Shown here: positions 1 through 64,000 of the stretch, piece after piece
Position numbering within the stretch: position 1 is the first letter of the stretch
How the letters are laid out: each line of letters begins with the position of its first letter
Source: Parcubacteria group bacterium GW2011_GWC1_36_108
Lineage (GTDB): Bacteria; Patescibacteriota; Minisyncoccia; Moranbacterales; GWC2-37-73
DNA length: 64,000 bases
Reading direction: 5' to 3'
Assembly: GCA_000991245.1 (NCBI GenBank)
Contig: LBRD01000006.1
Location: 103,340-167,339 of the forward strand
Position numbers and translations under genes: made by a program
Notes under the pieces: generated by a model
The model's database searches: none
The model's input: the letters and a program-made list of their open reading frames with translations, nothing else
Told to the model about the DNA's origin: nothing

Positions 1-260
1 TCAGATTTGTTTCCCTCCCCTGTAACTGAAAATGCTCTCTCAACTGCAACAGCAATTTTCTTTTGATCAAACGGCACAACTCTTCCAGAACGTTTTACGA
101 TTTTTTTAACAAGATTTTTCGGCTTAACTTTCTTTGCAGCTTTTTGCGGTTTACCCTGTGAAATAGCGACTAGGTCGCTCCGCTTCGCGGATTTCACTGG
201 GCGAGTCTTTTTTACTGCCACAACCTTTTTGCTCTTAACTTTCTTTTTTTGATTTTTCAT
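1..260 (-). CDS. Ribonucleotide reductase, N-terminal fragment (Lys-rich extension followed by start of an ATP-cone); gene runs off the window start
   Basis: Hand translation of the minus strand from ATG at 258-260: MKNQKKKVKSKKVVAVKKTRPVKSAKRSDLVAISQGKPQKAAKKVKPKNLVKKIVKRSGRVVPFDQKKIAVAVERAFSVTGEGNKS... with no stop before position 1. The KRSGRVVPFDQKKI segment matches the start of ATP-cone domains of RNRs. GGGGGAG SD 8 nt upstream. Lies next to nrdR. Confidence 0.5.
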   Translation of the reverse strand, partial: MKNQKKKVKSKKVVAVKKTRPVKSAKRSDLVAISQGKPQKAAKKVKPKNLVKKIVKRSGRVVPFDQKKIAVAVERAFSVTGEGNKS

Positions 261-295
261 ATTGTTTTCTCCCCCGAGAATTAAATTATTTTATG

Positions 296-396
296 ATACG
301 AATGTTACGAATATTTATGCTAATACGCGAATATGCGAATAATCCATTTGCGTCATTTGCATATTTGCAACATTCGCATTAATTCGCATATTCGTA
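296..396. repeat. Repeat family R1 copy 1 (cgaatatgcgaa / gcaaatatgcaa palindromic words); inverted copy at 22081-22232
   Basis: 25-nt exact match tatgctaatacgcgaatatgcgaat to the reverse complement of 22183-22210, plus further shared blocks (ttgcgtcatttgc, cattcgcat.aattcgc.tattcgta). Spurious ORFs 315..512 and 22131..22334 both read HIRVLA across it. Confidence 0.5.
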
Positions 397-858
397 TCAT
401 GATGTTTCCATTTTCTCCATTTCCTTCCGAAAACTGTCTGCGTTTTTGAATCCCTTGTACACACTTGCAAATCGCAAATATGCAACATCGTCCAATTCCT
501 TAAGTTTTTCAAGAATCATTCGACCAATTTCCTTGCTTGATATTTCATTGCTTTCGCGAGCCTGAATTTCATATTCAATGTCGCCAATCGCTTTTCCTAT
601 TTTTTCTTCGCTCACTGGTCTTTTTTCCAAAGCCTTGTGCAAACCAATTTCTATTTTCCTTCTGTCATATTCCTGCTTGCTACCATCTCGCTTAGTAACA
701 GTAAGACGCATAATTTCCATTTCCTCATAAGTACTGAAACGTGCTTGGCATTTTTCGCATTCTCTTCGCCTGCGAATTGCCTTTGAATCATTCGTGTCGC
801 GAGAATCGACAACCTTCGTGTCGCCATTCCCGCAAAATGGACAAATCATAAGTTTCAA
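397..858 (-). CDS. nrdR: Transcriptional repressor NrdR (zinc ribbon + ATP-cone)
   Basis: MKLMICPFCGNGDTKVVDSRD...CEKCQARFSTYE zinc-ribbon followed by an ATP-cone; 153 aa is typical NrdR size. Confidence 0.9.
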   Translation of the reverse strand: MKLMICPFCGNGDTKVVDSRDTNDSKAIRRRRECEKCQARFSTYEEMEIMRLTVTKRDGSKQEYDRRKIEIGLHKALEKRPVSEEKIGKAIGDIEYEIQARESNEISSKEIGRMILEKLKELDDVAYLRFASVYKGFKNADSFRKEMEKMETS

Positions 859-1233
859 TTTATATAATTATTTTTATTTTCAATATAAATACCCGCTAAA
901 TTACTAATCTTTTACCAATATACTAATCTGAATTTAATACACATTTGTATATTAGTATGTAATTCGTATATTAGTTGGGTTATTAATATGCCATTCAAAG
1001 TAAACAAATTTTATTTACTTGACAAGAAATATTTTTCACTCTTTTAAAACTTGACTATTTTGTATTTTTATGAACTTATACACTATATGTTGTGTACCGT
1101 TAGTCCATTATACCACAAGTCAAATATCTGCCAAGCATCCCTATTTGAGCCATTTTTGGAAGTTATGCACAGCGTAAAATGAAATTTTTGCATTAAAAAT
1201 TTCATCACATTGCACGGCACGCGTAAACAGTAA

Positions 1234-1272
1234 TAAAAAAAGCCGCCTTCCGTGTTAATAACGGAAAGCGAC
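1234..1272 (-). terminator. Rho-independent terminator (minus-strand sense) after the AbiEii-like gene; paralogous to 4586-4623
   Basis: gccgccttccgt / acggaaagcg stem with loop gttaataa; on the minus strand followed by a U-tract (a-run 1234-1240 on plus). Same architecture and a downstream gcagggcggg block shared with 4586-4650. Confidence 0.5.
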
Positions 1273-1320
1273 CATAGCAGGGCGGGGGCGGAAATGAAAC
1301 AACGGCATTTCAAACTCATT

Positions 1321-1947
1321 TTATGATAATGTTTTTTCAAATTCCAAAACTTTTTCAACAATAACCTTTTTCACAACATCCCAATTTTCTAAAGCAAACA
1401 TCATGGGCATCGGATCCCCTTCAGCATCTTCAAAAAAAGTCAGGCTTTTAAGAATGTGCAACATATTATATTGAATATTATTGAATTTTTTTTCGAAAAA
1501 ATTTATCAATTCTCGCAATTCATATTTTTTCAAGAGGATGTATAAATCAATAAAATCTTTCTTGCTTCCACGCGAAGAAATCGCATCAATTTTCATTGCA
1601 GCGATGTCGCGTTCATCTGCCATTTTTACACCCTCAAATTCCACCAGGGGAAACAGTAACTCATATTCATAACGCAAGAAACTAACTTTCACTCCATCAA
1701 TTGTACAGTGCAGTGTTCCATCCTCCTCACCAACAACAACCACACTTCCAATTTCAGGTAAAAGTTTTTTCAACTCAACAGGTGAAAAATTTTCTTTTGA
1801 AAAAAAATCTAAATCAATAGATTTTCGATGCCCAAGTTCAATAGCAAGCGCTGTTCCACCAGCAAGATAAAATGATTTCAGAATGTCAATTTTTTTTATC
1901 TTTTCAAAAACGCGCATTGTTTGCTCATCGATTGTTTCGTGGTACAT
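1321..1947 (-). CDS. Nucleotidyltransferase, AbiEii/AbiGii toxin-like family
   Basis: SFYLAGGTALAIELGHRKSIDLDFF N-terminal motif typical of the AbiEii/DUF1814 NTase fold; 208 aa. Confidence 0.6.
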   Translation of the reverse strand: MYHETIDEQTMRVFEKIKKIDILKSFYLAGGTALAIELGHRKSIDLDFFSKENFSPVELKKLLPEIGSVVVVGEEDGTLHCTIDGVKVSFLRYEYELLFPLVEFEGVKMADERDIAAMKIDAISSRGSKKDFIDLYILLKKYELRELINFFEKKFNNIQYNMLHILKSLTFFEDAEGDPMPMMFALENWDVVKKVIVEKVLEFEKTLS

Positions 1948-2192
1948 AAAATTTGATCTGAGATATTAAAATACACCTTCCAAAAATTTCGTGACTTTGC
2001 ATCAAACTGATCAATTGATTTCAAGAAAATTTCACGCAAAATTTCCGCTCCATACAGTTGAAATGCCCAGTTTAAATCATCAATGTCTCCCATACTCAAA
2101 ATACGTTTAACAATAAACGTTTTATGAGTCTGCGGATCAATAGTGCCAAGATCAACATCCCAAAAAAGTGATTGTTTTTCTAGTGTCTTCAT
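1896..2192 (-). CDS. Hypothetical protein; possible cognate partner (antitoxin-like) of the downstream NTase; overlaps it by ~50 nt
   Basis: 98-aa ORF overlapping the NTase start, a typical toxin-antitoxin arrangement; no confident domain recognised. Confidence 0.3.
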   Translation of the reverse strand: MKTLEKQSLFWDVDLGTIDPQTHKTFIVKRILSMGDIDDLNWAFQLYGAEILREIFLKSIDQFDAKSRNFWKVYFNISDQILCTTKQSMSKQCAFLKR

Positions 2193-2302
2193 AGCCCAAT
2201 TTTAGCACAAAACAAGACAAAATGCAACACAAAAAGTTAAAGATGGAATGGCACTAAGGACGATCTTCGGCGAATTCTCTTCTTCACTGCATATGCTGCC
2301 TG

Positions 2303-2929
2303 TTAAAGATTTCCCTGTTGAGAACCGTCCTCGGTTGGTGAATTTCCCTTTTTAGCGAGAACATAAAACCAATCCCTGTTATGAGCATGGAAAATACTGA
2401 CATAAAAACTAGTAAGCCCAATGTCAGTTATTTTTTTTAAAATATCTTTTTTTGTAAATTTATTGAAAATAAAGTTTTTCCGTTCTATATCATTTTTTTC
2501 TTTTTTCATAACAATAAAGCCAAAAACACCACCACAAGCCAAAATACGCTCAACCTCTAAAAGAGCTTTTTCAATGTCATCAGAAGTCAAATGCGTAAAT
2601 AAAGAAGATGAAGCCCATATTCCATTAAAATACTCATTTTGAAAATCAAGCGCTGTCATTTCCATTAAACTAAATTTTCCATTAAAATTTTTATTAGCAT
2701 AATCAATCATTTTTTCAGAAAAATCTATACCAATTCCATCAAAATTATTTTCAATAAAATAATTAACATCGCGCCCAGTTCCACTTCCGATATCCAAAAT
2801 TTTTCCTTTCTTAGGAATATATTCTAGAAATTTATCGAGCTTATCTTGCATAAGCACATCACCATTTTTTAAATATATTTCTAAATTTTCATTGTACCAT
2901 TTTTTTATTTTTGAATAAACTAATTTCAT
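2303..2929 (-). CDS. Class I SAM-dependent methyltransferase
   Basis: ILDIGSGTGRD motif I and acidic motif II (IGIDFS) of the Rossmann-fold MTases; 208 aa. Immediately downstream of the rSAM/precursor genes. Confidence 0.8.
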   Translation of the reverse strand: MKLVYSKIKKWYNENLEIYLKNGDVLMQDKLDKFLEYIPKKGKILDIGSGTGRDVNYFIENNFDGIGIDFSEKMIDYANKNFNGKFSLMEMTALDFQNEYFNGIWASSSLFTHLTSDDIEKALLEVERILACGGVFGFIVMKKEKNDIERKNFIFNKFTKKDILKKITDIGLTSFYVSIFHAHNRDWFYVLAKKGNSPTEDGSQQGNL

Positions 2930-2930
2930 A

Positions 2931-2964
2931 AAAAATAGAGGAGGAGCAAAGAGTTGCTCCTCCT
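2931..2964 (-). terminator. Stem-loop plus U-tract between the precursor peptide gene and the methyltransferase start (intrinsic terminator or attenuator)
   Basis: Minus strand reads AGGAGGAGCAA-ctct-TTGCTCCTCCT-ctattttttATG: a perfect 11-bp stem and a T-run ending at the MTase ATG (2929). Confidence 0.5.
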
Positions 2965-3011
2965 AATTAAAGTTAAATATTTCCATTATGGATTAGCCCA
3001 CCGGAGCTGAG

Positions 3012-3089
3012 CTATGTTCCACAGTTTTGACAACAAAAGGAAACGTTCTGATCCACTTGATTTTCATCAATATATATTGAAACAAACAT
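3012..3089 (-). CDS. Putative RiPP precursor peptide, 25 aa, Cys-rich C-terminus (MFVSIYIDENQVDQNVSFCCQNCGT)
   Basis: Not in the ORF track (<60 aa). Found by hand translation of the minus strand: aaaGGAGGTGAgagtcATG, a strong SD with 5-nt spacer. The ORF lies 77 nt downstream of the rSAM-SPASM stop and has three Cys in its last 8 residues. Stop is TAG at 3012-3014. Confidence 0.5.
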   Translation of the reverse strand: MFVSIYIDENQVDQNVSFCCQNCGT

Positions 3090-3165
3090 GACTCTCACCT
3101 CCTTTCATGGCGAAATATTATACTGCTACAAACCCCGTGCATCCATGGCGGACTAATAAACTTTG

Positions 3166-4458
3166 TCATGATACAAGAAACATCTTTTTGTCAAAAAGGA
3201 CTTTAAAAAATAATTCCCTGTCTTTCACTGACACGCCCTCCACATCTACCTCTTTCCAGCTGAAATACTTATTACCACTCAGTAAATTAAGAACAGTATT
3301 GTACCCAGCTTTATTAAGAAATACCAATTCATCATTATATTTCACAACACCACCAAATTCTTCCGCCCTAATTTGCACGCCTTTAACAAATTTCAGATTA
3401 TTAGGCAATTGAAAATCGAGTTGCGAGGTATTTTCTGCGAAGTTAACCTTTTCCGGTCCTGTCATCAATGGATCTTTCCCATGTATATCATTGTAGAATA
3501 TTTTTGCATCCATTCGACATCCTCCCGAACATCGCAAGAGATGTGGACAAATTCTACATTTTTCATAAAGAAAAGTTCCATCACGCCATTCCTGCATTGC
3601 AAACCAGCACTCTTGCAAAGACTTTTCAAACAAATTTCCATAGGTCATATCCGCATGAGCACATGGACGAATTGAACCATCAGGAGAAATAGAACAGTTA
3701 AATACACCGGCCGTACAATTCCTGCGAAGAAACTGTTGATATTTTTTCATATCACCAATAAAGCAAAGTGGATAGGTTTCCAATATTTCAACCCAAAGTC
3801 CCAAATCACTTTGAAGGTGCAGGAGTGCATCCATTGATTCTTTAATCTGCTGTGGTGTTGCTCTGTAATTTCTATACTCAGTATCTGGTGACGGAGCCAC
3901 TTTTGTTGCAGAAAAACGCAAAATCCCCAAGCTATGAGCCAACTTGCCTGTTTCATAAACTTGATGTGCATTTTCTTTACGCACCACCATATTTGCACTT
4001 GTTAAAACACCAGTTTCAGTCAGCATTAGAACATTAGAAAGAAGACGCTTATGAAAACCCTCACGTTGAATGATAACGTCATGAATTTCTGGTTGATGAG
4101 AAAGCAACGAAGTTAGAATGCCAACACTATTTTGATAAAAAAAGTCCGACATTTCCCTGGTAAGTAACTGCAAATTAGTATTACAATATACAACCAAGCC
4201 TAGTTCTTTTGCTTTTCGTATACCAGCCTTTAAAGTTTCTTTAAACATTAAAGGTTCACCACCAGTAAAGCATACCGACATTACTTTCCAACGCGCCAAT
4301 TCTTCCACCAATTTTTCCGCTTGACTTGGCAAAAGATGCTTAGAAACGGCTTTCTTAATATGTTGACATGCGCGATAACAATGAGTACAGACCTGGTTAC
4401 AATTGTCAGTAATTTCAATTTGCACTGATAATGGTGCACTTAAGGTTCTATATATCAT
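3166..4458 (-). CDS. Radical SAM / SPASM-domain peptide-maturase-like enzyme with ~95-aa C-terminal RRE(PqqD)-like extension
   Basis: CNQVCTHC (CxxxCxxC) radical-SAM motif and GGEPL; C-terminal SPASM cysteine array (CTAGVFNC...RPC...CW...CRICPHLLRCSGGC). Start reassigned to MIYRTLS (4458) because AAAGGAGGTGGA lies 5 nt upstream; the ORF-track start at 4500 has no SD. Confidence 0.85.
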   Translation of the reverse strand: MIYRTLSAPLSVQIEITDNCNQVCTHCYRACQHIKKAVSKHLLPSQAEKLVEELARWKVMSVCFTGGEPLMFKETLKAGIRKAKELGLVVYCNTNLQLLTREMSDFFYQNSVGILTSLLSHQPEIHDVIIQREGFHKRLLSNVLMLTETGVLTSANMVVRKENAHQVYETGKLAHSLGILRFSATKVAPSPDTEYRNYRATPQQIKESMDALLHLQSDLGLWVEILETYPLCFIGDMKKYQQFLRRNCTAGVFNCSISPDGSIRPCAHADMTYGNLFEKSLQECWFAMQEWRDGTFLYEKCRICPHLLRCSGGCRMDAKIFYNDIHGKDPLMTGPEKVNFAENTSQLDFQLPNNLKFVKGVQIRAEEFGGVVKYNDELVFLNKAGYNTVLNLLSGNKYFSWKEVDVEGVSVKDRELFFKVLFDKKMFLVS

Positions 4459-4514
4459 ATTGTCCACCTCCTTTGTGGGTTTCGTAAAATTAAAGAACAT
4501 TCATACTACGATGA

Positions 4515-4542
4515 AAATTAACATTCAAACAGGAAATTGTCA
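4515..4542 (-). promoter_or_regulatory. Putative sigma70-type promoter for the rSAM-precursor operon
   Basis: Minus strand reads TTGACA-16/17 nt-TAATTT, ~55 nt upstream of the rSAM start and downstream of the terminator of the preceding gene. Confidence 0.35.
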
Positions 4543-4585
4543 ATTCCACCCACTTAAATTCTAATCTGAATTGCAATTTTTCTTT

Positions 4586-4623
4586 AAAAAAAGCCGCTCC
4601 TCATATTAATAATGAGAAGCGGC
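4586..4623 (-). terminator. Rho-independent terminator after the lipoprotein gene; paralogous to 1234-1272
   Basis: gccgctcctcat / atgagaagcggc stem (1 mismatch), loop attaataa, followed by a U-tract on the minus strand; then the gcagggcggg block. Confidence 0.55.
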
Positions 4624-4666
4624 GATTGCAGGGCGGGATGGGAAGAAATAAAATTATTTCATTTCA

Positions 4667-6100
4667 TCATTTTACTGTAATGTTTTTGGTGTAGGATTCA
4701 ACGAATCCATCCTTCCACCGTTTTTCTTCGAGTTCGACGGTGGTCATTGTTGTGCCACCGATTTTGGTGCCGGAGGAAGCTTTGATGATTTTACCGTTCC
4801 AGCTGGTGGAGAAATCGTTGTTGATAACAACTTCTCCATTTGCATCTGAGACAGCACTTTGGAGCAATGGCTGCGGGAATGGCTGGATGTAATAATTCGC
4901 CGTGCCATTTTTACTGTTTGGATCAATAGTATTGGTCAGCGTTCCGAAAACTTTTACCTCGCCGACGACTGGGTTTCCAAGTGAATTGACGAGTCTCACT
5001 TTAACAACTTTTGGCAAGTTGTTAGCGATTTGCCACATATCAACCTGATGGTTAGCATTATTGGTTGCCAACCAAGCATTAAAGGGCGAGAATATTGTCC
5101 CGGTCCATAAACCTGGTTCTGTCATTGGATCTTTTGGATATAAAGCCCTAAGGCTATATGATTCCAAGATTGGGGCAACATTAGTTCGATCCTGAAAAGC
5201 AATACCATACCATTCGGGTACGCCACCCGCAAGGGTATGCATAAATTCTTGGCAAGTACTAAATATAACACTATCAAAATATGTTGGACTAAGTTTTTCT
5301 ATTTCACTTCTGCCAAGCAACACTGTCATTTCATCCTCCGCCTTATAAATGGTATAGTATTTCTTTCCATTCATAACATGACTAGTGGTAAAAGTATAGG
5401 AGTATTGCGAAGTGATATACGCGGGAATTTCGCTCCTATCCTTATATATGAAATAAACGAGTGTTGTCCCTCCGTAGGTCGGGCTGCCCGGAAAATCATT
5501 GTCATAATAATTCGACGGGTCTTCTTGAATCCCATCAAATTGGGCATTGGTATAACTCTTCACCTGCCCAACTTGATATCTTTTTGTTGTGTTCTTTGCA
5601 AAAACCGCACTAACCTCTGAGATTGCGGCTCCTGCATTTTTTACCACATCGGGATGCGCGTCATAAAAAGATTTGTTGACGAGCACAGGAATAACTTCCG
5701 GATTAAGCGCTGGCACTGGTGCCAGTTTCAAGGTTGTTACGGTCGGCGCAGAGATATTGACAACAGCTTCAAACTTTGCACTTGATCCTGCCGCATTTGT
5801 TGCGACAAGACTTGGACTGTGCGACCCAACAGCGTAAGTATGCACTGGGTTTTGTTCAGAGCTGGTTGCACCATCTTTGAAATCCCAGTACCAATTTGTT
5901 GGCGATTCTGTTGCTGTACCGTTAAACTTTGCTGTCAAGCCTGTCACCTCAACGGTAAACGAGGCTACAGGCACTTTACTTGTTACCGGTGGGGTTACTG
6001 GAGAAGAAGAATCTCCTCCACCTCCGCCACCACAAGCAGCAAAGAAAACCAGACAAACAAACAGCATTCCTAACTTCAGCCAATAAAATCTTGAGTTCAT
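4667..6100 (-). CDS. Secreted lipoprotein with PKD domain
   Basis: Signal peptide plus lipobox (LVFFAAC, then a Gly run); WYWDFKDGATSSEQNPVHTY is a classic PKD signature. Confidence 0.75.
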   Translation of the reverse strand: MNSRFYWLKLGMLFVCLVFFAACGGGGGGDSSSPVTPPVTSKVPVASFTVEVTGLTAKFNGTATESPTNWYWDFKDGATSSEQNPVHTYAVGSHSPSLVATNAAGSSAKFEAVVNISAPTVTTLKLAPVPALNPEVIPVLVNKSFYDAHPDVVKNAGAAISEVSAVFAKNTTKRYQVGQVKSYTNAQFDGIQEDPSNYYDNDFPGSPTYGGTTLVYFIYKDRSEIPAYITSQYSYTFTTSHVMNGKKYYTIYKAEDEMTVLLGRSEIEKLSPTYFDSVIFSTCQEFMHTLAGGVPEWYGIAFQDRTNVAPILESYSLRALYPKDPMTEPGLWTGTIFSPFNAWLATNNANHQVDMWQIANNLPKVVKVRLVNSLGNPVVGEVKVFGTLTNTIDPNSKNGTANYYIQPFPQPLLQSAVSDANGEVVINNDFSTSWNGKIIKASSGTKIGGTTMTTVELEEKRWKDGFVESYTKNITVK

Positions 6101-6242
6101 GGTTGGCCTCCTTGGCCTCTACATAGCGGTGATTGACGATTTTGCCCTTTTTCTAGATCCTAACTATTTATATATGTAAAGATACTGATATTCAAAATCT
6201 CAAAAGAGACTTCCTCGTATGATTGCATAAAAAATACTTTTT

Positions 6243-6350
6243 GTCAACCCCGTTAGAAATTTCAAAAATAGTCGCTGATTACTTATAGACTTAGGATATA
6301 AAGCATCCTATTCAAATTGATAATGCATGTGAAATTTCTAACGGGGTTAA
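6243..6350. mobile_element. MITE-like element, family M1 copy 1 (TIR tcAACCCCGTTAGAAATTTc ... gAAATTTCTAACGGGGTTaag)
   Basis: ~20-bp near-perfect terminal inverted repeats ~70 bp apart; same TIRs at 18972-19082 and, diverged, at 25566-25677. Confidence 0.5.
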
Positions 6351-6386
6351 GCAAAAATACAGCCCTACTGAGCTGTATTTTTTGTT
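6351..6386. terminator. Bidirectional stem-loop terminator (aaaatacagc ... gctgtatttt)
   Basis: Perfect 10-bp stem flanked by A-run and T-run, downstream of the giant minus-strand gene. Confidence 0.5.
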
Positions 6387-6467
6387 TTGTCTTTTTGCTA
6401 TACCATGCGAACCTGGATTCCCTTTTTCAAGGGAATGACACACCAAGGACTCAATTAACCCAAGATG

Positions 6468-9299
6468 TTACGGTGCTACTTCTTGCCAAGGAATTTGACT
6501 TCCGCCAGTAGTAGTGGGCGCTGCTGCTGAACATGATGCGTTATCAGTGCAAGACTTTGTACAAGAATTTGTTGCCACACTAGTAGTATAAATATTGTCG
6601 CAAGTTGTGTTATCAGTACTACATGTCTTGTTAGTGCACCTTGTTACAACTGTTGCTGATCTTGTTCTTGATCCACCTGGACCAACACAGGTTACGGTAT
6701 AAGTTGCAGATGATGAGGATTGAGATACAGTTACATTTCCTCCTGCAATATTAGCAAAACCACCACCCATATTAGCACTTTTAGTGCAGCTTGTTGCATT
6801 AGAAACTGGAGACCAGGTCAAAGTAATATTTCTTGGCAATGCACTAATTTCAAGATCAATGATAGTTGGGTTTGCAGTTAAAGTAAATGATGGAAGAGAG
6901 GCTGGGCAGTCAGAAATACACGTTGCAGATGTTTCAGTTCCATTACAGCTTCCGTCGCCGCAAAAAGGAGCAACCGAACAATCAGAAGGACAAGTTGCAG
7001 ATGTTTCACCATTATTACAAATTCCGTCACCACAATATGGAGCTGGCGGAGGACAATCCTGAGAACATGTTACGTATGTTTCTGCTCCATTGCAAATTCC
7101 ATCATTGCAAACTGCTGTAACAGGAATAGCAGCTGTTTTAGTGGCGCTGCATTGAGGAGAATCAGCACCACCATTTTTACTCTTACAATACCAAGTCCAA
7201 GGACCAGATCCTGCAAAAGAAATAACATCCCCATAACTGCAAAGATTTGCACTTGTAGCTGTTAGTGTTGCAAATGTCCCACCAGAAGCTGATCCGCATA
7301 CACCGGCTGTTCCCGTTGTAGGGATGACGGGTGCAACTACTGTGTATGAAAAATATGAAGTTCCGTAAACCGCAGGACAATCAACTCTTTCATAACTCAA
7401 GGTATTAGCAATCAAAGGAGTACAACTATTAATTTCATAATCAATAGTATTTCCATATTCATCTATATAAGACGTTGGACATTTGTAACACTCCAAATTA
7501 TTGCCGTCAGTAAAAAAACCGGCTGTAAAAAAAGCTTGGTACGTTCCAGCAGTTGCAGGCACAGACATCCCGCTTGGATTATTATAATCAGGATTAGCGT
7601 CATATCCGAACTTTCTTCCAGCTGCAGTCACTAAACTCCCATCTGTTTTATTACTTCCCCACTTATATTCAACAAATCTGGTCGTATCAACATACCAACT
7701 AAAATATTGTGACACTGAGACTCTCATTTCCTCACCAGGAGCGTAGGTTGCTTTATTATAATTAATAGTAAATGTACCAGTTCTTAGTTTACTCTCTTGA
7801 TGAAATGATACCCAGTAGTAGAAAAGCTCGCCAGGATAAAGAGGATTAGCTGCAGGGGCATATTGAAGATTGTTAGCACGCATAGGTGCAGTCACAACCA
7901 AGGTGTCCGCGCTAGCCTCACCGGATCCAGCCAAGAAGATTCCTCCAGAGAAAAGCATCAACAATAAAAACATTCCCAGACCGCCGCGCAATTTGTCTTT
8001 GAAAACAAACACCAAAACCGCAATAAGCGATGCGAGTAGGAAAATAATCACAAACAGAATGTTTTTGGAATATTTAGCAGCTGCAACTTTTGTCTCAACG
8101 GGTTTTGATTTGATATTAAAAACATCATTGGACAATTTGTTTCCATCTTTATCAGTGATAGAAATCCTAAGAACTGGATCCAAACATTTTATTGATATTG
8201 GGATTGAAAAATTCAATTCTTTTTCTTCAGAACTTCTCGCCAGAGTTTGATTGATTTTTCCACATTCTTGTCCTGCGCCAGATTGAATCATAATATCAAT
8301 CTTTCCATCATCGAAAGTTGTTGACTCTTTGCGTAAGCTTGAAAATGAATCTGCACTTCCAGTCCAGAATAAATTAGCATTGGCGATATCGCCTTTTTCA
8401 TAGGCGTCTTTGTCTAAACGAATATTTTGAACAGTTGCGCTAAGACCGCGAACAACATAGTGAAATTCGACTTTGTTTGAAATTTGATTTCCATTTTTGT
8501 CTGCAAAAACCAAAATGCCTGAATATGCCTGAGGGTCGCTAGCTATCGATATTGGAAATTGAAATTCCTTTTTTTCACCTGGCTTAACAACAACCTCTTT
8601 TAATGAATCTTTTCTAATCTCTTTTCCAAAAGAAGAACGATAAAAAGTTGTCAGCGTTGGAGCAAGAGCGGTTTCTTGAGCAAAACTTCCAGCAACTGTG
8701 CAGTTTCCGAAAAGAGTTTCATTTTTTTCAACATCCACTCTCCCAAGCAATTCATATTTTTTCTGCGGGTCATTGTCCTCTTTCACAGTTAAGAAACAAT
8801 TAGCAACTTCCAGTGAATCTCCTTGCCCATCCAAAGTAACTTCGTTAAGTGTTGATATTGCCAAAGGAAGAGCATTACCATTTTTAGCATTCAAAACTGG
8901 AACGTATTTCCCTTTTAGATATTTTGGAGCTTCATATGTGATGTTGATTTTTTTTGTTTCATTTTCTCCTAAACTTACCACTTCGGATGAAAACACCTTC
9001 TCATCCGCAACAATATAATTGTTTTCATCAGTTCTTGTCAGGTTTATACCATAAATAACCTGGGGTTGAACACCAGTTCGATTTGAAAGATCAAATGAGA
9101 TCTTAAATACATTTCCTGCTTGCTCTGTTATTTTTGCGTCATATATGTTCACAGTAGCAACTGTGACCATCTGCAATCCCGCTTGCTCAGGTGCAGCAAC
9201 AGGCTCAACGGCAGAAACATTTTTGCTTAGCGAGAAAAATCCCACCAGCAAAAAAACAAACACCGCGACTCTTTTTAAGAAATACTTTTTTGTTTTCAT
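6468..9299 (-). CDS. Giant cell-surface protein (943 aa): signal peptide, internal TM hairpin, Cys-rich C-terminal ectodomain with CGDGxCN tandem repeats and a CGSASG...PWTWYC module
   Basis: N-terminal signal peptide MKTKKYFLKRVAVFVFLLVGFFSLSKNVSA; hydrophobic segments ILFVIIFLLASLIAVLVFVF and MFLLLMLFSGGIFLAGSG mid-protein; three ~25-aa repeats CGDGICNNGETSATCPSDC near the C-terminus. Confidence 0.8.
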   Translation of the reverse strand: MKTKKYFLKRVAVFVFLLVGFFSLSKNVSAVEPVAAPEQAGLQMVTVATVNIYDAKITEQAGNVFKISFDLSNRTGVQPQVIYGINLTRTDENNYIVADEKVFSSEVVSLGENETKKINITYEAPKYLKGKYVPVLNAKNGNALPLAISTLNEVTLDGQGDSLEVANCFLTVKEDNDPQKKYELLGRVDVEKNETLFGNCTVAGSFAQETALAPTLTTFYRSSFGKEIRKDSLKEVVVKPGEKKEFQFPISIASDPQAYSGILVFADKNGNQISNKVEFHYVVRGLSATVQNIRLDKDAYEKGDIANANLFWTGSADSFSSLRKESTTFDDGKIDIMIQSGAGQECGKINQTLARSSEEKELNFSIPISIKCLDPVLRISITDKDGNKLSNDVFNIKSKPVETKVAAAKYSKNILFVIIFLLASLIAVLVFVFKDKLRGGLGMFLLLMLFSGGIFLAGSGEASADTLVVTAPMRANNLQYAPAANPLYPGELFYYWVSFHQESKLRTGTFTINYNKATYAPGEEMRVSVSQYFSWYVDTTRFVEYKWGSNKTDGSLVTAAGRKFGYDANPDYNNPSGMSVPATAGTYQAFFTAGFFTDGNNLECYKCPTSYIDEYGNTIDYEINSCTPLIANTLSYERVDCPAVYGTSYFSYTVVAPVIPTTGTAGVCGSASGGTFATLTATSANLCSYGDVISFAGSGPWTWYCKSKNGGADSPQCSATKTAAIPVTAVCNDGICNGAETYVTCSQDCPPPAPYCGDGICNNGETSATCPSDCSVAPFCGDGSCNGTETSATCISDCPASLPSFTLTANPTIIDLEISALPRNITLTWSPVSNATSCTKSANMGGGFANIAGGNVTVSQSSSSATYTVTCVGPGGSRTRSATVVTRCTNKTCSTDNTTCDNIYTTSVATNSCTKSCTDNASCSAAAPTTTGGSQIPWQEVAP
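6887..7097. repeat. ~75-bp tandem coding repeats (x3) encoding CGDGxCNxxETxxTCxxDC modules
   Basis: Repeated peptide strings in the protein and in overlapping plus-strand ORFs 6784..7062 and 6887..7120 show DNA-level tandem duplication. Confidence 0.6.
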
Positions 9300-9449
9300 T
9301 TTTCTTTTCCCTTCTCGTCAAATTTTGCAAAGCAAAAATCAATGAGTATTATTTTAAAGTTTAATATCTGTTTTTATTATACCACAAAAAAACAAAAAAG
9401 TTATGCACACCCACCCGCATCGCTGCACGGCACAAGTAAAATAAAAACT

Positions 9450-10247
9450 TTATTTTTCAAAACTTTCCAAATATTCTGGTAAATTCAAAATCCATTTCGC
9501 CTGCTCGGGATAAAACAAGAATCTCTCCACATCCTTTACTGCTTGAGGCAAATCACTTTTAATAGCTTGCTGTTTTAAAAATTCAATCAATTCCTTCCTA
9601 TCATTAATTGCAATCCCCTTTTCCTTAAAAATTGCATAATTTGGCTCGATATTTTTTTGACTCAAAAACCATACCAAATCATAAAAATCGCGTCCTTTTT
9701 GATAAGGACGAAAGATAATCGCTAAAATCTTTTGTGCAAAAAGCGTTTCCAGGGTATTAACCATCATTGGAAATCGCTCATTAAAACTATCAGTAAATTT
9801 TGTCTGAGTTTCAATATTTTTATATGGATTATAATCAATTTCAAATTTTACTAAAATCTTTTCATCCTTTTGACCACTCAAGCCAAATTCTCTCAAAACA
9901 TTTTTAAATCTAAAGAACACAATGTGAATATTTTGTGTAGTTTTTGTCCGAATATCAACCTGAAAACCTTGCAACTCCAACTTTTTGCTGATTTCCTCAG
10001 CCAACTTTTCCAAATCAAATTCCTCTTTTTTAATCAAATCGAAATCCAAATCTTCCGAAAAACGATTAATGTTATATGCAAAACGCAAACATGTACCACC
10101 AAGAAAAGAAAGGCTATCATTATACGCGCTAAGCGAAAGAGCTTTCAAGATTTGTGTTTGTAAATATTCCAATAAAATATTTCGCTGTTGCCAGGGAATA
10201 TTTTTTTCCTCAGCATATTTTTTGAAAAATTCTTTATTTGGCAACAT
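9450..10247 (-). CDS. AbiEii/AbiGii-family nucleotidyltransferase toxin (type IV TA)
   Basis: LSFLGGTCLRFAYNINRFSEDLDFD motif typical of the AbiEii NTase; 265 aa; overlaps the upstream AbiEi-like gene. Confidence 0.8.
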   Translation of the reverse strand: MLPNKEFFKKYAEEKNIPWQQRNILLEYLQTQILKALSLSAYNDSLSFLGGTCLRFAYNINRFSEDLDFDLIKKEEFDLEKLAEEISKKLELQGFQVDIRTKTTQNIHIVFFRFKNVLREFGLSGQKDEKILVKFEIDYNPYKNIETQTKFTDSFNERFPMMVNTLETLFAQKILAIIFRPYQKGRDFYDLVWFLSQKNIEPNYAIFKEKGIAINDRKELIEFLKQQAIKSDLPQAVKDVERFLFYPEQAKWILNLPEYLESFEK

Positions 10248-10857
10248 AATATTTAATAAAGTTGTTAGTTAAAAATAATACTTTTTTATTCTCAAATGCT
10301 TTTGCAAATTTCAAAAGTTTTTTGCCATCAAATTTAAAATCTTCATTAAAACGATAACCCTGAAATTGCTGCTGACCGCCATTTAGGATATTACGATTAA
10401 GGTATAAAAAATCAACTACGGCTTTTTCAGGTAATGCTAAATTGAATGAAACGCCATTAGTCTTTTTTGTTTCAAATCCTCCAAATGCCTCCTTTTTAAT
10501 TTTTTGATAACTAAAATTGCCCACCGGTGTTGCAAACTTTTTTGTTTTTCTTGTTGTCACGGAGGTCACAGTAAAGACAGCCTCTGGAATAATTCCGTAA
10601 AAATTCAAAGCCATTTCCATACTAATATAAGAAGGTGCATAAATTTTTGTCGCAAATTCCATCATATCAAGCTTATTTTTCATTTCAGCCACAATATAAA
10701 GACCTCTTCTAAGCATAATTAAATGGCCCTTATTGATCCAGTTTTTAAGATTAACAAGGGTAGTGCTTGTGAAATTACTGCCCAAAATAAGCCTTAATTC
10801 TTTCGTTTCAAAACACGGCAGCTCTTCAATTTTTTTCCTGAATTCAAAATAATTCAT
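10234..10857 (-). CDS. AbiEi-family antitoxin/transcriptional regulator (type IV TA)
   Basis: APSYISMEMALNFYGIIPE matches the conserved AbiEi core; gene order and 14-nt overlap with the NTase are typical of abiEi-abiEii. Confidence 0.75.
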   Translation of the reverse strand: MNYFEFRKKIEELPCFETKELRLILGSNFTSTTLVNLKNWINKGHLIMLRRGLYIVAEMKNKLDMMEFATKIYAPSYISMEMALNFYGIIPEAVFTVTSVTTRKTKKFATPVGNFSYQKIKKEAFGGFETKKTNGVSFNLALPEKAVVDFLYLNRNILNGGQQQFQGYRFNEDFKFDGKKLLKFAKAFENKKVLFLTNNFIKYYVAK

Positions 10858-11134
10858 TTCTTTTTTTAATAATATTATATCAATAAAAGAATTGTACCAA
10901 ATTAGACTTACTTTGTCAATACAATATTTTTATAGCTTAATACAGCCATTTACCAAGGTTATTTTTTAAAAGTATCTTTATTATACCACAAAAAAAAACA
11001 AAAAAAGTTATGCACAGTTCTCATGCAACATATGGCATATAACATATAACATAAATACCAGCATGCAGATACAAAAAATCCATGAGGCACTTGCCGAAAT
11101 TCAAGGCTAGTTCAATAGACGCTGAACAAGAGAG

Positions 11135-11352
11135 CTAGTTTATTCTTAGAAAAGTATCGATATGTATAATATATTCCCCGAATTGTGAAATGCCTCCTTT
11201 GATATCGCTAATTAACTTTTCAACATCAATGTCTTCGTAATTATGAACAATTTTATTTCGAAGACCGGCAACTGGAGAAAATCGGATTCAATTCGTCAAT
11301 ATATACTCCTATTTTGTTTATTTTTCTTTGAATCAGTTCTTTATTGAGCATA
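11135..11352 (-). pseudogene. Degenerate HEPN (DUF86, HepT-like) toxin gene: frameshift plus internal deletion
   Basis: Hand translation: N-terminus MLNKELIQRKINKIGVYIDELNPIFSSCRSSK then stop. A second frame reads ...PVAGLRNKIVHNYEDIDVEKLISDIKGGISQFGEYIIHIDTFLRIN with the HEPN Rx4HxY motif. The N-terminus resembles the intact HEPN at 16557..16985 (MSIDKELINRKI). Start overlaps the MNT stop. Confidence 0.5.
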
Positions 11353-11754
11353 TGTTTTTTGTAATTGCTTAATTCTTTTTATATACATTTGCGACTGGAG
11401 TTCAAAAAAGGGTTTAGCTTCAAAATATGTTCGAGTGGCATAAGAATAAAAACTCGCATAAACACCTTTTTCCTCAAAAAGCACTTTGTTATTCCTTATT
11501 ATTTCTCGCAAAAGAAATGGTCCAGCTTTCACAAGATCAACATCTTCAATGTTCGGATTTTTAACAAGTTTAGCAAGATTGTGAGCTAAAGTACTCCTAT
11601 CTAGATAGCTAAGCTCTTTTTTACTAATAAATCCGAAGTCGTAGTCACTTAACTTATGCGTTTTTCCGCTTGCTTGCGAACCAAAAACTAACAAGAGTTT
11701 CAACCCATATTTTTTGACAATCTCTTCGATTTTCTTCTTATCCATTGTTTTCAT
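11341..11754 (-). CDS. Minimal nucleotidyltransferase (MntA-like antitoxin of HEPN/MNT module)
   Basis: LLLVFGSQASGKTHKLSDYDFGF is the GS...D.D signature of MNT-family NTases; 137 aa. Confidence 0.8.
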   Translation of the reverse strand: MKTMDKKKIEEIVKKYGLKLLLVFGSQASGKTHKLSDYDFGFISKKELSYLDRSTLAHNLAKLVKNPNIEDVDLVKAGPFLLREIIRNNKVLFEEKGVYASFYSYATRTYFEAKPFFELQSQMYIKRIKQLQKTYAQ

Positions 11755-12317
11755 GCTTTTATATTACCACAAATATGAGAAAAAACAATATTTACTGTCA
11801 ATTTCAGGAAAAAATTTTATTTCTATCAGTTTTTCTTCAATTTTCGAGAAGTCAAAATTATTTGAACAAGACTAATGATGACAAAGAGTGAACCCATCCA
11901 GATTGAAACAGATTCCTTGGTTGGACAAAAATTCATCCATCCTCCAGTTGAAACAGGAGCTAGCATTATGAAAATTATTGCAAACGCAAATCACAATAAT
12001 GCAAACTTCAGCCATTTAACAAAAACAATATCATAAACAAAAAAAGAAAGGGAGAAACAATAAGGACAGAAAGAAACACATGGAAGAATGTTCTTGCAAT
12101 TAAAATACTATCCCCACCAATACACTTTCCGAATTTAAAATCACATAAACTAACAAATAAACCACCCAATACAGCCAAGGAAAAAACTGTCAGCATCGCC
12201 CTCCACCAATAAGTTTTTTGCATATTTTTTATTCCCAGTTAAATCTTGCTATGCAAGAATTTTATAAAAAAAATTATGCCATTCCTAGTGAAATGAATAC
12301 GACATTCTTAACACTTC

Positions 12318-12737
12318 TTACCATTTCTTTGCTTTTCGAGATTCCCAGAAAATTATACCAAAACTTGAAATTAAAAAGATTACAGGCAATAAAAAGATCG
12401 CTAACTCCCTGATGCTAGGAAAGAACATGTCGCCTTGGGGTGACGATATTGCAATAAATATAATCGAGCTTGGTGCAAAAATAATTGCAAATTTTAACCA
12501 AGCATCAAAAATTTGTTCACGTAAAAATAGCATAATGAAAGATATAATAAAAATCGGAACAGCAAAAAATATCAATAATGTAGACAGAATGTCATGACTA
12601 TATATATATTCATCGATACAACTTGCGTCAGTTCTTTTGCAAAGTCCAAAAATCTCTGGCAATGCCAGCGCAAAACCCATCACAATTAAAATAACGGATG
12701 CAAACAAAATCCAATAAATTTTTTTCTTGTAATTCAT
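12318..12737 (-). CDS. Hypothetical small membrane protein (3-4 TM)
   Basis: Hydrophobic 139-aa ORF immediately upstream of, and co-oriented with, the giant beta-helix protein. Confidence 0.4.
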   Translation of the reverse strand: MNYKKKIYWILFASVILIVMGFALALPEIFGLCKRTDASCIDEYIYSHDILSTLLIFFAVPIFIISFIMLFLREQIFDAWLKFAIIFAPSSIIFIAISSPQGDMFFPSIRELAIFLLPVIFLISSFGIIFWESRKAKKW

Positions 12738-12767
12738 ATTTTTATTTTAACACAAATTAATTAATAA

Positions 12768-15700
12768 TTACACTGCACGTATTTTATCTATAATCCCCAT
12801 TAATTTTTCCGCCTCATCTTTCGGAATGCGAAATTTTTCAGGTGTATTAATGTCGCTGAGAATTTCGATTTGATGCTTTACATTTTCCAGCATTGCATCA
12901 GCGGCTACACTGTGACCTTTTTCCGATTGTTTTTTAGCGTTGTCTATTTTATTAATCAATCGATCTTTAACTGTCTTGTCGACATCAAGAGAGCTGATAA
13001 TTTTTTCAAAAATTCCCAACAAATCCTCTTTTTTAATCACTTCTCCTGATCGAAAAATCGCATCAGTTTCCCCATCATTGTCCACATCTATTTTCATTTC
13101 ACCAACACTTTCAGAAATTAAAACTTCCGCTTTCATTCCTTGCATAACAGGAATATTAGAAAAGGTGGTCGTTTTAACATCCTGATTACCAATAATTTCA
13201 TCAATTTCAAAAGTAAATGTTCCCAAATCTTCTCCTTTAAGGACAACGGTTTGAGCAAGATTTCCTTCCGATCCGGCATATTTTGTTTCGCCAAATTCCA
13301 TATAATACGAATTGGGAATCTGTTTTTCAAAAAATTTCAAATCAGAAATTGGATTTTTGTTTTCAATAAGTCCAGTATGCCTTCCATCTTTATCATAAAT
13401 ATGCAATGCTACGGGAGAATGCAGACGATATCGGAGACTTTTATCTTCATTTTTTACTTCCGGTTTTTCAGTCGAGATATAGTTTACTAACTCTTTTTTA
13501 TCCTGGATAATATTTTTAATGAAATCTTGCAATGGTTTGATTTCTAAGATATCCGCATGTTCCCTATTTATTTTTAAATTTGAAAGACGATTATAGCGAT
13601 TAAGATTAACATAATATTTTTCCGCATTACCATCCATTTCCACTGCGCTTGGAACGACCACTGTTTCGTCTCCATCTTGTGTGAAAAGCAATGAGCGATC
13701 GAGATTACTCAATTCATCAGGACAAAAAATAAAGTCGCAATCATCATATTTTATGCCACTAATCGTGTCCAATCCCCAACCTGCGATCTGCATAACCTCC
13801 ATACCTGTAGGAGCTTGCCACGAATCCAACGATTCATGGGTTTTCTCCGCTTGAGAGAAAAAATTATCTTTAAGTACATTTGGCGAATCTGTATCATCAA
13901 CGTCAGGCTCGGTGCGATTGCCATCGTCTCCAAGTAGAAATTTTTTAAACTCATCAAAATTATCGATATCATTTCCGAAGATTGATGGGAAGTCATAAAT
14001 ACTTTTCACATCTGTATCAAATTCAATAACAGGACTCTGAACAACATCAAAATATTTTTTTGACGGAAGAAGATTGTACGCACTAATCATATTCTCTCCA
14101 AACCCACGAGCAGTCTTCTTGTCGAGAATCAGTCCATAAAGAAAATTAGACCCATCTCCGTGGAGAAGCCCTGCTGCAGCCTTGGGTGTGCCTAACTGCG
14201 GCGTGGCAACCATAATAATACGATCCACGAGCTTTTCCTCTCCGCTTTTTTTCAAACTATCAACAATAACTTTTGCAAGCAAGCCGCCATTACTATGTCC
14301 GATAAGTGTCACTTTTCCTGTTTTTGATTCCTTTGCTGAATTTCTAATTTGATCAAGCACGTTCTCCACGCTTCCATCTTCAAGTTTAGTTCCATTATCA
14401 ACCACGTCCTCTAAGGGCTTTCGCCAATCATACGCAAAAGCTTGCCATTTATTAATGACACCATCTGCAACAATATTATCCATTGATGCCATAAAACCTT
14501 TATAAACATTATTTATTCCATATGCTTCATCCAAAATATCACGCGTATAAATGCCTGGGTCATTGCTAGATCCGTCATTTTGATTCATATATAACTGCTC
14601 AACATCTTCATTATGATTAGTTGGCTCCCATAATTGATCCTCATCGCCATCCGAATCTTTCCTGTATAAACGACTCGCCTGATGCCCCGGCAAAAACATC
14701 ACATTAGAATAGCAATTTTCCTGACAGATAGGCTCTGCTTCAAATTCAAATTTATTAACCCGAGGATAATAATCGGATCCCCCGCCAAAAACATATGAGC
14801 TATCGCAAATATTATCATTATTCAAATCTCTACAGTTAGCTTCATTTTTTTTCCAAAAATTTCCACCTATTGGAAGATCAAGATTAAAAGAATTATTTAT
14901 TGAAGAATTAATTTGAAACACTGCCGCACCCGTTCCCATAATATTATTCCCATAAAATTGATTGCTATCGCTATAGCTCAAATATGCACGTTCAAAAATG
15001 CTATTTTTAATTGTATTATTACTAGATCCTTCAAAAATAATTTTTATGTCTTCGCTAGTTGAAGCTATATTTTCAATAAGAGAATTAGCGGTATTTTTAA
15101 AATATATCAGTGCTTTGTTTTCAGATAAAGATAGATTCTTAAGAGTTACATTTTGACAATTTGTGCAATAAAAAATACCTACGTCATCTAGGTTGTCATA
15201 TATTTCATTTATTACATTTTTTATAAAATAAACCGCCTTATCTTCAACTGTATTGCTTGTATCAATATCATTATCTTCTACTTTATTACCTGATATATAA
15301 AAATTATGTTCCCCATTTCCAGACATAACATTACCAAAAAGCATGCTACTGCTGCTTTCAATCATTTCGATACCATAATATGGATTATTTTTTATCTTAT
15401 TGTTTTTTAGAATATCTCTGTTTCCACCATAAATGTAGATTCCGCCTTCTAAATTTTCAAACACTTCATTATTCTCATAAACATTACTTGTATCATAAGT
15501 ATAACCATAATTTTGAGAACTTTCGCTAATACCATTTTTATTTTCTGGACCTACAATATTATCAGTAAAAATATTTTTCGTGGAATAAAAAAGATACAAA
15601 CCAGCATTGGAATTTTTAGTTATAACATTGTTTGAAATAACATTCGCACCTGAATGATCCAAATAAGCCCCATATCGATTACCCGTTAGTGTGGCAAAAC

Positions 15701-16412
15701 TTATATTATTAAGACCAGAATAATATGAAAGATAAATCCCATAGAAAAATCCCGTTATTGTTACATTTTTAATTGTAATACCTTTTTTACCATTAACAAT
15801 AAAAACGCCAGTGCCGGTATTTTTTCCAGTAATAATATGACCGTTACCATCCAGCGTTACGTTATCACTTTTTATCTGAACAGAATCATTAACATCTTGA
15901 TTCAAAGTGCATGTTTTTAGTGTATCATTCCAAACACCAATACTTGAACAATCTCCTCCATTAACATCGGTAATAAATTTTGTGCTTTTGCGAGGCTGTA
16001 TGAATATTAAATGACGCTGGCTGATATCTTGAATGAAAGAAAATGAACCTTTTTCATCTGATACAAAAGATTGGTAAGTGTCATAGTTATCTTGATATTT
16101 ATAATAAGTCGTGTTTGGCAAAAATCCGGAAATAATCAAACTGGAGGAAATTGCCGCATTCAAATTTTCCGTTTCCAAAACAACCATTTCCGGTGCAGAT
16201 TCCATCCTGACTTTAATATTTTCGCTACTATCCAATGTTATGTTTAAATATTCACTATCAACGATTTCAAAATGCATCCCAGTTCCACTCACAGATCCAG
16301 GAAACAATTTTTCCTCATCCGCCATAACCGAAGATGTGGAAAATAAAAATATTAAAATTAGCACAATCATTATCGTAAAATATCTCGTATTTTTATCAAA
16401 AAATGTTTTCAT
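12768..16412 (-). CDS. Giant secreted protein (1214 aa): signal peptide, right-handed parallel beta-helix (PbH1) repeats, alpha/beta-hydrolase (GHSxG lipase-like) domain
   Basis: N-terminal signal peptide; long series of repeats of the NxxxTxNxIxxN type (e.g. NVISNNVITKNSNAGLYL); TLIGHSNGGLL nucleophile-elbow motif near residue 700. Confidence 0.8.
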   Translation of the reverse strand: MKTFFDKNTRYFTIMIVLILIFLFSTSSVMADEEKLFPGSVSGTGMHFEIVDSEYLNITLDSSENIKVRMESAPEMVVLETENLNAAISSSLIISGFLPNTTYYKYQDNYDTYQSFVSDEKGSFSFIQDISQRHLIFIQPRKSTKFITDVNGGDCSSIGVWNDTLKTCTLNQDVNDSVQIKSDNVTLDGNGHIITGKNTGTGVFIVNGKKGITIKNVTITGFFYGIYLSYYSGLNNISFATLTGNRYGAYLDHSGANVISNNVITKNSNAGLYLFYSTKNIFTDNIVGPENKNGISESSQNYGYTYDTSNVYENNEVFENLEGGIYIYGGNRDILKNNKIKNNPYYGIEMIESSSSMLFGNVMSGNGEHNFYISGNKVEDNDIDTSNTVEDKAVYFIKNVINEIYDNLDDVGIFYCTNCQNVTLKNLSLSENKALIYFKNTANSLIENIASTSEDIKIIFEGSSNNTIKNSIFERAYLSYSDSNQFYGNNIMGTGAAVFQINSSINNSFNLDLPIGGNFWKKNEANCRDLNNDNICDSSYVFGGGSDYYPRVNKFEFEAEPICQENCYSNVMFLPGHQASRLYRKDSDGDEDQLWEPTNHNEDVEQLYMNQNDGSSNDPGIYTRDILDEAYGINNVYKGFMASMDNIVADGVINKWQAFAYDWRKPLEDVVDNGTKLEDGSVENVLDQIRNSAKESKTGKVTLIGHSNGGLLAKVIVDSLKKSGEEKLVDRIIMVATPQLGTPKAAAGLLHGDGSNFLYGLILDKKTARGFGENMISAYNLLPSKKYFDVVQSPVIEFDTDVKSIYDFPSIFGNDIDNFDEFKKFLLGDDGNRTEPDVDDTDSPNVLKDNFFSQAEKTHESLDSWQAPTGMEVMQIAGWGLDTISGIKYDDCDFIFCPDELSNLDRSLLFTQDGDETVVVPSAVEMDGNAEKYYVNLNRYNRLSNLKINREHADILEIKPLQDFIKNIIQDKKELVNYISTEKPEVKNEDKSLRYRLHSPVALHIYDKDGRHTGLIENKNPISDLKFFEKQIPNSYYMEFGETKYAGSEGNLAQTVVLKGEDLGTFTFEIDEIIGNQDVKTTTFSNIPVMQGMKAEVLISESVGEMKIDVDNDGETDAIFRSGEVIKKEDLLGIFEKIISSLDVDKTVKDRLINKIDNAKKQSEKGHSVAADAMLENVKHQIEILSDINTPEKFRIPKDEAEKLMGIIDKIRAV

Positions 16413-16491
16413 TTTTTATATCCTTTAATATTTACACAACTCACATTGATATTATAACATCAGACAAAAAGTTTGTAAAGTTACCAGCAGC

Positions 16492-16522
16492 ACTAACATC
16501 ACAAAAATCCCAGCCACGATGG
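16492..16522. terminator. Stem-loop terminator (atcccagcc ... ggctgggg) downstream of the HEPN/MNT pair
   Basis: 8-9-bp GC-rich stem with flanking A-run and T-run; near-identical hairpin at 17441-17472. Confidence 0.5.
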
Positions 16523-16556
16523 CTGGGGTTTCAAGTTCGTCCTCTTTTGGTTTCTT

Positions 16557-16985
16557 TTACAAATCCAAAGACCTTACTATGCTTTTCAAATATTTTGGAA
16601 CGTCTTTCAAGCAAGATTCTATCGACTGAAAAACCTTTTTAGGGTCAATTTCGTCATACTCGTGCGCCAATCTGTTTCTGAGGCCTGCAGAATTTGCCAT
16701 TGTTTCAGCGAACTTGACTGTCAAATATTTCTTTCGCCCCATTTTTATAAACGAATTATAGAAATCGGTTGGGATTTCATTTTCTTTTTCCGACAAGACA
16801 TGATAATTAATATCAATCATTCTGCCTATTATTCTTTCTAAATATCTTTCCGCTAAAGCTTCGTGTTCTGATTTGCTCAAATACGTCTTCAGCGATAGCT
16901 TGCTCAAAACCTTCAAACTTTTCAGATCTGAAGTTATAAGTGTTATTTTTCTATTAATAAGTTCTTTATCAATTGACATATGCAT
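16557..16985 (-). CDS. HEPN-domain toxin (HepT/DUF86)
   Basis: AGLRNRLAHEYDEID carries the Rx4HxY HEPN motif; 142 aa; overlaps the upstream MNT gene by 17 nt. Confidence 0.85.
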   Translation of the reverse strand: MHMSIDKELINRKITLITSDLKSLKVLSKLSLKTYLSKSEHEALAERYLERIIGRMIDINYHVLSEKENEIPTDFYNSFIKMGRKKYLTVKFAETMANSAGLRNRLAHEYDEIDPKKVFQSIESCLKDVPKYLKSIVRSLDL

Positions 16986-17373
16986 TGATTATTTTCTTAT
17001 TTAAATCGCTTTCCATCTTAAAATATGGAGCATAATCGTTATACGACTTAAAGGCATACAGTTTAAATTTTGCAAAATCCACCTCATTTCCATATAATAA
17101 AATTGAGTTTTTACTTACCTGAAAAAGAAGCAGCGGATTGGCATTGTTCAATATTGATAAGTCGATATTTTTTTTAAGAATCAGGGAAAATTTATTTGTC
17201 AATCGAATTTGTTCGTGAAAGGAAATTTCTTTCATACTTGCAACAGCAACATCCATATCGCTATCATCCCTGTTTTTTCCACTAGCAAAAGAACCAAAAA
17301 CCATAACCAGTTTTAGGCCTGATTTTTTGGCAATTCTTGCAATTTCTAATTTTTGATTATTATCTATTTTCAT
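16969..17373 (-). CDS. Minimal nucleotidyltransferase antitoxin (MntA)
   Basis: LVMVFGSFASGKNRDDSDMDVAV, the GSx9-13DxD NTase motif; 134 aa. Confidence 0.85.
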   Translation of the reverse strand: MKIDNNQKLEIARIAKKSGLKLVMVFGSFASGKNRDDSDMDVAVASMKEISFHEQIRLTNKFSLILKKNIDLSILNNANPLLLFQVSKNSILLYGNEVDFAKFKLYAFKSYNDYAPYFKMESDLNKKIINAYVN

Positions 17374-17440
17374 ATGTATATTATATAGCAGCTAATTGAA
17401 TAATACAACTGCACAGTGCTTATATAACATACAGCATACA

Positions 17441-17472
17441 AAAAATCCCAGCCTTAGCGGCTGGGATTTTTA
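17441..17472. terminator. Stem-loop terminator (atcccagcc ttagcg gctgggat) downstream of ftsZ
   Basis: Perfect 9-bp stem with A-run before and T-run after. Confidence 0.55.
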
Positions 17473-17578
17473 AAGCATCGATTTTTACCTTATGAACTTT
17501 ATAACCTTATAACTTTATTTACCCAGTGAAATCCCAACTACTGTTGGGGTGCGAAGCAATTTCACGGGGTAAACTTTT

Positions 17579-18832
17579 TTACTTCTCCATTTTTCTTCTA
17601 ATAAAAGCCGGGATTTCAAGTTCGTCATCTTCCTCCTCAGCTTTTGTTTCCGAAACAGGATTGATAGTTCGAGGTTGAATTTTATCTTCAATAATCATTC
17701 TAGGTTCAAGAATTTTTTTGACAGGAAATGTTATTGCATCTTTAAGTTCTTCATTTTCCATCTTTTCTTCTTTTTCAGCAATTGTTTCATGCGAGGCTAC
17801 GCCTGCTCTCACTCGATTAAGAAGTGGGTTTTCAACAACGCGATCAGCATCAAAACCTGTGGCCACCACTGTGACGTGAATTTCGCCTTTTTTGACTTGA
17901 TCATCCACCACCGCTCCGAAGATAACTTTAGCATTGGGGTCGACACTTTCTGTGATAATATTGGCAGCTTCATTAATTTCAAGCATTCCAAGATCACTTG
18001 AACCTGAGATATTGAAAAGCACACCTTTAGCACCATCTATCGAAAGTTCGAGCAATGGGCTGTTGATTGCAGCGCGAGCGGCCTCTGCAGCTCTATTTTC
18101 GCCGCTAGCGATGCCGATACCCATCAGAGCCGATCCAGAGTCCTGCATAATTGCGCGCACGTCAGCGAAGTCCACATTAACGATACCGGGTTTAGTAATG
18201 AGGTCGGAAATTCCTTGTACACCTTGTCTTAGAACATCATCCACGATTCTAAAGGCGTTAATAAGGGTTGTTTTTCTATCAATAATTGAAAGCAATTTGT
18301 CATTAGGAATGGTAATAAGCGTGTCAACTCGATCTCGCAGATTTTGCAAACCTTCTTCTCCAAGATTTCTTCGTTGAGCACCTTCAAATGAAAACGGTTT
18401 GGTCACAACAGCAACTGTCAGTGCGCCCAATTCTTTGGCCGTTTCAGCCACCACTGGAGCAGCGCCAGTTCCCGTTCCTCCACCCATACCAGCACAAACA
18501 AAAACCATATCAGCACCTTTAAGCACATCTTGAATTTCATCACGATTTTCTTCAGCTGCTTGCCTTCCAATTTCAGGATTCATTCCCGCACCAAGACCTT
18601 TGGTAAGATTTTTCCCAATATGCACCTTTTCTGAAGCTTTTGAATGATGCAAGGCTTGCGCATCAGTATTGATTGCCACAAATTCGACCCCTTTGATTTT
18701 GGAATCGATCATTCTGCTGATTGCATTGTTTCCAGAGCCTCCAACACCAACAACCTTAATTCGAGCAAATGTTTCAATATCGGGTTTGATTTCTGCCATA
18801 TTTTTACAATAGTTAGCAGCATATGCCGCCAA
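17579..18832 (-). CDS. ftsZ: Cell division GTPase FtsZ
   Basis: [15 protein letters not shown] and [14 protein letters not shown] tubulin/FtsZ signature motifs. The true start may be the internal MAEIKPD. Confidence 0.95.
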
Positions 18833-18971
18833 ACAATAAATATAAATTAGAATTTTCTGAATTTGCTTCCTTTTTTATTTTTATTTTTATTGTTGTTTTG
18901 TCAGTTCACTAAGCCTGTTTCAATACCAGTTTTTTCTTAGTTCTTTAATTTATCACAGCTTCGATAGCTAT

Positions 18972-19082
18972 GTCAACCCCGTTAGAAATTTTAAATTCTT
19001 ATTTTTAACCTAAAAACTACACTCATATACAAAAACTATAACCTATAAAAACCTATCTGTAAAAATTTCTAACGGGGTCAAC
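18972..19082. mobile_element. MITE-like element, family M1 copy 2, inserted in the ftsA-ftsZ intergenic region
   Basis: TIRs gtcAACCCCGTTAGAAATTTt ... aAAAATTTCTAACGGGGTcaac; the right end abuts the ftsA stop codon. Confidence 0.5.
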
Positions 19083-20350
19083 TAAGGCAAAAATTTCTTA
19101 ATCCACTGTCTGGCTTTTTCAACACCGTCCCCTGTTCCGCGTTTAAAGATATCCACAGCCTTTGAATTCAAAAAATTCTCATTAGAATAAGTTGCGTTTC
19201 TTTGCTGAGACCACAAGACAAGTCCTGCTGCTGTGGCGAAAGAAGGATCATCAACCTTATCAAGAACACCGCCCAAGCCCAAAGGAAAACCAATTTGTAC
19301 TGGCAAGCCCAAAATTTCTTTTGCAAGATCAGCAGTGTGTGTCATTTTTGCGCCACCACCAACCAACACAGCGCCCGAAGGAAGCAATCCCGCTTTTCCA
19401 ATTAATTTCAATTCCTTTTGCACGAGTAAAAATATTTCTTCGAATCTTGCTTCAATAATTTCTGCAATATGAAAACGAGAAACAACACCTTCTTCTCCTG
19501 AGTCTATTTGCGCAAGGTCAATGCCTTCTTTTTTATTTGTGTCGCGAGAAAGTGCGCTTCCATATTCAAGTTTAATTTTTTCTGCCACATCAATAGAAGT
19601 TCGCAGCCCAATAGCAATGTCGTTTGTGATATGTCCTGCCCCAACTGGGATTATGGCGGTGTGCACAAGGTCGCCTTCTTCATATACAGCCAATGAAGTT
19701 GTTCCGCCTCCGATGTTGATGAGCACAACTCCAAGTTCTTTTTGCTTTTTGCTTAAAACTGCTTTTGCTGCAGCCAATGGTTCAAGCACAAGATCATCAA
19801 TTTCAATGTTTGCTTGATATGCACATTTGCTTATATTTTTAATATGAGAAGAATTGCTTTCAATAACCAAGGCATCAACCTCCAAACGAACACCTTTCAT
19901 CCCAAGCGGATCCTTGATATTGTCTTGATCATCAAGTCTATATTTTTTTGCAAGCACGTGAACAATTTCCCTGTTCATTGGCAATGAAATTATTTGTGCC
20001 TCGGAAATAACCCTGTTAATATCATCTTCCATAACTTCCCCGTCTGCTTTTCCGATTGCTATAACCCCTTTGGAATTTTGAAAACCAATATCCGATCCTC
20101 CAATATTAAAAATTGCTTTTTTAACTTGAACTCCAGCCATATGTTCTGCTTTTTCAACTGATTCATTGACTGCTTTTATAACATCTTCGATGTCAATTAT
20201 AACTCCACGCCTAATTCCGAAAGAGGGAGTTATGCCAACCCCAATAACACGAGGATTTTCCTCGTTTCTAATTTGTTGTGCAATCACAGTACGCACATTT
20301 GTTGAGCCGATATCTATCCCAACAACTACCGAATTATTATCCCTAGCCAT
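19082..20350 (-). CDS. ftsA: Cell division protein FtsA (actin-like ATPase)
   Basis: VVGIDIGSTNVRTVIAQ N-terminal phosphate-1 motif; 422 aa; immediately upstream of ftsZ. Confidence 0.9.
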   Translation of the reverse strand: MARDNNSVVVGIDIGSTNVRTVIAQQIRNEENPRVIGVGITPSFGIRRGVIIDIEDVIKAVNESVEKAEHMAGVQVKKAIFNIGGSDIGFQNSKGVIAIGKADGEVMEDDINRVISEAQIISLPMNREIVHVLAKKYRLDDQDNIKDPLGMKGVRLEVDALVIESNSSHIKNISKCAYQANIEIDDLVLEPLAAAKAVLSKKQKELGVVLINIGGGTTSLAVYEEGDLVHTAIIPVGAGHITNDIAIGLRTSIDVAEKIKLEYGSALSRDTNKKEGIDLAQIDSGEEGVVSRFHIAEIIEARFEEIFLLVQKELKLIGKAGLLPSGAVLVGGGAKMTHTADLAKEILGLPVQIGFPLGLGGVLDKVDDPSFATAAGLVLWSQQRNATYSNENFLNSKAVDIFKRGTGDGVEKARQWIKKFLP

Positions 20351-20392
20351 AATATTAAAAATTTCTAATTTTTCAACACTTAACCTTCATAG

Positions 20393-20523
20393 GACTTACG
20401 CATTTTCTCAACTATTTCTTATTTGGCACGCTTTTGGATGAATACTCAATATCCAAAAGCTCAAAGAGTTGCTGTCGCCAACAATTGGCCAAAAAAGAAA
20501 TGTTTCGAAATGCGTAACTTCTG
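20393..20523. repeat. Dispersed repeat family REP-A copy A (short form) with ~12-bp TIRs ACTTACGCATTT / AAATGCGTAACT
   Basis: Core ttggcacgcttttggatgaat...atccaaaagctcaaagagt.gctgtcgccaacaattggccaaaaaagaaatgtttcgaaa shared with 25369-25560, 32210-32300 and 45950-46136 (inverted); contains hairpin gcttttggat/atccaaaagc. Confidence 0.55.
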
Positions 20524-20579
20524 TTTCAATTCATTATATATGAATTGCCAAATTCTTGCAAAACAATTATTTCTGTGTC

Positions 20580-20966
20580 CTAGTAGTTTGAAATTGTTGC
20601 GGCTAATTCTCTGAAATATGGGTAAAAAATGATTATTCCAACAATAACTGATGCCACCGCCGAAATCAAAACCACCGCTGCCATAAGATCTTTAATCAAT
20701 CTTGCATACGGATGTATTCTTGGTTTCAGAATGTCCACCACTCTTTCAAGCACAGTGTTTGTAAGTTCGGAAATCAAAACCCACATTATCATTAGAAGCA
20801 AAATAACGGCTTCCCAATTTTTAACTTTAAAAACAAAGATAAGACCGAGAACCAAAAATGCAAACAAAAGTTCAATACGAAAATTTTTTTCATGAACCGT
20901 GGCGTATTTAATCCCATCCAAAGCATGTCTCAAACTTCTCTTAAATCGTCTTAATTCTTCATTCAT
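20580..20966 (-). CDS. dgkA: Diacylglycerol/undecaprenol kinase (DgkA family)
   Basis: 128-aa three-TM protein; YATVHEKNFRIEL is close to the DgkA N-terminal amphipathic motif. Confidence 0.65.
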   Translation of the reverse strand: MNEELRRFKRSLRHALDGIKYATVHEKNFRIELLFAFLVLGLIFVFKVKNWEAVILLLMIMWVLISELTNTVLERVVDILKPRIHPYARLIKDLMAAVVLISAVASVIVGIIIFYPYFRELAATISNY

Positions 20967-21024
20967 ATAGATAGCTTCTTAGGCATTAGCTTCTTAGCTA
21001 ATTAGCTTAATTAATTTATAATAA

Positions 21025-21492
21025 TTATTTTTTATTTTTGCTGGTTACTAATTCATCGGCGACTTGTTTTTGGAGTGCGAACATTTTTTTTCCATGCTCA
21101 AAACCCAGCAAATGAAAAATTCCGTGCGCCGTGATATATGTGAGGGCATATTCCAATGACTGTCCATCTTCATTGGCATTACGCTCAATATATTTCGGAC
21201 ACAAAATCAATTCGCCAACAAATACTTCGTTTTCATTTTTTTTCTCACAAAGTTTTTCAGTTGATTCATATTCGCAAAAAGAAAGCACGTCTGTTGGTAA
21301 TTGCTTTTTGCGATATTGGCTGTTCAATTTTTGAATTTCATCTTCGCTAACCAAAGCAACACTAAGTTCCAAAATTTTATTTTCAAGACAGCTCAAATCA
21401 GCCAGCGCAATTGAACGCTGAAAAATACCCATAAATTTTTTCTTAGAAAATTTATAAGTTGTCTTATTATTTACTTCAAGAATAAATTTCAT
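21025..21492 (-). CDS. ybeY: Endoribonuclease YbeY (rRNA maturation factor)
   Basis: PTDVLSF and HGIFHLLGFEH, the H3xH5xH zinc-binding signature of YbeY. Confidence 0.85.
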   Translation of the reverse strand: MKFILEVNNKTTYKFSKKKFMGIFQRSIALADLSCLENKILELSVALVSEDEIQKLNSQYRKKQLPTDVLSFCEYESTEKLCEKKNENEVFVGELILCPKYIERNANEDGQSLEYALTYITAHGIFHLLGFEHGKKMFALQKQVADELVTSKNKK

Positions 21493-21626
21493 TTAAAGCG
21501 ATGGTAAGAAAATTGGAGCGAGGATACTTTTTATTTTTTCACTTAAAACAAGTCTCCTTGGTGTTATGTCAAAAGTTGCAATTGTTTTTCTGTGACAAAA
21601 ATAAAAACGTATCCGAGCGACAATCA

Positions 21627-22088
21627 TCAAACACTTTTTTCAAGTAATTGTTTTGCAATTTCGCGCACAACATTTCCATCAGCTTCTCCTTTCATTTTGC
21701 TCATAGCTTGACCCATAACCTTGCCCAAATCGCCAACACCTGCTGCTTTCGTTTGAGCAATCACCTCGCTAACTATAGCAGTAATGGCTTCTTCGGATAA
21801 TTGCGCGGGAAGGTATGGCATAATAATTTCGAGTTCAATTTTTTCTTTTTCAGCAAGATCAGGCCTGCCGCCATCTTCGAATTGACGAATGCTGTCTTGT
21901 CTTTGTTTGACGGCGCGCGAAATAACTTCCAAAACTTCTGCATCATCAAGACCAGTTTCTCGTTTTTTCTTTTCAATTTCCAAATTTTTAACAGCACTGT
22001 CCAAAAGGCGCAAAGTGTCACGACGAACACTGTCCCCGCTTTTCATCGCGTCTTTAAGATCTGAGATAATTTTTTCTTTAAGTGACAT
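21627..22088 (-). CDS. GatB/YqeY-domain protein
   Basis: MSLKEKIISDLKDAMKSGD...RRDTLRLL matches the YqeY family; start moved to MSLKEK because the upstream part of the ORF is translated from repeat R1. Confidence 0.8.
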   Translation of the reverse strand: MSLKEKIISDLKDAMKSGDSVRRDTLRLLDSAVKNLEIEKKKRETGLDDAEVLEVISRAVKQRQDSIRQFEDGGRPDLAEKEKIELEIIMPYLPAQLSEEAITAIVSEVIAQTKAAGVGDLGKVMGQAMSKMKGEADGNVVREIAKQLLEKSV

Positions 22089-22232
22089 AATACGAATACG
22101 CGAATTTATGCGAATGATACAAATACGCAAATGACGCGAAAGTTTAGTAAAACAATTCTACGAATGATGAAGGATCATTTGCGTAATTCGCATATTCGCG
22201 TATTAGCATACAATTTGCATCATTCGTATTAT
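22081..22232. repeat. Repeat family R1 copy 2 (long form), inverted relative to copy 1
   Basis: Reverse complement shares tatgctaatacgcgaatatgcgaat, ttgcgtcatttgcgtatttg and cattcgcataaattcgcgtattcgta with 296-396. Confidence 0.5.
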
Positions 22233-22238
22233 ATCTTG

Positions 22239-22487
22239 CTACATTTTGCGTTTGATGTTTTTCAAAGCTTCATCGTCAAATTTTCCAAGTTTTTTAAGCT
22301 TATCAATTTCTTTACGAATTTTAACTTTATATAATGCTTCGTCGCGTTTTTCTGTTTTGCTCTTCTCATCATTCTTAAATCTGGTTCGACGAGCACGAAC
22401 AAGCACGCCACTTTGCTGAATTTTACGAGAAAATCTTCGCATTAAGCTTTCTGTCGTTTCTTTATCCTTTTTTTGTACTCCAATCAT
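22239..22487 (-). CDS. rpsU: 30S ribosomal protein S21
   Basis: 82-aa basic protein with LMRRFSRK...GVLVRARRTRF, the S21 pattern. Confidence 0.8.
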   Translation of the reverse strand: MIGVQKKDKETTESLMRRFSRKIQQSGVLVRARRTRFKNDEKSKTEKRDEALYKVKIRKEIDKLKKLGKFDDEALKNIKRKM

Positions 22488-22671
22488 AGAAAAACCTCCT
22501 CTCTATAGTTTATGATTACTTATCTATAACCTATCATATTGTACTGAAAAACTCAAACAAGTCAACCACACGGCTTTCGCCGAAGTTATAAAGTTCATAA
22601 AGTTACAAGTTTATAAAGTAAATACAAAACCTTACAACCTTACGAACTTTAAAAACCTTACGAACCATTTT

Positions 22672-23043
22672 CTACTTCCAGTCAACCTCTAGCGGTCTAA
22701 TTTCTTCGTGGAGCGGGGCTCCGCCAATCAAGTGCAAGTGGATGTGATCCATTTCTTGACCACCGTGTTTGCCAGTGCGAAAAAGCAATTTATACCCATC
22801 TTCGGCAATGTTTAATTCCTTGGCGATGTCTCTGGCAGTAACAATCATTTTTCCCAACAATTCAACATCCGCGGGATCATTAACTTCGTTTATCGATGCA
22901 ATATGTTTTTTGGGAATAATCAAAATATGCACAGGTGCAAGTGGATGAATATCCTTGAAAGCAATAATCTCTTTGTTTTCAAAAACAATTTTCGCATCAA
23001 CCTTTTTTTCAACAATTTTACAAAAAATACAATCTGAATTCAT
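22672..23043 (-). CDS. HIT-family (histidine triad) hydrolase
   Basis: C-terminal QEMDHIHLHLIGG HxHxHxx motif. Start moved to the second in-frame ATG (MNSDCIF); the upstream MLYDICY is read from the start-box repeat. Confidence 0.8.
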   Translation of the reverse strand: MNSDCIFCKIVEKKVDAKIVFENKEIIAFKDIHPLAPVHILIIPKKHIASINEVNDPADVELLGKMIVTARDIAKELNIAEDGYKLLFRTGKHGGQEMDHIHLHLIGGAPLHEEIRPLEVDWK

Positions 23044-23125
23044 GTAGCATATATCATATAGCATGTAACAAAAATACGAGCCCGCATCCCTTGTTATATG
23101 TTATATGTTTTGTGTTATATGATTA
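23041..23125. repeat. Start-box element copy 1: ~85-bp imperfect inverted repeat CATGTAGCATATATCATATAGCATGTAACA-loop-TTGTTATATGTTATATG
   Basis: Related copies at 27428-27524, 35857-35945 and 57640-57700, each abutting a gene start; generates an MLY(D/A/V)(I/T)C(Y/F)M pseudo N-terminus in four ORF calls. Confidence 0.45.
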
Positions 23126-24553
23126 TTCTCCTTCGTGGGAAACAACCACATTGTTTTTTAATATTTTTCTTACCGCAATGATAAGGCGTTCGTGATTGAC
23201 AGTTTCTTGCGTGCCACTGACCATATCTTTCACAATCACTGTTTCATCGAGAGCTTCTTTTTGACCAATGATCAAAGTGATTTCAACACCAAGCCTGTCA
23301 GCCACGCGAAGTTGTGATTTTAATGATCCGCGTCCAAAACTTTCCGCAGTCAAAATTCCATTTTTTTGAAGTTCCGCAAAAACATTCAAACTTTTTTTCT
23401 TTGCCAAATCTCCAAGTTGTGCCAAAAATACTCGAGGCTTCGGTTCGATATACATTTTTGCATGCACGCGCTTCATTTCCTGCACGATTCTGTCCATACC
23501 TATTCCAAATCCAATAGCTGGTGTGTGTTCTCCACCCAATTCTTCAATCAAATGATCATATCGTCCTCCACCACCAAGTGAGTGTTTTTTGCCCTCTTCG
23601 TCGCCAGACCAAATTTCAAAAACTGTTTTAGTATAATAGCTAAGACCCCTAACCAAACGAGGATTAATCACATACGGCAAATCAAGCTCATCCAAATATT
23701 CCAACAAGCTCTTGAAATGAACGCGACATTCGGTGCAAAGTCTGTCTATTGATTGAGGCGCTGTTGTTGCAACTTGAATACATTTGTCTTCCTTGCAATC
23801 CAAAATTCTAAGCGGGTTTATTTCCAATCTTTTTTTGCAATTAAGACAAAGCTTCTGTTTTTTTGATTCAAAATATGCCACCAAAAGTTCTTGATATTCT
23901 TTGCGACATTTTGGACAACCGATCGAGTTAACTTGAAATTGAATATTTTTAATTCCCAAACTTGTAACCACGCGATGAGCCAATTGAATAAGCTGCGCGT
24001 CAAGAATAGGATCTTGTTCTCCAAAAGCATCGAAATTTGCTTGGAAATGTTCTCGATAGCGCCCTTCTTGCGGACGATCATAGCGATACACTGGACCAGT
24101 TGAAAAAAGTTTCACTGGTTTTGAAAGCACGTTCATTCCGTGTTGAATATACGCTCGTCCAAGGCCTGCAGTTAATTCTGGTCTAAGCGCAACTTTGTCT
24201 CCACCTTTGGTAGTAAACATATACATTTCCTTGTCCACGATGTCAGTTCCCTTTCCAATTGAACGAACAAATAAATTGGCATATTCCACAGCCGGCGTGT
24301 CAATACGCTGAAATCCATAGTCAATAGCCACACGCGCGAGCACGCGTCTCAGTTGATTCCAATAGGGCTGATCTCCTGGTAGAAGATCTCGCATACCCCT
24401 TGGTGGTTGCATTAAAATTTCCTCCTGAACCTGCATTTTTTCTTTCAAAACCTTCTTTGCTGTCGGAGCTTTCACTGCTTTTTTTGCGGTTGTTTTTTTA
24501 TCCATTTTTTTTGCAACGCTTTTCTTTATTATTTTATCTTTTACTTTTGCCAT
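23123..24553 (-). CDS. hisS: Histidine--tRNA ligase
   Basis: RGMRDLLPG and YRYDRPQEGRYREHFQ class-II aaRS / HisRS motifs. Start set at MAKVKDK; the first 12 codons of the track ORF are read from the AT-IR repeat. Confidence 0.9.
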   Translation of the reverse strand: MAKVKDKIIKKSVAKKMDKKTTAKKAVKAPTAKKVLKEKMQVQEEILMQPPRGMRDLLPGDQPYWNQLRRVLARVAIDYGFQRIDTPAVEYANLFVRSIGKGTDIVDKEMYMFTTKGGDKVALRPELTAGLGRAYIQHGMNVLSKPVKLFSTGPVYRYDRPQEGRYREHFQANFDAFGEQDPILDAQLIQLAHRVVTSLGIKNIQFQVNSIGCPKCRKEYQELLVAYFESKKQKLCLNCKKRLEINPLRILDCKEDKCIQVATTAPQSIDRLCTECRVHFKSLLEYLDELDLPYVINPRLVRGLSYYTKTVFEIWSGDEEGKKHSLGGGGRYDHLIEELGGEHTPAIGFGIGMDRIVQEMKRVHAKMYIEPKPRVFLAQLGDLAKKKSLNVFAELQKNGILTAESFGRGSLKSQLRVADRLGVEITLIIGQKEALDETVIVKDMVSGTQETVNHERLIIAVRKILKNNVVVSHEGE

Positions 24554-24665
24554 ACAATTACAAAAGTTCATAAAGTTTATAAAGTTCAAATTTTATAAAG
24601 CAAACGCATTCAAATACTTTATAAACCTTAAAAACTTTACGAACCTTTGACTTTCTAAACCATTT
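24549..24665. repeat. AT-rich inverted-repeat spacer, TATAAAGTT family
   Basis: ttcataaagtttataaagttcaaatt...ctttataaaccttaaaaactttacgaacc: tandem tataaagtt words and their complements around a central spacer; same architecture at 17470-17580, 22575-22672, 29655-29828 and 51782-51870. Confidence 0.45.
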
Positions 24666-24729
24666 AGAAAAACGATATATAAAATACAAACTAGAAACAG
24701 ATTATGCAATTAATATTTAAAACTTAAAA

Positions 24730-25362
24730 CTATAGTATTTCTGCTTTTGTGAATGGCCAGGCTCTGATCAGAACTTTTCCGATAACATCATTTTCAGGAA
24801 GAGCACCCCAAGCGCGAGAATCATGAGAAAACTGACGATTATCGCCCAATACAAAATATTCATTATCTTTGATTGTTGTTGTTACAGCTCCGTTAGTTAT
24901 TGATCCTGCGGACAAATAAGCGCGCTCATCAAGCACCAACCCTTCAGGATTTTCATCATTATAAATAGTAACCTTGCCTGCTTCAACTTTCACTTGCTCC
25001 CCTGGAAGTCCGATTACACGCTTAATGAAAAATTGCTTAGGATCACGAGGATAACGAAAAACCACAACATCTCCGCGATTCAATTCTTTGAAAGATCCTA
25101 TTGTAAAAAGATGCATCCCATCAACATTAGCGTTTGTTTCTTTATAGCCCAACTCATTAACTATCAAATAATCGCCGTCTTTAAAATTTGGCTCCATACT
25201 TGCACCTTGCACAAAAAAGGGCTGAAAAAGGAAAACTCTGATTGGAACAATAATGATAAGTGCCCAGAAAAAGACTTTTACCACTTCCCAAAGAAAACTT
25301 CCGACACCATAATACACTTCTTCTTCTGTTTCAATATTATTGTTTATTTTTTCCATATTCAT
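24730..25362 (-). CDS. lepB: Signal peptidase I
   Basis: GASMEPNFKDGD (catalytic Ser box) and KRVIGLPGE (Lys box). Start moved to MNMEK; the first codons of the track ORF come from REP-A copy B. Confidence 0.85.
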   Translation of the reverse strand: MNMEKINNNIETEEEVYYGVGSFLWEVVKVFFWALIIIVPIRVFLFQPFFVQGASMEPNFKDGDYLIVNELGYKETNANVDGMHLFTIGSFKELNRGDVVVFRYPRDPKQFFIKRVIGLPGEQVKVEAGKVTIYNDENPEGLVLDERAYLSAGSITNGAVTTTIKDNEYFVLGDNRQFSHDSRAWGALPENDVIGKVLIRAWPFTKAEIL

Positions 25363-25368
25363 AGGATT

Positions 25369-25560
25369 TACGCTTTTTCTCAACTATTTCTTATTTGGCA
25401 CGCTTTTGGATGAATGTTTACCCCGTCAAATCCAGCAAAGCTGGTGTTCACTGCTGTGAACAATTTGACGGGGCGAGTATCCAAAAGCTCAAAGAGTCGC
25501 TGTCGCCAACAATTGGCCAAAAAAGAAATGTTTCGAAAACAATGATACCACGCATCAGCC
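25369..25560. repeat. REP-A copy B (long form with 53-nt nested hairpin insert ccccgtcaaat...atttgacgggg)
   Basis: Same core as copy A plus the insertion ccccgtcaaatccagcaaagctggtgttcactgctgtgaacaatttgacgggg, a perfect 11-bp stem. Confidence 0.55.
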
Positions 25561-25565
25561 TCAGG

Positions 25566-25677
25566 CGCAAGCCCCGTTAGAAGCCTCTAAAGAGCTATTT
25601 TTTGACATTTTAGCACAATCAAATTAAACAATAAGTTCAATACTATAGAATTTGTGGAAAGCTTCTAACGGGGCAAG
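25566..25677. mobile_element. MITE-like element, family M1 copy 3 (diverged TIR gcaaGCCCCGTTAGAAgc ... gcTTCTAACGGGGCaagc)
   Basis: 18-bp TIRs; interior block agaagcctctaaagagctattttttgacattttagc is duplicated just outside the right TIR (25688-25725), where it forms the likely promoter of the LCP gene. Confidence 0.45.
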
Positions 25678-25728
25678 CCCACTAAATAGAAGCCTCTAAT
25701 ACGCTGTTTTTTGACATTTTAGCCTAAA

Positions 25729-27411
25729 TTGCGTACCATACTAACGATGGATGGTATCAGAAAAAAACAAATTTTAGCACCAAACACAACAGAAGTTGAC
25801 TCCCATTCGGAATCGAACGCTGTTTTTCAGCGACAAGAACCACAATCTCAATATTTTCCAAAAAGAGAGGAACTTTATATCCCCCGCGAAGAAACTATGC
25901 AAACTATGCAAGAAGAAAAGGATGAAAAAAAATTTCAAAAGGGGCGACTGTTGCAAAAAATATTATGGACTTCCTTGATAATCGCGATACTGCTTTTGCT
26001 TTCTTTTACAATATTTTTTCTTAGTAAGACATACCTTACTACCAAAAAAATGAATGATTCTTCCACGCAGACATCATTGTCGCAGGATATGAAATCACTT
26101 TTTTCTCCAATTATCCCATCATCTGATAAACACATTTTAAAAGGAGAAGACGAGGGACGCATCAATATTTTGCTACTTGGCGCAGCGGGAGAAAACAAAC
26201 CCGGAGGAAATCTGACCGACACAGTGATGATTATGAGTATTGATACCAAGAATAAAAAGGTTGCACTTCTTTCTTTGCCAAGAGATTTTTATGTTCCAAT
26301 TCCTGCCTCTACGGCAGGCGAGCCTGATTCACAATCGTTTACCAAAATTAACAGCTTATACAAAATCGGACTTGCCCAGCAAAAAGGAGCAGATTTAATC
26401 AAACAAGCTGTAGAAAAAGTTACGGCAGTAGAGATGGATTATTACATCGCAGTTGACTTTGATGCTTTTGCAAAAATTATTGATAACATCAATGGTATCA
26501 ATGTGATGGTTGAGCGCGACATATATGACCCGACATATCCTGGACCAAATTATAGCTATGAACTTTTTGCATTGAAAAAGGGCGCTCATTTGCTTGGTGG
26601 CGATGTTGCACTCAAATATGTTCGCGAACGGCACGACGATCCAGAAGGTGATTTTGGCAGGGCCAAGCGTCAACAACAAGTTATTCAAGCAGTCAAAAGC
26701 AGGCTATTTTCAATGCAAACAATATTTAATGTTGTCGCATTAAATAATGTGCTCAACACACTTGGAAACAATATTAAAACGGATATGTCATTTGATGATA
26801 TTGAACAGTTTATAAAATTAAGCAAAGATGTCGATACACAAAACATTACCAATGTGGTTGTTGATGCGTGGAAGCCTGACAGTTTGCTTAAGGTTTCACA
26901 CATAATGCTGGGAAACGACCGCGCCTTTATTTTGATTCCGCGTATTGGCAATTACAGTGAAATCCAAGATCTTGCTCAAAATATTTTTGACCAGACGGAA
27001 TTGAAAAAACGTCAAGCAGAAATTTTACAGGAAGATGCAAGCATTGCTATCATCAATCAATCCTCAGATGCCGAACTTGATGACAAAATTAAAAAGTTGC
27101 TCACAGAAAAGTTGAAATTCAAAAATGTAAAAATTATTTCCAACGATTCTAATGAAATCAAAAACAAAACCACTGTCGCCAGTAATTCTGATGTCGAAAA
27201 AATATTCACTCTTGATGAACTGATCAAAAAACTTCCTGCAACGATTGATTCACCCGCCAGCAACGCTTCGCGTAGCGATGCGGGCTGGCAAAAGACTGAT
27301 CTGGAAAATGACATCACAATAACACTTGGAAACGATTTGATTGATATTTATAAATATGAAGAAGACACTATGCAGGATTTAGAGAAAGCGCAGGACAGTC
27401 AATTCAATTAA
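25729..27411 (+). CDS. LytR/CpsA/Psr (LCP) family cell-envelope phosphotransferase
   Basis: N-terminal TM then ILLLGAAGENKPGGNLTDTVMIMSIDTKNKKVALLSLPRD, the LCP core motif. Confidence 0.85.
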   Translation: MRTILTMDGIRKKQILAPNTTEVDSHSESNAVFQRQEPQSQYFPKREELYIPREETMQTMQEEKDEKKFQKGRLLQKILWTSLIIAILLLLSFTIFFLSKTYLTTKKMNDSSTQTSLSQDMKSLFSPIIPSSDKHILKGEDEGRINILLLGAAGENKPGGNLTDTVMIMSIDTKNKKVALLSLPRDFYVPIPASTAGEPDSQSFTKINSLYKIGLAQQKGADLIKQAVEKVTAVEMDYYIAVDFDAFAKIIDNINGINVMVERDIYDPTYPGPNYSYELFALKKGAHLLGGDVALKYVRERHDDPEGDFGRAKRQQQVIQAVKSRLFSMQTIFNVVALNNVLNTLGNNIKTDMSFDDIEQFIKLSKDVDTQNITNVVVDAWKPDSLLKVSHIMLGNDRAFILIPRIGNYSEIQDLAQNIFDQTELKKRQAEILQEDASIAIINQSSDAELDDKIKKLLTEKLKFKNVKIISNDSNEIKNKTTVASNSDVEKIFTLDELIKKLPATIDSPASNASRSDAGWQKTDLENDITITLGNDLIDIYKYEEDTMQDLEKAQDSQFN

Positions 27412-27427
27412 ATATTTAACATTTATA

Positions 27428-27524
27428 AAAAAATAAAGTTTAAAAATCATATAACATATAACATATAACAAAAATGCAGACTCGCATCCTTGTTACATGA
27501 TATATGCTATATGCTACATGCTTC
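27428..27524. repeat. Start-box element copy 2 (upstream of pth)
   Basis: aatcatataacatataacatataaca-aaaatgcagactcgcatcc-ttgttacatgatatatgctatatgctacatg; loop similar to copy 1 (aaaatacgagcccgcatcc). Confidence 0.45.
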
Positions 27525-28052
27525 ATGAAACTATTAGTAGGCTTAGGCAATCCGGGCGATCAATATGAGGAAACTAGACACAACGCTGGGTTTATAGTTT
27601 TGGACGAAATTCAAAAAGAACTTTCTTTTCCAGAATTTCAATTGAACAAAAAATTTGAAGCTGAAATTTCAGAGGGAAATGTTGATGGAGAAAAAATAAT
27701 CTTGATCAAGCCGCAAACATTTATGAATCTTTCTGGAAAAAGTGTCGCTAGCATTATGACTTTTTATAAAATTCCTATTGAAGATTTAATTGTACTTCAC
27801 GATGATCTTGATATTAAGCTTGGAGAATTTAAAATTTCCATAGATTCTTCAGCCGCTGGGCACAATGGTGTGACTTCAATTTTTGAAACACTTGGCACAC
27901 AAAAAATCAAACGCGTTCGCATTGGAATTGAAGGCGCTGAAAAGAAACTTGAGCGGCAAATGTCTGGTAGTGATTTTGTTTTGCAAAAATTTTCCAAAGA
28001 AGAATTTGCAACCATCCAAAAACTTTCAACAGAAATTACAAAAATTCTATAA
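27525..28052 (+). CDS. pth: Peptidyl-tRNA hydrolase
   Basis: MKLLVGLGNPGDQYEETRHNAGF N-terminal signature; start moved past the repeat-derived MLYATCF. Confidence 0.9.
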   Translation: MKLLVGLGNPGDQYEETRHNAGFIVLDEIQKELSFPEFQLNKKFEAEISEGNVDGEKIILIKPQTFMNLSGKSVASIMTFYKIPIEDLIVLHDDLDIKLGEFKISIDSSAAGHNGVTSIFETLGTQKIKRVRIGIEGAEKKLERQMSGSDFVLQKFSKEEFATIQKLSTEITKIL

Positions 28053-28588
28053 GCGATACAAATTTAAAAGCGTCAATCTTTTGTATATTCGAGTTTCGAA
28101 TAATTTCAAAAGTTTGACGCTTTTTGTTGTTTTCCAGCTTACCATTACCGACCCCTTGTTATCATTGTTATCATTACAGCAATAGCAATTTCCAAGGATT
28201 CGAAAAGCCTTCTGGAAAATTTCCTGCACTTGGTTGACTCAAGAAGATTACAAAGCCAATGCAGAAAAAGGAAAAGTAGCAAGAAACAGATTGCAATTAT
28301 AATAGCAAGCATAGCCCTCACCTTCCCTTTCCAGTTTGATATTATTTCAATCAAACTGATTTAGTTAAAAGAACAGTTACCCCCTCCTAAAACAACAAGA
28401 GACAACTCCCTAAAAGAACTGTCTTTATTGCAAAAGAGCAAATTTGAGTCAACCACCTTATACATCCATTATACTCCTTTTTTAGCAAAAAGTCAATGGA
28501 GTGCTGTTTCTTGCTTATATAGAGCCAAAAAATCACACAAGAATTTTTGATAATTGTCAAATATTTCAAGATAGGATATTCTTGATAA

Positions 28589-29668
28589 ATGAAACACTTA
28601 AACGCTTTGAATACAATTTACGGACTTGGGAATCAAAAAATGAAATTGTTGATGAGTTTTTTTGAAAACGCAGAGCAAGTTTGGCAAGCGTCTCGCGAGG
28701 AACTTTTGAAATCTGGTATCGGAGAAAAAATTGCACAAAAAATTGTCGAGCAAAGACCTCTTATTGATATTGAAAAAGAATGGGAAAAATTGGAAAAGGA
28801 AAACATTCTCGCCATTGGACTTGATGACCCTCACTACCCCGCCCTGCTCAAGCAAATTCCAGACAATCCTTATCTTATATATATGAAGGGAGATTTGACC
28901 TGCCTTGACTTTCCGTTGGTTGCTATTGTTGGGTCGCGAAAATTGACAGAATATGGCAACGATGTTGCCCGTGGATTTGCCAGAGACTTGGCCGACAGTG
29001 GCATTTGTGTTGTTAGTGGTCTTGCCTTTGGAATCGATGCTATGGCCCACTCTGGAGCGCTTGAGGTCAAAGGAAGAACGATTGCCGTGCTCGGAAACAG
29101 CTTGGACGCCGAAAGCATCTCGCCGCGCACCAACTTTCAACTTTCCGAAGACATTATTAAAGGTGGCGGACTTTTGATTAGCGAATTTCCAGTTAAAACA
29201 TCTGCTACTGTTGGAACATTCCCTATGCGTAATCGCATTATGGCTGGAATGAGTCTTGGCACATTGGTTGTTGAAGCCGCAGAAAAAAGCGGTAGTCTTA
29301 TTACTGCCAACTTGGCCTTGGATTATAATCGCGATGTTTTTGCCGTGCCGGGATCAATCTTTTCGCCCCAGTCAACAGGAACACATCTACTCATTAAAGC
29401 TGGAGCTAAACTTGCAACTTGTGTGGGCGACATTTTAACCGAACTGCGAATCGAAAGCGGCAAAAAAATACCTCTTGAAGCAAAAGTTTTTGACCTGACA
29501 GATGATGAAAAAATAGTGCACACAGTTCTTTCCCACGAAAGCCTCCACATTGACAGAATATCAAAACTGACTAAACTTGAGACATCGACCATTTCCTCAA
29601 TACTCGCAATGATGGAAATAAAAGGCGCAATCAAGAACGTCGGAGGACAGAATTATATAAAGTTATAA
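28589..29668 (+). CDS. dprA: DNA processing protein DprA (Smf)
   Basis: VAIVGSRKLTEYG...CVVSGLAFGIDAMAH Rossmann-like DprA core. Confidence 0.9.
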   Translation: MKHLNALNTIYGLGNQKMKLLMSFFENAEQVWQASREELLKSGIGEKIAQKIVEQRPLIDIEKEWEKLEKENILAIGLDDPHYPALLKQIPDNPYLIYMKGDLTCLDFPLVAIVGSRKLTEYGNDVARGFARDLADSGICVVSGLAFGIDAMAHSGALEVKGRTIAVLGNSLDAESISPRTNFQLSEDIIKGGGLLISEFPVKTSATVGTFPMRNRIMAGMSLGTLVVEAAEKSGSLITANLALDYNRDVFAVPGSIFSPQSTGTHLLIKAGAKLATCVGDILTELRIESGKKIPLEAKVFDLTDDEKIVHTVLSHESLHIDRISKLTKLETSTISSILAMMEIKGAIKNVGGQNYIKL

Positions 29669-29828
29669 AGTTATAAAGTTCATAAAGTTTATAAAGTTAT
29701 AAAGCAAGAATCGAAAATATTTCATCATTATAATCATAAAGTTCGTAAAGTTCATCAAGTTTATAAAGTAAAAATGCATTCTACTTTATAAACTTTAAAA
29801 ACCTTATAAACTTTAAAAACTTATTAAA
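29655..29828. repeat. AT-rich inverted-repeat spacer, TATAAAGTT family (largest copy)
   Basis: ataaagttataaagttataaagttcataaagtttataaagttataaagc ... ctttataaactttaaaaaccttataaactttaaaaac: six or more direct words, then complementary words. Confidence 0.45.
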
Positions 29829-32132
29829 ATGAAGCTAATAATCGTTGAGTCTCCTACTAAAGCAAAGACTATAACAAAATTTTTGGGTAAAGGTTTCACA
29901 GTGAAATCTTCTTTTGGTCATGTGCGTGATTTGCCAAAAAGTGGGATGGGGGTGGATATTGAAAAAGATTTCACACCAAGCTATGAAATTCCAGACAAAG
30001 CGCGCATCAAGGTGGCTGAACTTTTGAAACTCTCCAAGAAAGCTGATGAAGTTATTCTAGCTTCCGATGAAGACCGCGAAGGAGAAGCGATTGCTTGGCA
30101 CTTGGTTGAAGCGTTAGGATTAGATAAGAAAAACAAAAAACCATATTCTCGTATTGTTTTTCATGAAATTACAAAAAATGCAATTTTGAAAGCATTAGAA
30201 ACTCCGAGAGAGATAGATATAAATTTGGTTGACGCTCAGCAGGCACGGCGCGTGCTTGATCGATTGGTTGGATATGAACTTTCTCCATTTTTGTGGAAAA
30301 AAATTCGTCGCGGACTTTCCGCTGGACGCGTGCAATCAGTAGCGCTGCGCTTTATTGTTGAGCGCGAACGAGAAATTCAAGCTTTTGTTGCTGAAGAATT
30401 TTGGACAATTTCTGCCAAACTTCACCCTGTTAAATCCGGCGGGGTCGCCGGTGCGAAGCAATTTAACAGGGTGAAAAAAGAAAAAACTAACGATGAATTT
30501 GAAGCCAATTTACTGGAGCAAAATGGAGAAAAAATTGAACAAACCATCACGTTAAAACTTTTTACCGGAGATTATAAAACCAAAAAAAGTGTCATTGCCA
30601 ACAAGAAAACAGCCGAGCAGATTACCAGTGAACTCAAAGATGCGAAATATCAAGTTTTGTCAGTTGAGAAAAAAGAAACGATGCGAAGTCCTTCCGCCCC
30701 TTTTACTACTTCGACTTTGCAACAAGCTGCCATCAGCAGTTTTGGTTTTTCAGCCAAGCAAACAATGATGACGGCGCAAAAACTTTATGAAGAAGGTTAC
30801 ATCACATATATGCGAACTGACAGTATGAATCTGTCATTGGAATCTTTAATGAGCGCAAAAAAAATAATTGAAAAAGAATTTGGTAAAAATTATTCATTGG
30901 AAAGTCCTCGCTATTTCAAAACAAAATCAAAAAGCGCGCAAGAAGCTCACGAAGCTATCCGTCCAACTGATCCGGAAAAAACTCCTGATGAGCTGATGCC
31001 GCTTTTGGAAACCAATCAATACAAATTATACCGCCTCATTTGGAACCGAATGATTGCTTGCCAAATGCAAAACGCAAAATTAAATTCTGTTAAAGCTGAC
31101 ATCGAAGCTGCCGGAAAGAAAAATAAATTCTTGCTGCGAGCATCTGGCTCAACCGTTGTTTTTGATGGTTTTTTGAAAGTATACGAAAACAGAGCGGCGC
31201 AAGCTGAATCATTTTTGCCAGAACTAAAAAAGGGAGATCCGCTTTCTGCTTTGGAGGTTTTGCCATTGCAAAAATTTACCTCTGCCCCACCACGATATAA
31301 TGAAGCAACATTGGTTAAGGTTTTGGAAGAACACGGAATTGGCCGACCTTCAACTTATGCACCAACCATTTCAACTATTATTGACCGCAAATATGTTGAT
31401 AAAAATGAAGATAAGAGATTGTTTCCTCTGGAAATTGGTTTTCCAGTTAATGACCTTTTGGTTGAGCATTTTCCAGAAATTGTCGGCATCGATTTTACTG
31501 CAACTATTGAAAAAAGTTTTGATGAAATTGCCGAAGGAAACAAGCCTTGGGTTCCGGTAATTCGAGATTTTTATGGACCATTTCACAAATTGCTTGAAGA
31601 AAAAACTGACAGTGTCAAAAAAGAAGATTTGGTGGAAAAACTTGATCGACCCTGCCCTACTTGCGGAGCAGAATTAGTTATGAAATTTGGACGCTTTGGA
31701 AAATTTATCGCTTGCAGCAATTATCCAACTTGTAAATATACTGAAAAAACCGACAGTGAAAAAAAGGAGGATGAAGAAAATTCCGGGGTTATTTGTGACA
31801 AATGTGGAGCACCAATGGTTGTCAAACGCGGAAGATTCGGTCCATTTTTGGGTTGCTCAAAATATCCAGAATGCAAAAACATTATGAATATTGAGAAAAA
31901 AACCGGAGTTAAATGTCCCAAGTGTCAAAAGGGAGATATTATTGAACGCAAATCCAAAAAAGGCAAGATGTTTTATGGTTGCAACAAATATCCAGCTTGT
32001 GACTTCGTGATGTGGAACAAGCCTACGGGAGAAATGTGTCCATCTTGTGGACAACCACTTGCTTTTGCTGCCAAAGGAAAAACCAAATGCTCAAACAAGG
32101 AGTGTGGAAAAACATTTGACGCAAAAGAATAG
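29829..32132 (+). CDS. topA: DNA topoisomerase I
   Basis: MKLIIVESPTKAKTI TOPRIM N-terminus; C-terminal CxxC...CxxC zinc-ribbon repeats; 767 aa. Confidence 0.95.
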   Translation: MKLIIVESPTKAKTITKFLGKGFTVKSSFGHVRDLPKSGMGVDIEKDFTPSYEIPDKARIKVAELLKLSKKADEVILASDEDREGEAIAWHLVEALGLDKKNKKPYSRIVFHEITKNAILKALETPREIDINLVDAQQARRVLDRLVGYELSPFLWKKIRRGLSAGRVQSVALRFIVEREREIQAFVAEEFWTISAKLHPVKSGGVAGAKQFNRVKKEKTNDEFEANLLEQNGEKIEQTITLKLFTGDYKTKKSVIANKKTAEQITSELKDAKYQVLSVEKKETMRSPSAPFTTSTLQQAAISSFGFSAKQTMMTAQKLYEEGYITYMRTDSMNLSLESLMSAKKIIEKEFGKNYSLESPRYFKTKSKSAQEAHEAIRPTDPEKTPDELMPLLETNQYKLYRLIWNRMIACQMQNAKLNSVKADIEAAGKKNKFLLRASGSTVVFDGFLKVYENRAAQAESFLPELKKGDPLSALEVLPLQKFTSAPPRYNEATLVKVLEEHGIGRPSTYAPTISTIIDRKYVDKNEDKRLFPLEIGFPVNDLLVEHFPEIVGIDFTATIEKSFDEIAEGNKPWVPVIRDFYGPFHKLLEEKTDSVKKEDLVEKLDRPCPTCGAELVMKFGRFGKFIACSNYPTCKYTEKTDSEKKEDEENSGVICDKCGAPMVVKRGRFGPFLGCSKYPECKNIMNIEKKTGVKCPKCQKGDIIERKSKKGKMFYGCNKYPACDFVMWNKPTGEMCPSCGQPLAFAAKGKTKCSNKECGKTFDAKE

Positions 32133-32209
32133 AGAATCGTCTATCTCAAAAATGGACTACGCGCAATGTATGGTTTTAAATGCTGAATGCAACGCTTAAT
32201 TTTTTGTTT

Positions 32210-32300
32210 GCCTATTTCCTTTTTGGCACGCTTTTGGATGAATGCTCAATATCCAAAAGCTCAAAGAGTCGCTGTCGCCAACAATTGGCCAAAAAGAAAA
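32210..32300. repeat. REP-A copy C (core only, no TIRs)
   Basis: tttttggcacgcttttggatgaatgctcaatatccaaaagctcaaagagtcgctgtcgccaacaattggccaaaaagaaa. Confidence 0.5.
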
Positions 32301-32443
32301 CAGACAAACAAAAAATTCAAAGCTTGTTTCTTAAGAACCTATACGATATCAAAAAAAAACAGAGTCTTCTCTGTTTTTTTTGCTTTTATAGCACATAATT
32401 GATATACTAAAAATATTAAAATTCTTGGAGTGTATTACACGTT

Positions 32444-33937
32444 ATGGAAAACTTAACTCTTGAAGATATTATTGGTGCGCTGCGAAATCCGCCTTCGGAT
32501 GCGCGAAAAAAGGTTATAGCCAAAGCCTATGATTTTGCTGTTAAAGCTCACGCCGGACAAAAGAGAAATTCTGGCGAGGAATATTCTCAACACCCAATTG
32601 CGGTGGCAAAAATTTTAGCAGAAATAGGAATGGGCGGCAAAACAATTGCCGCAGGTCTTTTGCATGATGTTCCGGAGGATACAACTATAACGCTTGAAGA
32701 AGTTGAAAAAAACTTTGGCAGTGAAATTGCTGCAATGGTTGATGGCGTCACCAAGCTTGGAAAAATAAAACTGAGAGGTTCTCACGAGGAATATTTCTTG
32801 GAAAATCTAAGGAAGATGATTTTGGCGATGGCAAGCGACATTCGCGTGGTAATTATCAAGTTGGCAGATCGCCTGCATAATATGCAGACATTAGAATTTA
32901 ATCCGCCGGAAAAACAACTTCGAATCGCACGCGAAACGATGGAGGTTTTTGCTCCAATTGCAAACAGGCTTGGAATGGGAGAAATGAAATCGCAGTTGCA
33001 AGACTTGTCCTTCAGATTTCTTGATGAAAAAAACTATTTTCTAGTCAAGGATTTGGAAGAGAAACATTACAAAGAAAAGGAAAAGAATGTCATTCAGGCT
33101 ATCAAAGAAATTGAGTTTGAAATGAAAAAAGAAGGAATAACCATCATTGAAACAAATGGTAGAGCGAAAAGCATTTACAGTCTTTTTCTGAAACTGCAAA
33201 AGCACGATATGGACATAACAAGAATTTATGATCTTGCCGCAGTTCGAATTATTGTTCAGGAAGTTGCTGATTGTTATGAAACACTTGGTATTGTTCACAA
33301 AAAATATCGCCCGATGATTGGAAGAATCAAAGATTACATTTCTCTTCCGAAACCAAATGGCTACCAATCAATCCACACAACGGTTTTCGGTCCAGATGGA
33401 AAAATCATTGAAGTTCAGATTCGAACTCAAAAAATGCATTCTGAAGCAGAATTTGGAATCGCAGCCCATTGGATTTATAGCGAAAAGAAAAAGAAGAACT
33501 GGAAAGACTTCCTTTTCAAAACAAAAAAAGGTGTGCCAGAAAAAGAAATTGAATGGGTCAAACAACTTCGCGAATGGCAAAATGAAATTGGTCGAGATGA
33601 TGAAGAATTTATGCAAAGCCTGCAAATAGATTTTTTCAAAAATCATATTTTTGCTTTTACTCCACAAGGAGATATTATCGAACTTCCAGAAGAAGCAACT
33701 CCGGTTGATTTTGCCTATGCAATTCACGGCGAAATTGGAAACCATGCAGTTGGCGCAAAAATTGACGGCAAAATGGTTCCGCTGGATCATTACATTAGAA
33801 ATGGAGAGGTTGTTGAGATTTTAACATCCAAAGATCGCAAAAATCCAAATCAAGATTGGCTCAAATTCGTCAAAACTTCCGCCGCCAAATCACATATCAG
33901 AAGAGAGTTGAAAAAAATAACCGCCGCCAATAGTTAA
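32444..33937 (+). CDS. rel: Short bifunctional (p)ppGpp synthetase/hydrolase (HD + RelA/SpoT synthetase domains; no TGS/ACT region)
   Basis: HD motif HPIAVAKIL...LLHDVPEDT and synthetase block RAKSIYSLFLK...YDLAAVRIIV; 497 aa. Confidence 0.9.
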   Translation: MENLTLEDIIGALRNPPSDARKKVIAKAYDFAVKAHAGQKRNSGEEYSQHPIAVAKILAEIGMGGKTIAAGLLHDVPEDTTITLEEVEKNFGSEIAAMVDGVTKLGKIKLRGSHEEYFLENLRKMILAMASDIRVVIIKLADRLHNMQTLEFNPPEKQLRIARETMEVFAPIANRLGMGEMKSQLQDLSFRFLDEKNYFLVKDLEEKHYKEKEKNVIQAIKEIEFEMKKEGITIIETNGRAKSIYSLFLKLQKHDMDITRIYDLAAVRIIVQEVADCYETLGIVHKKYRPMIGRIKDYISLPKPNGYQSIHTTVFGPDGKIIEVQIRTQKMHSEAEFGIAAHWIYSEKKKKNWKDFLFKTKKGVPEKEIEWVKQLREWQNEIGRDDEEFMQSLQIDFFKNHIFAFTPQGDIIELPEEATPVDFAYAIHGEIGNHAVGAKIDGKMVPLDHYIRNGEVVEILTSKDRKNPNQDWLKFVKTSAAKSHIRRELKKITAANS

Positions 33938-33960
33938 TGAAATACAAAAATTTATTCAAT

Positions 33961-33996
33961 AAAAAAATAAACCCAGGAGGGTTTATTTTTTTATAA
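33961..33996. terminator. Bidirectional terminator between convergent rel and parB
   Basis: aaaaaataaaccc agga gggtttattttttt: 6-bp stem with loop agga, flanked by A-run and T-run. Confidence 0.6.
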
Positions 33997-34009
33997 GAAT
34001 CATAAGTTA

Positions 34010-34930
34010 CTACTGGGAATGTGACATCTTTTCTAAAAGCGAATCCAAATCCTCTCGAGAATAATATTCAATCACAATCTTTCCGCCGTCTCCGGATTTA
34101 TTAACCCGAACCTTGGTGCCAAGCATTCCAACTAATTCTTCTTCCAATTTTTTAACTTCAGGATCAATGCTCTTACTACGGTTATACGATTTTACTGAAA
34201 CTTCTTTTGTTTTTTCTTCTGCTTGCCTAACAGTTAAATTGCTTTTTAAAATCAATTCATACAGTGCGCGCTGTTTTTCAGGATTATCAAGAGACAAAAT
34301 CGTTTTAGCATGACCTTCAGTTATTTTTCCATCAATCAAACCTTTTTGAACTTCGATAGGAAGATTTAACAGACGAATTTTGTTGGCCACCAAACTTCTG
34401 CTTTTGCCCATTTTTGCTGCCACTTCTTCTTGGTTCATTTGATACTCATCCGCAAGTTTTTGATATGCTCTCCCCTCTTCAATTGCGTTTAAATCATGTC
34501 TTTGAATGTTTTCAATGATTGCAAGTTCAAGTTTTTGCAGCTCGCTAGCTTCTCTAATAATCACAGGAACTTTTTTGAGTCCAACAATTTTTGAAGCTTG
34601 AAAGCGACGCTCTCCAGCAATAAGTTCATACAGATTACCTTTTTTGCTGACAATAAGAGGCTGAATGATTCCGTGCATCTTTATCGATTGTGCAAGATTT
34701 TCAAGTTTTTCGTCATCAAAAAGATTTCTTGGTTGATGAGGATTTGCCACAATAAGACTCACATCTACTTCCATCACAAAATTATCGCCACGAATTGATT
34801 CGTCGCCCGCGCTAACTGTTCTTTTGGAAAATTCTTCAGCATTTTGAAATGTTTGCGAAGATGCTTGGGCTGGTTGTTTGCTTGGAATCAAAGATGATAA
34901 TCCTCTACCAAGACCGAATTGTTGAGACAT
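34010..34930 (-). CDS. parB: Chromosome partitioning protein ParB/Spo0J
   Basis: GERRFQASKIVGLKKVPVIIRE, the ParB box II / HTH region. Confidence 0.9.
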   Translation of the reverse strand: MSQQFGLGRGLSSLIPSKQPAQASSQTFQNAEEFSKRTVSAGDESIRGDNFVMEVDVSLIVANPHQPRNLFDDEKLENLAQSIKMHGIIQPLIVSKKGNLYELIAGERRFQASKIVGLKKVPVIIREASELQKLELAIIENIQRHDLNAIEEGRAYQKLADEYQMNQEEVAAKMGKSRSLVANKIRLLNLPIEVQKGLIDGKITEGHAKTILSLDNPEKQRALYELILKSNLTVRQAEEKTKEVSVKSYNRSKSIDPEVKKLEEELVGMLGTKVRVNKSGDGGKIVIEYYSREDLDSLLEKMSHSQ

Positions 34931-35070
34931 AACAAAATTAATTTTAAATTTTAAGTTTTAAATTTAAAATGAATGATAAATGAACAAATCTTCAAATAAT
35001 CATTAAAACATTTCAATATTTAAAATTGATTTAAAATTTCAAATTTATAATTTAAAATTTATAAAATATT

Positions 35071-35856
35071 TCATATTTTATTGCGTTTTTCCTCATCATC
35101 CCTTGCGACCATTTCTTTAACGAGGTTTTTATATGATCTTGCTCCTTTAGAAAGCCCATCGAAACTAAGGATTGATTTTCCATAGCTAGGTGCTTCAGCC
35201 AATCTCACGGAGCGCGGAATCACACTTTCAAAAACATGCCCTGGGAAATGATTGCGCATTTCTTTAACAACCTGACGAGCCAATCTGTTTCTGCGGTCAT
35301 ACATTGTTAGCACCGCACCCATGATTTTTAAATTAGGTTGCAAATGTTTTTGTACAAGCTCAATTGTCTGCAGGAGCTGACTCAAGCCCTCCAAGGCGTA
35401 ATATTCGGTCTGCACTGGGATAAGCACTTCATCACTCGCCACAAGTCCATTTATCGTCAATAATCCCAAACTTGGCGGACTATCAATAATGATATAGTCA
35501 TAATCTGTGCGAATCTGTCGCAAAACATCATACAATTTAAATTCGCGATTATCAAAGTGCACCATTTCAACCCCCGCTCCTGCCAAATCTTGTGAACTTG
35601 GCAAAAGATCATGCCCCGCCTCTTCAGCTCTAATAATAACATTTCGCGGGTGTTCGCCTCCAACTAGCGTGCTATACAAGCCTTTCTCCAAATTACGAAT
35701 ATCAACTCCAAGACCAGAAGATGCATTTCCTTGTGGATCAAGATCAACCAAGAGCACCAACTTACCCATTGAAGCCAAGTAAGTTGCAATATTAATAGCG
35801 GTAGTGGTTTTGCCCACTCCGCCTTTTTGATTTATCAGTGAAATAATTTTAGCCAT
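35071..35856 (-). CDS. parA: Chromosome partitioning ATPase ParA/Soj
   Basis: IISLINQKGGVGKTTTAINIA deviant Walker A; overlaps parB in operon order. Confidence 0.9.
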   Translation of the reverse strand: MAKIISLINQKGGVGKTTTAINIATYLASMGKLVLLVDLDPQGNASSGLGVDIRNLEKGLYSTLVGGEHPRNVIIRAEEAGHDLLPSSQDLAGAGVEMVHFDNREFKLYDVLRQIRTDYDYIIIDSPPSLGLLTINGLVASDEVLIPVQTEYYALEGLSQLLQTIELVQKHLQPNLKIMGAVLTMYDRRNRLARQVVKEMRNHFPGHVFESVIPRSVRLAEAPSYGKSILSFDGLSKGARSYKNLVKEMVARDDEEKRNKI

Positions 35857-35945
35857 CGGTCATGTAGCATATATCATATAACATGTAGCATTCCCTCACT
35901 CAGAGTCAACCGCCTTTTTGTTATATGTTATATGTTGTATGTTAT
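35857..35945. repeat. Start-box element copy 3 (4 nt upstream of the parA start codon)
   Basis: tcatgtagcatatatcatataacatgtagca-loop-ttgttatatgttatatgttgtatgttatatg. Confidence 0.45.
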
Positions 35946-36054
35946 ATGAAAGATTTGCCTGTCTTCAGTTATTGTATCACATTGACAATTCAATTTCAAT
36001 CATTTATCATTAGAGAGTACTTTTGATGAAATTAGGCCTTGTTTTAGGCAAAAA

Positions 36055-36138
36055 GCCCAAATGGTGGAACTGGTATACACGCACGACTCAAAATCGTGTG
36101 GCGCAAGCCATGAGAGTTCGAATCTCTCTTTGGGCACC
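36055..36138 (+). tRNA. tRNA-Leu (anticodon CAA), class II with 13-nt variable arm
   Basis: Hand fold: acceptor GCCCAAA/TTTGGGC (7 bp), D region TGGTGGAACTGGTATACAC (close to E. coli tRNA-Leu), anticodon stem CACGA/TCGTG with loop CTCAAAA (U33, CAA, A37), variable arm TGGCGCAAGCCAT, T arm GAGAG-TTCGAAT-CTCTC, discriminator A; CCA not encoded. Confidence 0.85.
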
Positions 36139-36220
36139 CCGTAAAATTTGCTGCGCTCATCACGGGGCACAGGAAATATATTAAATCATCTTTAACAACA
36201 AAAAAACAAGGAGGTACACT

Positions 36221-36511
36221 ATGTGTTTACAACCAGTTCGTCATCCAAATTCTTCCGACTTGCCAAAAAAATTGATTACCAATTTTGAAGTTGATGAGCA
36301 ATACAGGGAAAGAGCTGAAAAAATAAATGCTATGCCGGAAGGAGAGTTGAAAAATTTTCGTATTAAGTGCCTTGAAGTTGAGACCGGAAGAAGGTTTCAT
36401 CATAAAAGATCAATGAAAGCTGGTTTCAATATGTACACAGCACTTCAATGCAGTATCGATGTTGAAAAAGGTGCTGCAATGACATTACCAGAATCGCTAA
36501 GAACGAATTAA
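36221..36511 (+). CDS. Hypothetical small protein (96 aa)
   Basis: Strong SD (AAGGAGGT 6 nt upstream of ATG) and a clean downstream intrinsic terminator; no recognisable domain. Confidence 0.5.
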   Translation: MCLQPVRHPNSSDLPKKLITNFEVDEQYRERAEKINAMPEGELKNFRIKCLEVETGRRFHHKRSMKAGFNMYTALQCSIDVEKGAAMTLPESLRTN

Positions 36512-36526
36512 ATCAAAAAAAATAGA

Positions 36527-36563
36527 AATTATAAAAGCCCGCGCTAATGCACGGGCTTTTTTA
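36527..36563 (+). terminator. Rho-independent terminator
   Basis: aaagcccgcgctaatgcacgggcttttttaatt: stem gcccg.g/c.cgggc then a T-run. Confidence 0.6.
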
Positions 36564-36633
36564 ATTGTCCTTCAAAATTTTTAATTTTGTCCGGACAATA
36601 TATACCCGGAGGGTGCATGTTATAAAAGTGAAA

Positions 36634-37560
36634 CTATTTTTTCTTGGCGATACGCACCACACGCTGACGTGTTTTTGGCATTTGACGAACAATGTGCACG
36701 TGATGAGTAGTAGTCTTAGCTTTTTTGGCAACCCGAGCAGCGCGCAAATTGCGGAAAATTCTTTTAAGCATAACAATCAAAAGCACAAACAAAACTAGCA
36801 GCAATAATATTTTTGCTCCAAGCGCAACCCACAAACCGCGACTGCCTTGCAAGAAATTATTATCATTCGCAATGTTGCCAGCAATATTACTTTTTCCATA
36901 ATCAGCAAAGATAACTCTGATATATCCTTTGTTTTGCGAAACTTGCTGCGGTGCAGGATAAATCATAGGCTCAATTGATGATGTTGCTGAATCGGAAGAC
37001 ACGGAATCTTGATCAGCAACGACTTTTTCCTGAGCAGCCATTGGCATAATATATGCATTTCTTGGTGCAATTTGTTGAGTTGATTCTTTGATGATTTTGC
37101 TTCCAACAGTTTTAAGATTTGCAAATGTTGCATCAAATTTCTCCACCGGAATTTGAACCACAATTGAGCCATTTTTCAATTTGCTTCCAGAATATGAAAT
37201 TGCTGTTGAATAAACGACTCCTCCATTTTTTGTTGCCACTGCGGAAACAACCTTTTTTGCAGCCTCCAAATCACTTACCATAATCGCAAGTTCGCCACTT
37301 TTTGCAGCATCCTCGGGGATTATAAATTGATTTTCAATTCTTGGTGAAGGATAAACTACTCCGCCTCTATTCATCATTCCACTGCCATCATATTTAATTC
37401 CCAAATTTACATCACCTCTTCTTTCATGCATTTTCCAACCAGCAGCTGCAATTGAAAGAACTGCAATTGCCAAGAAAATAACACTGATTAAAATTACAAA
37501 TACTTTTTTGTGTTTTCCATCAAGCTTACAACACTTGATAAATGTTTCTTTTGTTTCCAT
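36634..37560 (-). CDS. Membrane-anchored hypothetical protein (N- and C-terminal TM; DUF4349-like layout)
   Basis: N-terminal TM VFVILISVIFLAIAVLSIAAAGW, C-terminal TM ILLLLVLFVLLIVML and basic tail; the middle resembles DUF4349 proteins (low certainty). Confidence 0.45.
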   Translation of the reverse strand: METKETFIKCCKLDGKHKKVFVILISVIFLAIAVLSIAAAGWKMHERRGDVNLGIKYDGSGMMNRGGVVYPSPRIENQFIIPEDAAKSGELAIMVSDLEAAKKVVSAVATKNGGVVYSTAISYSGSKLKNGSIVVQIPVEKFDATFANLKTVGSKIIKESTQQIAPRNAYIMPMAAQEKVVADQDSVSSDSATSSIEPMIYPAPQQVSQNKGYIRVIFADYGKSNIAGNIANDNNFLQGSRGLWVALGAKILLLLVLFVLLIVMLKRIFRNLRAARVAKKAKTTTHHVHIVRQMPKTRQRVVRIAKKK

Positions 37561-37714
37561 TTTTACTTGTCCCGTTAAATTTTGCGTAGCAAATTATTTA
37601 ACTGGGATTTTTTTAATTATCAATAACGAAATTATACCACACTTTTTTTGGAAAAGAAAAAAGGCGTCATCGATAAGCTATCGATTTCGCCTTTTATTAT
37701 ATCTCATCTTTATA

Positions 37715-38329
37715 TTATGTATCTTCCAGATGTTTTCTCTTACTTCTCCTTTCATGGTAAATTTTTACCAATTCTTTATTATGATCAACAACGGCTTTAT
37801 TAAATTCTTTCTGTTTCTCATTAACCATAGGTAAGCTATCCGCAATGCTTTGACAATCAACAACCATTCCACTTCGCACAAACCTTTCATCTGCAATAAT
37901 AACATTTTCAATGATCGCGCCACTACCAATATAGCAATTTCTTCCAACCTCTGAACTATGCACTATCGCATGAAATCCCACAAATGTTTTTTTGCCAATT
38001 TTAGTTGGTCCATGCACAGTTGCTCTATGCGCAACAGTACAGTGTGAACCTATAAGAATAGAATATCCAATACCCTTTTCATCTTCGACAAACCTCCCAT
38101 GAAGTCCATGTAAAATTACAGAATCTTGAATACTTGTTCCCTTGCAGATTTTAAAAGGGGATCCTTCATCAGCTCTGATAGATACATGCGGACAAACAAT
38201 CACATCGTGCTCAAGAATGACTTTTCCTGTTATGCGTGCTGTACGACTAACATAACATTTTTCATCATCATACTCTGGATTTCCAAAAAATTCGTCGTCG
38301 TAAAAAACAACACCTTTTTTTCGATTCAT
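37715..38329 (-). CDS. Left-handed beta-helix (hexapeptide-repeat) protein, gamma-carbonic-anhydrase/PaaY-like
   Basis: Hexapeptide repeats with His-rich segment VILHGLHGRFV...HCTVAHRATVHG consistent with gamma-CA-family zinc ligands; last gene of the atp-Ehr-like gene string. Confidence 0.7.
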   Translation of the reverse strand: MNRKKGVVFYDDEFFGNPEYDDEKCYVSRTARITGKVILEHDVIVCPHVSIRADEGSPFKICKGTSIQDSVILHGLHGRFVEDEKGIGYSILIGSHCTVAHRATVHGPTKIGKKTFVGFHAIVHSSEVGRNCYIGSGAIIENVIIADERFVRSGMVVDCQSIADSLPMVNEKQKEFNKAVVDHNKELVKIYHERRSKRKHLEDT

Positions 38330-38444
38330 TTACCCCTCCTAGTTTTGTGATTAAATTCTATATTTTTAAAAAACATCATTGCCTATATTTTTACACACAA
38401 CTACAAACTTTACTCTGGAATTCCATCTATGTCAATACCTATTT

Positions 38445-40004
38445 TTATAAGTCAGTTCCGGAATATGATAGGTTCAGTGATTTATTGATAAGAGGAAAAT
38501 CTGGCACGATGTTGCCTGGCCCCATAATACCGAAAAGTGCCCAATTGCAAAATGATGGATCACGTGGAAAACATCGCTCAATAACACCATTTTTAATTTC
38601 AAGTGCGCACAAAATTTCTCCACGCCAAGATTCCACGGCGCTAATTGCATATCCATCCTTAATTTCAACAGGAACAGAAACATCCCCCGTTTCCATTTCA
38701 GCGATAATTTTTTCAATAAAATCAATTGACACTTTCATTTCTTCAATACGCACCAAATAACGTGAGTGCACATCTCCCTTTTTTTTCAAAGAAACAGTTG
38801 TTGGATATTTTTGATAAGCAGCATAGGGATGATCACGCCGCACGTCGCGATCAAGTCCTGACCCGCGAGCAGCAATTCCAAGCGCGCCAAAGGCTCTTGC
38901 CGCTTCCTGTCCAAGCACACCGGTTGTTTGCATACGATCAAGAAAACCATCGCTGGCAAGCGCCAACATAACAATTTTATTCATTTCAAAATATGCATCT
39001 TTGGAGATTTCCAGAATTTTTTTCAGTTGCAAATCATTTAAATCCTTTGTAACACCGCCGATAGTGATGAATTCTCGCCAAAAACGATTACCAAAAATAT
39101 CATCAGAAAGGCGCATCATTCTTTCCTTAATCCGAAAACCATTGGCCGCAATAAAGCTATACCCTGTTCCCATTCCGCCAATATTGGCCAGGTCGTGAAT
39201 ATGCATCGTCAATCTTTCGAGTTCCAAAACAAGTGTGCGCAACATTTTTGCGCGATCAGTTACATTGCAATTTGAAATAGTTTCGATTGCTTGAACATAT
39301 GCAAGACAATGAGAAGCTGCCATATCGCCAGAAATTCCTTCGACGTATGGCAAAGCATCTTTGGGATTTTTTCCTTCCATCAATTTTTCAACTCCCTTGT
39401 GTGTGAAAAACAATTTTCCTTCCAAAGTTAAAATCCTTTCTCCCGCAACATTAAAGCGAAAATGCCCCGGTTCGATAATTCCTGCGTGAATGGGCCCCAC
39501 TGGAATCTCAAAAATTCCTTCACCCTCAATATGATGCATTGGATATGGAACATTAGCCTTTTCAAGTTTAGTATTAACAGCAAAATCTTTTCGAAGTGGA
39601 TGCGTCCCTTCTGGAATATTTTCATGATTTACTAATCTTCTTGGATCTGGATGACCAACAGCAATGACACCAAACATATCTTGCATATATCGCTCATACC
39701 AATGCGCAGCCATAATTGTTCTCGTGATTGAGGGATAGCTTGGATCATTTTCCGGCAAACTTGCTGACAACCTTAACCATTGATGATTCGCATCATCTCC
39801 GAAAATCACATTCACACCAAAAGTCTGATTTTCTTTGCGGTTATCCGTGCCATACAAAGAAGACAAAAATAATTTGTGTTCATCAACAAGCGATGTTGAA
39901 ACACGCGCCAAATCTTCTCGCGAAACTGTTGCAAAAACAGTATTGTTTTTAATCTCCACAATTTTAACTTCTGATATTTTTTTTAAAATTTCTTGAATGT
40001 TCAT
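38445..40004 (-). CDS. Fused NuoC-NuoD-like subunit (Ehr-type large subunit): NiFe-hydrogenase-large-subunit fold lacking the Ni-binding cysteines
   Basis: NuoC-like N-domain (NVIFGDDANHQWLRL) and NuoD/HycE-like domain (IPVGPIHAGIIEPGHFRF). Where hydrogenases have RxCGxC the protein has GISGDMAASH; the C-terminal DPCxxC is replaced by DPSFCNW. Start chosen at MNIQEILKK; the track ORF extends to 40091. Confidence 0.8.
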   Translation of the reverse strand: MNIQEILKKISEVKIVEIKNNTVFATVSREDLARVSTSLVDEHKLFLSSLYGTDNRKENQTFGVNVIFGDDANHQWLRLSASLPENDPSYPSITRTIMAAHWYERYMQDMFGVIAVGHPDPRRLVNHENIPEGTHPLRKDFAVNTKLEKANVPYPMHHIEGEGIFEIPVGPIHAGIIEPGHFRFNVAGERILTLEGKLFFTHKGVEKLMEGKNPKDALPYVEGISGDMAASHCLAYVQAIETISNCNVTDRAKMLRTLVLELERLTMHIHDLANIGGMGTGYSFIAANGFRIKERMMRLSDDIFGNRFWREFITIGGVTKDLNDLQLKKILEISKDAYFEMNKIVMLALASDGFLDRMQTTGVLGQEAARAFGALGIAARGSGLDRDVRRDHPYAAYQKYPTTVSLKKKGDVHSRYLVRIEEMKVSIDFIEKIIAEMETGDVSVPVEIKDGYAISAVESWRGEILCALEIKNGVIERCFPRDPSFCNWALFGIMGPGNIVPDFPLINKSLNLSYSGTDL

Positions 40005-40141
40005 AATAATTTTATAAAAATAAATTTCTAATTCCCAATTTCCAATTCCTAATAAAAATTTTAATGCCCAATTCCCAAATTTTGAATTCAAGCATTTGAA
40101 ATTTTGTTGGAAATTTGATATTAGAAATTAGTAATTTTGCA

Positions 40142-41620
40142 CTACTGTGCAATGTATATTATATCTTTAGCGATCAAATCAATAAATTTAAGTCCGTCGG
40201 CTGATGAGAAAAAGAAGGTTAGTCCAACAACCAAAATCAATTGCACAATCATTACCCAGTGCGTAAGATTCCATTTTTCTCTATTCCCTAAAGACGTGAT
40301 GTCTTCCCCTTCAGAAAAAAACATTCCGATTGTTGAGCGAAGCATTGCGTATGCAATCACACTTAAGGCTGCAAAAATAAGCAATGACAAAAATGGATGC
40401 AGTGCAAAAGCACTAGTAAACATTGTATATTCACTTACAAACAAAATTGACGGAGGAAGCGCAATGATCGACAAAATACCAAACAAAAACAATATTGCTG
40501 TGAAAGGGGCTTTTTTCATCAAGCCTTTTATTTTTTCCGTCTGGGTTGTTTTGTAATTTATCAATATTTCGCCCGCTCCGAAGAAAAGCATTGACTTGGT
40601 AAGTGTATGTCCAATCATATGAATCACAGCTGCTAATGCTCCAATTGGAGATAATGCCAGGGCAAAAGTAATGATACCCATATGTTCAACGCTTGAATAC
40701 GCCAACATTCTTTTGTAATTACTTTGCACTAACATCATAAAAGCAGGAACTATGATTGAAATAAAACCAAAAAACAAAAATAGATGCCCTGTCCATTCGC
40801 TGCTTCCTAGTGCTAAATCAGTAATAAATCTAAAACGAATAATTCCATACAGTGCAATATTAAGCAAGATTCCAGAAAATAGACCGGAAATTGGCGAAGG
40901 CGCATTACTGTGTGCATCAGCCAACCAAATATGCATCGGCACCAAACCGAGCTTTGCTCCAAAACCAATAAAAATAAAAACAAAAGCCCATCTGGCAATA
41001 TCCGAAGAAAGCAAATGCGCATTTTGAGCAAGATTTGTTAAAGTAAAAAGATCGCTGCCACTTATGCCAGCCAAAGATGACCCATAACCAAGAAGCAAAA
41101 TTCCAAGCAACCCCAAACTTATCCCTGTTGAACAAATAATAATATATTTCCAAGCGGCTTCGGCTGATGTTTTTTTGCGATAAAGTCCAACCAAAAATGT
41201 TGAGGATAGCGTCGTGCCTTCAAGCGTCATCCAAAGCAACAGCGCATTATTAGCCATAACTGTAATCATCATACAAAGAGCAAAGATATGAAACAATCCG
41301 AAATAAAGCTTAAGATCACTAAGTGTTAGAATCTTTTCTTCATATTCATGCCCAATATAACGAAAACTCACAACAGCTGCGGACACATATACAAAAGCAA
41401 CCAGCGTTGCCATCAAAGCTGAAAAATTATCCACAAGCCATACGCTATCAGACCAAGCAGGTGATGACTGAAGAAGAACCGGCAAGGACATCGCGAAAAC
41501 TGAAGCTCCCGCAGCAATTGCAAGCAAAAGACTACTTTGACGAATATGTTTTTCTTTTTTAAGAAAAATCACGCAAGCTGTTGCAACAAGAATAATGATG
41601 ATTGTAATAATTGGTGTCAT
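40142..41620 (-). CDS. Complex-I NuoN/NuoM (MrpD) antiporter-like membrane subunit
   Basis: 492-aa polytopic protein with the conserved antiporter-like core; position in the nuo/hyf-like gene string. Confidence 0.7.
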   Translation of the reverse strand: MTPIITIIIILVATACVIFLKKEKHIRQSSLLLAIAAGASVFAMSLPVLLQSSPAWSDSVWLVDNFSALMATLVAFVYVSAAVVSFRYIGHEYEEKILTLSDLKLYFGLFHIFALCMMITVMANNALLLWMTLEGTTLSSTFLVGLYRKKTSAEAAWKYIIICSTGISLGLLGILLLGYGSSLAGISGSDLFTLTNLAQNAHLLSSDIARWAFVFIFIGFGAKLGLVPMHIWLADAHSNAPSPISGLFSGILLNIALYGIIRFRFITDLALGSSEWTGHLFLFFGFISIIVPAFMMLVQSNYKRMLAYSSVEHMGIITFALALSPIGALAAVIHMIGHTLTKSMLFFGAGEILINYKTTQTEKIKGLMKKAPFTAILFLFGILSIIALPPSILFVSEYTMFTSAFALHPFLSLLIFAALSVIAYAMLRSTIGMFFSEGEDITSLGNREKWNLTHWVMIVQLILVVGLTFFFSSADGLKFIDLIAKDIIYIAQ

Positions 41621-41769
41621 AAAGTTGTATTAAAAAATTCTAAAGGCTAAATTTTAAAGTCTAATTCAATTCTAAATTCTAAAGTTTAAATTAAAATGCA
41701 AGTCCTTTTATACTTTTCACTTTAGATTTGATTTAGTATTTAGTACTTAGACTTTAGCCTTTAATGATC

Positions 41770-43380
41770 TTATTCGGTTAAATTACGCAGGTCTTCAGTG
41801 TCAGAAGAACCATGAAATTCTCTGATGCGTGAACCTAAAATTGATAGAATAAATGCACTTGCAACAATGATAACAAACACACCAAGTTCAATTAGTAGCG
41901 GCAATGATTTTACAGTTACCAAAGTAAAAACTGTCACACCATTTTCAATAATAAGAAGTCCTAAAATTTGAGAAAAAATATTACGATGCACTATCATCGT
42001 TGCTAATCCTAAGCCAATAAGAGCAAAGGAAGCAAACAAAAGAGTGTCGAATTCCACCACGCCAACAATTGGAGTTTGCTTCATCACAAAAAATGTTGCA
42101 CCCAAAATAACAACTGCCACAAAATAACTAGAAGCGGGACGGAGAAATGATGGCGAACTTATGAGCTCTTTATGTTTTCTTTGTGCATAGCGAATAACAG
42201 CAGGAACCAAGAAAGTTTTAATCAAAATAGTCACAGCTGCAAAAAGCCACAGATGCTTTTTTTCCTCCCCGCCTAAAATAAAAGAAAGTCCAAGGGCAAT
42301 ACCAGCAATACTCAAAGAAGAAAAGGCGTAGTATCGAAGCATAACTTGTGAGCGAGCACGACCAAATAAAAGTATCACAAAAAATACTGCCAATATAGAA
42401 AATATTGTGTGATATTCAATATCAACATTGATAACAGAAGAAAACATCGCAATCAACATTCCAAACATTGCTGTGAAAAAAGCAATCGACATAAACTCCT
42501 GCATTCTATAGAATCTCATTTTAACAACAACTGTTTCAAGCAAAGCCAAGAATCCCATCGCAACAACAACTTTAATAATTCCAAATAAAACAGCAACAAT
42601 CCCAGCGCCCAAAGAAGCAATCATCCCAAGATTGGTAGCAACCGCAACAGTCTGCGGGAAAATAAAATTTGAAAGCAAAATAGCAAAAACGGTCAGTTTA
42701 ATTGCACTGGCATATTCAAGCATGGCCAAATATGCGCCAGAATATTCAAGAATCATTGCTTCATGTACCATTGTAAGTTCAAGATGTGTCGCTGGGTTAT
42801 CCACAGGGTAACGGGCATTTTCAGCCAAAGTTACCAATAAAAAAGCAAAAACAGAAAGCAACAAATATGGATGAGAAAAAACAAGTTGTTGTCCCACCAT
42901 TCCATCTATTGCAAAAGTACCACCCACAAGACTCATAGCGGCAAAAACCATTATTATTGTCGGCTCAACAAGGGCGGCTATTGTCATTTCACGACTTGAG
43001 CCCATTCCTCCAAAAGCACTCCCCGGATCAAGACCACCCAAAACCAAAAAGATTGAACCTATCATTAAAATCCCACCAACTACCAGAAAATCGCTCATGC
43101 TTGCCAATTTTCCACCAATAAATAGCAGAGGTAAAATAAAGGCCAATGCTATTGAAGTTGAAAAAACCACAAAAGGCACCACGCGAAAAACCCAAGATGT
43201 TGCAGTGGAGATAACCATTTGCTTTCTAAAAAGAGTCGCGAATGTATAATACGGCAAAAAAGGAGATGCGCCCTTGCGTCCTTGAAGACGCGCTTTACAA
43301 AAGCGGACCAAGCCGGAAGCAAACGGCGCAATCAGAATAACAAAAATTCCCTGTAATAATGTTGCTAATATTGGATTCAT
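41770..43380 (-). CDS. NuoH/HycD-like membrane subunit with C-terminal NuoJ/K(HyfE)-like extension
   Basis: N-terminal ARLQGRKGASPFLPYY resembles the HycD/NuoH quinone-loop region; 536 aa is ~200 aa longer than NuoH, and the tail carries extra TM helices. Start overlaps the upstream gene (ATGA). Confidence 0.65.
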   Translation of the reverse strand: MNPILATLLQGIFVILIAPFASGLVRFCKARLQGRKGASPFLPYYTFATLFRKQMVISTATSWVFRVVPFVVFSTSIALAFILPLLFIGGKLASMSDFLVVGGILMIGSIFLVLGGLDPGSAFGGMGSSREMTIAALVEPTIIMVFAAMSLVGGTFAIDGMVGQQLVFSHPYLLLSVFAFLLVTLAENARYPVDNPATHLELTMVHEAMILEYSGAYLAMLEYASAIKLTVFAILLSNFIFPQTVAVATNLGMIASLGAGIVAVLFGIIKVVVAMGFLALLETVVVKMRFYRMQEFMSIAFFTAMFGMLIAMFSSVINVDIEYHTIFSILAVFFVILLFGRARSQVMLRYYAFSSLSIAGIALGLSFILGGEEKKHLWLFAAVTILIKTFLVPAVIRYAQRKHKELISSPSFLRPASSYFVAVVILGATFFVMKQTPIVGVVEFDTLLFASFALIGLGLATMIVHRNIFSQILGLLIIENGVTVFTLVTVKSLPLLIELGVFVIIVASAFILSILGSRIREFHGSSDTEDLRNLTE

Positions 43381-45386
43381 AAAACTATAATTAATGTGAC
43401 AATTAATGTTCCCAAAACAAAAAGCAAATAATATTGAATACGCCCACCCTGAATCACGCGAGCACGCTCAGCCAAAAAATTCAAAATACCTGCGATCGGT
43501 TGATATAATTTATCTTTCCAAACAGATTTTAATGACATAGAAAAAGTATAGTTGCGAATCCAAGGATTAGTCTCAACAACTGCTACCGATTTTAAAACCT
43601 TATCTCTTCCCAATAAATGCAGAAAGAAAAACCTAATTGGGCCAGAAAAAGCCGTGGCGGAATATTGCATTGTTGCATCAATCGATTGCCCACAATCCCA
43701 CGTTTTGTATTTCCTCTCCGAAACCTTGCTGCCAAAAAAATTATACACTGCGTACGTCAGTGCCAAGAAAATTACAAACAGTGAAAATATCATTGATGAA
43801 GAAAGATGACTTGTTATTGCACTGATTGATTGATCAGAAGGCATTGTTGCCAAAATACCACCATTACCGTTTAACCATCCAATAATAGGTTTAGCAAAAA
43901 TACCCAAAACCAACACTCCTGATCCAAGTATCATCACAGGAATACTAAGCATATAATCAGTTTTTTCAGCTCTTTCTTCAATATGATCTGTACGAGGAAG
44001 TCCAAGCATTGAGATACCAAAAATTTTAATCATAGCAAATATTGCCAAACCACTGACAAGTCCCATAAGCGCGATACTGCCCAATATTACCAATATTGCA
44101 ACAGAATCAAGTAGCGGGCTACGTAATAAGCTGATTGCATTTTGAATCAATCCCCACTCTCCGTAAAATGTTCCGAATGGAGGAAGTGGAACTGCAGATA
44201 AAATTGCAATTAAAAATGCAAATGAAAAGAACGGCATAATTTTAGCCAAACCTCCCATCGCCTCAAGACTTTTAGAATGAAAACGACTGATTGCAATTCC
44301 ACTACTCAAAAAAAGTGCTGTTTTAAAAAGTGCATGATTTATTGCATGAAAAACAGCAAACACCACTATAATATTGGAAATTATCACAATACTGTCAGCA
44401 GAGCTTTGGGATAAAAGATAAATTGAAATTCCAAGCATCGTAAAAATAATTCCCATATTTTCAATACTACTATAAGCAAACGCACGTTTCATATCCCTTT
44501 CAATAACCGCATATAACACACCAACGATTGCAGAAAGAAGACCAAGCGCGATAACAACAAGTCCTGCCCAAGCAGGCAAATTCGTCATAGCAAAAACAAT
44601 TTTAATAAAACCATAAATTGCGACTTTAAGCATAAGACCGGACATCAAAGCTGAAATATTGCTTGGAGCTTGCGGATGCGCTTCTGGCAGCCAAACATGA
44701 AATGGAACAAGCCCAGCCTTTGAACCAAAACCAAACAAAAATAGCATGAAAGCAAGTGCGGCTAATGCTGGTGAAAGGGTTGATGATAAAAAAGCAATAT
44801 CAGAAAAATCAAAAAATAAATTTCCGCCACTCAAAATCAAAAAGCCTCCCAAAATTGCTGAGGCTCCAAGATGCGTCATAATAAAATACAAGAAAGCTGC
44901 GCGAACAGACTGAGAAGTTTTGTCAGCCATAACAAGAAAAAAAGATGTGATACTCATAACCTCCCAAAAAAACAAAAACGCAAAAGCGTTATTGGCAAAC
45001 AGTACTCCTTGCATTCCAAAAACAAAAACTACTGTTAAAAATTGTGTGAGCGCAGGATTATAAGTTTTTTCATAAAGCTCCAAATATCTCATGCTATATA
45101 TTCCCACCAAGGCTGACACAAAACTAATAACAATAAAGAAAATAGCGCTTAAGAGATTTACTGTCGGCGCAAAATTAAAAAGCCAATTCCATTGTCCCAA
45201 AATAATTTCCTTTGGGGCAAAATTAAACAAATATAAAATTCCAGCGATAAAACCCAGAGTATTTACTAAGACAAAAAGTTGAACGGATTTTTTCCATTGA
45301 CCGCCAATAAGCGCAAACAGAGCGGCAAAAAATAGGCCAAAAAAATAAACAAAAAAACCGAAAGCTATTAAATCTATCGTTATCAT
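43377..45386 (-). CDS. NuoL/MrpA/HyfB-like antiporter-type membrane subunit
   Basis: 669-aa polytopic protein of the NuoL/HyfB family. Confidence 0.75.
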   Translation of the reverse strand: MITIDLIAFGFFVYFFGLFFAALFALIGGQWKKSVQLFVLVNTLGFIAGILYLFNFAPKEIILGQWNWLFNFAPTVNLLSAIFFIVISFVSALVGIYSMRYLELYEKTYNPALTQFLTVVFVFGMQGVLFANNAFAFLFFWEVMSITSFFLVMADKTSQSVRAAFLYFIMTHLGASAILGGFLILSGGNLFFDFSDIAFLSSTLSPALAALAFMLFLFGFGSKAGLVPFHVWLPEAHPQAPSNISALMSGLMLKVAIYGFIKIVFAMTNLPAWAGLVVIALGLLSAIVGVLYAVIERDMKRAFAYSSIENMGIIFTMLGISIYLLSQSSADSIVIISNIIVVFAVFHAINHALFKTALFLSSGIAISRFHSKSLEAMGGLAKIMPFFSFAFLIAILSAVPLPPFGTFYGEWGLIQNAISLLRSPLLDSVAILVILGSIALMGLVSGLAIFAMIKIFGISMLGLPRTDHIEERAEKTDYMLSIPVMILGSGVLVLGIFAKPIIGWLNGNGGILATMPSDQSISAITSHLSSSMIFSLFVIFLALTYAVYNFFGSKVSERKYKTWDCGQSIDATMQYSATAFSGPIRFFFLHLLGRDKVLKSVAVVETNPWIRNYTFSMSLKSVWKDKLYQPIAGILNFLAERARVIQGGRIQYYLLFVLGTLIVTLIIVL

Positions 45387-45395
45387 ACAATTATA

Positions 45396-45935
45396 TTAAA
45401 AATTTTTCTGATTAAGAGATTGAAGAACTCCCCGCAAAATTTCAATAGGGCGTGGAGGATTTCCTGGAATACGGATATGCACAGGAATGACTTTTTCAAC
45501 TCCCCCAACCACAGCATATGAATCCTTCCAAATACCACCATCTATTGCTCCGTCGCCAAGTGCTACTACAATGCAAGGACTCGGTGCGGCTTCATAAGTT
45601 GTTTTAAGTGCATTTTCAAGATTGCGCGTAACCGGACCTGAAACAAAAAGCATATCGGCGTGCCTTGGAGATGCCACAAAAGTGAGTCCAAAACGATCAA
45701 TGTCATAATAAGCATTATTCAGGGCTGTAAACTCAATCTCTTCAGCGTTAGTAGAACCAGCATCAACCGCGCGGATGCGCAAAGAACGACCCCCGTATAA
45801 TCTTTTTATAGTAGCTTTTAGTTCCTCACCGACTTTTTCAAATTGAGCATCAACAGGAAAATCCCTGATTGTTTGTTCATTTTCTGTGACTTTTGGCCCA
45901 AATAGTAAGATTTTGAGTAATTGAAAAAATTTCAT
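45396..45935 (-). CDS. NuoB/hydrogenase-small-subunit-like protein lacking all Fe-S cluster cysteine ligands (Ehr-type small subunit)
   Basis: Alignable to NuoB: ADMLFVSGPVTRNLENAL...IVVALGDGAIDGG...VIPVHIRIPGNPP versus NuoB D.MIVAGT.T.KM...ISMGSCANGGG...PVDVYVPGCPP. Every Cys of the N2 cluster motifs (CCxxE, GxC, C-P) is substituted: AGSTNAEE, GDG, GNPP. Confidence 0.8.
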   Translation of the reverse strand: MKFFQLLKILLFGPKVTENEQTIRDFPVDAQFEKVGEELKATIKRLYGGRSLRIRAVDAGSTNAEEIEFTALNNAYYDIDRFGLTFVASPRHADMLFVSGPVTRNLENALKTTYEAAPSPCIVVALGDGAIDGGIWKDSYAVVGGVEKVIPVHIRIPGNPPRPIEILRGVLQSLNQKNF

Positions 45936-45949
45936 AAAAAACGTTATTA

Positions 45950-46136
45950 TCAGAAGTTACGCGTTTCGAAACATTTCTTTTTTGGCCAATTGTTGGCGAC
46001 AGCGACTCTTTGAGCTTTTGGATACTCGCCCCGTCAAATTGTTCACAGTAGTGAACACCAGCTTTGCTGGATTTGACGGGGTAAACATTCATCCAAAAGC
46101 GTGCCAAAAAAGAAATAGTTGAGAAAATGCGTAAGT
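45950..46136. repeat. REP-A copy D (long form, inverted orientation) with TIRs
   Basis: Reverse complement of the copy-B architecture, including the nested hairpin ccccgtcaaattgttcacagtagtgaacaccagctttgctggatttgacgggg; ends agttacgcgttt ... aaatgcgtaagt. Confidence 0.55.
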
Positions 46137-46385
46137 CCTAAATATTCATATTTGCCATTTTATCAGCAATAACATCTATTCTGCTCGCTATTTTAATTTT
46201 TGGCAAGACCTGTGGTGCATAAATGCCTAATTACTAATTCCCAATTTCTAATAAAATTCCCAATATCAAATTTCAAAATTTTAACATTAGAAATTTATTT
46301 TTTATTAGAAATTAGATATTAGACATTAGAAATTTGCAAATAATATATATGCAAATACATATGCAAACATCGCACTCACTTGTGA

Positions 46386-46823
46386 TTAATCTATCTTAAT
46401 ATTATGTCTGCTATGGTGTTTTCTGGCGACTCGAACGCGGGCAGATTCTTTCTCGATTGCTGCCGCTACCCTTGCATATTCCATCTCATTCATTGTTACT
46501 TTTTCTTTTTTAATTTCTTCCGCTCTCTTCCTAGCTTCTTCAGCCCGCTTCAAATCAATTTCGTCGGCTGCTTCAGCCGTGTCAGCCAGCACAACTAGCG
46601 TATTATTATTAAATTCAACAAAGCCGCTTGAAACAACCAACAAGGTTTCTTTCCCGCCCACTTTAAACATAACCTCGCCAGCTTTTAGCGATGCAATATA
46701 CGAACGATGATCCGGCATGATTGTCACTTCCCCATCAGTAACTGGAAGCGTGATCTGATCAACCTCCTGCTCGAAAAGCGTTCGTTCAGGAGTAACAATT
46801 TTGAAATTTATTTTTTTGGACAT
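46386..46823 (-). CDS. atpC: ATP synthase epsilon subunit
   Basis: 145 aa, last gene of the atp operon; N-terminal beta-sandwich pattern IVTPERTLFEQEVDQITLPVTDGEVTIMPDH. Confidence 0.85.
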   Translation of the reverse strand: MSKKINFKIVTPERTLFEQEVDQITLPVTDGEVTIMPDHRSYIASLKAGEVMFKVGGKETLLVVSSGFVEFNNNTLVVLADTAEAADEIDLKRAEEARKRAEEIKKEKVTMNEMEYARVAAAIEKESARVRVARKHHSRHNIKID

Positions 46824-46968
46824 AAATATAATAAATTAATTCCTAATTTCCAATTCCTAATTTCCAACAAAATTTCAAATACTTTTAATTTAAAATTTAT
46901 GCATTGGACATTAAGATTTTATTAGAAATTAGATATTAGATATTGGAAATTATGAAATCAAAAAATTA

Positions 46969-48351
<1,383 letters not shown>

Positions 48352-48579
48352 TTATTTATTAGGATAATTAATGTTATTTAAATTATGTTTATAATTTCGA
48401 ATTTCCAATTTTGAATTTCGAATCAATTTCTAATGCTTGAATTTTTAATGTTTCAAACATTATATCATTCAGATTTGATTCGAAATTCAAAATTCAGACT
48501 TCGAAATTGTTTCGAGAACCATGTTCTATTTGTGGCCTTTTTAAGCCCTAAACAGAATCAGAATCTCGAATTATTGTTT

Positions 48580-48645
48580 GACCTGTCGCTCGCGAGCGAC
48601 GGGTCTTGACTTTTTGGTGATTTGGGTGTATACTATACGGTTGTA
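48580..48645 (+). promoter_or_regulatory. Near-consensus sigma70 promoter (TTGACT-17-TATACT) preceded by a 26-bp GC-rich palindrome (candidate operator)
   Basis: gacctgtcgctcgcgagcgacgggtc (13-bp arms, one G-T mismatch) at 48580-48605, immediately followed by TTGACT (48606-48611), a 17-nt spacer and TATACT (48629-48634). Confidence 0.55.
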
Positions 48646-48694
48646 GTTATTTAAATAAATCGCAACAAAATTCTTTTGCAAGGGGAGTAGTGAA

Positions 48695-48919
48695 ATGAGC
48701 TCAAAACTTATTCAAGTAAATACCTACCATGTCGGTCACAATGGTGGTCCAGGTGGACCAATTAACATGCAACGCTTCATGGATCACTTCAAACTCATAT
48801 CCAAGTTTGATGAGCTCCCAAAAAGCATTAAATTAATTACTGCGGATGGGACAGAAATAGAAATCATGCCAGATGAGTCAACTGGTAATCTATGGGTTTC
48901 TATCTACACGCGCCCATAA
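48695..48919 (+). CDS. Hypothetical 74-aa protein encoded antisense within the atp operon spacer
   Basis: AAGGGGAG SD 8 nt upstream of ATG; own promoter and terminators; no recognisable domain (MSSKLIQVNTYHVGHNGGPGGPINMQRF...). Confidence 0.5.
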   Translation: MSSKLIQVNTYHVGHNGGPGGPINMQRFMDHFKLISKFDELPKSIKLITADGTEIEIMPDESTGNLWVSIYTRP

Positions 48920-48929
48920 CACCCCTTTA

Positions 48930-49028
48930 CCGCTCCGTTCCGAGATTCATTCGGAATGTGAGCGGTTTTTTTATTTTTTCCAAATTTTCAAAACTACTTT
49001 TTTTGTCATTCCGAACTTGTTTCGGAAT
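48930..49028 (+). terminator. Two consecutive stem-loops with T-tracts downstream of the 74-aa gene
   Basis: ccgctc...gagcgg with T-run (48930-48990), then ttccgaa cttgt ttcggaa (49008-49028). Confidence 0.45.
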
Positions 49029-49183
49029 CTAGAAGAGCATGAATGTTCAAGCCCGACGAGATCCTGAAACACCCGCCTCGACTCGCGAGACGATCGCTCG
49101 TCGAAGCGAGGCGGGAGTTCAGGATGACAATATATTTTAAATTTGCATTTTCCTAAGAAGCTAAAAAGCTAAAGCCTAATAAG

Positions 49184-50143
49184 CTACTCAAGGGCTGCTC
49201 TCCCTGCTGAAATCTCAGCGATTTCCTGCGTAATCTTTCCTTGTCTGATTTGGTTATATGCCAGAGTCAAATCCTCACTCATCTCTCCGGCTGCGTCGGT
49301 GGCGTTTCTCATGGCGAGCATTCGCGCAGATTGCTCGGAGGCTTGCGATTCCAAAACTGCGTGGAAAAGCTGCATCTCAATCAAACGCGGAATGATAAAT
49401 TCCAAAACCTCTTCGGGACTAGGCTCAATCTTATATTCAACCATAGGCTCTTCCAATCCATATTCTTTAGCAATAATATCCATTTCAGCAATTTGTTTTT
49501 CAATATCAATTTTTGAAATCGGCAAAACCTGACGAATTCTGGTTTGCTGATTTACAGCACTGACATAATCAGTATACACAACAACAACTTTGTCATATTT
49601 TTTTGCCAAATAATCTTCCATCACAATTTTTGAAAGTGGTTTGATGTCAGCGACAGTCGCAAATTTTCCACCATCTTCAAAAGCAGCGATGATATCTTTT
49701 TGCATTTTTTTCACCATACTCTCACCTTTTTTTCCAATCGTAATAAAATCAATCTTCAAATCTTCGTCTTTGATTTTTGATTCTATTTTCTTTTTTCCAA
49801 TACGGTTTATTTTCAATTTTTCAGGATGCAAAATTTCTTCTTTAATTTTTTTGGCAACTTGCGTGTTAAATGATCCGCAAAGTCCGCGGTTAGAAGTCAC
49901 AGCAATAATCAAAACACTTTTCACTTCGCGCACTTCCAAGAAACCATATCCTTGTGAAGATTCAAAAGCTCGCGCCAAGTTTGTCAGCACACTCCAAGCA
50001 GCATGAGCGTATGGTCTAATCCCCAGCACACTAGCCACTGCGCGCCTCATTTTTGCAGCACTAACCATCTCCATCGCTTTTGTTATCTTGCGAGTGGAGT
50101 TAATAGAGCGTATTCGTCTTTTTATGTCGAGTGATGAAGCCAT
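49184..50143 (-). CDS. atpG: ATP synthase gamma subunit
   Basis: KRRIRSINSTRKITKAMEMVSAAKMRRA N-terminal helix and C-terminal ...AQLTLEYNRARQ-like end (TLAYNQIRQGKITQEI). Confidence 0.9.
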   Translation of the reverse strand: MASSLDIKRRIRSINSTRKITKAMEMVSAAKMRRAVASVLGIRPYAHAAWSVLTNLARAFESSQGYGFLEVREVKSVLIIAVTSNRGLCGSFNTQVAKKIKEEILHPEKLKINRIGKKKIESKIKDEDLKIDFITIGKKGESMVKKMQKDIIAAFEDGGKFATVADIKPLSKIVMEDYLAKKYDKVVVVYTDYVSAVNQQTRIRQVLPISKIDIEKQIAEMDIIAKEYGLEEPMVEYKIEPSPEEVLEFIIPRLIEMQLFHAVLESQASEQSARMLAMRNATDAAGEMSEDLTLAYNQIRQGKITQEIAEISAGRAALE

Positions 50144-50275
50144 ATGTTTATATTAAATATCAAATTAAAAATAACAAATATCAAATGAATTCCAAATGCC
50201 AAATGTTTTAATTTTGTCATTTAAGAATTTAAGCATTTATTTGAAATTTTTAATTTATAATTTGAAATTCTGCTT

Positions 50276-51781
50276 TTATGTGGTCTGATATATTTCCTTA
50301 AACTCCTTAATCGCCTTTTCCAATCCCGCCACAACGTCTTCTGAAAGTTCTTTCTTTTCTGAAATTAGTGCGATCAATTCTTTAGCATTAGAATCCAAAT
50401 ATTTATGAAAATCTTTTTCCCAAGTTTTGATTTCTTCCACCGCCACATCATCCAAAAATCCATTCGTCAGTGCATACAAGATTGCAACTTGATGCTCAAC
50501 AACCATTGGTTCGTATTGTCCTTGCTTAAGAATTTCAACTGATCGTCTTCCACGTTCAATCTGAGCGCGAGTTTTTTCATCAAGATCAGAGCCGAATTGT
50601 GCAAACGCTTCAAGTTCACGAAACTGAGCAAGTTCAAGACGAATCTTTCCAGCCACTTTTTTCATAGCTTTGATTTGAGCGCTACCACCCACACGAGAAA
50701 CTGAAAGTCCCACATTTACGGCTGGACGAATTCCTTTATAGAATAAATCTGATTCCAAGAAAATTTGACCGTCAGTGATAGAAATAACATTAGTTGGAAT
50801 GTATGCACTAACATCTCCTGCTTGCGTTTCAATAATCGGAAGTGCGGTCATTGAACCACCACCGAAGTCTTCATTAAGTTTCGCACTTCTTTCCAAGAGT
50901 CGTGAATGCAAATAAAAAACATCTCCTGGATATGCTTCGCGTCCCGGTGGACGTTTCAAAATCAAAGAAATCTGACGATATGCCCAAGCGTGACGAGAAA
51001 GATCATCGAACACGATCAAAACATCCTCTCCTTTGTCCATAAAATATTCTCCAAGCGCGCAACCAGAATATGGAGAAATGTATGAAAGCGCTGAAGATTC
51101 AGATGCTCCTGCTACCACAATAGTTGTATATTCCATTGCTCCACGTTTTTCAAGTTCTCCCAAAATACGTGCAATCTTTGATTCTTTCTGACCAATCGCC
51201 ACATAAATACATTTCATGTTCTGACCTTTTTGATTGATAATGGTATCAATTGCAATCGCAGTCTTTCCAGTTTGACGATCACCAATAATAAGTTCGCGTT
51301 GTCCGCGTCCAATTGGAATCATCGCATCGATAGCTTTAATTCCAGTCTGTACCGGCTGATGAACTGATTTACGAGTAATAACGCCAGGTGCAATTTTTTC
51401 TACAGGATAAAATTTATCAGCTGCAATATCGCCTTTTCCATCTACTGGAATTCCAAGCGGATTAATAACACGTCCGATCATTGCATCAGACACTGGAATT
51501 GAAAGAACTTTGCCCGTGGCTTTAACCTCATCACCTTCTTTGATTCCAGTATAATTTCCGAGCACAATTACACCCACGCGATCTTCTTCAAGATTAAGCG
51601 CCACGCCGATTTCCCCATTTGGGAATTCAACCATTTCTGATGCCATAAGCTCTGAAAGTCCAGAAACACGAGCAACACCGTCACCCATTTCAATAACTTT
51701 CCCAACTTTTTCAGTCGAAGTTTCAGTTTTGAATCCTTCGATTTGCTTTTTTAATTGTTCGATAATGAAATCTTTGTTCAT
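50276..51781 (-). CDS. atpA: ATP synthase alpha subunit
   Basis: [19 protein letters not shown] Walker A; 501 aa. Confidence 0.95.
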
Positions 51782-51870
51782 AATATATAGTTATAAAGTT
51801 TATAAGGTTTTTAAAGTTTATAAAGTAAAATACATCCACACTTTACGAACTTTATGAACTTTACGAACTT

Positions 51871-52287
51871 TTAACTTATTAATTTATTTTTCAAATTAGT
51901 TAATTGTTTTTTCACACTACCATCTATAATATCATCATTAATCTTGATTATAATTCCTCCTTGAATCTTTTCATCAATAACATTCTTGATCTCCACAACT
52001 TTAGCTGAATATTTTTCTTTCACAAATTTTTCAATTTTCTCTTTCATTTCGTGTTCAATTTTTTCCTTTGTCACAACTTCGGCCACAATTATTCCATTTG
52101 CAGCATTATATAATTCGCCAAATTTTTCCATTATTTTTCCAGCATTTTTCAATTGTCCGTCAGCCTTCAATTGCTGCGCAAATTTTTTCACAATAACTAA
52201 AAGCTCCTGCTCGGATTTTCCGTCGGTCATTTCAAAAAGTGTTTGGGAATATTGCTTAATGGATACTTTCATTTTTGTGAATATCAA
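51871..52287 (-). CDS. atpH: ATP synthase delta (OSCP) subunit
   Basis: 138-aa helical protein between atpF and atpA; weak OSCP-like C-terminus. Confidence 0.65.
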   Translation of the reverse strand: MIFTKMKVSIKQYSQTLFEMTDGKSEQELLVIVKKFAQQLKADGQLKNAGKIMEKFGELYNAANGIIVAEVVTKEKIEHEMKEKIEKFVKEKYSAKVVEIKNVIDEKIQGGIIIKINDDIIDGSVKKQLTNLKNKLIS

Positions 52288-52391
52288 ATTTCAAATTAAA
52301 AATTCCAAATCAATTATTAAATTTCTTAATTACAAATTTCAAACATTTGGCATTTGAAATTCATTTGATATTTGTAATTTGTTATTTTTAA

Positions 52392-52880
52392 TTATCTGAT
52401 TGCTTTTGCAATTAAATCAGTGTCTTTCTCACTTGTCATTTTTTCATCAATAAGTTTTCTGGTTGCTGCCACCACCAATTCAGCGATTTGCCCTTTCACT
52501 TCTTGCATCATTTGATTTTTTTCTAATTCAATCTTTTTTGCACTGTCAGCAAGAATTTTTTCAGCTTGCGCTTTTGCCTCAACCACAATTTCTTCCTTGT
52601 TTTTTACAGCCACAGCCTCGGCTTTAGCCACAATTTCTTGCGCAGTTTTTCGAGCCTCAACCAAAACTTCCTTTTCCTTCTGCGTAATTTCAGCGAGCCT
52701 TTTCTGCGATTCTTCTGCGTCTGCAATTCCTTTTTCAATTTTTTCACTGCGCTCATTCATCAATTTCATCATTGGACCATAAGCATAACGCTTAAGCACA
52801 AATAAAACGATGGCAAAGTTTACCAACTGCGCAATGATTAATTTAATGTCGATGTGAAATGTTGAGATTAGTTCTTGCAT
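52392..52880 (-). CDS. atpF: ATP synthase b subunit
   Basis: Single N-terminal TM then long charged coiled coil (AEAE/KAQAE repeats). Confidence 0.75.
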   Translation of the reverse strand: MQELISTFHIDIKLIIAQLVNFAIVLFVLKRYAYGPMMKLMNERSEKIEKGIADAEESQKRLAEITQKEKEVLVEARKTAQEIVAKAEAVAVKNKEEIVVEAKAQAEKILADSAKKIELEKNQMMQEVKGQIAELVVAATRKLIDEKMTSEKDTDLIAKAIR

Positions 52881-53058
52881 AAAATTTTGTAATTTTGTAA
52901 TTTTGTAATTTTTAAATAATGTCCTAATTTCTAATTTTTAAAAATTATAATTTAAGATTTATTTATAAAATTTAAAAATTAAAAATTTGAAATTGCTATT
53001 TTATAATATTCTCATCTCGACTTCCTATTTCTAAGAAGCCGAATGAAAACACTAATAA

Positions 53059-53373
<315 letters not shown>

Positions 53374-53450
53374 TTAATTTCTTAAATTCTGAATTGCATT
53401 TTTGAATTTGTATTTTGCATTCTGCATTTCCTACAACCTAATTCCTGCTC

Positions 53451-54320
53451 CTAATGCTCTTCTGCTGTCGTTGCTATACTCATAAACGCCAAAGTCAAAA
53501 TTGCAAACACTAGAGCCTGCACTATTCCAACTATCAATTCCAAAAACATAAACGGGATTGGCAGCAGGAATGCAGAAATGGCCATCATTGAAGCTAGCAA
53601 AACTTCTCCTGCAAAAATATTTCCAAAAAGTCGAAGACTAAGCGATGCAATCTTGGCGATTTCCCCTACCACCTCAATCAAACCTACGAAAGCTTTGATT
53701 GGATTTACCATTATCAAAATCGGTTCTTTGCGTCCCTTTTTGAAAATTTGCAAAAATGCTTTGATGTTAAAAAATTTATTGAAATGATTCCAAGCTCCAA
53801 CCCAAACAACACCCAGAATGTGCGAAAGAATCACTGCAAAAAGTGAAATTGCTAAGGTTGTGTTAAGGTCAGCTGTAGCGCCGCGTAAAAATGGAATGAA
53901 AACTTTTCCGTGTGCGCCTGTCTCCACAAATCCAATCGTACCAACTCCCGGAAGAAGTCCTAACCAATTGTTTACCAAAATAAACAAGAATAGTGACAAT
54001 ACTACTGGCAAAAATTTTCCTGTTTTTTTGCGAGAACCAGTGACACTATCAGCCAAATTCAAGGCTTGTTCTAAAAGAATTTCAAAAATATTTTGCACAC
54101 CAGACATTTTCTTTGTTTTTTTGCTAGCCTTTTTACCAACAAGCACAAAAAAAGTCACCAAAATGGCAACTGTGATCCAACTCATAACAAGCGAATTTGT
54201 GATTGTAAAATTTCCCACATGCAAAATCGGCTCAGCGAACAAGGTTGATTCTGTTTGAATCTCCTGAGAAGGTTGTGTATTATTTTGTGTTGATAACTCC
54301 GACATCAATTTCTGAACCAC
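53451..54320 (-). CDS. atpB: ATP synthase a subunit
   Basis: VNNWLGLLPGVGTIGF and the conserved Arg-containing TM4 region (ASLSLRLFGNIFAGE). Confidence 0.85.
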   Translation of the reverse strand: MVQKLMSELSTQNNTQPSQEIQTESTLFAEPILHVGNFTITNSLVMSWITVAILVTFFVLVGKKASKKTKKMSGVQNIFEILLEQALNLADSVTGSRKKTGKFLPVVLSLFLFILVNNWLGLLPGVGTIGFVETGAHGKVFIPFLRGATADLNTTLAISLFAVILSHILGVVWVGAWNHFNKFFNIKAFLQIFKKGRKEPILIMVNPIKAFVGLIEVVGEIAKIASLSLRLFGNIFAGEVLLASMMAISAFLLPIPFMFLELIVGIVQALVFAILTLAFMSIATTAEEH

Positions 54321-54409
54321 TGATTAGCACTTGATTATCCTGATTGCACATGATTTTTTTATCAGTGAAATCATGTGCGTTCATGTGATAATCAGTGGTT
54401 CTGATTATT
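54321..54409 (-). promoter_or_regulatory. Nested perfect hairpins between atpZ and atpB (candidate processing or attenuation structure)
   Basis: Outer arms gaaccactgatta / taatcagtggttc (13 bp) enclose the inner perfect 10-bp hairpin gcacatgatt / aatcatgtgc. Confidence 0.4.
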
Positions 54410-54643
54410 TTATTTCTTGCTCATTTCTTTTAAACCAATCCTAACCAGCATTACTATCGAGATTATAAATGAAATTGAAACACTTGCCAACATTAGCCAT
54501 GGCTGCGAATGAAAAACTCGATCAAGATATTTTCCAATGATAACGGCAATTACTACCGGAATAGCAATCCAAGCGCTTAGCCTTGTGAAAAGCACAAGCC
54601 CAGGTTGCCACCATGGAATTTTTGGATTTTTCTGCTCTTCCAT
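54410..54643 (-). CDS. AtpZ/AtpI-like small membrane protein preceding atpB
   Basis: 77 aa, two TM helices, position immediately upstream of atpB. Confidence 0.5.
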   Translation of the reverse strand: MEEQKNPKIPWWQPGLVLFTRLSAWIAIPVVIAVIIGKYLDRVFHSQPWLMLASVSISFIISIVMLVRIGLKEMSKK

Positions 54644-54796
54644 TTATGTTAGCTTTTTAAACACCACGCTATCCATTATCTCGCTAAATTTGCTTTACGT
54701 CAAGCAAAATCGACCAAACATTGACATAATAAACATATTATGCCACAATAATGTACTGACAACGTCAGATATTCTTTAACAAAAGGAGCAGGCCAA

Positions 54797-55018
54797 ATGA
54801 GAACATACGCCAAAAAGGGCTTCCGGATACTGACCTTTATTGTCTCATCATGGATTTTCATTTCACTTATAATTGCTGCAACGATAAGATATGCCAACAC
54901 AAGAATTACCGGAATAACAATGACGTTGTTTGCTGCTTTTATGCTCGTACAATGCACATTTATAGTTTTTTTATTCACAATTTGGCTACAAAATAAATTA
55001 AAGGGAAGGAGGATCTGA
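54797..55018 (+). CDS. Hypothetical small membrane protein (2 TM)
   Basis: AAAGGAGCAGG SD 7 nt upstream of ATG; preferred over the overlapping minus-strand ORF 54700..54978, which lacks an SD. Confidence 0.45.
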   Translation: MRTYAKKGFRILTFIVSSWIFISLIIAATIRYANTRITGITMTLFAAFMLVQCTFIVFLFTIWLQNKLKGRRI

Positions 55019-55097
55019 TGGAAACAATGTGAAATAAAAAATTAAAATGTTCCGTATCGATAGCTCTTTATTCTTTAATTTCAAAAGGAGGCACAAA

Positions 55098-55304
55098 ATG
55101 AATTCGGTTGCAATCATAGACGCTATAAGCCCAAAACTCTTAAACGACCACTACCACGATTGGCAAAAAGAAAACCCAGATGAAATAATAACTAGCACAA
55201 AATGTACTTCTGTTCTTATTGGCACTGGCTCTTATCCTGGAATTTCTCAACATTTCATTTTTATTTTCTACAAGAAAAAGACTCTGCCAACAAAAATCGG
55301 CTAA
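55098..55304 (+). CDS. Hypothetical 68-aa protein
   Basis: AAAGGAGG SD 6 nt upstream of ATG (MNSVAIIDAIS...); followed by an intrinsic terminator. Confidence 0.45.
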   Translation: MNSVAIIDAISPKLLNDHYHDWQKENPDEIITSTKCTSVLIGTGSYPGISQHFIFIFYKKKTLPTKIG

Positions 55305-55324
55305 ATTTTCTAAAAATAAAGCAA

Positions 55325-55365
55325 CTCAACAAAAACCGCTGCGCAGAAACATCGCGCAGCGTTTT
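55325..55365 (+). terminator. Rho-independent terminator (gctgcgc agaaacat gcgcagc + T8)
   Basis: 7-bp GC stem followed by tttttttt. Confidence 0.6.
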
Positions 55366-55430
55366 TTTTCTTTTTTGTGTCATCCTGAACGAAGTGAAGG
55401 ATCCCTGGCGCTATATCACAAAACTTTCTA

Positions 55431-55721
55431 CTACAAATATCCCTCGAGCAGATCTTTAAATTCAACATTATTCCTTTTAATAAGATCAATTTTCTTTTGT
55501 CGCGTCCAACCCTTTATCCTTTTTTCAGCTACGATCGTATCCATAGCTGTGGAAAAATTTTCATAGAAAACCAATTTATCCACATTGTATTTTTTTGTAA
55601 ATCCTTCAACTTCCTTATTTTTGTGCTGAAAAATTCTACCTACAAGATTACTCGTCATACCAGTATAAAAAACTGTATTGTTTTTATTTGTGACAATATA
55701 TACACAGAATACTTTTTCCAT
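55431..55721 (-). CDS. GIY-YIG nuclease-superfamily protein (YhbQ-like)
   Basis: FCVYIVTNKNNTVFYTGMTSNLVGRIFQHK: GIY...YTG motif and catalytic R/H. Confidence 0.8.
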   Translation of the reverse strand: MEKVFCVYIVTNKNNTVFYTGMTSNLVGRIFQHKNKEVEGFTKKYNVDKLVFYENFSTAMDTIVAEKRIKGWTRQKKIDLIKRNNVEFKDLLEGYL

Positions 55722-55775
55722 ATTAATGTGAATAATATTATTTTGTGCTTTTAAGTAAGGGATTCTTCGCTATGC

Positions 55776-56618
55776 TCAGAATGACAGATAGAGAACTTTT
55801 TTTGCATTTTGTGATGTTGCTTGCGCAACATCTTCAAGCATCACACCTTTCACGTCGGCGATTTTTTGGGCCACCTCTTTGACAAAAAGTGGTTCGTTGC
55901 GGATTCCTTTTTCTAAGGGTCGCGGAGTCAAATAAGGGCAATCAGTTTCAATGACAATATTTTTTAAATCAATTTCTTTGATTAAGCGGTCATAACTTTC
56001 GCCATAGGTAATAATTCCATTTAGTCCAATTTTATACCCAAGTTCAATAAATTTGTTGGCAGTTTTATATGACCCAATAAAGCTGTGCACTATTCCCCTT
56101 TTCTCCACTGGATGGGTTTGCAAAATATCCAAAAGGTCATCATAACCATCCCAACAATGCAGCATTACTGGTTTTTGCACTTCGTTAGCTAATTTTATAA
56201 ATTCAATCAAAGTTTCTTTTTGCAGATTTTTCAAAAATTCCACATCATCATCTTCAGTAAAATGATGATAATCTAAACCAATTTCACCAATCGCTACAAC
56301 TTTTTCATCCTTGGCTAATTCTAAATATTTTTGATAATCAAGTTGTTCGCCTGTTGTTGGAATTTCCTCTTCGGTAAGTTCCTCGGGATCGTGATGAGTA
56401 AAACTCCCCTTTTTTAAATGCACAGGATGGATGCCGACCGCAGCATATATACCAGATTCAAATTTGTGCGCGTATTCAACTGCGCGTTTGCTGGTTGAAT
56501 ATTGCGAACCAACATTAACCACATTCATACCATCTTTAAGACAACGACGGAGTACATCTTCCCCGTCGTCTTTATATGCATTGAAATTTGTATGAGCATG
56601 GGTATCGAAAAGATTCAT
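55776..56618 (-). CDS. tatD: TatD-family metal-dependent DNase/hydrolase
   Basis: MNLFDTHAHTNF N-terminal HxH and conserved internal His/Asp positions. Confidence 0.9.
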   Translation of the reverse strand: MNLFDTHAHTNFNAYKDDGEDVLRRCLKDGMNVVNVGSQYSTSKRAVEYAHKFESGIYAAVGIHPVHLKKGSFTHHDPEELTEEEIPTTGEQLDYQKYLELAKDEKVVAIGEIGLDYHHFTEDDDVEFLKNLQKETLIEFIKLANEVQKPVMLHCWDGYDDLLDILQTHPVEKRGIVHSFIGSYKTANKFIELGYKIGLNGIITYGESYDRLIKEIDLKNIVIETDCPYLTPRPLEKGIRNEPLFVKEVAQKIADVKGVMLEDVAQATSQNAKKVLYLSF

Positions 56619-56623
56619 AAAAA

Positions 56624-57214
56624 CTATATTTCTTTAAGCTTGTTTCTTATTTCTTCCAATTTTGCAGCCGTATCCTCCTGGATTTCAGATAATGCATTAA
56701 TGCTGCCTATTTTAACCACGGGACTAAATGTGCCATCCTCTTGAGCCATATGATACCTTAAAACATATTTTTCCATCAGCTCATCGTATTTTATGGGATT
56801 TTTGTCTATTTTTATACGTTCTATTTCATCAGCTCTGTTTTTAGCAACCATAACGGAACCCTCATAAACCTTTTCATTCTTTTCACCTGAATCTTTTTTT
56901 GGAATTTCTTTACCAAGATGATAATGTTTCACTAATGAATCAATAATTTCTGCTTGTTTTTCTTCTTCACCTGACAATTTTTCTAATAGTTTTTGCACAC
57001 CCTCCTCTCCTAAACTTTCAATTCCCAAAAGAGTCACGTTGTTTTTTATACGCAAAAAATTATCCCCTTCAAGGATTTTTTCTATTCCCACACACTCCTT
57101 TGTTGGATGATTTCCGCGACACAGACCGCAAGAAATTCTTTCTACTTTTTTAATATTCAATCCCTCTTCCCCTTTTTCACCTGCCAAGCCTAGCATCTCA
57201 TGAGAATACACCAT
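56624..57214 (-). CDS. Hypothetical protein with CxxC...HPTKEC putative zinc knuckle
   Basis: 196-aa ORF between tatD and the YtoQ-like gene; no confident family. Confidence 0.45.
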   Translation of the reverse strand: MVYSHEMLGLAGEKGEEGLNIKKVERISCGLCRGNHPTKECVGIEKILEGDNFLRIKNNVTLLGIESLGEEGVQKLLEKLSGEEEKQAEIIDSLVKHYHLGKEIPKKDSGEKNEKVYEGSVMVAKNRADEIERIKIDKNPIKYDELMEKYVLRYHMAQEDGTFSPVVKIGSINALSEIQEDTAAKLEEIRNKLKEI

Positions 57215-57247
57215 AATTTTATTGTTACAATTAAAAAAACAAACAGA

Positions 57248-57643
57248 TCATTTTATATCGTTCAAATTGCCGTTAAGCACGATTGGACTCATAGCCATAA
57301 TTTCATCCTTATAAGTCACTTCTGGAATACCTTGGAGTAAATATATTTTTTTGCCGAGAGCGTGAGCAAAGCCCATTTCAAGAAAAGAGCTTCCACTTAT
57401 ATAGTCTTCCTTACCATCTTTCAATGATTTATTAAGAACCAGCAAAGCATCAGAAGTTTTAAGCTTTTCAAAGAAAGATGCTCTATTTTCCTCTTTCTTT
57501 GCTTCATCCTTTTCTGACAATTGATCCAAAAACTCAAAAGTTGGGACAACTTCATAACCCTTGTTCTCCAATTCTTCTTGAACTTCCATGATGTCTGGCA
57601 ACATATAGACATTGCCGCTGATTGCAATTTTCATAAGATTCAT
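57248..57643 (-). CDS. YtoQ / nucleoside 2-deoxyribosyltransferase-like Rossmann protein
   Basis: MKIAISGNVY...LLVLNKSLKDGKEDYISGSSFLEMGFAHALGKKIYLL pattern. Start moved downstream of the start-box repeat at 57640-57700; the track ORF extends to 57775. Confidence 0.55.
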   Translation of the reverse strand: MNLMKIAISGNVYMLPDIMEVQEELENKGYEVVPTFEFLDQLSEKDEAKKEENRASFFEKLKTSDALLVLNKSLKDGKEDYISGSSFLEMGFAHALGKKIYLLQGIPEVTYKDEIMAMSPIVLNGNLNDIK

Positions 57644-57781
57644 GAAACATATAACATATAGCATACAACATAGAAAAGCCGCTACATCATACCTGCATAT
57701 TACAATTTCATTTAAAATTATTCCTAAAAATAGTACTGCAATTAGATACAAATTGACAACAAATTTATTCCTCAACGGTGT

Positions 57782-59191
57782 TTACTTGATGCGCTGAAAG
57801 AGTGGCTGCGCAACCTTGGTTTCAAGAGCGGTTTTTATTTTGGAAGAAGTCTCTGGCATAAAAGGAGTTAGCAACTCAGCAATTTTATTTAAATCTGAAA
57901 GCAATTTTTTCATAACTTCAGCAAATTTTTGCTCATCACTTTTAGCTAATTCCCAAGGCTTATTATCTTCAATATACTTATTAGAATCTTTCACTAAATT
58001 GTTTATATATTCAAGCGCAGCATCAAATTTAAATTCGTTTAAAAATTCAGAAATTTTATCACTAAATCCAATAGCTGGCGGAGGAACTTGGAAATTCTGA
58101 GCAAGCTTAATAACTCGCGAAGTTAAGTTTCCCAATCCGTTAGCCAAATCAGCATTATATTTTTCAGTCATTCTTTCCATTGTTAAATCCAAATCATCTC
58201 CAAATGTTCCGCCGCTCATCAGAAGATAGCGCGTGCCATCAACTCCAAATTTTTCAATCATTTCATCAATACCGATAACATTGCCAAGTGTTTTGCTCAT
58301 CTTTTTTCCACCAGAAAGAATATGACCATGAATAAAAAGGCTTTTTGGCAATTCAATTTCAAGATTAAGCAAAATTGCAGCCCAAATTGTTGCATGGACG
58401 CGCAAAATATCCTTGCCCAGCATTTGAATTTCAGCCGGCCACATTGAGGGAATATTTTTACTTTTGCCATCCCATCCAATTCCAGTAAGATAATTCAGCA
58501 AGGCATCAAGCCAAACATATGTCGTGTGCTGCGTGTCAAAGGGAATTTCAATTCCCCATTTCAAATTCTTGCGAGAAATAGAAACGTCTTCCAATTTTTG
58601 AGTTTCCAAAAAAGAAAGTATCTCCTTCTTATATCTCTCCGGTTGAATCTTAAATTCATCTGATTTTATTTTTTCGATCAAAGTTTCCTGCCATTTTCCC
58701 ATTTTCATCAAATAACATTCTTCTTCCATTTCCTCTGGAGCAATATTGTGATCTGGACATTTTCCATCTACCAATTCATTTTCACTTTTAAATTGTTCGC
58801 AACCAACACAATAAAGACCCTTGTATGAACCTTTGTAAATTGAGCCATTGTCGTGCAAGGTTTGTAAAACTTTTTGCACCGCTAATTTATGAGTTGGAGA
58901 AGTGGTACGAATAAAACCATTATTACTAATATTTAATTGCTTCCACAGATCCTGAAAAATCTCAGCAAATCCATCCACAAATTTTTGTGGCTCAACACCT
59001 TCTTCCTCAGCTTTCTTTTGAATTTTTGCTCCGTGCTCATCAGTCCCAGTCAAAAAGAAAACCTTATCATCTCCAAGCTGTTGACGATTAAAACGCGCCA
59101 AAACATCGCATGCAATTGTTGTGTATGCGTGTCCAATGTGAGGTTTGGCGTTTGTATAATATATAGGTGTTGTTATGTAAAACTTAGACAT
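57782..59191 (-). CDS. metG: Methionine--tRNA ligase (short form)
   Basis: PIYYTNAKPHIGHAYTT HIGH motif and KMSKT (KMSKS); zinc knuckle CVGCEQF...CPDH; 469 aa, no C-terminal tRNA-binding domain. Confidence 0.9.
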   Translation of the reverse strand: MSKFYITTPIYYTNAKPHIGHAYTTIACDVLARFNRQQLGDDKVFFLTGTDEHGAKIQKKAEEEGVEPQKFVDGFAEIFQDLWKQLNISNNGFIRTTSPTHKLAVQKVLQTLHDNGSIYKGSYKGLYCVGCEQFKSENELVDGKCPDHNIAPEEMEEECYLMKMGKWQETLIEKIKSDEFKIQPERYKKEILSFLETQKLEDVSISRKNLKWGIEIPFDTQHTTYVWLDALLNYLTGIGWDGKSKNIPSMWPAEIQMLGKDILRVHATIWAAILLNLEIELPKSLFIHGHILSGGKKMSKTLGNVIGIDEMIEKFGVDGTRYLLMSGGTFGDDLDLTMERMTEKYNADLANGLGNLTSRVIKLAQNFQVPPPAIGFSDKISEFLNEFKFDAALEYINNLVKDSNKYIEDNKPWELAKSDEQKFAEVMKKLLSDLNKIAELLTPFMPETSSKIKTALETKVAQPLFQRIK

Positions 59192-59585
59192 ATTTTTCTG
59201 AATATTTTTTAATTTCTTCGTGCAGTGATGGGACTGATTCGAAATTCATAAATTCGCCGGGCTCAATCCATTTGTGCTCACTATGTTCTTCACTTAGCAC
59301 CACTTCTCCACTTATCCAATCACACAAAAATGTTATTCCGATTTTTATTTCCCCATTACCATTCTTGAAATAAAAAACATTAAAAGGTTCTTTAATATCA
59401 ACCATAATTTCTGCTTCTTCCATAATTTCTCTTTTAAGTGCTTCCTGCGGCGATTCGTTTTCATCCATACCTCCGCCAACAGTTTCCCATGTCCCACCCC
59501 TAAAACCATCCCTCACAGCGCGCTTAACCACTAGAATTTTTCCATCCTTTCGTATGATACCCTTAACTGCAACTCCAAATTTCAT
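59184..59585 (-). CDS. NUDIX hydrolase
   Basis: GGGMDENESPQEALKREIMEEAEI, the Nudix box GX5EX7REUXEEXGU. Confidence 0.85.
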   Translation of the reverse strand: MKFGVAVKGIIRKDGKILVVKRAVRDGFRGGTWETVGGGMDENESPQEALKREIMEEAEIMVDIKEPFNVFYFKNGNGEIKIGITFLCDWISGEVVLSEEHSEHKWIEPGEFMNFESVPSLHEEIKKYSEKYV

Positions 59586-59644
59586 GCTTTCACTTATTTA
59601 CAAATTTAAACCTGGATTCCCGCCTCCGCGGGAATGACAATTTT

Positions 59645-60991
59645 TTATTCAAATAGCAATTTGTAATTCTTTGACCAATACACAATTCCATTATAATAAG
59701 GAGCGTGATATGTTCCCAGGTAATTTATGGAAGCTTTTTTAATTGCAGCTGGACTGCTCGAAGTTGCTCCTGCACTTTTTAACTTTATTGCCATCGCCAT
59801 CACACCATCAGTAAGGTCCCATGGATCAGGATTTCTGTGTCCAGTTGCAGATGATATTCTCGCAGAATATCCTTGCCAGACATCTGACATAAATTGAGGA
59901 ATACCCATTGCGCCACCCTGACCAATATAGCCAGAAGGAGAACAAGAAACCTTTTTATCCTTGCTATATCCAAGGTTTTTTACCAATTCATCAAAGATAT
60001 CATGACGTTTATATAAAAGAGCTATCGATGCCTTGTACTTTGATCCATATTTTTTATAATTAGCCAATGAAACCCTTTCTACCTGATCATAGGTACATTT
60101 CCCCGTGTTGGCACCAAGATTTGTTTCCATTTTCAAGAATCCATACAAAACTCCTTCCGGAACACCAGTTTTTCCACTGGCAAATTCAACAGCATCTCTA
60201 ATGTTTTTGGCACTATACGATTTTCCGGAAAGTGCATTCAAATCTCCTTGCAATTCAACAAGTTGTTTTTGAAGTTTTGCAATGGTAGCGTTTTTGTCTT
60301 CAATATCTCCCTGCACATCAATCTGGTCAGCGACAAGTTCTTGCTTTTGATCAACTTTTTCGTCCAAAATCTCTTCATGCTTTTCCTTGGCTTCAGCCAG
60401 TTTAATTTTTTCTTGCTCAACTTGCTCTTTCGTTTGAGAAATTTGACCTGAAAGATCTCTTAGCTTGTCTTCAATTGTAAGCAAATGATCCGTGTCAGAA
60501 AAAACATCCGCAAAATTTTTACTAGTCAAAACAACATTCAAAACAGGTTGACCTTGATTATAGTACATCTGTTGAAGAAGACCTTTCAGCATTGTTTTTT
60601 GCAGTTGGATTTTGTCATTCAAATTATTAACCTCAGCCTCTTTGCGTGAAATATTGGTAGTTGTTTCATTTATAACAGCCTTTGTGTTGTTTATAACTTT
60701 CTGAGTTGAAGCAACAGCACCCTGAATTTGACCAAGATCTTTTTGCAATGCCGCCTTTGCTTTTTCTGCTTTTTTTATTGCACTTTCAATATCTTCCTTT
60801 TCATCATTAGCATCATCAATAGCCTTCTGTCTTGCAGCTTCATCCGCAGCAACTTTGTCAGCAGCCTCTTGTTCAGAAGTAGTATCCGCATTAACAGAGC
60901 CACCAAAAAAAACAACTTGTTGCCACACAAAAACAGGAACAATTACTGCCCAAGCCACGATTAAAACTATTTTTTTTGTATTTTTTTGCAT
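59645..60991 (-). CDS. Membrane-anchored lytic transglycosylase (MltB/Slt-like) with long N-terminal coiled coil
   Basis: N-terminal TM, ~250-aa coiled coil, C-terminal GYIGQGGAMGIPQFMSDVW resembling the MltB GAMGxxQFMPST motif. Confidence 0.7.
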   Translation of the reverse strand: MQKNTKKIVLIVAWAVIVPVFVWQQVVFFGGSVNADTTSEQEAADKVAADEAARQKAIDDANDEKEDIESAIKKAEKAKAALQKDLGQIQGAVASTQKVINNTKAVINETTTNISRKEAEVNNLNDKIQLQKTMLKGLLQQMYYNQGQPVLNVVLTSKNFADVFSDTDHLLTIEDKLRDLSGQISQTKEQVEQEKIKLAEAKEKHEEILDEKVDQKQELVADQIDVQGDIEDKNATIAKLQKQLVELQGDLNALSGKSYSAKNIRDAVEFASGKTGVPEGVLYGFLKMETNLGANTGKCTYDQVERVSLANYKKYGSKYKASIALLYKRHDIFDELVKNLGYSKDKKVSCSPSGYIGQGGAMGIPQFMSDVWQGYSARISSATGHRNPDPWDLTDGVMAMAIKLKSAGATSSSPAAIKKASINYLGTYHAPYYNGIVYWSKNYKLLFE

Positions 60992-61082
60992 ATATTCATT
61001 TTAACACTAAAACAGCAATAAGCAAGGACAAAAAACAGACTTGTCGCCTGCTTTTTAATTTTTATAAAAAGTAAATGAAATT

Positions 61083-63242
61083 TTATCTCACTCTGTATTT
61101 TGACCAGACTTTTTTGCCGGATTTGTAGTCTTGAACAAACCAGTTATACACACCTACTGGTTTGTTTACTTTGTATTTTATAGAAAACTTACCTTTTGAA
61201 TCGGTGTATACGACTTTTGGAGGATAATATGATTCGTTATTGCGTTGGAAGTATACAAGAACCTTGCTTTTCTTTGGGAAATTTTTTCCACTTTGAACGA
61301 TGTAGTCTCCACTTTTGACTGTCTTTTTGGAATTCTTTATTTGTTTTGAATTCTTTTTTTCTTCATCAGAATCATTGTCATCAGAGCTGCTTGAACTGCT
61401 AGAATCTGAATCTGTTATCTTTAAATTTACATAAGTATCTGAAGTATTTCCAGCTAAGTCAAAAGCTCTGATTCTAACACTATATGTGTTTTTTGAAAGC
61501 GCTGGGGTTATTGTGTTGTCAACAACTCTCCAAGTTCCATTTTCATTTATTGCTGCAGGAAAAGAATAACTTCCGATGTATAAAGTTATTCCTACTGGAG
61601 AACCGGTGTATGTTCCATTAATTGCAGGTGTGGTATCAGTTGTTTCAAATGAAACAAATTCAGCATAAGGAAAACTAGTGTCCCAAGTTAAATACATATC
61701 GTCATATGCACTGGCACCTGAACTATCTGTTGCTGTAAGTCTTACAATGTATATTCCATCAGTATTGGCACTTACTGTTGTTGTTGCGCTGCTGGCAGAT
61801 CCGAAAACTAAAGATCCTGGACCGGATTGTTTTGTCCAAGCATAAGTAATTCCAGTTCCAGTTGCTGAACCGGAAAGTGTCGTTGTTGAAGAAACTGTTT
61901 TATCTATTCCAGCGCTAACATTACCAACCGTAGCTGTTGGCAATGATATTGTGTAAGCTGAACTCATCACGGTACTGTTAGTCATCCCAGATTTTACTGC
62001 AATTGCTTTGAGTGTTGTAGTTGAACCAATACTGATGGCGCTTGAATACACTGTTGATGAAGTGGTTGGGGTTGAACCGTCAATTGTGTAATATATTGTT
62101 GCACCTGAAGTTGAGGAAGAAAGGGTTACTGATTGAACCGAGGTATATGTTCCTGCGGCGGGAGAAGATGTTGGAGCAATAACTTGGTCAAGTGCCAACA
62201 AAGGAGCGCTACAAGAGTCATCAGCTCCTCCGTCTATGCCGGTGCAACTCCAAGTCCAAGGACCAGTTCCCGCGGGAGTTGTCGCAGTTCCAGCACTGCA
62301 AAGATTGATAGTTGGAGCAGTTGCAACAGGAACACCATTTGCGGAGCCGCAGACTCCATCAACTGGGGTAACAACCTCGCCAATCGTATAAGTCTCAGTC
62401 ATAACAGCGCTGTCTATCATACCAGCTTTAACGGCAATAGCTTTAATTGTTGTTGTATCGTATACATCAACACCGCCAGCATCATAAACAAATGATCCAG
62501 TTGTTGGAGCTGAACCATCAATTGTATAATATATTGTTGCGCCTGAGGTTGCCGAGGAAAGATACACAATCTGAGCATTTGGAAATGTTCCACCAACAGG
62601 ATCAGCCACGGGAGTCGCAACAGTCTCAGTCGCAAGAACTGAAAATGTTACAGTGGTTGAAGCGCTTACATTACCAGCCACGTCTGTGCAAGTAATTTCA
62701 ATAATCGTAACCGCATCATTAAGCATATTTCCCCAATCAAGAAAATCCATAACATGCATCAAGGTAGGGGTAGATGGATCGCTTATATTAAAACTATATT
62801 CTGCAGGCGTATTTTCTCCGACAGTCACAAGCCCCATACAGGTAGTTAACTCATCAGTAGTGGCGTTGAGAAAAACATCGACAGTTACAGCTGGTGGAAC
62901 AGGAGCTGCAATTATTGCTGGGTTATTGTAATAAGTAGCATCGTATGTAGTAAAATTTGTTGAAGTTATCAAGGGTAAAGTAGCATCTTCTTGATAAGCG
63001 ATACAATCAGAAACACATTCATCTGTGCAAGATGCATCCGTACAAGTCCAGGTCCAAGGAGCAGGAGTAGTTACCGAAGATGCCACACCAACAGAGCAAA
63101 GATTTTCCGTCGGCGCAGCAGCAAAATATGAACCATTTGCTGTGCCGCAATTAAGGCTGCCGGCAAGGGCTTGCTCAGAAAACAAAAAGATTCCGCAAAC
63201 AAAAATTGCAACAAATGTGATGATTTTTGATATTTTATGCAT
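61083..63242 (-). CDS. Large secreted surface protein: two CGxANG...PWTWxC modules, Ig/chitobiase-C-like repeats (GATIYYTIDGS.PTT x2), poly-Ser/Asp linker, basic C-terminal domain
   Basis: Signal peptide MHKISKIITFVAIFVCGIFLF; repeated ~80-aa blocks; SDSSSSSSSDDNDSDEE linker. Confidence 0.75.
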   Translation of the reverse strand: MHKISKIITFVAIFVCGIFLFSEQALAGSLNCGTANGSYFAAAPTENLCSVGVASSVTTPAPWTWTCTDASCTDECVSDCIAYQEDATLPLITSTNFTTYDATYYNNPAIIAAPVPPAVTVDVFLNATTDELTTCMGLVTVGENTPAEYSFNISDPSTPTLMHVMDFLDWGNMLNDAVTIIEITCTDVAGNVSASTTVTFSVLATETVATPVADPVGGTFPNAQIVYLSSATSGATIYYTIDGSAPTTGSFVYDAGGVDVYDTTTIKAIAVKAGMIDSAVMTETYTIGEVVTPVDGVCGSANGVPVATAPTINLCSAGTATTPAGTGPWTWSCTGIDGGADDSCSAPLLALDQVIAPTSSPAAGTYTSVQSVTLSSSTSGATIYYTIDGSTPTTSSTVYSSAISIGSTTTLKAIAVKSGMTNSTVMSSAYTISLPTATVGNVSAGIDKTVSSTTTLSGSATGTGITYAWTKQSGPGSLVFGSASSATTTVSANTDGIYIVRLTATDSSGASAYDDMYLTWDTSFPYAEFVSFETTDTTPAINGTYTGSPVGITLYIGSYSFPAAINENGTWRVVDNTITPALSKNTYSVRIRAFDLAGNTSDTYVNLKITDSDSSSSSSSDDNDSDEEKKNSKQIKNSKKTVKSGDYIVQSGKNFPKKSKVLVYFQRNNESYYPPKVVYTDSKGKFSIKYKVNKPVGVYNWFVQDYKSGKKVWSKYRVR

Positions 63243-63302
63243 TTGGTATTTTCATTAAACTTGTATTTATTTGTCTTTATTATATCACAAAACTGTTAAA
63301 AA

Positions 63303-63986
63303 CTAAACAAACGCCTTAAGCAACCACCCAAACAATGATTTTTTGCTTTCAAATTGTTTCACTTTTTCTTGGTTTTCAACATTCTTGGCTGAGAGCTGAA
63401 AACTGAAAACTTTGAGCATATCTGAAAGCTGATCGCTCTTCATCATTTTTGACAAATATTCAGCTTGCTTGGAAATATTTTCAATATCTACATTTTTCAG
63501 TTTTATTTTTTTAAGTTCTCTATATTTAGGACCAAAAAAGAAAGTTACTATCTTCCCTCTTTTTTCAATACTAATAAATGCGGTGTCTATATTTTCCTGC
63601 ACACTGTCTGAATTTTTCAAAACTATTTCCAACTCATCCAAAAAACGAACCTCTTCTTTCAATTCTTTTCTGGATTGCTCGGAAATATTTTTCAATGAAA
63701 GATTTACTGCAGCAAAAACATCTTTGTCATATTGAGATTTTATGTTCATCTTTTGAGTTTCTGTTTCTTTTTGAATAATATTTTCGCCGTCGACACCCTC
63801 CACAACATTTGGCTCAATGTTTTCATTTTGAACATCAGACTCTTCATCCAAGGAAACGTCCTCCAAAACGCCTTCGGGTGTTACTATTTGCGTTTCCAAT
63901 TGAGGATTTGCCTCATCATATTCTTCATCTGCAACCTGAGCATTAACAGCAAGCGCAAAAAAAACAATCGGCACGAAAAAGAACAC
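63303..63986 (-). CDS. Hypothetical secreted protein (signal peptide, acidic, coiled-coil-rich)
   Basis: MFFFVPIVFFALAVNAQV signal peptide; 227 aa. Confidence 0.5.
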   Translation of the reverse strand: MFFFVPIVFFALAVNAQVADEEYDEANPQLETQIVTPEGVLEDVSLDEESDVQNENIEPNVVEGVDGENIIQKETETQKMNIKSQYDKDVFAAVNLSLKNISEQSRKELKEEVRFLDELEIVLKNSDSVQENIDTAFISIEKRGKIVTFFFGPKYRELKKIKLKNVDIENISKQAEYLSKMMKSDQLSDMLKVFSFQLSAKNVENQEKVKQFESKKSLFGWLLKAFV

Positions 63987-64000
63987 TAAGAATTTATTTT

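What the first reader, a model, noticed from the sequence alone, without database searches (positions are those of the whole stretch)
2303..4545. Candidate RiPP cluster: radical-SAM/SPASM maturase, hidden 25-aa Cys-rich peptide gene, methyltransferase
The minus strand carries, in order: a promoter-like TTGACA-N17-TAATTT; a radical-SAM enzyme with CxxxCxxC, GGEPL and a full SPASM cysteine array; then, 77 nt after its stop, an unannotated 25-codon ORF (MFVSIYIDENQVDQNVSFCCQNCGT) with a near-perfect SD (aaaGGAGGTGAgagtcATG) and three Cys in the last 8 residues; then a perfect 11-bp stem plus U-tract; then a class-I SAM methyltransferase. This layout is the hallmark of sactipeptide/ranthipeptide-type RiPP clusters. 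The peptide does not resemble known SCIFF, subtilosin or thuricin precursors, so the product would be a new class member if real.
Basis: partly seen in the sequence, partly recalled or inferred. Interest (0 to 1): 0.85.

Follow-up and report, generated by a model that had tools for sequence, protein, structure and literature searches.

The report
Hidden radical-SAM peptide cluster in CPR bacteria
A tiny, never-annotated 25-codon gene next to a radical-SAM enzyme in a Candidate-Phyla-Radiation bacterium is a real, conserved precursor of a modified peptide, and it defines a large, unnamed family of such peptide-making gene pairs in these minimal-genome bacteria.

Summary
On the minus strand lie a promoter-like site, a 430-aa radical-SAM/SPASM enzyme (3166-4458), a 25-codon ORF with a strong Shine-Dalgarno site (3012-3089), an 11-bp terminator hairpin (2939-2964) and a class-I methyltransferase (2303-2929).

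The small ORF is a real gene. A homologous ORF follows the enzyme gene in every complete FCCQ-type locus checked. Its core is (N/D/E)-x-x-F-C-C-Q-x-(G)-C, the Cys-Cys pair is invariant, synonymous sites are saturated and pN is 0.07-0.23.

The enzyme's last ~85 residues fold as a RiPP recognition element. Its nearest solved relatives are the peptide maturases SkfB, SuiB, CteB and PqqE, at about 20% identity. It reaches no curated NCBIfam subfamily cut-off.

The methyltransferase is co-conserved in 11 loci. More distant family members carry other Cys/Asp-rich peptides, sometimes next to peptidases. The family exceeds 150 clusters at 50% identity, and every named member is Patescibacteria.

The chemistry is not shown; Cys thioethers are an inference. 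I found no paper or curated model describing this family, so I rate it a new variant of a known kind.

The parts
4515..4543 (-). Promoter-like site TTGACA-N17-TAATTT, 56 nt upstream of the rSAM start
   Evidence: Read from the sequence. The generic scan did not list it because the -10 matches only 3 of 6 positions. A perfect TTGACA with 16-17 nt spacing to TAnnnT occupies the same position in 8 of 12 homologous loci.
4593..4623 (-). Terminator hairpin of the upstream PKD-domain gene; marks the 5' boundary of the cluster
   Evidence: 12-bp stem followed by TTTTTTT.
3166..4458 (-). Radical-SAM/SPASM peptide maturase, 430 aa. CX3CX2C at residues 20-27, GGEPL at 66-70, seven invariant Cys in the SPASM half
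   Evidence: Pfam Radical_SAM and SPASM. No NCBIfam model reached its cut-off. AlphaFold2 model pLDDT 92. Best structural matches are SkfB, SuiB, anSME, CteB, TigE and PqqE. Cys conservation.
3169..3426 (-). C-terminal RiPP-recognition-element (PqqD-like winged-helix) domain of the maturase, residues ~345-430
3095..3105 (-). Shine-Dalgarno site aaaGGAGGTGA, 5 nt before the peptide ATG
   Evidence: An equivalent AAGGAGGTG-type site precedes the peptide ORF in 11 of the 12 FCCQ-type loci.
3012..3089 (-). Precursor peptide gene, 25 codons plus stop: MFVSIYIDENQVDQNVSFCCQNCGT. Proposed leader FVSIY, proposed core N-V-S-F-C-C-Q-N-C-G-T
   Evidence: Conserved downstream of rSAM homologues. pS is saturated and pN is 0.07-0.23. 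Never called as a gene. It is the only FCCQ ORF in the window.
2930..2964 (-). Intrinsic terminator: 11-bp perfect stem, 4-nt loop, then CTCTA and TTTTTT
   Evidence: z -4.3. A hairpin plus T-tract lies 38-80 nt after the peptide stop in 16 of 17 loci, with unrelated sequences.
2303..2929 (-). Class-I SAM-dependent methyltransferase, 208 aa; its ATG directly abuts the terminator T-tract
   Evidence: Methyltransf_25, E 6e-17. No NCBIfam cut-off reached. An orthologue of 29-68% identity occupies the same position in 11 loci.

Best explanation
This is a three-gene cluster for a ribosomally synthesised, post-translationally modified peptide (RiPP) in a Candidatus Moranbacteria genome (Patescibacteria/CPR).

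Proposed sequence of events:
1. A promoter at about 4543-4515 drives one transcript carrying the radical-SAM/SPASM maturase and then the 25-aa precursor. Most transcripts end at the hairpin at 2964-2930.
2. The maturase's C-terminal RRE domain binds the precursor's N-terminal leader (F-V-S-I-Y/F).
3. The radical-SAM core, with its SPASM auxiliary Fe-S clusters, modifies the C-terminal core (N/D/E)-x-x-F-C-C-Q-x-(G)-C.
4. The most likely chemistry is one or more intramolecular thioether cross-links from the invariant Cys-Cys pair, and/or the third Cys, to a carbon of a nearby residue. The best acceptor candidates are the conserved Asn/Asp/Glu four residues before the first Cys and the conserved Gln.
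5. The methyltransferase, made from read-through transcripts, adds a methyl group to the modified peptide. The site is unknown; a free thiol or the C-terminal carboxylate are candidates.

Shown here: gene reality and conservation, domain architecture, RRE fold, co-conservation of the methyltransferase, and promoter and terminator architecture.

Inferred: leader-RRE binding, thioether chemistry, the methylation target, and export or function of the product.

My probabilities: genuine rSAM-modified peptide system about 0.85; the modification involves Cys thioethers about 0.5; the methyltransferase acts on the peptide about 0.6.
For: Organism: P0001 is 100% identical and is named Candidatus Moranbacteria GW2011_GWC2_37_73. 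All other named homologues are CPR lineages.

Precursor:
- An ORF sits at the same position in loci L001-L010 and L023-L027, where rSAM identity is 41-78%. The Cys-Cys pair is invariant, and F, Q and the third Cys are nearly invariant.
- In every FCCQ-type core read, the residue four positions before the first Cys is N, D or E.
- Further called homologues include P0129, which has two tandem cores.
- Synonymous sites are saturated while pN is 0.07-0.23, and 11 of the 12 FCCQ-type ORFs keep a strong SD.

Enzyme:
- Radical_SAM and SPASM domains.
- High-confidence model closest to SkfB, SuiB, CteB, anSME, TigE and PqqE.
- C-terminal domain with an RRE fold and a PqqD Pfam hit in a homologue.

Wider family:
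- More than 150 clusters at 50% identity still score at least 377 bits over the full length.
- Distant members (30-40% identity) are likewise followed by small Cys/Asp-rich ORFs. Some are followed by Peptidase_MA_2 or transglutaminase-like genes, which are plausible leader peptidases.

Transcription signals: the terminator after the peptide is conserved in 16 of 17 loci, and the TTGACA promoter in 8 of 12.

Methyltransferase: co-conserved in 11 loci.

Thioether inference: known ranthipeptide maturases link Cys to Asp (freyrasin) or Asn (NxxcA) (PMC8326336). The Cys/Asp-rich cores of distant members resemble such substrates.
Against: - No mass-spectrometric or expression data exist. The chemistry is entirely inferred.
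- The enzyme scores far below the cut-offs of every curated thioether-maturase model tested: PapB 65 of 340 bits, StsB 58 of 625, AlbA 50 of 850, SkfB 53.5 of 300.
- SPASM enzymes also make C-C and C-O cross-links, epimerise residues and decarboxylate.
- One family member lacks the third Cys (L007...ACCQTTGR) and one lacks the Gln (L002...FCCIHGC). Neither residue can therefore be an obligatory partner.
- No peptidase or exporter lies next to the cluster in this window, so leader removal and secretion are unsupported here.
- The methyltransferase is absent from L003/L008, L004 and L010. It also lies beyond a strong terminator and has no SD, so its link to the peptide rests on co-occurrence only.
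Confidence: 0.8

Rival explanations
1. The enzyme-precursor pair is real but the chemistry is different. The rSAM does something other than Cys thioether formation on the FCCQ core, for example a C-C or C-O cross-link involving Phe or Gln, epimerisation, Cys oxidation of the anSME type, or a transformation of the vicinal Cys-Cys pair not yet described.
For: The nearest solved relatives span several chemistries. SuiB makes a Lys-Trp C-C bond, PqqE a Glu-Tyr C-C bond, anSME oxidises Cys to formylglycine, and TigE makes cyclopropylglycine. No thioether-maturase model reaches its cut-off. An invariant vicinal Cys-Cys pair is not, to my knowledge, a feature of characterised sacti- or ranthipeptide cores. 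The canonical last SPASM Cys is missing.
Against: The only invariant core residues are Cys. Distant family members have Cys/Asp-rich cores typical of thioether substrates. SkfB, a thioether-forming enzyme, is the top hit by both sequence and structure.
Confidence: 0.3
2. The modified peptide is not a secreted natural product. It is an intracellular, peptide-derived redox cofactor or metal-binding factor, used by the cell itself in the manner of mycofactocin or PQQ.
For: The cluster is minimal and has no adjacent exporter or peptidase in this window. The mycofactocin maturase MftC and PqqE are among the better NCBIfam and PDB matches. The core is very short and Cys-rich. The family is widespread in minimal-genome bacteria.
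Against: Core sequences differ greatly between branches of the family (FCCQ-type, poly-Cys/Asp, CxC repeats). That is typical of specialised metabolites and not of a universal cofactor. No partner oxidoreductases are conserved nearby. Some relatives carry adjacent peptidases. The MftC and PqqE cut-offs are not reached.
Confidence: 0.12
3. The rSAM is a cofactor-biosynthesis enzyme of the MoaA/NirJ/AhbD type, as the public annotation says, and the small ORF is incidental.
For: The source annotation reads 'MoaA/NirJ family Fe-S oxidoreductase'. NirJ2 and AhbD are the top NCBIfam hits by E-value.
Against: Those hits reach 85-106 bits against cut-offs of 500. The enzyme has an RRE domain. The adjacent ORF is conserved under purifying selection across the FCCQ-type loci. 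No haem, d1 or Moco genes are adjacent.
Confidence: 0.03
4. The 25-codon ORF is a chance open frame, or a non-coding spacer feature.
For: It is very short, and no gene caller has ever called it.
Against: The ORF is positionally conserved in the homologous loci and has an invariant CC motif. Synonymous sites are saturated while pN is 0.07-0.23. 11 of the 12 FCCQ-type ORFs have a strong SD. Longer homologues are called as genes.
Confidence: 0.01

Closest known systems
Ranthipeptides / SCIFF systems (CteB, PapB-freyrasin, NxxcB)
   Same: A minimal pairing of a radical-SAM/SPASM maturase with a short Cys-rich precursor. Often there is no dedicated exporter or peptidase nearby. The proposed acceptors (Asn, Asp, Glu, Gln close to Cys) parallel the Cys-Asp links of freyrasin and the Asn-x-x-Cys link of NxxcA (PMC8326336). 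CteB is among the best structural matches.
   Different: The enzyme scores 65 bits against the 340-bit cut-off of the PapB model, and the SCIFF maturase model is not among its 25 best matches. The peptides match no SCIFF or other curated target model. The RRE is C-terminal, whereas from my own knowledge it is N-terminal in CteB, PapB and SuiB. The precursor gene follows the enzyme gene. The core is about 10 residues with an invariant vicinal Cys-Cys. A methyltransferase is a conserved partner.
Sactipeptide maturases SkfB, AlbA and StsB
   Same: SkfB is the top hit by both sequence profile (E 5.5e-31) and Foldseek (E 3.4e-16). These are thioether-forming rSAM enzymes acting on leader-containing peptides.
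   Different: Identity is about 20%. The NCBIfam scores of 50-58 bits fall far short of the cut-offs of 300-850. The precursors are much longer, with donor and acceptor residues arranged as a hairpin. SkfB has an N-terminal [2Fe-2S] domain, and AlbA has an N-terminal RRE (own knowledge).
Mycofactocin (MftA/MftB/MftC) and PQQ (PqqA/PqqD/PqqE) pathways
   Same: A very short precursor is modified at its extreme C-terminus by an rSAM/SPASM enzyme that relies on a PqqD-type RRE. PqqE and MftC are among the better matches. The C-terminal domain resembles PqqD.
   Different: Here the RRE is fused to the C-terminus of the enzyme instead of being a separate protein. The cores differ: Cys-Cys here, Gly-Val-Tyr in mycofactocin and Glu...Tyr in PQQ. 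The downstream pathway genes are absent. The curated cut-offs are not met (75 of 265 bits and 68 of 381 bits).
RiPP pathways with a tailoring class-I methyltransferase (for example LahSB, the lanthipeptide C-terminal carboxyl methyltransferase; daptide and enteropeptin methyltransferases)
   Same: A small class-I SAM methyltransferase is encoded next to the precursor and the core maturase. LahSB appears among the weak PDB matches (31.5 bits).
   Different: The similarity is at the level of the generic methyltransferase fold. The daptide methyltransferase model scores 23 of 175 bits. The substrate atom is unknown.

Membership tests
Radical-SAM/SPASM peptide-modifying enzymes (superfamily level) | CX3CX2C radical-SAM cluster motif and a Radical_SAM domain | tested here: met
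   C20, C24 and C27 are invariant in 37 homologues. Pfam PF04055 scores 58 bits against a 29.5-bit cut-off.
Radical-SAM/SPASM peptide-modifying enzymes (superfamily level) | SPASM domain with the CX9-15GX4C ... CX2CX5CX3C ... C cysteine array | tested here: met
   PF13186 scores 27.2 bits against a 21.5-bit cut-off. C248-X12-G261-X4-C266 and C301-X2-C304-X5-C310-X3-C314 are invariant, as is C232. The usual final Cys after the last gap is absent.
Radical-SAM/SPASM peptide-modifying enzymes (superfamily level) | RiPP recognition element (PqqD-like) for leader binding | tested here: met
RiPP biosynthetic gene cluster | A genetically encoded precursor peptide adjacent to the maturase and conserved with it | tested here: met
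RiPP biosynthetic gene cluster | A post-translationally modified product is actually made | not testable with these tools
   Needs co-expression and mass spectrometry.
SCIFF / ranthipeptide (TIGR03973 peptide, TIGR03974 maturase; PapB family NF047865) | Maturase scores above the curated model cut-off | tested here: not met
   PapB model: 65 bits against a 340-bit cut-off. The SCIFF maturase model is not among the best 25 hits, so it scores below about 46 bits.
SCIFF / ranthipeptide (TIGR03973 peptide, TIGR03974 maturase; PapB family NF047865) | Precursor matches the SCIFF (six Cys in forty-five residues) model | tested here: not met
   No NCBIfam hit for the window peptide or for 9 homologues, apart from two sub-threshold chance-level hits. 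The peptide has 3 Cys in 25 residues.
SCIFF / ranthipeptide (TIGR03973 peptide, TIGR03974 maturase; PapB family NF047865) | Non-alpha (C-beta or C-gamma) thioether cross-links in the product | not testable with these tools
   Needs NMR or MS/MS of the product.
Sactipeptides (AlbA, SkfB, StsB and similar) | Maturase belongs to a curated sactisynthase model | tested here: not met
   StsB 58 of 625 bits, SkfB 53.5 of 300, AlbA 50 of 850.
Sactipeptides (AlbA, SkfB, StsB and similar) | Cys-S to C-alpha thioether in the product | not testable with these tools
   Needs a chemical structure.
   anSME matches only at fold level, with 19% identity. It is not among the top NCBIfam hits. The adjacent peptide has no CxPxR motif.
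NirJ / AhbC / AhbD haem-d1 and haem-b rSAM enzymes (the source annotation) | Score above the equivalog cut-off | tested here: not met
   NirJ2 106 of 500 bits, AhbD 85 of 500, AhbC 59 of 650, NirJ 51 of 515.
Mycofactocin and PQQ maturases (MftC, PqqE) | Score above the equivalog cut-off, with the cognate precursor | tested here: not met
   MftC 74.7 of 265 bits, PqqE 67.9 of 381. The precursor has no GVY or E-x3-Y core.

The most novel reading that the evidence does not exclude
The FCCQ peptides and their maturases form a RiPP class confined to Patescibacteria/CPR. In this reading the invariant vicinal Cys-Cys pair undergoes a radical-SAM transformation not yet described, that is, not a standard sactionine or ranthionine link, and the product is then methylated. 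The product would serve in the episymbiotic lifestyle of these minimal-genome bacteria, for example in host interaction, signalling or metal handling. The evidence does not exclude this: no curated model fits the enzyme or the peptide, the RRE sits at an unusual position, the last SPASM Cys is missing, and the family is large and diverse.
Probability: 0.25. Interest if true: 0.85.

Novelty: new variant of a known kind. Interest (0 to 1): 0.62.

Why it matters
CPR/Patescibacteria have genomes of about 1 Mb, are almost all uncultured, and are usually reported to encode few natural-product clusters. Here a large, uncurated enzyme family is tied to a precursor gene so small that gene callers miss it. 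The family exceeds 150 clusters at 50% identity, and every named member is a CPR lineage.

This gives a concrete, easily synthesised three-gene system for heterologous expression. It provides a precursor motif, (N/D/E)xxFCCQx(G)C, for mining further members. It also offers a way to ask what specialised peptides do for obligate episymbionts.

The C-terminal RRE on a SPASM enzyme and the invariant Cys-Cys core could also reveal new radical-SAM chemistry.

If the product turns out to be an ordinary thioether peptide, the result is still a new ranthipeptide- or sactipeptide-like subfamily and a correction of the public annotation 'MoaA/NirJ family Fe-S oxidoreductase'.

Tried and rejected
- The broad 37-sequence alignment could not seed a locus search because no stretch was conserved enough. 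A narrower 11-sequence alignment worked but returned only 4 genome loci and 8 metagenome loci.
- A PDB profile search with the C-terminal domain gave only generic winged-helix hits such as eS25, SelB and TFE. These were not used as evidence for an RRE.
- NCBIfam scans of ten precursor peptides gave no meaningful hit.
After reordering the alignment it found only 13 called homologues, because most of these ORFs are never called.
- Literature searches found no description of this family: Patescibacteria, CPR or Parcubacteria combined with radical SAM, RiPP, ranthipeptide or SPASM; the motif strings SFCCQ, FCCQT, FCCQS and FCCQN; and 'bioinformatic atlas'. The JACS 'atlas' of rSAM RiPPs is not in the searchable library, so I cannot exclude that the family appears there as an uncharacterised node.
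- Rfam found no known RNA in the intergenic regions.
- GC composition does not mark the cluster as foreign.
- I considered whether the SD-like AGGAGG in the 5' arm of the terminator serves the methyltransferase start, and dropped the idea. It is not conserved in other loci and would be sequestered in the stem.
Full report
**1. The observation**

I read window 1800-5000 on the minus strand and listed the ORFs.

The radical-SAM gene is an ORF at 3166-4500. Its functional start is the ATG at 4458, which is preceded by aaaGGAGGTGG. This gives a 430-aa protein, identical to the database protein P0001. The protein contains CNQVCTHC and GGEPL.

A 25-codon ORF follows at 3012-3089, encoding MFVSIYIDENQVDQNVSFCCQNCGT.

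A perfect 11-bp stem with a 4-nt loop (2964-2939) is followed by TTTTTT. The 96-nt spacer folds with a z-score of -4.3 against shuffles.

The methyltransferase ATG at 2929 touches the T-tract. That ORF runs to 2303 and encodes 208 aa.

The promoter-like TTGACA-N17-TAATTT lies at 4543-4515. The generic scan did not list it because its -10 element matches only 3 of 6 positions.

A strong terminator at 4623-4593 ends the upstream PKD-domain gene, so the cluster has a clean 5' boundary.

**2. Identity of the two enzymes**

Pfam finds Radical_SAM (58 bits) and SPASM (27.2 bits, cut-off 21.5) in the large protein. It finds Methyltransf_25 (E 6e-17) in the small one.

Against NCBIfam the rSAM hits 75 models but none near its curated cut-off:

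| Model | Score (bits) | Cut-off (bits) |
|---|---|---|
| NirJ2 | 106 | 500 |
| GeoRSP | 97 | 400 |
| AhbD | 85 | 500 |
| WgkB | 76 | 650 |
| MftC | 75 | 265 |
| PqqE | 68 | 381 |
| PapB | 65 | 340 |
| StsB | 58 | 625 |
| SkfB | 53.5 | 300 |
| AlbA | 50 | 850 |

The enzyme therefore belongs to the SPASM superfamily but to no named subfamily. The public name 'MoaA/NirJ family Fe-S oxidoreductase' is a generic label.

The methyltransferase also reaches no cut-off. Its best hit is the DVU_1556 family at 52 of 155 bits.

**3. Source organism and size of the family**

P0001 is 100% identical and comes from Candidatus Moranbacteria bacterium GW2011_GWC2_37_73. The word-indexed search found 182 homologues of about 430 aa. 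Every one that carries an organism name is from a CPR lineage: Patescibacteria, Paceibacterota, Staskawiczbacteria, Yonathbacteria, Saccharimonadales, WWE3 or Parcubacteria.

A profile search of 1.84 billion 50%-identity representatives shows how large the family is. The 150th best hit still scores 377 bits (E 1e-107) and covers the profile to its C-terminal end. The family therefore exceeds 150 clusters at 50% identity.

**4. Is the 25-codon ORF a gene?**

I fetched homologous loci from genome and metagenome contigs and by exact-protein look-up. I then read the DNA after each rSAM stop.

In every locus whose rSAM is at least 43% identical to the window's, and whose contig extends past the rSAM stop, a small ORF with its own SD follows directly. 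Examples:

| Locus | Peptide |
|---|---|
| L001 | VFVSIYIGENKADQNISFCCQSCGT |
| L005 | MFVSIYVEAEQADQNVSFCCQSCGT |
| L023 | MFVSIYIDEDKADQNVSFCCQTCGT |
| L024 | MFVSIFINANKVEQNVSFCCQNCGT |
| L025 | VFVSIFTKEDAKKSDQNASFCCQCCGT |
| L009/L027 | MFVTIFEDETPKLKDASEARKNAAFCCQTGCDR |
| L002 | ...LESIFEPNEVNAVQEDNKIDYDNSFCCIHGCDE |
| L003/L008 | ...LTVSIFKDDRGGNTKNASFCCQSGCDA |
| L004 | ...LFTVVFEDARGAEPHEYDATFCCQTGCVDI |
| L026 | MLETIFDQEGSDIFDQNASFCCQQCDM... |
| L007 | MFVSIFTRKDAKKADQNAAACCQTTGR |

L010 (rSAM 41% identical) carries a more divergent core, ...LARVAFCSDPCWCY.

In the alignment of these 12 peptides the Cys-Cys pair is invariant. The preceding Phe, the following Gln and the third Cys are each present in at least 90% of sequences. 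The residue four positions before the first Cys is Asn, Asp or Glu in every core I read.

Among the five 25-aa orthologues, synonymous differences are saturated (pS 0.5 to more than 1) while pN is 0.07-0.23. 11 of the 12 ORFs are preceded by an AAGGAGGTG-type SD.

The exact 25-aa sequence, and four close orthologues, are absent from a collection of about 15 billion predicted proteins. Longer homologues are present only as 'hypothetical protein'. A profile search recovered just 13 called homologues.

The ORF is therefore real, conserved and systematically missed by annotation. It occurs only once in the window.

**5. A recognition domain on the enzyme**

AlphaFold2, run with a 37-sequence alignment, gives a confident model with pLDDT 92 and pTM 0.91.

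The best Foldseek matches in the PDB are SkfB, SuiB, anSME, CteB, TigE, PqqE and ChlB, at 14-20% identity. The PDB sequence-profile search gives a similar set, led by SkfB, SuiB and PqqE.

After the SPASM domain come about 85 further residues, predicted as four beta-strands followed by two long helices. Modelled alone, this segment has pLDDT 94.

The architecture is therefore rSAM, then SPASM, then RRE. From my own knowledge, in the characterised SPASM maturases the RRE is either N-terminal (SuiB, CteB, AlbA) or a separate protein (PqqD, MftB). The review PMC8326336 mentions a C-terminal RRE only for the proteusin epimerases, which lack a SPASM domain.

The peptides share an N-terminal hydrophobic motif: F-V-S-I-Y/F, L-E-T-I-F, T-V-S-I-F. 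This is the natural candidate for the RRE-bound leader. That is an inference.

**6. The Fe-S ligands**

C20, C24 and C27 are invariant. So are C232, C248, C266, C301, C304, C310 and C314. C255 is present in 70% of sequences.

The pattern CX12GX4C ... CX2CX5CX3C is canonical SPASM. However, no conserved Cys follows C314, where the last ligand usually sits. D329 is conserved in 35 of 37 sequences.

One auxiliary cluster may therefore have an open or non-Cys site. This is an inference, and I could not test it.

**7. The methyltransferase and the transcription signals**

tblastn with the window's methyltransferase finds an orthologue of 29-68% identity directly after the peptide in 11 loci. It is missing in L003/L008, L004 and L010. 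It is therefore a frequent but dispensable partner, which fits a tailoring enzyme.

A hairpin plus T-tract lies 38-80 nt after the peptide stop in 16 of 17 loci, including the distant ones, and the sequences are unrelated.

A perfect TTGACA with 16-17 nt to a TAnnnT sits 53-79 nt upstream of the rSAM start in 8 of 12 loci.

The conserved unit is thus promoter, rSAM, SD-peptide, terminator. The methyltransferase would be expressed by read-through. In the window and in several other loci its ATG abuts the T-tract and has no SD.

**8. The wider family**

rSAM homologues at 30-40% identity are also followed by small Cys-rich ORFs, or in L022 preceded by one. The cores are different:

| Locus | Peptide |
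|---|---|
| L019 | ...SCDSDCNTDNDHACDCYGCDTCDANKE |
| L017 | ...ECDDCDTDSDHSCDSCDYDCQGVA |
| L013 | ...CHTCDSCDNTTDGCDCYTQPCDCDETPCDDNSCDKDD |
| L015 | ...ACYCHCACACHVIKVK |

In place of the methyltransferase, some of these loci carry Peptidase_MA_2 (L020, L021) or a weakly transglutaminase-like protein (L019). These are plausible leader peptidases.

Hypervariable Cys/Asp-rich cores under one enzyme family are typical of RiPP natural products.

**9. Mechanism**

Shown:
- a conserved enzyme-precursor pair;
- a recognition-element fold on the enzyme;
- two-cluster SPASM machinery;
- a co-conserved methyltransferase.

Inferred:
- The RRE binds the FVSIY leader.
- The 5'-deoxyadenosyl radical abstracts a hydrogen from a core residue.
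- A Cys thiolate, possibly bound to an auxiliary cluster, captures the resulting radical to give a thioether.

The acceptor candidates are the conserved Asn/Asp/Glu at position -4 and the Gln at position +1 after the Cys-Cys pair. This is by analogy with the Cys-Asp links of freyrasin and the Asn-x-x-Cys link of NxxcA (PMC8326336).

Because L007 lacks the third Cys and L002 lacks the Gln, the indispensable chemistry must involve the Cys-Cys pair.

The methyl acceptor is unknown. A weak PDB hit to LahSB, the lanthipeptide methyltransferase (31.5 bits), is only a lead.

My probabilities are about 0.85 for a genuine rSAM-modified peptide, about 0.5 for thioether chemistry, and about 0.6 for the methyltransferase acting on the peptide.

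**10. Comparison with known systems and novelty**

The system works like a ranthipeptide/SCIFF or sactipeptide cluster. It fails the sequence membership tests for SCIFF/PapB, StsB/AlbA/SkfB, MftC, PqqE, anSME and NirJ/Ahb. The peptides match no curated target family.

It differs from those systems in four ways:
- the position of the RRE;
- the gene order, with the precursor after the enzyme;
- the short core with an invariant vicinal Cys-Cys;
- the methyltransferase partner.

Full-text searches found no description of it. The subscription-only rSAM-RiPP atlas could not be checked.

I rate it a new variant of a known kind: a real, previously unannotated RiPP precursor family apparently confined to CPR bacteria, with its chemistry still open.

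**11. Verdict**

My interest score is 0.62. Genome mining turns up new rSAM-RiPP families regularly, which limits the surprise. Three things raise it above routine: the CPR setting, the size of the uncurated family, and a missed micro-gene with an unusual invariant core that can be tested directly.

Noticed in passing
L006:2797-2900 versus L026:1470-1592 and protein P0125: In L006 the precursor has an in-frame TAG inside the core (SFCCQ*CDM). The near-identical L026 and P0125 read CAG (SFCCQQCDM). This could be a nonsense allele, a sequencing error or a truncated variant. L026 also differs from P0125 by a frameshift in the follower region.
   Followed up: partly
Protein P0129: One precursor homologue carries two tandem cores after a single leader...EAAFCCQCGCDAYPGVRKNASFCCQTGCDR. 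This suggests the maturase can process repeated cores.
   Followed up: no
Proteins P0125, P0133, P0135 and P0136: A subgroup of precursors has a follower of about 20 aa after the core. It ends in a copy of the leader-like motif, for example N-terminal MFETVF and C-terminal NPMFEDIF. This may be a remnant of a tandem duplication or a second recognition site.
   Followed up: no
window 2927-2940 (and the equivalent place in L001, L005, L009, L023, L024): The methyltransferase ATG directly abuts the terminator T-tract, and no Shine-Dalgarno sequence precedes it. Methyltransferase expression would depend on terminator read-through and SD-independent initiation. This may set a low methyltransferase-to-peptide ratio.
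   Followed up: partly
window 3166-4458, residues 314-330 of the rSAM: The canonical last Cys of the SPASM motif is absent across the family, while D329 is conserved in 35 of 37 sequences and position 317 is Asp or Glu in 36 of 37. An auxiliary cluster may have a non-Cys or open ligand site.
   Followed up: partly
window 1321-2192 and 9450-10857: Two AbiE-type toxin-antitoxin modules flank the region: DUF6922 with AbiEii at 1321-2192, whose ORFs overlap by 52 nt, and AbiEi with AbiEii at 9450-10857. Between the RiPP cluster and the second module lie a PKD-domain protein (4667-6100) and a 943-aa protein with no family hit (6468-9299).
   Followed up: no
window 38445-45386: A membrane-bound, complex-I-like or group-4 [NiFe]-hydrogenase-like module: a fused 30-kDa/49-kDa (NuoC/D-like, NiFeSe_Hases) subunit and two Proton_antipo_M subunits. 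This is notable in a minimal CPR genome.
   Followed up: no
window 12768-16412: A 1214-aa protein combining a right-handed beta-helix (NosD-like) region with an LCAT-type lipase/acyltransferase domain. It may be a surface or host-interaction enzyme.
   Followed up: no
L020:4404-5183, L021:4232-4876, L019:5161-5667: In distant branches of the rSAM family the methyltransferase is replaced by Peptidase_MA_2 zinc peptidases or by a weakly transglutaminase-like protein next to the precursor. These are candidate leader peptidases. In L020 the peptidase gene lies between the rSAM and the 65-aa precursor candidate.
   Followed up: partly
L021:683-1264: A separate 193-aa ORF with a SPASM-domain hit lies upstream of the rSAM homologue in L021. 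It may be a fragment or a second Fe-S protein in that cluster.
   Followed up: no

What the first reader, a model, noticed from the sequence alone, without database searches (positions are those of the whole stretch)
3012..3089. 25-aa peptide gene missed by ORF calling, with strongest SD in the neighbourhood
The ORF track has a >=60-aa cutoff. Hand translation of the 235-bp gap between the rSAM and MTase genes shows ATG at 3087-3089 preceded by GGAGGTGA with a 5-nt spacer, encoding an acidic/polar N-terminal region (candidate leader) and FCCQNCGT tail (candidate core). A strong SD on a tiny ORF in a genome where many genes lack clear SDs argues for high-level translation, as expected for a precursor peptide.
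Basis: seen in the sequence. Interest (0 to 1): 0.8.

Follow-up and report, generated by a model that had tools for sequence, protein, structure and literature searches.

The report
Unannotated radical-SAM precursor peptide gene
A real but never-annotated 25-codon gene lies between a radical-SAM enzyme gene and a methyltransferase gene in an uncultured Moranbacteria (CPR) genome; it is conserved in related bacteria and most likely encodes the cysteine-rich peptide that these enzymes turn into a small modified product of unknown structure.

Summary
On the minus strand, ATG 3089-3087 opens a 25-codon ORF (MFVSIYIDENQVDQNVSFCCQNCGT, stop 3014-3012). It follows AAGGAGGTGA (3104-3095) with a 5-nt spacer, the longest Shine-Dalgarno (SD) match among 52 start sites in the window.

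The ORF and SD alone are within chance. Comparison is what settles it:
- All 15 distinct loci encoding a homologue of the upstream radical SAM/SPASM enzyme carry a small Cys-containing ORF: directly downstream in 13, after a peptidase gene in one, directly upstream in one.
- 13 of 15 have the same SD, and most have a hairpin terminator after the ORF.
- Synonymous sites are saturated and non-synonymous sites are not (pN 0.07-0.22). Variable columns by codon position are 6/5/20.
- The conserved features are a leader motif, Φ-x-[ST]-[ILV]-Φ, and a core, [N/D]-x-x-F-C-C-Q-x(G)-C.
- The enzyme's C-terminal 72 residues fold as an RRE (leader-binding) domain.
- A methyltransferase follows in 9 of 11 FCC-type loci.

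No Pfam, NCBIfam or Rfam model and no paper found covers the peptide or the enzyme subfamily. The 25-aa forms are absent from 15 billion predicted proteins.

Verdict: a genuine precursor peptide gene of an undescribed, CPR-restricted radical-SAM RiPP family. The chemistry (probably thioether cross-links plus methylation) is inferred.

The parts
4465..4473 (-). Shine-Dalgarno AAGGAGGTG of the radical SAM gene, 6 nt before ATG 4458
   Evidence: Sequence read. It is the second-longest SD match in the window.
3166..4458 (-). Radical SAM/SPASM peptide maturase, 430 aa. It starts at M15 of the longest ORF, 4500..3166. CX3CX2C is at C20/C24/C27. Seven invariant SPASM-region cysteines are C232, C248, C266, C301, C304, C310 and C314.
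   Evidence: Pfam Radical_SAM 1.7e-15, SPASM 5e-06 and Fer4_12. It scores below the curated cutoff of every NCBIfam model. 100% identical to P0001, named as from Candidatus Moranbacteria GW2011_GWC2_37_73. AF2 pLDDT is 92.6. Nearest solved folds are SkfB, SuiB, anSME, CteB and PqqE.
3169..3384 (-). C-terminal RRE-like (PqqD/winged-helix-like) domain of the maturase, residues 359-430. This is the proposed leader-binding site.
3117..3122 (-). Perfect TATAAT hexamer 28 nt upstream of the peptide ATG. It could be the -10 of a separate peptide promoter. Weak evidence.
   Evidence: Sequence read. No acceptable -35 was found by the scan, and it is not visibly conserved in L002 or L011.
3095..3104 (-). 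Shine-Dalgarno AAGGAGGTGA of the peptide gene, with a 5-nt spacer to the ATG
   Evidence: It is the longest SD match in the window. AAGGAGGTG(A)-type SDs are conserved upstream of the orthologous ORF in 13 of 15 loci.
3012..3089 (-). Precursor peptide gene, 25 codons plus TAG: MFVSIYIDENQVDQNVSFCCQNCGT
   Evidence: Orthologues are listed. pN is 0.07-0.22 against pS 0.54-1.1, and variable columns by codon position are 6/5/20. ORF nucleotide identity is 65-83%, against 16-60% for the upstream spacer.
3072..3089 (-). Leader recognition motif M-F-V-S-I-Y. The family consensus is Φ-x-[ST]-[ILV]-Φ.
   Evidence: A regular expression finds the motif in 22 of 24 family peptides, and the other two carry the variants TVSIF and FDTLF. 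It is also present in the distant precursors of L015, L016, L017 and L018, whose cores differ.
3015..3047 (-). Proposed core, N15-V-S-F-C19-C20-Q-N-C23-G-T25. The family consensus is [N/D]-x-x-F-C-C-Q-x-(G)-C.
   Evidence: CC is invariant. F precedes CC and Q follows it in 23 of the 27 CC occurrences counted, one of which is the internal QCC of L012 and not a core. N, D or E sits at -4 in 25 of the 26 real cores.
2930..2964 (-). Intrinsic-terminator-like hairpin: an 11-bp perfect stem (AGGAGGAGCAA/TTGCTCCTCCT), a 4-nt loop and a T-run that ends directly at the MTase ATG.
   Evidence: RNA fold -29.7 kcal/mol, z = -4.3. A hairpin plus T-run follows the peptide ORF in most loci.
2303..2929 (-). 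Class I SAM-dependent methyltransferase, 208 aa, the proposed tailoring enzyme
   Evidence: Pfam Methyltransf_25 6e-17. Below all NCBIfam cutoffs. A homologue lies directly downstream of the peptide in 9 of 11 distinct FCC-type loci, at 29-68% identity.

Best explanation
Window 3089..3012 (-) is a genuine, translated gene for a 25-residue precursor peptide. It belongs to a three-gene RiPP cassette, maturase-precursor-methyltransferase, in a Moranbacteria (CPR/Patescibacteria) genome.

Proposed mechanism:
1. The precursor is translated efficiently from its near-perfect SD (inferred).
2. Its N-terminal strand motif FVSIY pairs with the edge strand of the C-terminal RRE domain of the radical SAM/SPASM enzyme encoded just upstream (inferred).
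3. This places the C-terminal core N-V-S-F-C-C-Q-N-C-G-T in the active site (inferred).
4. The enzyme cleaves SAM reductively, abstracts a hydrogen atom from a core residue, and uses its auxiliary Fe-S clusters to form a new bond at the cysteines (inferred).
5. The most likely chemistry is one or more Cys-S-to-carbon thioether cross-links of the sacti- or ranthipeptide type. The conserved Asn/Asp four residues before the first Cys is a candidate acceptor (inferred).
6. The downstream class I methyltransferase then adds a methyl group (inferred).

Shown here: the gene is under purifying selection as a protein. It co-occurs with this enzyme subfamily in every locus examined. The enzyme has the rSAM motif, the SPASM cysteines and an RRE-fold domain.

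Inferred: translation level, leader binding, the chemistry, the methylation site, and the product's role.
For: Presence and position.
- A small Cys-containing ORF with the leader motif sits next to the rSAM homologue in all 15 distinct loci. These span rSAM identities of 78% down to 31%.
- It is immediately downstream in 13 loci, after a Peptidase_MA_2 gene in L015, and immediately upstream in L016.

Coding signature.
- pS is 0.54-1.1 against pN 0.07-0.22. Variable columns by codon position are 6/5/20.
- Ser17 uses TCC, TCT, TCA and TCG; Cys uses TGT and TGC.
- The variable third positions fall on second positions of the antisense ORF 3014..3091, which excludes the plus-strand reading.
- The ORF is as conserved as the MTase coding sequence and more conserved than both flanking spacers.

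Expression signals.
- The SD AAGGAGGTG(A) is conserved in 13 of 15 loci, and a hairpin plus T-run follows in most.

Conserved peptide features.
- Leader motif in 22 of 24 peptides by regular expression, variants in the other two.
- CC invariant; F before and Q after CC in 23 of 27 CC occurrences counted; N/D/E at -4 in 25 of 26 cores.
- Two precursors carry duplicated cores, as many RiPP precursors do.

Enzyme.
- Radical_SAM plus SPASM; invariant CX3CX2C and seven SPASM-region Cys.
- Nearest solved relatives are peptide maturases: SkfB 1e-32, PqqE, SuiB, CteB, anSME.
- The C-terminal domain is an RRE fold.

Partner genes.
- An MTase homologue follows in 9 of 11 FCC-type loci.
- HExxH putative Zn-peptidases are adjacent in six other loci.

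Precedent for the chemistry.
- Asn and Asp are documented thioether acceptors in rSAM products: NxxcA Cys23-Asn20, and freyrasin Cys-Asp (PMC8326336).
Against: - There is no direct evidence of transcription, translation or modification.
- The rSAM scores far below the curated cutoff of every characterised maturase family in NCBIfam, for example PapB 65 against 340, SkfB 53 against 300, AlbA 50 against 850. Its chemistry therefore cannot be transferred by homology.
- The window holds no protease or exporter gene near the cassette, and no homologue of the HExxH proteins seen elsewhere. A secreted, leader-cleaved product is therefore not supported here.
- The third Cys, and the Asp that follows it in many cores, are not universal. 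L007 has CCQTTGR and L006 ends at FCCQ.
- The MTase is absent from two FCC-type lineages.
Confidence: 0.8

Rival explanations
1. The peptide is a precursor for the rSAM enzyme, but the product is an intracellular peptide-derived cofactor or thiol/metal ligand, on the logic of PQQ or mycofactocin. It is not a secreted natural product.
For: - At 25 aa it is the size of PqqA-type cofactor precursors (own knowledge).
- The modified motif is at the extreme C-terminus.
- MftC and PqqE are among the better NCBIfam and PDB hits.
- The window has no protease or exporter next to the cassette.
- The hosts are reduced-genome CPR bacteria.
Against: - Scores against MftC (75 against cutoff 265) and PqqE (68 against 381) are no better than against heme- or thioether-forming enzymes.
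- The family is rare and patchy: about 68 enzyme clusters and about 14 peptide clusters in billions of proteins. That is unlike a core cofactor.
- Cores vary widely in the distant members (CDxCDx repeats, C-x7-C), and some precursors have two cores. That is typical of secondary-metabolite RiPPs.
- HExxH peptidases accompany six loci.
- No partner oxidoreductase is conserved.
Confidence: 0.12
2. The ORF is a ribosome-mediated attenuation leader peptide. Tandem Cys codons followed by a terminator would sense Cys-tRNA supply and control the downstream gene.
For: - Two adjacent Cys codons and a third nearby lie close to the end of a very short ORF. A strong intrinsic terminator follows 48 nt after the stop.
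- In two lineages (L004/L008 and L013) the next gene is cysteinyl-tRNA synthetase.
Against: - Conservation is at the amino-acid level over the whole peptide (FVSIY, DQN, SF, Q, G), with pN well below pS. It is not confined to the regulatory codons.
- The ORF travels with the rSAM gene, not with any particular downstream gene. It lies upstream of the rSAM in L016 and is followed by unrelated genes elsewhere.
- The hairpin that overlaps the stop codon in the window does not compete with the terminator. It rests on a 10-nt insertion absent from L002, L005 and L011.
- In L013 cysS has its own TATAAT after the terminator.
- A methyltransferase has no obvious reason to be Cys-regulated.
Confidence: 0.04
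3. The ORF is a chance ORF in a non-coding spacer, such as a 3' UTR, an sRNA or the 5' UTR of the MTase. The SD-like sequence is fortuitous.
For: - ORFs of 20-30 codons are common. Four overlap this gap.
- GGAGGTGA is expected about once per window by chance.
- No gene caller has ever reported the 25-aa peptide.
Against: - Frame, length, SD and amino-acid sequence are conserved across loci whose synonymous sites are saturated.
- There is a 3-periodic substitution pattern.
- No Rfam family comes close to its gathering score.
- Longer orthologues of 37-60 aa are called as proteins in several data sets.
Confidence: 0.02
4. The peptide is made but not modified. It would be a small Cys-rich metal- or Fe-S-binding partner of the enzyme, which acts on a different substrate.
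For: - CCxxC and CCxxxC resemble metal-binding motifs.
- The best NCBIfam hits of the enzyme include heme-modifying NirJ and AhbD.
Against: - The enzyme carries an RRE-fold domain, whose known role is binding precursor-peptide leaders.
- The peptides share a leader-like motif while their cores diverge. That is the pattern expected of substrate peptides.
- NirJ and AhbD scores are far below cutoff (106 and 85 against 500).
Confidence: 0.02

Closest known systems
Ranthipeptides NxxcA/NxxcB (Streptococcus orisratti) and freyrasin PapA/PapB (Paenibacillus polymyxa)
   Same: - An rSAM/SPASM maturase with an RRE acts on a short precursor whose core has Cys close to Asn or Asp.
- In the known systems Cys-S is linked to the beta-carbon of Asn (N-x-x-C) or Asp (C-x3-D) (PMC8326336).
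- Here N, D or E sits 4 residues before the first Cys in 25 of 26 cores.
   Different: - The PapB model scores 65 bits against a cutoff of 340.
- The spacing is N-x3-C-C with an invariant vicinal Cys pair, followed by Q.
- The RRE is fused to the C-terminus of the enzyme.
- The precursor lies downstream of the enzyme.
- A methyltransferase is a conserved partner.
- The hosts are CPR bacteria.
- The cross-link itself is unproven.
Sactipeptide systems: SkfA/SkfB, subtilosin AlbA, CteA/CteB and the SCIFF family
   Same: - SkfB is the best solved-structure match by sequence (1e-32) and by fold. CteB is also among the top hits.
- The substrates are Cys-rich peptides, and the enzymes have SPASM or twitch auxiliary clusters.
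   Different: - All curated models score far below cutoff: SkfB 53 against 300, AlbA 50 against 850, StsB 58 against 625.
- In those enzymes the RRE is N-terminal (own knowledge). Here it is C-terminal.
- SCIFF precursors have six Cys in about 45 residues. This one has three in 25, and no NCBIfam precursor model hits it.
PqqA/PqqE/PqqD and mycofactocin MftA/MftC/MftB (peptide-derived cofactors)
   Same: - A very short precursor (PqqA is about 23 aa, own knowledge) is modified at a C-terminal motif by an rSAM/SPASM enzyme that needs a PqqD-type RRE.
   Different: - Scores are below cutoff (PqqE 68 against 381, MftC 75 against 265).
- There is no Glu/Tyr or Val-Tyr motif in the core.
- The RRE is fused, not a separate protein.
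- No PqqB/C or MftD/E/F equivalents are present.
- Cores are variable across the family.
Weak terminator after the structural gene in lantibiotic operons (e.g. nisA, epiA; own knowledge)
   Same: A hairpin terminator lies directly after the precursor gene and before a tailoring gene. This could give a high ratio of precursor to enzyme transcript.
   Different: - Here the main maturase gene lies upstream of the precursor.
- Only the MTase lies beyond the hairpin, and its ATG abuts the T-run.
- Read-through is not demonstrated.

Membership tests
Radical SAM-dependent RiPP system (general kind) | Enzyme with the CX3CX2C radical SAM cluster motif | tested here: met
   Pfam Radical_SAM 1.7e-15. C20, C24 and C27 are invariant in 57 homologues.
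Radical SAM-dependent RiPP system (general kind) | SPASM or twitch auxiliary Fe-S domain | tested here: met
   Pfam SPASM 5e-06, above its gathering score. Seven invariant Cys (C232, C248, C266, C301, C304, C310, C314) include CX2CX5CX3C.
Radical SAM-dependent RiPP system (general kind) | RiPP recognition element (PqqD-like fold), fused or separate | tested here: met
Radical SAM-dependent RiPP system (general kind) | Short precursor gene adjacent to and co-conserved with the enzyme, with a conserved leader and core | tested here: met
   15 of 15 distinct loci. Purifying selection. Motif counts.
Radical SAM-dependent RiPP system (general kind) | The peptide is actually modified by the enzyme | not testable with these tools
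   Needs co-expression and mass spectrometry.
Sactipeptides / ranthipeptides | Cys sulfur to alpha- (sacti) or beta/gamma-carbon (ranthi) thioether cross-link | not testable with these tools
   There is only an indirect hint: conserved Cys, plus N/D/E at -4, which are known acceptor residue types (PMC8326336).
Sactipeptides / ranthipeptides | Maturase belongs to a characterised thioether-forming family (PapB, SkfB, AlbA, StsB) | tested here: not met
   All score far below the curated NCBIfam cutoffs: 65 against 340, 53 against 300, 50 against 850, 58 against 625. The same holds for distant family members.
[quoted passage not shown] | Precursor of about 45 aa with six conserved Cys, matching the NCBIfam precursor model | tested here: not met
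   25 aa with three Cys. No NCBIfam hit at E of 1 to 10 for this peptide or ten relatives.
PQQ / mycofactocin cofactor pathways | PqqE or MftC equivalog and the characteristic precursor motif (E-x3-Y; C-terminal V-Y) | tested here: not met
   PqqE 68 bits against a cutoff of 381, and MftC 75 against 265. The core is FCCQNCGT.
Ribosome-mediated attenuation leader peptide | Regulatory codons, plus alternative antiterminator and terminator structures conserved upstream of the regulated gene | tested here: not met
   Tandem Cys codons and a terminator are present. No competing antiterminator is predicted, and the post-stop hairpin is not conserved. Conservation covers the whole peptide at the amino-acid level. 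The downstream genes differ between loci.

The most novel reading that the evidence does not exclude
The invariant vicinal Cys-Cys pair is the substrate of a radical SAM reaction that is not one of the known sacti- or ranthi-type thioethers, which would make it a new cross-link or heterocycle. The methylated product is kept inside the cell, since the window has no protease or exporter, and serves reduced-genome CPR bacteria as a peptide-derived thiol, metal or redox cofactor.
Probability: 0.12. Interest if true: 0.85.

Novelty: new member of a known kind. Interest (0 to 1): 0.55.

Why it matters
- **Annotation.** A conserved gene is invisible to standard annotation. The 25-aa form is absent from 15 billion predicted proteins. 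Without it, the neighbouring radical SAM enzyme is labelled only 'MoaA/NirJ family Fe-S oxidoreductase'.
- **Biology of CPR bacteria.** Recognising the peptide turns two orphan enzymes into a defined three-gene RiPP cassette. CPR/Patescibacteria are usually regarded as having almost no secondary metabolism.
- **Tractability.** The cassette is about 2.2 kb, with a 25-residue substrate and a leader of about 14 residues. It is a very small test system for leader recognition by a C-terminally fused RRE and for radical chemistry on a Cys-Cys motif.
- **Possible role.** The product could bear on how these episymbiotic bacteria interact with hosts or competitors.

Tried and rejected
- **Peptide against Pfam and NCBIfam.** No hits for the 25-aa peptide or ten relatives, even at E of 1 to 10.
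- **Rfam on 2800-3300.** Only sub-threshold chance hits.
- **C-terminal domain against Pfam.** No PqqD hit. The profile against PDB sequences gave only weak winged-helix hits such as SelB and MecI. The RRE assignment therefore rests on the predicted fold.
- **Metagenome scan with the 57-sequence alignment.** It failed because no stretch was conserved enough. A 16-sequence alignment gave six loci. L010 was a marginal partial hit and was not used.
- **Representative-library search.** Two spurious repeat proteins, P0091 and P0097, plus P0096, which was not inspected, were discarded.
- **Second copy in the window.** The pattern TTYTGYTGYCAR gave one other match, at 32063. It is out of frame inside a 728-aa gene.
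- **PADLOC.** Only the generic rSAM core matches prokaryotic viperins (residues 10-166), which gives no support for a defence role.
- **Literature.** Seven full-text searches found nothing on this family: CPR or Patescibacteria with radical SAM, RiPP, ranthipeptide or SPASM; 'FCCQ'; and radical SAM with C-terminal RRE and SPASM.
- **Attenuation-leader and antisense-ORF readings.** Both were considered and rejected, as set out under the rival explanations.
- **Leader and RRE co-folding.** Not possible, because chimeric or multi-chain inputs are not accepted.

Full report
**1. The observation**

Reading the minus strand gives aAAGGAGGTGAgagtcATGTTTGTT... The ATG is at 3089-3087 and the stop TAG at 3014-3012. 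The product is MFVSIYIDENQVDQNVSFCCQNCGT, 25 aa.

GGAGGTGA (3102-3095) is unique in the 64-kb window. With its flanks it makes a 10-nt match to the anti-SD complement, 5 nt from the ATG. I surveyed 51 long ORFs, taking the best SD among the first six candidate starts of each. 45 had matches of 5 nt or fewer, and the runner-up at 9 nt was the radical SAM gene just upstream. 'Strongest SD in the neighbourhood' therefore holds.

Taken alone, neither the ORF nor the octamer exceeds chance. Four ORFs of 20 aa or more overlap this gap, and the octamer is expected 0.9 times.

**2. Context in the window**

- *Upstream gene.* 4458..3166 (-) encodes a 430-aa radical SAM/SPASM protein. It is identical to a protein of Candidatus Moranbacteria GW2011_GWC2_37_73 annotated only as 'MoaA/NirJ family Fe-S oxidoreductase'.
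- *Downstream hairpin.* A perfect 11-bp hairpin with a T-run lies at 2964..2930.
- *Methyltransferase.* Directly abutting the T-run is a 208-aa class I SAM methyltransferase, 2929..2303.
- *Curated models.* Neither enzyme reaches the curated cutoff of any NCBIfam model.
- *Flanks.* The cassette lies between a PKD-domain lipoprotein gene and AbiE-type toxin-antitoxin pairs.

**3. Comparative test**

The enzyme has 79 relatives at E of 1e-10 or better. Those that carry a name are all from Patescibacteria/CPR, including Vampirococcus. I recovered DNA for 15 distinct loci, counting the window, through.

- *Position.* In 13 loci a small ORF ending in a Cys motif lies 4-76 nt after the enzyme's stop codon. 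In L015 it follows an intervening Peptidase_MA_2 gene. In L016 it lies immediately upstream of the enzyme gene.
- *Close orthologues.* These are 25-27 aa, for example MFVSIYIGENKADQNISFCCQSCGT and MFVSIYIDEDKADQNVSFCCQTCGT.
- *More distant orthologues.* They have longer leaders but the same tail, for example ...TVSIFKDDRGGNTKNASFCCQSGCDA.
- *Further members.* A profile search of 5.8 billion proteins, and an exhaustive search of 1.84 billion representatives, added about a dozen more. All are unnamed or 'hypothetical'. Two have duplicated cores.
- *Gene calling.* The 25-aa forms themselves are absent from the 15-billion-protein collection. They have never been called as genes.

**4. It is coding**

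- Among the four 25-aa orthologues, synonymous differences are saturated (pS 0.54-1.1) while pN is 0.07-0.22. Variable columns fall 6/5/20 on codon positions 1/2/3.
- Those variable positions would be second positions of the antisense ORF 3014..3091, which excludes the plus-strand reading.
- Length differences are multiples of three.
- The ORF is 65-83% identical at the nucleotide level. The neighbouring MTase coding sequence is 58-87% identical. The spacer between the enzyme gene and the SD is only 16-60% identical.
- The SD AAGGAGGTG(A) is retained in 13 of 15 loci, and a hairpin plus T-run follows in most.
- No Rfam family explains the region.

**5. Anatomy of the peptide family**

- *Leader motif.* The N-terminal part carries Φ-x-[ST]-[ILV]-Φ (FVSIY, FVTIF, LESIF, FTVVF, FVSLL). 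A regular expression finds it in 22 of 24 peptides, and the other two have close variants. It is shared even by distant members whose cores are different: the CDxCDx repeats in Vampirococcus, and C-x7-C in L015. This is the pattern expected of a leader recognised by a common binding domain.
- *Core.* The consensus is [N/D]-x-x-F-C-C-Q-x-(G)-C-x-x.
  - CC is invariant.
  - F precedes CC and Q follows it in 23 of the 27 CC occurrences counted. One of the 27 is the internal QCC of L012 and is not a core.
  - N, D or E is at -4 in 25 of the 26 real cores.
  - The third Cys is frequent but not universal.

**6. The enzyme**

- CX3CX2C and seven SPASM-region cysteines are invariant in 57 homologues.
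- By sequence and by predicted fold (pLDDT 92.6), the nearest solved structures are the peptide maturases SkfB, SuiB, CteB and PqqE, together with anSME.
- After the SPASM domain come about 100 further residues. The last 72 fold with pLDDT 90 into three strands followed by helices.
- Sequence methods see only weak winged-helix similarity, so the RRE call is fold-based.
- The RRE sits at the C-terminus. In SkfB, SuiB and CteB it is N-terminal (own knowledge).

**7. Partner genes**

- A homologue of the window's methyltransferase follows the peptide in 9 of 11 FCC-type loci.
- The two FCC-type lineages without it have cysS next instead. In L013 cysS has its own promoter-like TATAAT.
- Putative HExxH zinc peptidases are adjacent in six loci and are candidates for leader removal. 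These are three mutually homologous proteins in L001, L011 and L018, a Peptidase_MA_2 in L015, a DUF2268 in L012, and an HExxH protein in L016.
- The window has no homologue of any of these.

**8. Mechanism**

*Shown.* There is a protein-coding, co-inherited peptide gene. The enzyme has an rSAM cluster motif, SPASM cysteines and an RRE fold. A methyltransferase is a conserved partner.

*Inferred.*
- The leader strand docks on the RRE.
- The core cysteines are cross-linked by radical chemistry. The most likely product is a thioether to a nearby carbon, with the conserved Asn/Asp at -4 a plausible acceptor. The analogy is to NxxcA (Cys-Asn) and freyrasin (Cys-Asp) (PMC8326336).
- The MTase adds a methyl group at an unknown site.

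Because every characterised maturase model scores far below cutoff, the chemistry cannot be assigned by homology and could be new.

How the MTase is transcribed is open. Its ATG abuts the terminator's T-run in five loci. Either the hairpin is leaky, or a promoter sits just 5' of it, where there is a conserved AT-rich stretch at window 2980..2965.

**9. Rivals**

- *Chance ORF or non-coding RNA.* Excluded by section 4.
- *Cys-sensing attenuation leader.* The tandem Cys codons, the terminator and the two cysS neighbours suggest this reading. It is disfavoured for three reasons. The whole peptide is conserved at the amino-acid level. The ORF follows the enzyme and not any particular downstream gene. 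No conserved antiterminator exists.
- *Cofactor-like intracellular role.* Not excluded, since the precursor is small and the window has no exporter or protease. Against it are the family's rarity, its variable and duplicated cores, and the peptidases in other loci.

**10. Novelty and verdict**

The logic is well known: an rSAM/SPASM-RRE enzyme with a Cys-rich precursor. Neither the peptide family nor the enzyme subfamily is covered by Pfam, NCBIfam or any paper found in the searchable literature.

Its distinguishing features are these:
- a 25-residue precursor with a leader of about 14 residues;
- an invariant vicinal Cys pair;
- a C-terminally fused RRE;
- the gene order enzyme, precursor, terminator, methyltransferase;
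- restriction to CPR bacteria.

I classify it as a new member of a known kind.

Noticed in passing
window 1321-2192 (-) and 9450-10857 (-): Two AbiE-type toxin-antitoxin modules flank the region holding the cassette: AbiEii with DUF6922, and AbiEi with AbiEii. This may mark a variable or mobile stretch of the genome.
   Followed up: partly
L004/L008 4718-6226; L013 4032-5456: In the two FCC-type lineages that lack the methyltransferase, the gene after the peptide and its terminator is cysteinyl-tRNA synthetase. Their rSAM proteins are only 47% identical to each other. This could be old synteny or a functional link to cysteine. It is unexplained.
   Followed up: partly
window 2930-2980 (-); L002, L005, L011, L009 equivalents: The methyltransferase ATG directly abuts the T-run of the hairpin, with no SD and no room for a promoter in between. 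A conserved AT-rich stretch (TTAAATTTTAAT-like, window 2980..2965) lies just 5' of the hairpin. The choice between read-through and a promoter upstream of the hairpin is unresolved.
   Followed up: partly
L006 2805-2960: The precursor stops at TAG exactly where the orthologue P0087 has Gln (FCCQ*CDMTNDIMKDAPKN...), and the downstream frame stays intact. It could be a nonsense variant, a sequencing error or stop read-through.
   Followed up: no
P0080, P0092 (metagenomic proteins): These precursors have two tandem cores after one leader (AAFCCQCGCDA ... NASFCCQTGCDR).
   Followed up: no
L001 6555-7217; L011 2699-3241; L018 4105-4815; L015 3904-4683; L016 3893-4771; L012 5465-6130 (-): HExxH putative zinc peptidases lie next to the cassette in six loci. 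Three are mutually homologous, and the others include DUF5700, Peptidase_MA_2 and DUF2268. They are candidate leader peptidases. The window has none.
   Followed up: partly
L012 4616-5404; L017 4128-4916: Homologous 262-aa proteins with no Pfam hit (30% identity, E 1e-27) accompany the cassette in two distant loci.
   Followed up: no
L016 2193-2420 (Candidatus Vampirococcus lugosii, code 25): This distant family member has its precursor upstream of the enzyme gene. It has the same GFVSLF leader motif but a Cys-Asp repeat core (SCDSCDYCDNCDLCDACDCDNTPCDS), reminiscent of the Cys/Asp repeats of freyrasin.
   Followed up: partly
window 3117-3122 (-): A perfect TATAAT lies 28 nt upstream of the peptide ATG, inside the spacer between the rSAM gene and the peptide gene. 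It could be a separate promoter for the precursor. There is no good -35, and it is not visibly conserved.
   Followed up: partly
window 4667-6100 (-); L018 1-2353; L015 5816-6407: PKD-domain surface or lipoprotein genes neighbour the cassette in three loci. This may simply reflect how common such genes are in CPR genomes.
   Followed up: no
L013 1242-1310 (+): A DUF3800-IX RNA (Rfam RF02968, 54.7 bits, above its gathering score) lies about 1.2 kb upstream of the rSAM gene.
   Followed up: no
L002 1-237: This is the 3' end of a second radical SAM/SPASM gene, 2.7 kb upstream of the family member in that genome. It appears unrelated because it has no C-terminal RRE extension. No Cys-rich small ORF follows it.
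   Followed up: partly

What the first reader, a model, noticed from the sequence alone, without database searches (positions are those of the whole stretch)
3166..3460. C-terminal (not N-terminal) RRE-like extension on the rSAM-SPASM enzyme
After the last SPASM cysteine the protein continues for ~95 aa (…VKGVQIRAEEFGGVVKYNDELVFLNKAGYNTVLNLLSGNKYFSWKEV…VSVKDRELFFKVLFDKKMF). Its alternating hydrophobic pattern resembles the PqqD-like RiPP recognition element (wHTH plus beta-strands). RREs are normally N-terminal or stand-alone in rSAM RiPP maturases; a C-terminal one would be an unusual architecture.
Basis: inference. Interest (0 to 1): 0.55.

Follow-up and report, generated by a model that had tools for sequence, protein, structure and literature searches.

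The report
Peptide-docking domain at enzyme's tail end
A peptide-modifying radical SAM enzyme from a Candidate Phyla Radiation (CPR) bacterium carries its substrate-docking domain at the tail end instead of the usual front end, and sits next to a tiny cysteine-rich peptide gene that is almost certainly its substrate.

Summary
The ORF at 3166..4458 (-) encodes a 430-aa radical SAM/SPASM enzyme. Its last ~77 residues, after a ~25-residue linker, form a conserved, confidently folded domain.

Evidence that the domain is RRE-like:
- The AlphaFold2 model (pLDDT 91) has three to four beta-strands followed by helices.
- Its best PDB matches are nearly all RiPP recognition elements: MccB clamp, TfuB1, TbiB1, PbtF, ThcOx, TigE, PqqD.
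- At sequence level, 31 of 86 family members give sub-threshold hits to the PqqD-family chaperone MftB. None hits Pfam PqqD.

There is no room for an N-terminal RRE, because CxxxCxxC sits at residues 20-27.

In all 20 distinct related loci examined (plus the window), a small ORF lies beside the enzyme gene. Most of these ORFs (15 of 20 by a strict pattern, most of the rest as variants) share a leader motif ([FY]-V-S-[LIM]-hydrophobic), and their Cys-rich cores are hypervariable. The window's ORF is MFVSIYIDENQVDQNVSFCCQNCGT at 3012..3089 (-). Two terminator-like hairpins bracket enzyme plus peptide.

The domain marks about 295 clusters (50% identity). Every long hit listed has it at the C-terminus, and every named source genome is CPR/Patescibacteria.

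C-terminal RREs are already documented in proteusin rSAM epimerases and in MpaB, so this is a permuted variant of a known kind attached to an uncharacterised RiPP family. Peptide binding and the chemistry are inferred, not shown.

The parts
3166..4458 (-). Gene for the 430-aa radical SAM / SPASM / C-terminal RRE-like enzyme. The longest ORF runs to 4500; the start at 4458 has the strong RBS.
   Evidence: The full-length AF2 model has pLDDT 93.5 and pTM 0.92. Closest solved folds are SkfB, SuiB, CteB, anSME, PqqE and TigE.
4378..4401 (-). CxxxCxxC radical SAM cluster motif (C20, C24, C27). Its position at the very N-terminus leaves no room for an N-terminal RRE.
   Evidence: These columns are invariant in A1. 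In full-length family representatives the motif lies at residues 10-52. In remote relatives with N-terminal domains the Radical_SAM match starts at residue ~89-135.
3517..3765 (-). Auxiliary-cluster (SPASM) region: invariant C232, C248-x12-G261-x4-C266, and C301-x2-C304-x5-C310-x3-C314.
3400..3516 (-). Linker between the SPASM domain and the C-terminal domain (residues 315-353). It contains the conserved G-x-DPLM, where canonical relatives have DPxC.
   Evidence: the 10-residue block 341-350 has pLDDT 72.
3169..3399 (-). C-terminal RRE-like (PqqD/MftB-like winged-helix) domain, residues 354-430. Elements: strands 354-357, 362-366, 369-374, 377-381; helix 383-395; a short turn/helix 399-403; helix 411-423; strand 427-429. 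It carries the R-x-E-x-F-G-G motif.
   Evidence: fold; MftB hits; hhalign to the N-terminal region of P0074; distribution.
3012..3089 (-). Candidate precursor peptide MFVSIYIDENQVDQNVSFCCQNCGT (25 aa), preceded by the RBS AAGGAGGTGAGAGTC. The leader motif is FVSIY and the core is N-V-S-F-C-C-Q-N-C.
   Evidence: Equivalent ORFs are found in all related loci. No known peptide family matches.
2939..2964 (-). Terminator-like hairpin with a T-run just after the peptide ORF.
4593..4623 (-). Terminator-like hairpin upstream of the enzyme gene, after the PKD-domain protein gene. Together with the hairpin at 2939..2964 it brackets a two-gene unit.

Best explanation
The last ~77 residues of this radical SAM/SPASM enzyme are a RiPP recognition element of the PqqD/MftB kind that has been placed after, rather than before, the catalytic and SPASM domains.

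Proposed mechanism (inferred):
1. The domain binds the conserved leader segment ([FY]-V-S-[LIM]-hydrophobic; FVSIY in the window) of the small peptide encoded immediately downstream. By analogy with solved RRE complexes, the leader would add as an extra beta-strand between the last sheet strand and the last long helix.
2. This delivers the Cys-rich C-terminal core (NVSFCCQNCGT) to the radical SAM active site and the auxiliary clusters.
3. The most likely chemistry is thioether (sacti-/ranthipeptide-type) cross-linking of the cysteines.

Shown here: the domain exists, is conserved and has an RRE-like predicted fold. The domain order is fixed across the family. A peptide gene with a conserved leader motif co-occurs with the enzyme gene.

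Inferred: leader binding by this domain, the binding groove, and the chemistry.
For: Fold. AF2 of the tail alone gives pLDDT 90.8. In the full-length model the same elements appear with pTM 0.92. Foldseek against the PDB puts RRE domains first: MccB at E 2e-3 and TMq 0.57, then TfuB1, PbtF RRE, ThcOx, TigE (TMq 0.65), PqqD, TbiB1 and McbB.

Sequence. MftB (TIGR03967) is the only family hit repeatedly. It is hit by 10 of 38 members and by 21 of 48 further cluster representatives, with a best E of 1.6e-4. hhalign of the domain profile against the N-terminal region of the remote rSAM-SPASM homologue P0074 gives 81% probability and E 1.3e-5 over 72 columns, and P0074 shares the R-E-x-F-G motif.

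Architecture. CxxxCxxC lies at residues 10-52 in every full-length family member, and the domain is always at the C-terminal end. Of the more distant relatives, two (P0080, P0071) show a PqqD match at the N-terminus.

Substrate. In all 20 distinct related loci examined, and in the window, a small Cys-rich ORF lies beside the gene. It is directly downstream in most loci, one gene further downstream in one (L023), and upstream in one (L026). Most ORFs share a leader motif (15 of 20 by a strict pattern) while their cores are hypervariable. Terminator-like hairpins bracket enzyme plus peptide in the window.

Geometry. In TigE, the C-terminal tail after the SPASM domain lies in the beta3/alpha3 groove of the N-terminal RRE; in SkfB it contacts a different part of the RRE (PMC10878394). 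The end of the SPASM domain is therefore spatially next to where an RRE normally sits, which makes a C-terminal placement plausible.
Against: - No Pfam PqqD hit in any of 86 members.
- All MftB hits are below the curated cut-off of 33 bits.
- Foldseek E-values are modest (2e-3 to 0.1). Non-RRE winged helices (NO66/MINA53) score comparable or higher TM.
- Profile searches against PDB sequences return only generic winged-helix proteins plus a weak SuiB N-terminal match.
- The middle helix of the three is very short in the model, and there is an extra first strand and a terminal strand.
- In SuiB the RRE is present but the leader binds elsewhere (PMC8326336). Presence of the fold therefore does not prove leader binding.
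- No complex model or coordinates could be inspected here.
Confidence: 0.72

Rival explanations
1. The tail has an RRE-like fold but is vestigial or structural. It would cap or stabilise the SPASM domain or mediate oligomerisation. The leader would be recognised by the catalytic barrel / SPASM bridging region, as in SuiB, or by an RRE-independent route.
For: In SuiB the leader sits in the active-site region and barely touches the RRE (PMC8326336). The high pTM of 0.92 suggests the tail packs tightly on the core. The domain is short (~77 aa) with a reduced middle helix.
Against: The domain keeps a conserved surface motif (R-x-E, with F-G-G in most members) and conserved helix residues down to 26% identity. 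Across the same range the peptides keep one short leader motif while their cores diverge completely. That pairing is what a dedicated leader receptor predicts.
Confidence: 0.15
2. The tail is a generic winged-helix nucleic-acid-binding or regulatory domain that makes the enzyme bifunctional, for example autoregulating its own operon. It would not be a peptide receptor.
For: Individual members give weak hits to MarR, TrmB, Rrf2, HTH_11, HTH_69 and similar families. Profile hits to PDB sequences are winged-helix regulators, SelB, eS25 and ADAR Z-alpha. The median domain pI is 9.1.
Against: Those hits cover only the helical half, and no single family recurs in more than 4 of 48 members, whereas MftB recurs in 21 of 48. 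The strands precede the helices, as they do in the RRE structures that top the fold search. Per RRE-Finder's authors, RREs are known to resemble DNA-binding wHTH domains and to cross-hit them (PMC7470986). A basic domain also suits the acidic leaders (DENQVDQN).
Confidence: 0.05
3. The enzyme is not a RiPP maturase. It would be a NirJ/AhbD-like cofactor-biosynthesis rSAM, as the deposited name 'MoaA/NirJ family Fe-S oxidoreductase' implies, and the small ORFs would be fortuitous.
For: The best NCBIfam scores are to NirJ2 and AhbD, and the source annotation says MoaA/NirJ family.
Against: All those scores are far below the cut-offs (106 bits against 500). The nearest solved folds are peptide maturases. 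The small ORFs share a leader motif and Cys-rich ends across loci whose enzymes share only ~30% identity, and the window's ORF has a strong RBS. No heme-d1 or heme-b pathway genes are adjacent.
Confidence: 0.03

Closest known systems
N-terminal-RRE radical SAM/SPASM (or twitch) peptide maturases: CteB, SuiB, TigE, SkfB, AlbA-type sacti-/ranthi-synthases
   Same: The catalytic core and auxiliary-cluster domain are the same; these are the best full-length fold matches and the best PDB sequence matches. They also have an RRE-type domain and an adjacent Cys-containing precursor gene.
   Different: The domain order is reversed: rSAM-SPASM-RRE instead of RRE-rSAM-SPASM. The final SPASM cysteine (DPxC) is replaced by DPLM, and an extra invariant Cys (YPLC, C232) is present. 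No curated family model reaches its cut-off.
MftB / PqqD stand-alone RRE chaperones (mycofactocin and PQQ pathways)
   Same: MftB is the only recurrent sequence-family match of the tail. PqqD (5sxy) is among the fold hits. These proteins partner rSAM-SPASM enzymes (MftC, PqqE) that also score against the core.
   Different: Here the domain is fused, and fused at the C-terminus. All scores are below the family cut-offs and Pfam PqqD is never hit. The precursors lack the Val-Tyr (mycofactocin) or Glu/Tyr (PQQ) signatures and are Cys-rich instead.
Proteusin radical SAM epimerases (PoyD/OspD type) and MpaB (daptide pathway), both with C-terminal RREs
   Same: They set the precedent for an RRE fused C-terminally to a RiPP enzyme (PMC8326336, PMC7470986, PMC10028931).
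   Different: Per PMC8326336, proteusin epimerases have only the radical SAM cluster and no SPASM auxiliary clusters. [quoted passage not shown] No sequence relationship to either was tested here.
SCIFF / ranthipeptide two-gene cassettes (rSAM-SPASM plus a short Cys-rich peptide)
   Same: A minimal cassette of one rSAM-SPASM gene and one short Cys-rich peptide, with no conserved transporter or protease nearby.
   Different: The leader motif and core patterns differ (SFCCQxxC, CYCDCGCDC, CDxCDxC...). The RRE is C-terminal. All named source genomes are CPR/Patescibacteria.

Membership tests
RiPP recognition element (PqqD-like RRE) superfamily | A domain of ~80-100 aa with a winged-helix fold: a three-stranded antiparallel sheet plus three helices | tested here: met
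   The AF2 model (pLDDT 90.8) has strands 21-24, 29-33, 36-41 and 44-48, helix 50-62, a short helical turn 66-70, helix 78-90 and strand 94-96. The middle helix is reduced. Foldseek top hits are RREs.
RiPP recognition element (PqqD-like RRE) superfamily | Significant match to a PqqD/RRE sequence model (Pfam PF05402, RRE-Finder HMMs or NCBIfam RRE families) | tested here: inconclusive
   PF05402 hits 0 of 86 members at E<=1. MftB TIGR03967 hits 31 of 86 members, with a best E of 1.6e-4, all below the 33-bit cut-off. hhalign to the N-terminal region of P0074 gives 81% probability. RRE-Finder and HHpred were not available.
RiPP recognition element (PqqD-like RRE) superfamily | Binds the leader region of a cognate precursor peptide | not testable with these tools
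   Only indirect support: an adjacent peptide gene in 20 of 20 loci, most with a conserved leader motif.
RiPP recognition element (PqqD-like RRE) superfamily | Encoded in or beside a RiPP-modifying enzyme, with a precursor gene nearby | tested here: met
   The domain is fused to an rSAM-SPASM enzyme. The precursor candidate is at 3012..3089 (-).
Radical SAM / SPASM peptide maturases | CxxxCxxC radical SAM motif and Radical_SAM domain | tested here: met
   PF04055 at E 1.7e-15; C20, C24 and C27 are invariant.
Radical SAM / SPASM peptide maturases | Seven-Cys SPASM motif: CX9-15GX4C ... CX2CX5CX3C ... C | tested here: inconclusive
   PF13186 scores 27.1 bits against a cut-off of 21.5. C248-x12-G-x4-C266 and C301-x2-C-x5-C-x3-C314 are invariant. 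The final downstream Cys is absent (DPLM where relatives have DPxC), and a different invariant Cys (C232) lies upstream. Which residues ligate the clusters was not determined.
Sactipeptide / ranthipeptide synthases | Forms Cys-S to C-alpha (sacti) or C-beta/gamma (ranthi) thioethers on a Cys-containing core | not testable with these tools
   The cores are Cys-rich and the nearest folds include SkfB and CteB. The chemistry is unknown.
Mycofactocin system (MftB/MftC) | MftC and MftB equivalog scores above cut-off; MftA precursor ending in Val-Tyr | tested here: not met
   MftC model scores 75 bits against a cut-off of 265; MftB scores 15.8 bits against 33. The precursor ends ...CCQNCGT.
NirJ/AhbD heme-pathway rSAM (the deposited annotation) | Equivalog score above cut-off and heme d1 / heme b pathway neighbours | tested here: not met
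   NirJ2 scores 106 bits against 500; AhbD scores 85 bits against 500. The neighbours are a methyltransferase, a PKD-domain protein and AbiEii toxin genes.

The most novel reading that the evidence does not exclude
This may be the founding example of an undescribed RiPP family, so far seen only in CPR/Patescibacteria. A single fused enzyme (rSAM-SPASM-RRE in permuted order, with an altered auxiliary-cluster ligand set) would recognise a universal short leader ([FY]VS[LIM]-hydrophobic). It would install a cross-link chemistry not yet catalogued on hypervariable Cys-rich cores (SFCCQxxC, CYCDCGCDC, CDxCDxC). That would give ultra-small-genome episymbionts a minimal two-gene system for making modified peptides, whether toxins, signals or metal/redox cofactors.
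Probability: 0.2. Interest if true: 0.75.

Novelty: new variant of a known kind. Interest (0 to 1): 0.5.

Why it matters
- **Missed by standard screens.** The tail gives no Pfam PqqD hit in any of 86 members tested, and the published compendium of RRE-associated rSAM enzymes was built with RRE-Finder and PF05402 neighbourhood screens (PMC10288494). This family (about 295 clusters at 50% identity) has therefore probably been missed by RRE-guided genome mining. The deposited record names it a MoaA/NirJ oxidoreductase.
- **Handles for mining.** Recognising the C-terminal RRE together with the conserved leader motif gives two simple search handles for RiPP loci in Candidate Phyla Radiation bacteria, where few RiPPs have been described.
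- **Mechanism.** A natural RRE permutation on a SPASM scaffold tests how much RRE position matters for delivering the core to the active site. That is relevant to engineering leader-guided rSAM enzymes.

Tried and rejected
- Pfam on the tail alone found nothing.
- phmmer of the tail against PDB sequences gave only a chance YaxA hit.
- Profile hmmsearch of the tail against PDB sequences returned only generic winged-helix proteins at E>0.01. This is not informative for or against an RRE.
- The search for homologous proteins with the tail alignment returned a single fragment, because the word index is too coarse for a short divergent domain.
- The search for related loci with the 55-sequence alignment failed for lack of a conserved stretch. 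It worked with the 20 closest sequences but gave few loci.
- hhalign of the tail profile against the N-terminal regions of P0071 and P0080 was not significant. Only P0074 matched.
- Literature searches for a C-terminal RRE or PqqD on a SPASM enzyme, and for CPR rSAM RiPPs, found no description of this family. The library lacks most subscription papers, so absence is weak evidence. Burkhart 2015 could not be read.
- Stand-alone versions of the domain were considered. Most short hits start at the Met of GGCR-M-[ED]AK or of DPLM and are therefore gene fragments. A few 84-91 aa proteins may be genuinely discrete, but this was not pursued.
- A graspetide context (CPR loci with SPASM, UbiE-like methyltransferase and zincin peptidase; PMC8939145) was considered. 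No ATP-grasp domain was detected in the neighbouring genes that were scanned.

Full report
**What is at the coordinates**

The minus-strand ORF 3166..4500 most likely starts at the ATG at 4458, which is preceded by AAGGAGGTGGACAAT. The resulting 430-aa protein is identical to a deposited protein from Candidatus Moranbacteria bacterium GW2011_GWC2_37_73, named there 'MoaA/NirJ family Fe-S oxidoreductase'.

Pfam finds Radical_SAM and SPASM domains and nothing on the last ~100 residues. NCBIfam gives only far-sub-threshold hits for the core: NirJ2, GeoRSP, AhbD, WgkB, MftC, PqqE, PapB, StsB and others. On the tail alone it gives one weak hit to MftB, the PqqD-family chaperone of mycofactocin biosynthesis (E 0.016). 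By sequence, the nearest solved structures are SkfB, PqqE and CteB.

**Is the tail a real domain?**

A database search returned 85 homologues, about 68 of them full-length. In a 55-sequence alignment reaching down to 26% identity, the tail is always present. Its conserved motif is R-x-E, extended to R-x-E-x-F-G-G in most members, followed by FLN, a conserved Gly/Leu in the first helix and F...L in the last helix.

AlphaFold2 on the tail alignment gives pLDDT 90.8. The elements are strand-strand-strand-strand, helix, a short helical turn, helix, strand. The full-length model (pLDDT 93.5, pTM 0.92) reproduces these at residues 354-430, after a linker whose 341-350 block drops to pLDDT 72.

A profile of the tail searched against 1.84 billion cluster representatives finds 295 proteins at E<=1e-3. 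All long hits listed are 420-470 aa proteins. They have CxxxCxxC within the first ~50 residues and the domain at the extreme C-terminus. Most short hits begin at an internal Met of the SPASM region, so they are fragments.

**Is it an RRE?**

- *Fold.* Foldseek of the tail model against the PDB is headed by the N-terminal peptide clamp of MccB (E 2e-3, TMq 0.57). Next come the lasso B1 proteins TfuB1 and TbiB1, the PbtF RRE, ThcOx, TigE (TMq 0.65), PqqD and McbB. All of these are RiPP leader-binding domains. Winged-helix domains of NO66/MINA53 are the main non-RRE hits.
- *Sequence.* Pfam PqqD is never hit. MftB is hit by 10 of 38 members of the first alignment and by 21 of 48 further, divergent cluster representatives, with a best E of 1.6e-4. 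No other family recurs in more than four members. Those others are assorted winged-helix regulators matching only the helical half, a cross-reaction that RRE-Finder's authors describe as typical (PMC7470986).
- *Profile comparison.* hhalign of the tail profile against the N-terminal ~110 residues of the remote rSAM-SPASM homologue P0074 gives 81% probability and E 1.3e-5 over 72 columns, with the same R-E-x-F-G motif. Two other N-terminal regions did not match.
- *Domain order in relatives.* Among the remote homologues with extra N-terminal sequence, the Radical_SAM match starts at residue ~89-135. Two of them (P0080, P0071) show a PqqD match at the N-terminus, the classical order.

Together these results support an RRE-type fold and probable distant homology to the MftB/PqqD group. 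No curated sequence model reaches its threshold.

**Context**

Immediately downstream, after a strong RBS, lies a 25-codon ORF at 3012..3089 (-): MFVSIYIDENQVDQNVSFCCQNCGT. Terminator-like hairpins at 4623..4593 and 2964..2939 on the minus strand bracket enzyme plus peptide.

I examined 20 distinct related loci from genomes and metagenomes. The enzymes there share 30-78% identity with the window's. Every locus has a small ORF beside the enzyme gene.

- Close relatives encode ...FVS/TI[FY]...N-x-[SA]-F-C-C-Q-x(1,2)-C...
- A second clade encodes ...[FY]G[YF]xSLM...CYC[DNH]C[GA]C[DAN]C[YH]V...
- Others encode GFVSL...DCCDDGC, KFVSLL...Cys7, GFVSLF...CDSCDYCDNCDLCDACDC, or RFVSLL...SCYREPPPCY.

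The short hydrophobic leader motif [FY]-V-S-[LIM]-hydrophobic is matched by a strict pattern in 15 of 20 peptides, with variants in most of the rest, while the cores are unrelated apart from their cysteines. None of the peptides matches a known NCBIfam peptide family.

A SAM-dependent methyltransferase follows in the window (2303..2929) and in some relatives but not all. Some other loci carry a Peptidase_MA_2 gene. No transporter is conserved. A conserved receptor-like domain paired with a conserved leader motif and diversifying cores is the expected signature of RRE-guided maturation.

**Mechanism proposed**

The C-terminal domain docks the leader, and the Cys-rich core is presented to the rSAM active site and auxiliary clusters. 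Thioether cross-linking is the most likely reaction, given the cysteines and the nearest folds: SkfB, SuiB, CteB, anSME, PqqE and TigE.

A C-terminal position is geometrically reasonable. In the TigE crystal structure, the tail that follows the SPASM domain lies in the groove of the N-terminal RRE; in SkfB it contacts another part of the RRE (PMC10878394). The chain end is therefore already next to the RRE site.

Binding, the groove and the chemistry are all inferences. SuiB shows that an RRE can be present without holding the leader (PMC8326336).

**Comparison with what is known**

[quoted passage not shown] C-terminal fusions are nevertheless explicitly noted for proteusin epimerases (PMC8326336, PMC7470986) and for MpaB of the daptide pathway (PMC10028931).

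I found no description of an rSAM-SPASM enzyme with a C-terminal RRE, nor of this CPR family, in the searchable library. That library omits most subscription journals.

The finding is best classed as a new variant of a known kind: a permuted rSAM-SPASM-RRE maturase belonging to an uncharacterised, apparently CPR-restricted RiPP family. All source genomes that carry a taxon name are Patescibacteria: Moranbacteria, Saccharibacteria, Buchananbacteria and Vampirococcus.

**Verdict**

- Observation: confirmed.
- RRE interpretation: supported by fold, recurrent weak sequence signal and genomic context.
- 'Unusual architecture': true for SPASM enzymes but not unprecedented among rSAM RiPP enzymes.
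- Interest: moderate (0.5). The main value is a mining handle for an overlooked RiPP family, together with a natural test of RRE placement.

Noticed in passing
window 3012..3089 (-): A 25-codon ORF with a strong RBS lies directly after the rSAM gene: MFVSIYIDENQVDQNVSFCCQNCGT. It is a candidate RiPP precursor, conserved in related loci as a leader motif plus a Cys-rich core. It falls below usual gene-calling lengths, and gene calls on related contigs list a small downstream ORF in some loci (L003, L004, L025) but not others (L001, L002).
   Followed up: yes
window 3460..3480 (-) (G-K-DPLMT) and 3763..3765 (C232): The family has lost the last cysteine of the canonical SPASM motif: DPLM here, where remote relatives have DPxC. 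It carries instead an extra invariant Cys in a YPLC motif upstream. The ligand set of the auxiliary clusters may therefore differ from CteB/anSME-type enzymes.
   Followed up: partly
window 2303..2929 (-): A class I SAM-dependent methyltransferase (Methyltransf_25/11; a UbiE-like hit at E 7e-4, just below the Pfam cut-off) lies directly after the peptide's terminator-like hairpin. The same gene follows the peptide in L001 and L004 but not in L003. It is a possible tailoring enzyme. The hairpin's T-run abuts its start codon, and no clear RBS is seen.
   Followed up: partly
window 1321..2192 (-) and 9450..10857 (-): Two AbiEii-type nucleotidyltransferase toxin genes (type IV toxin-antitoxin), each with an overlapping upstream partner ORF (DUF6922 at 1896..2192; an unassigned 207-aa ORF at 10234..10857), flank the region.
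   Followed up: no
window 4667..6100 (-) and 6468..9299 (-): Two large predicted secreted or surface proteins lie upstream. One is a 477-aa lipoprotein-like protein with a PKD domain. The other is a 943-aa protein with no Pfam match, an N-terminal signal-like segment, an internal hydrophobic stretch and a Cys-rich repetitive C-terminal part. Large PKD/CBM proteins also lie upstream of the rSAM gene in L004 and L025.
   Followed up: no
L023 3904..4683 and L027 1677..2375: A Peptidase_MA_2 (zincin) gene neighbours the rSAM gene in two more distant loci. In L023 it sits between the enzyme and the peptide gene, making it a candidate leader peptidase. This resembles the SPASM + UbiE-like methyltransferase + zincin sets reported beside CPR graspetide loci (PMC8939145).
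   Followed up: no
L026 2193..2420 (Candidatus Vampirococcus lugosii): In this locus the candidate precursor (…GFVSLF…CDSCDYCDNCDLCDACDCDNTPCDS) lies upstream of the enzyme rather than downstream. The enzyme gene did not translate to the query under table 11, which fits the alternative genetic code I recall for Absconditabacteria (not checked here).
   Followed up: no
window 397..858 (-): An NrdR transcriptional repressor gene (zinc ribbon plus ATP-cone). It is an ordinary housekeeping gene, which helps show that the window is chromosomal.
   Followed up: no
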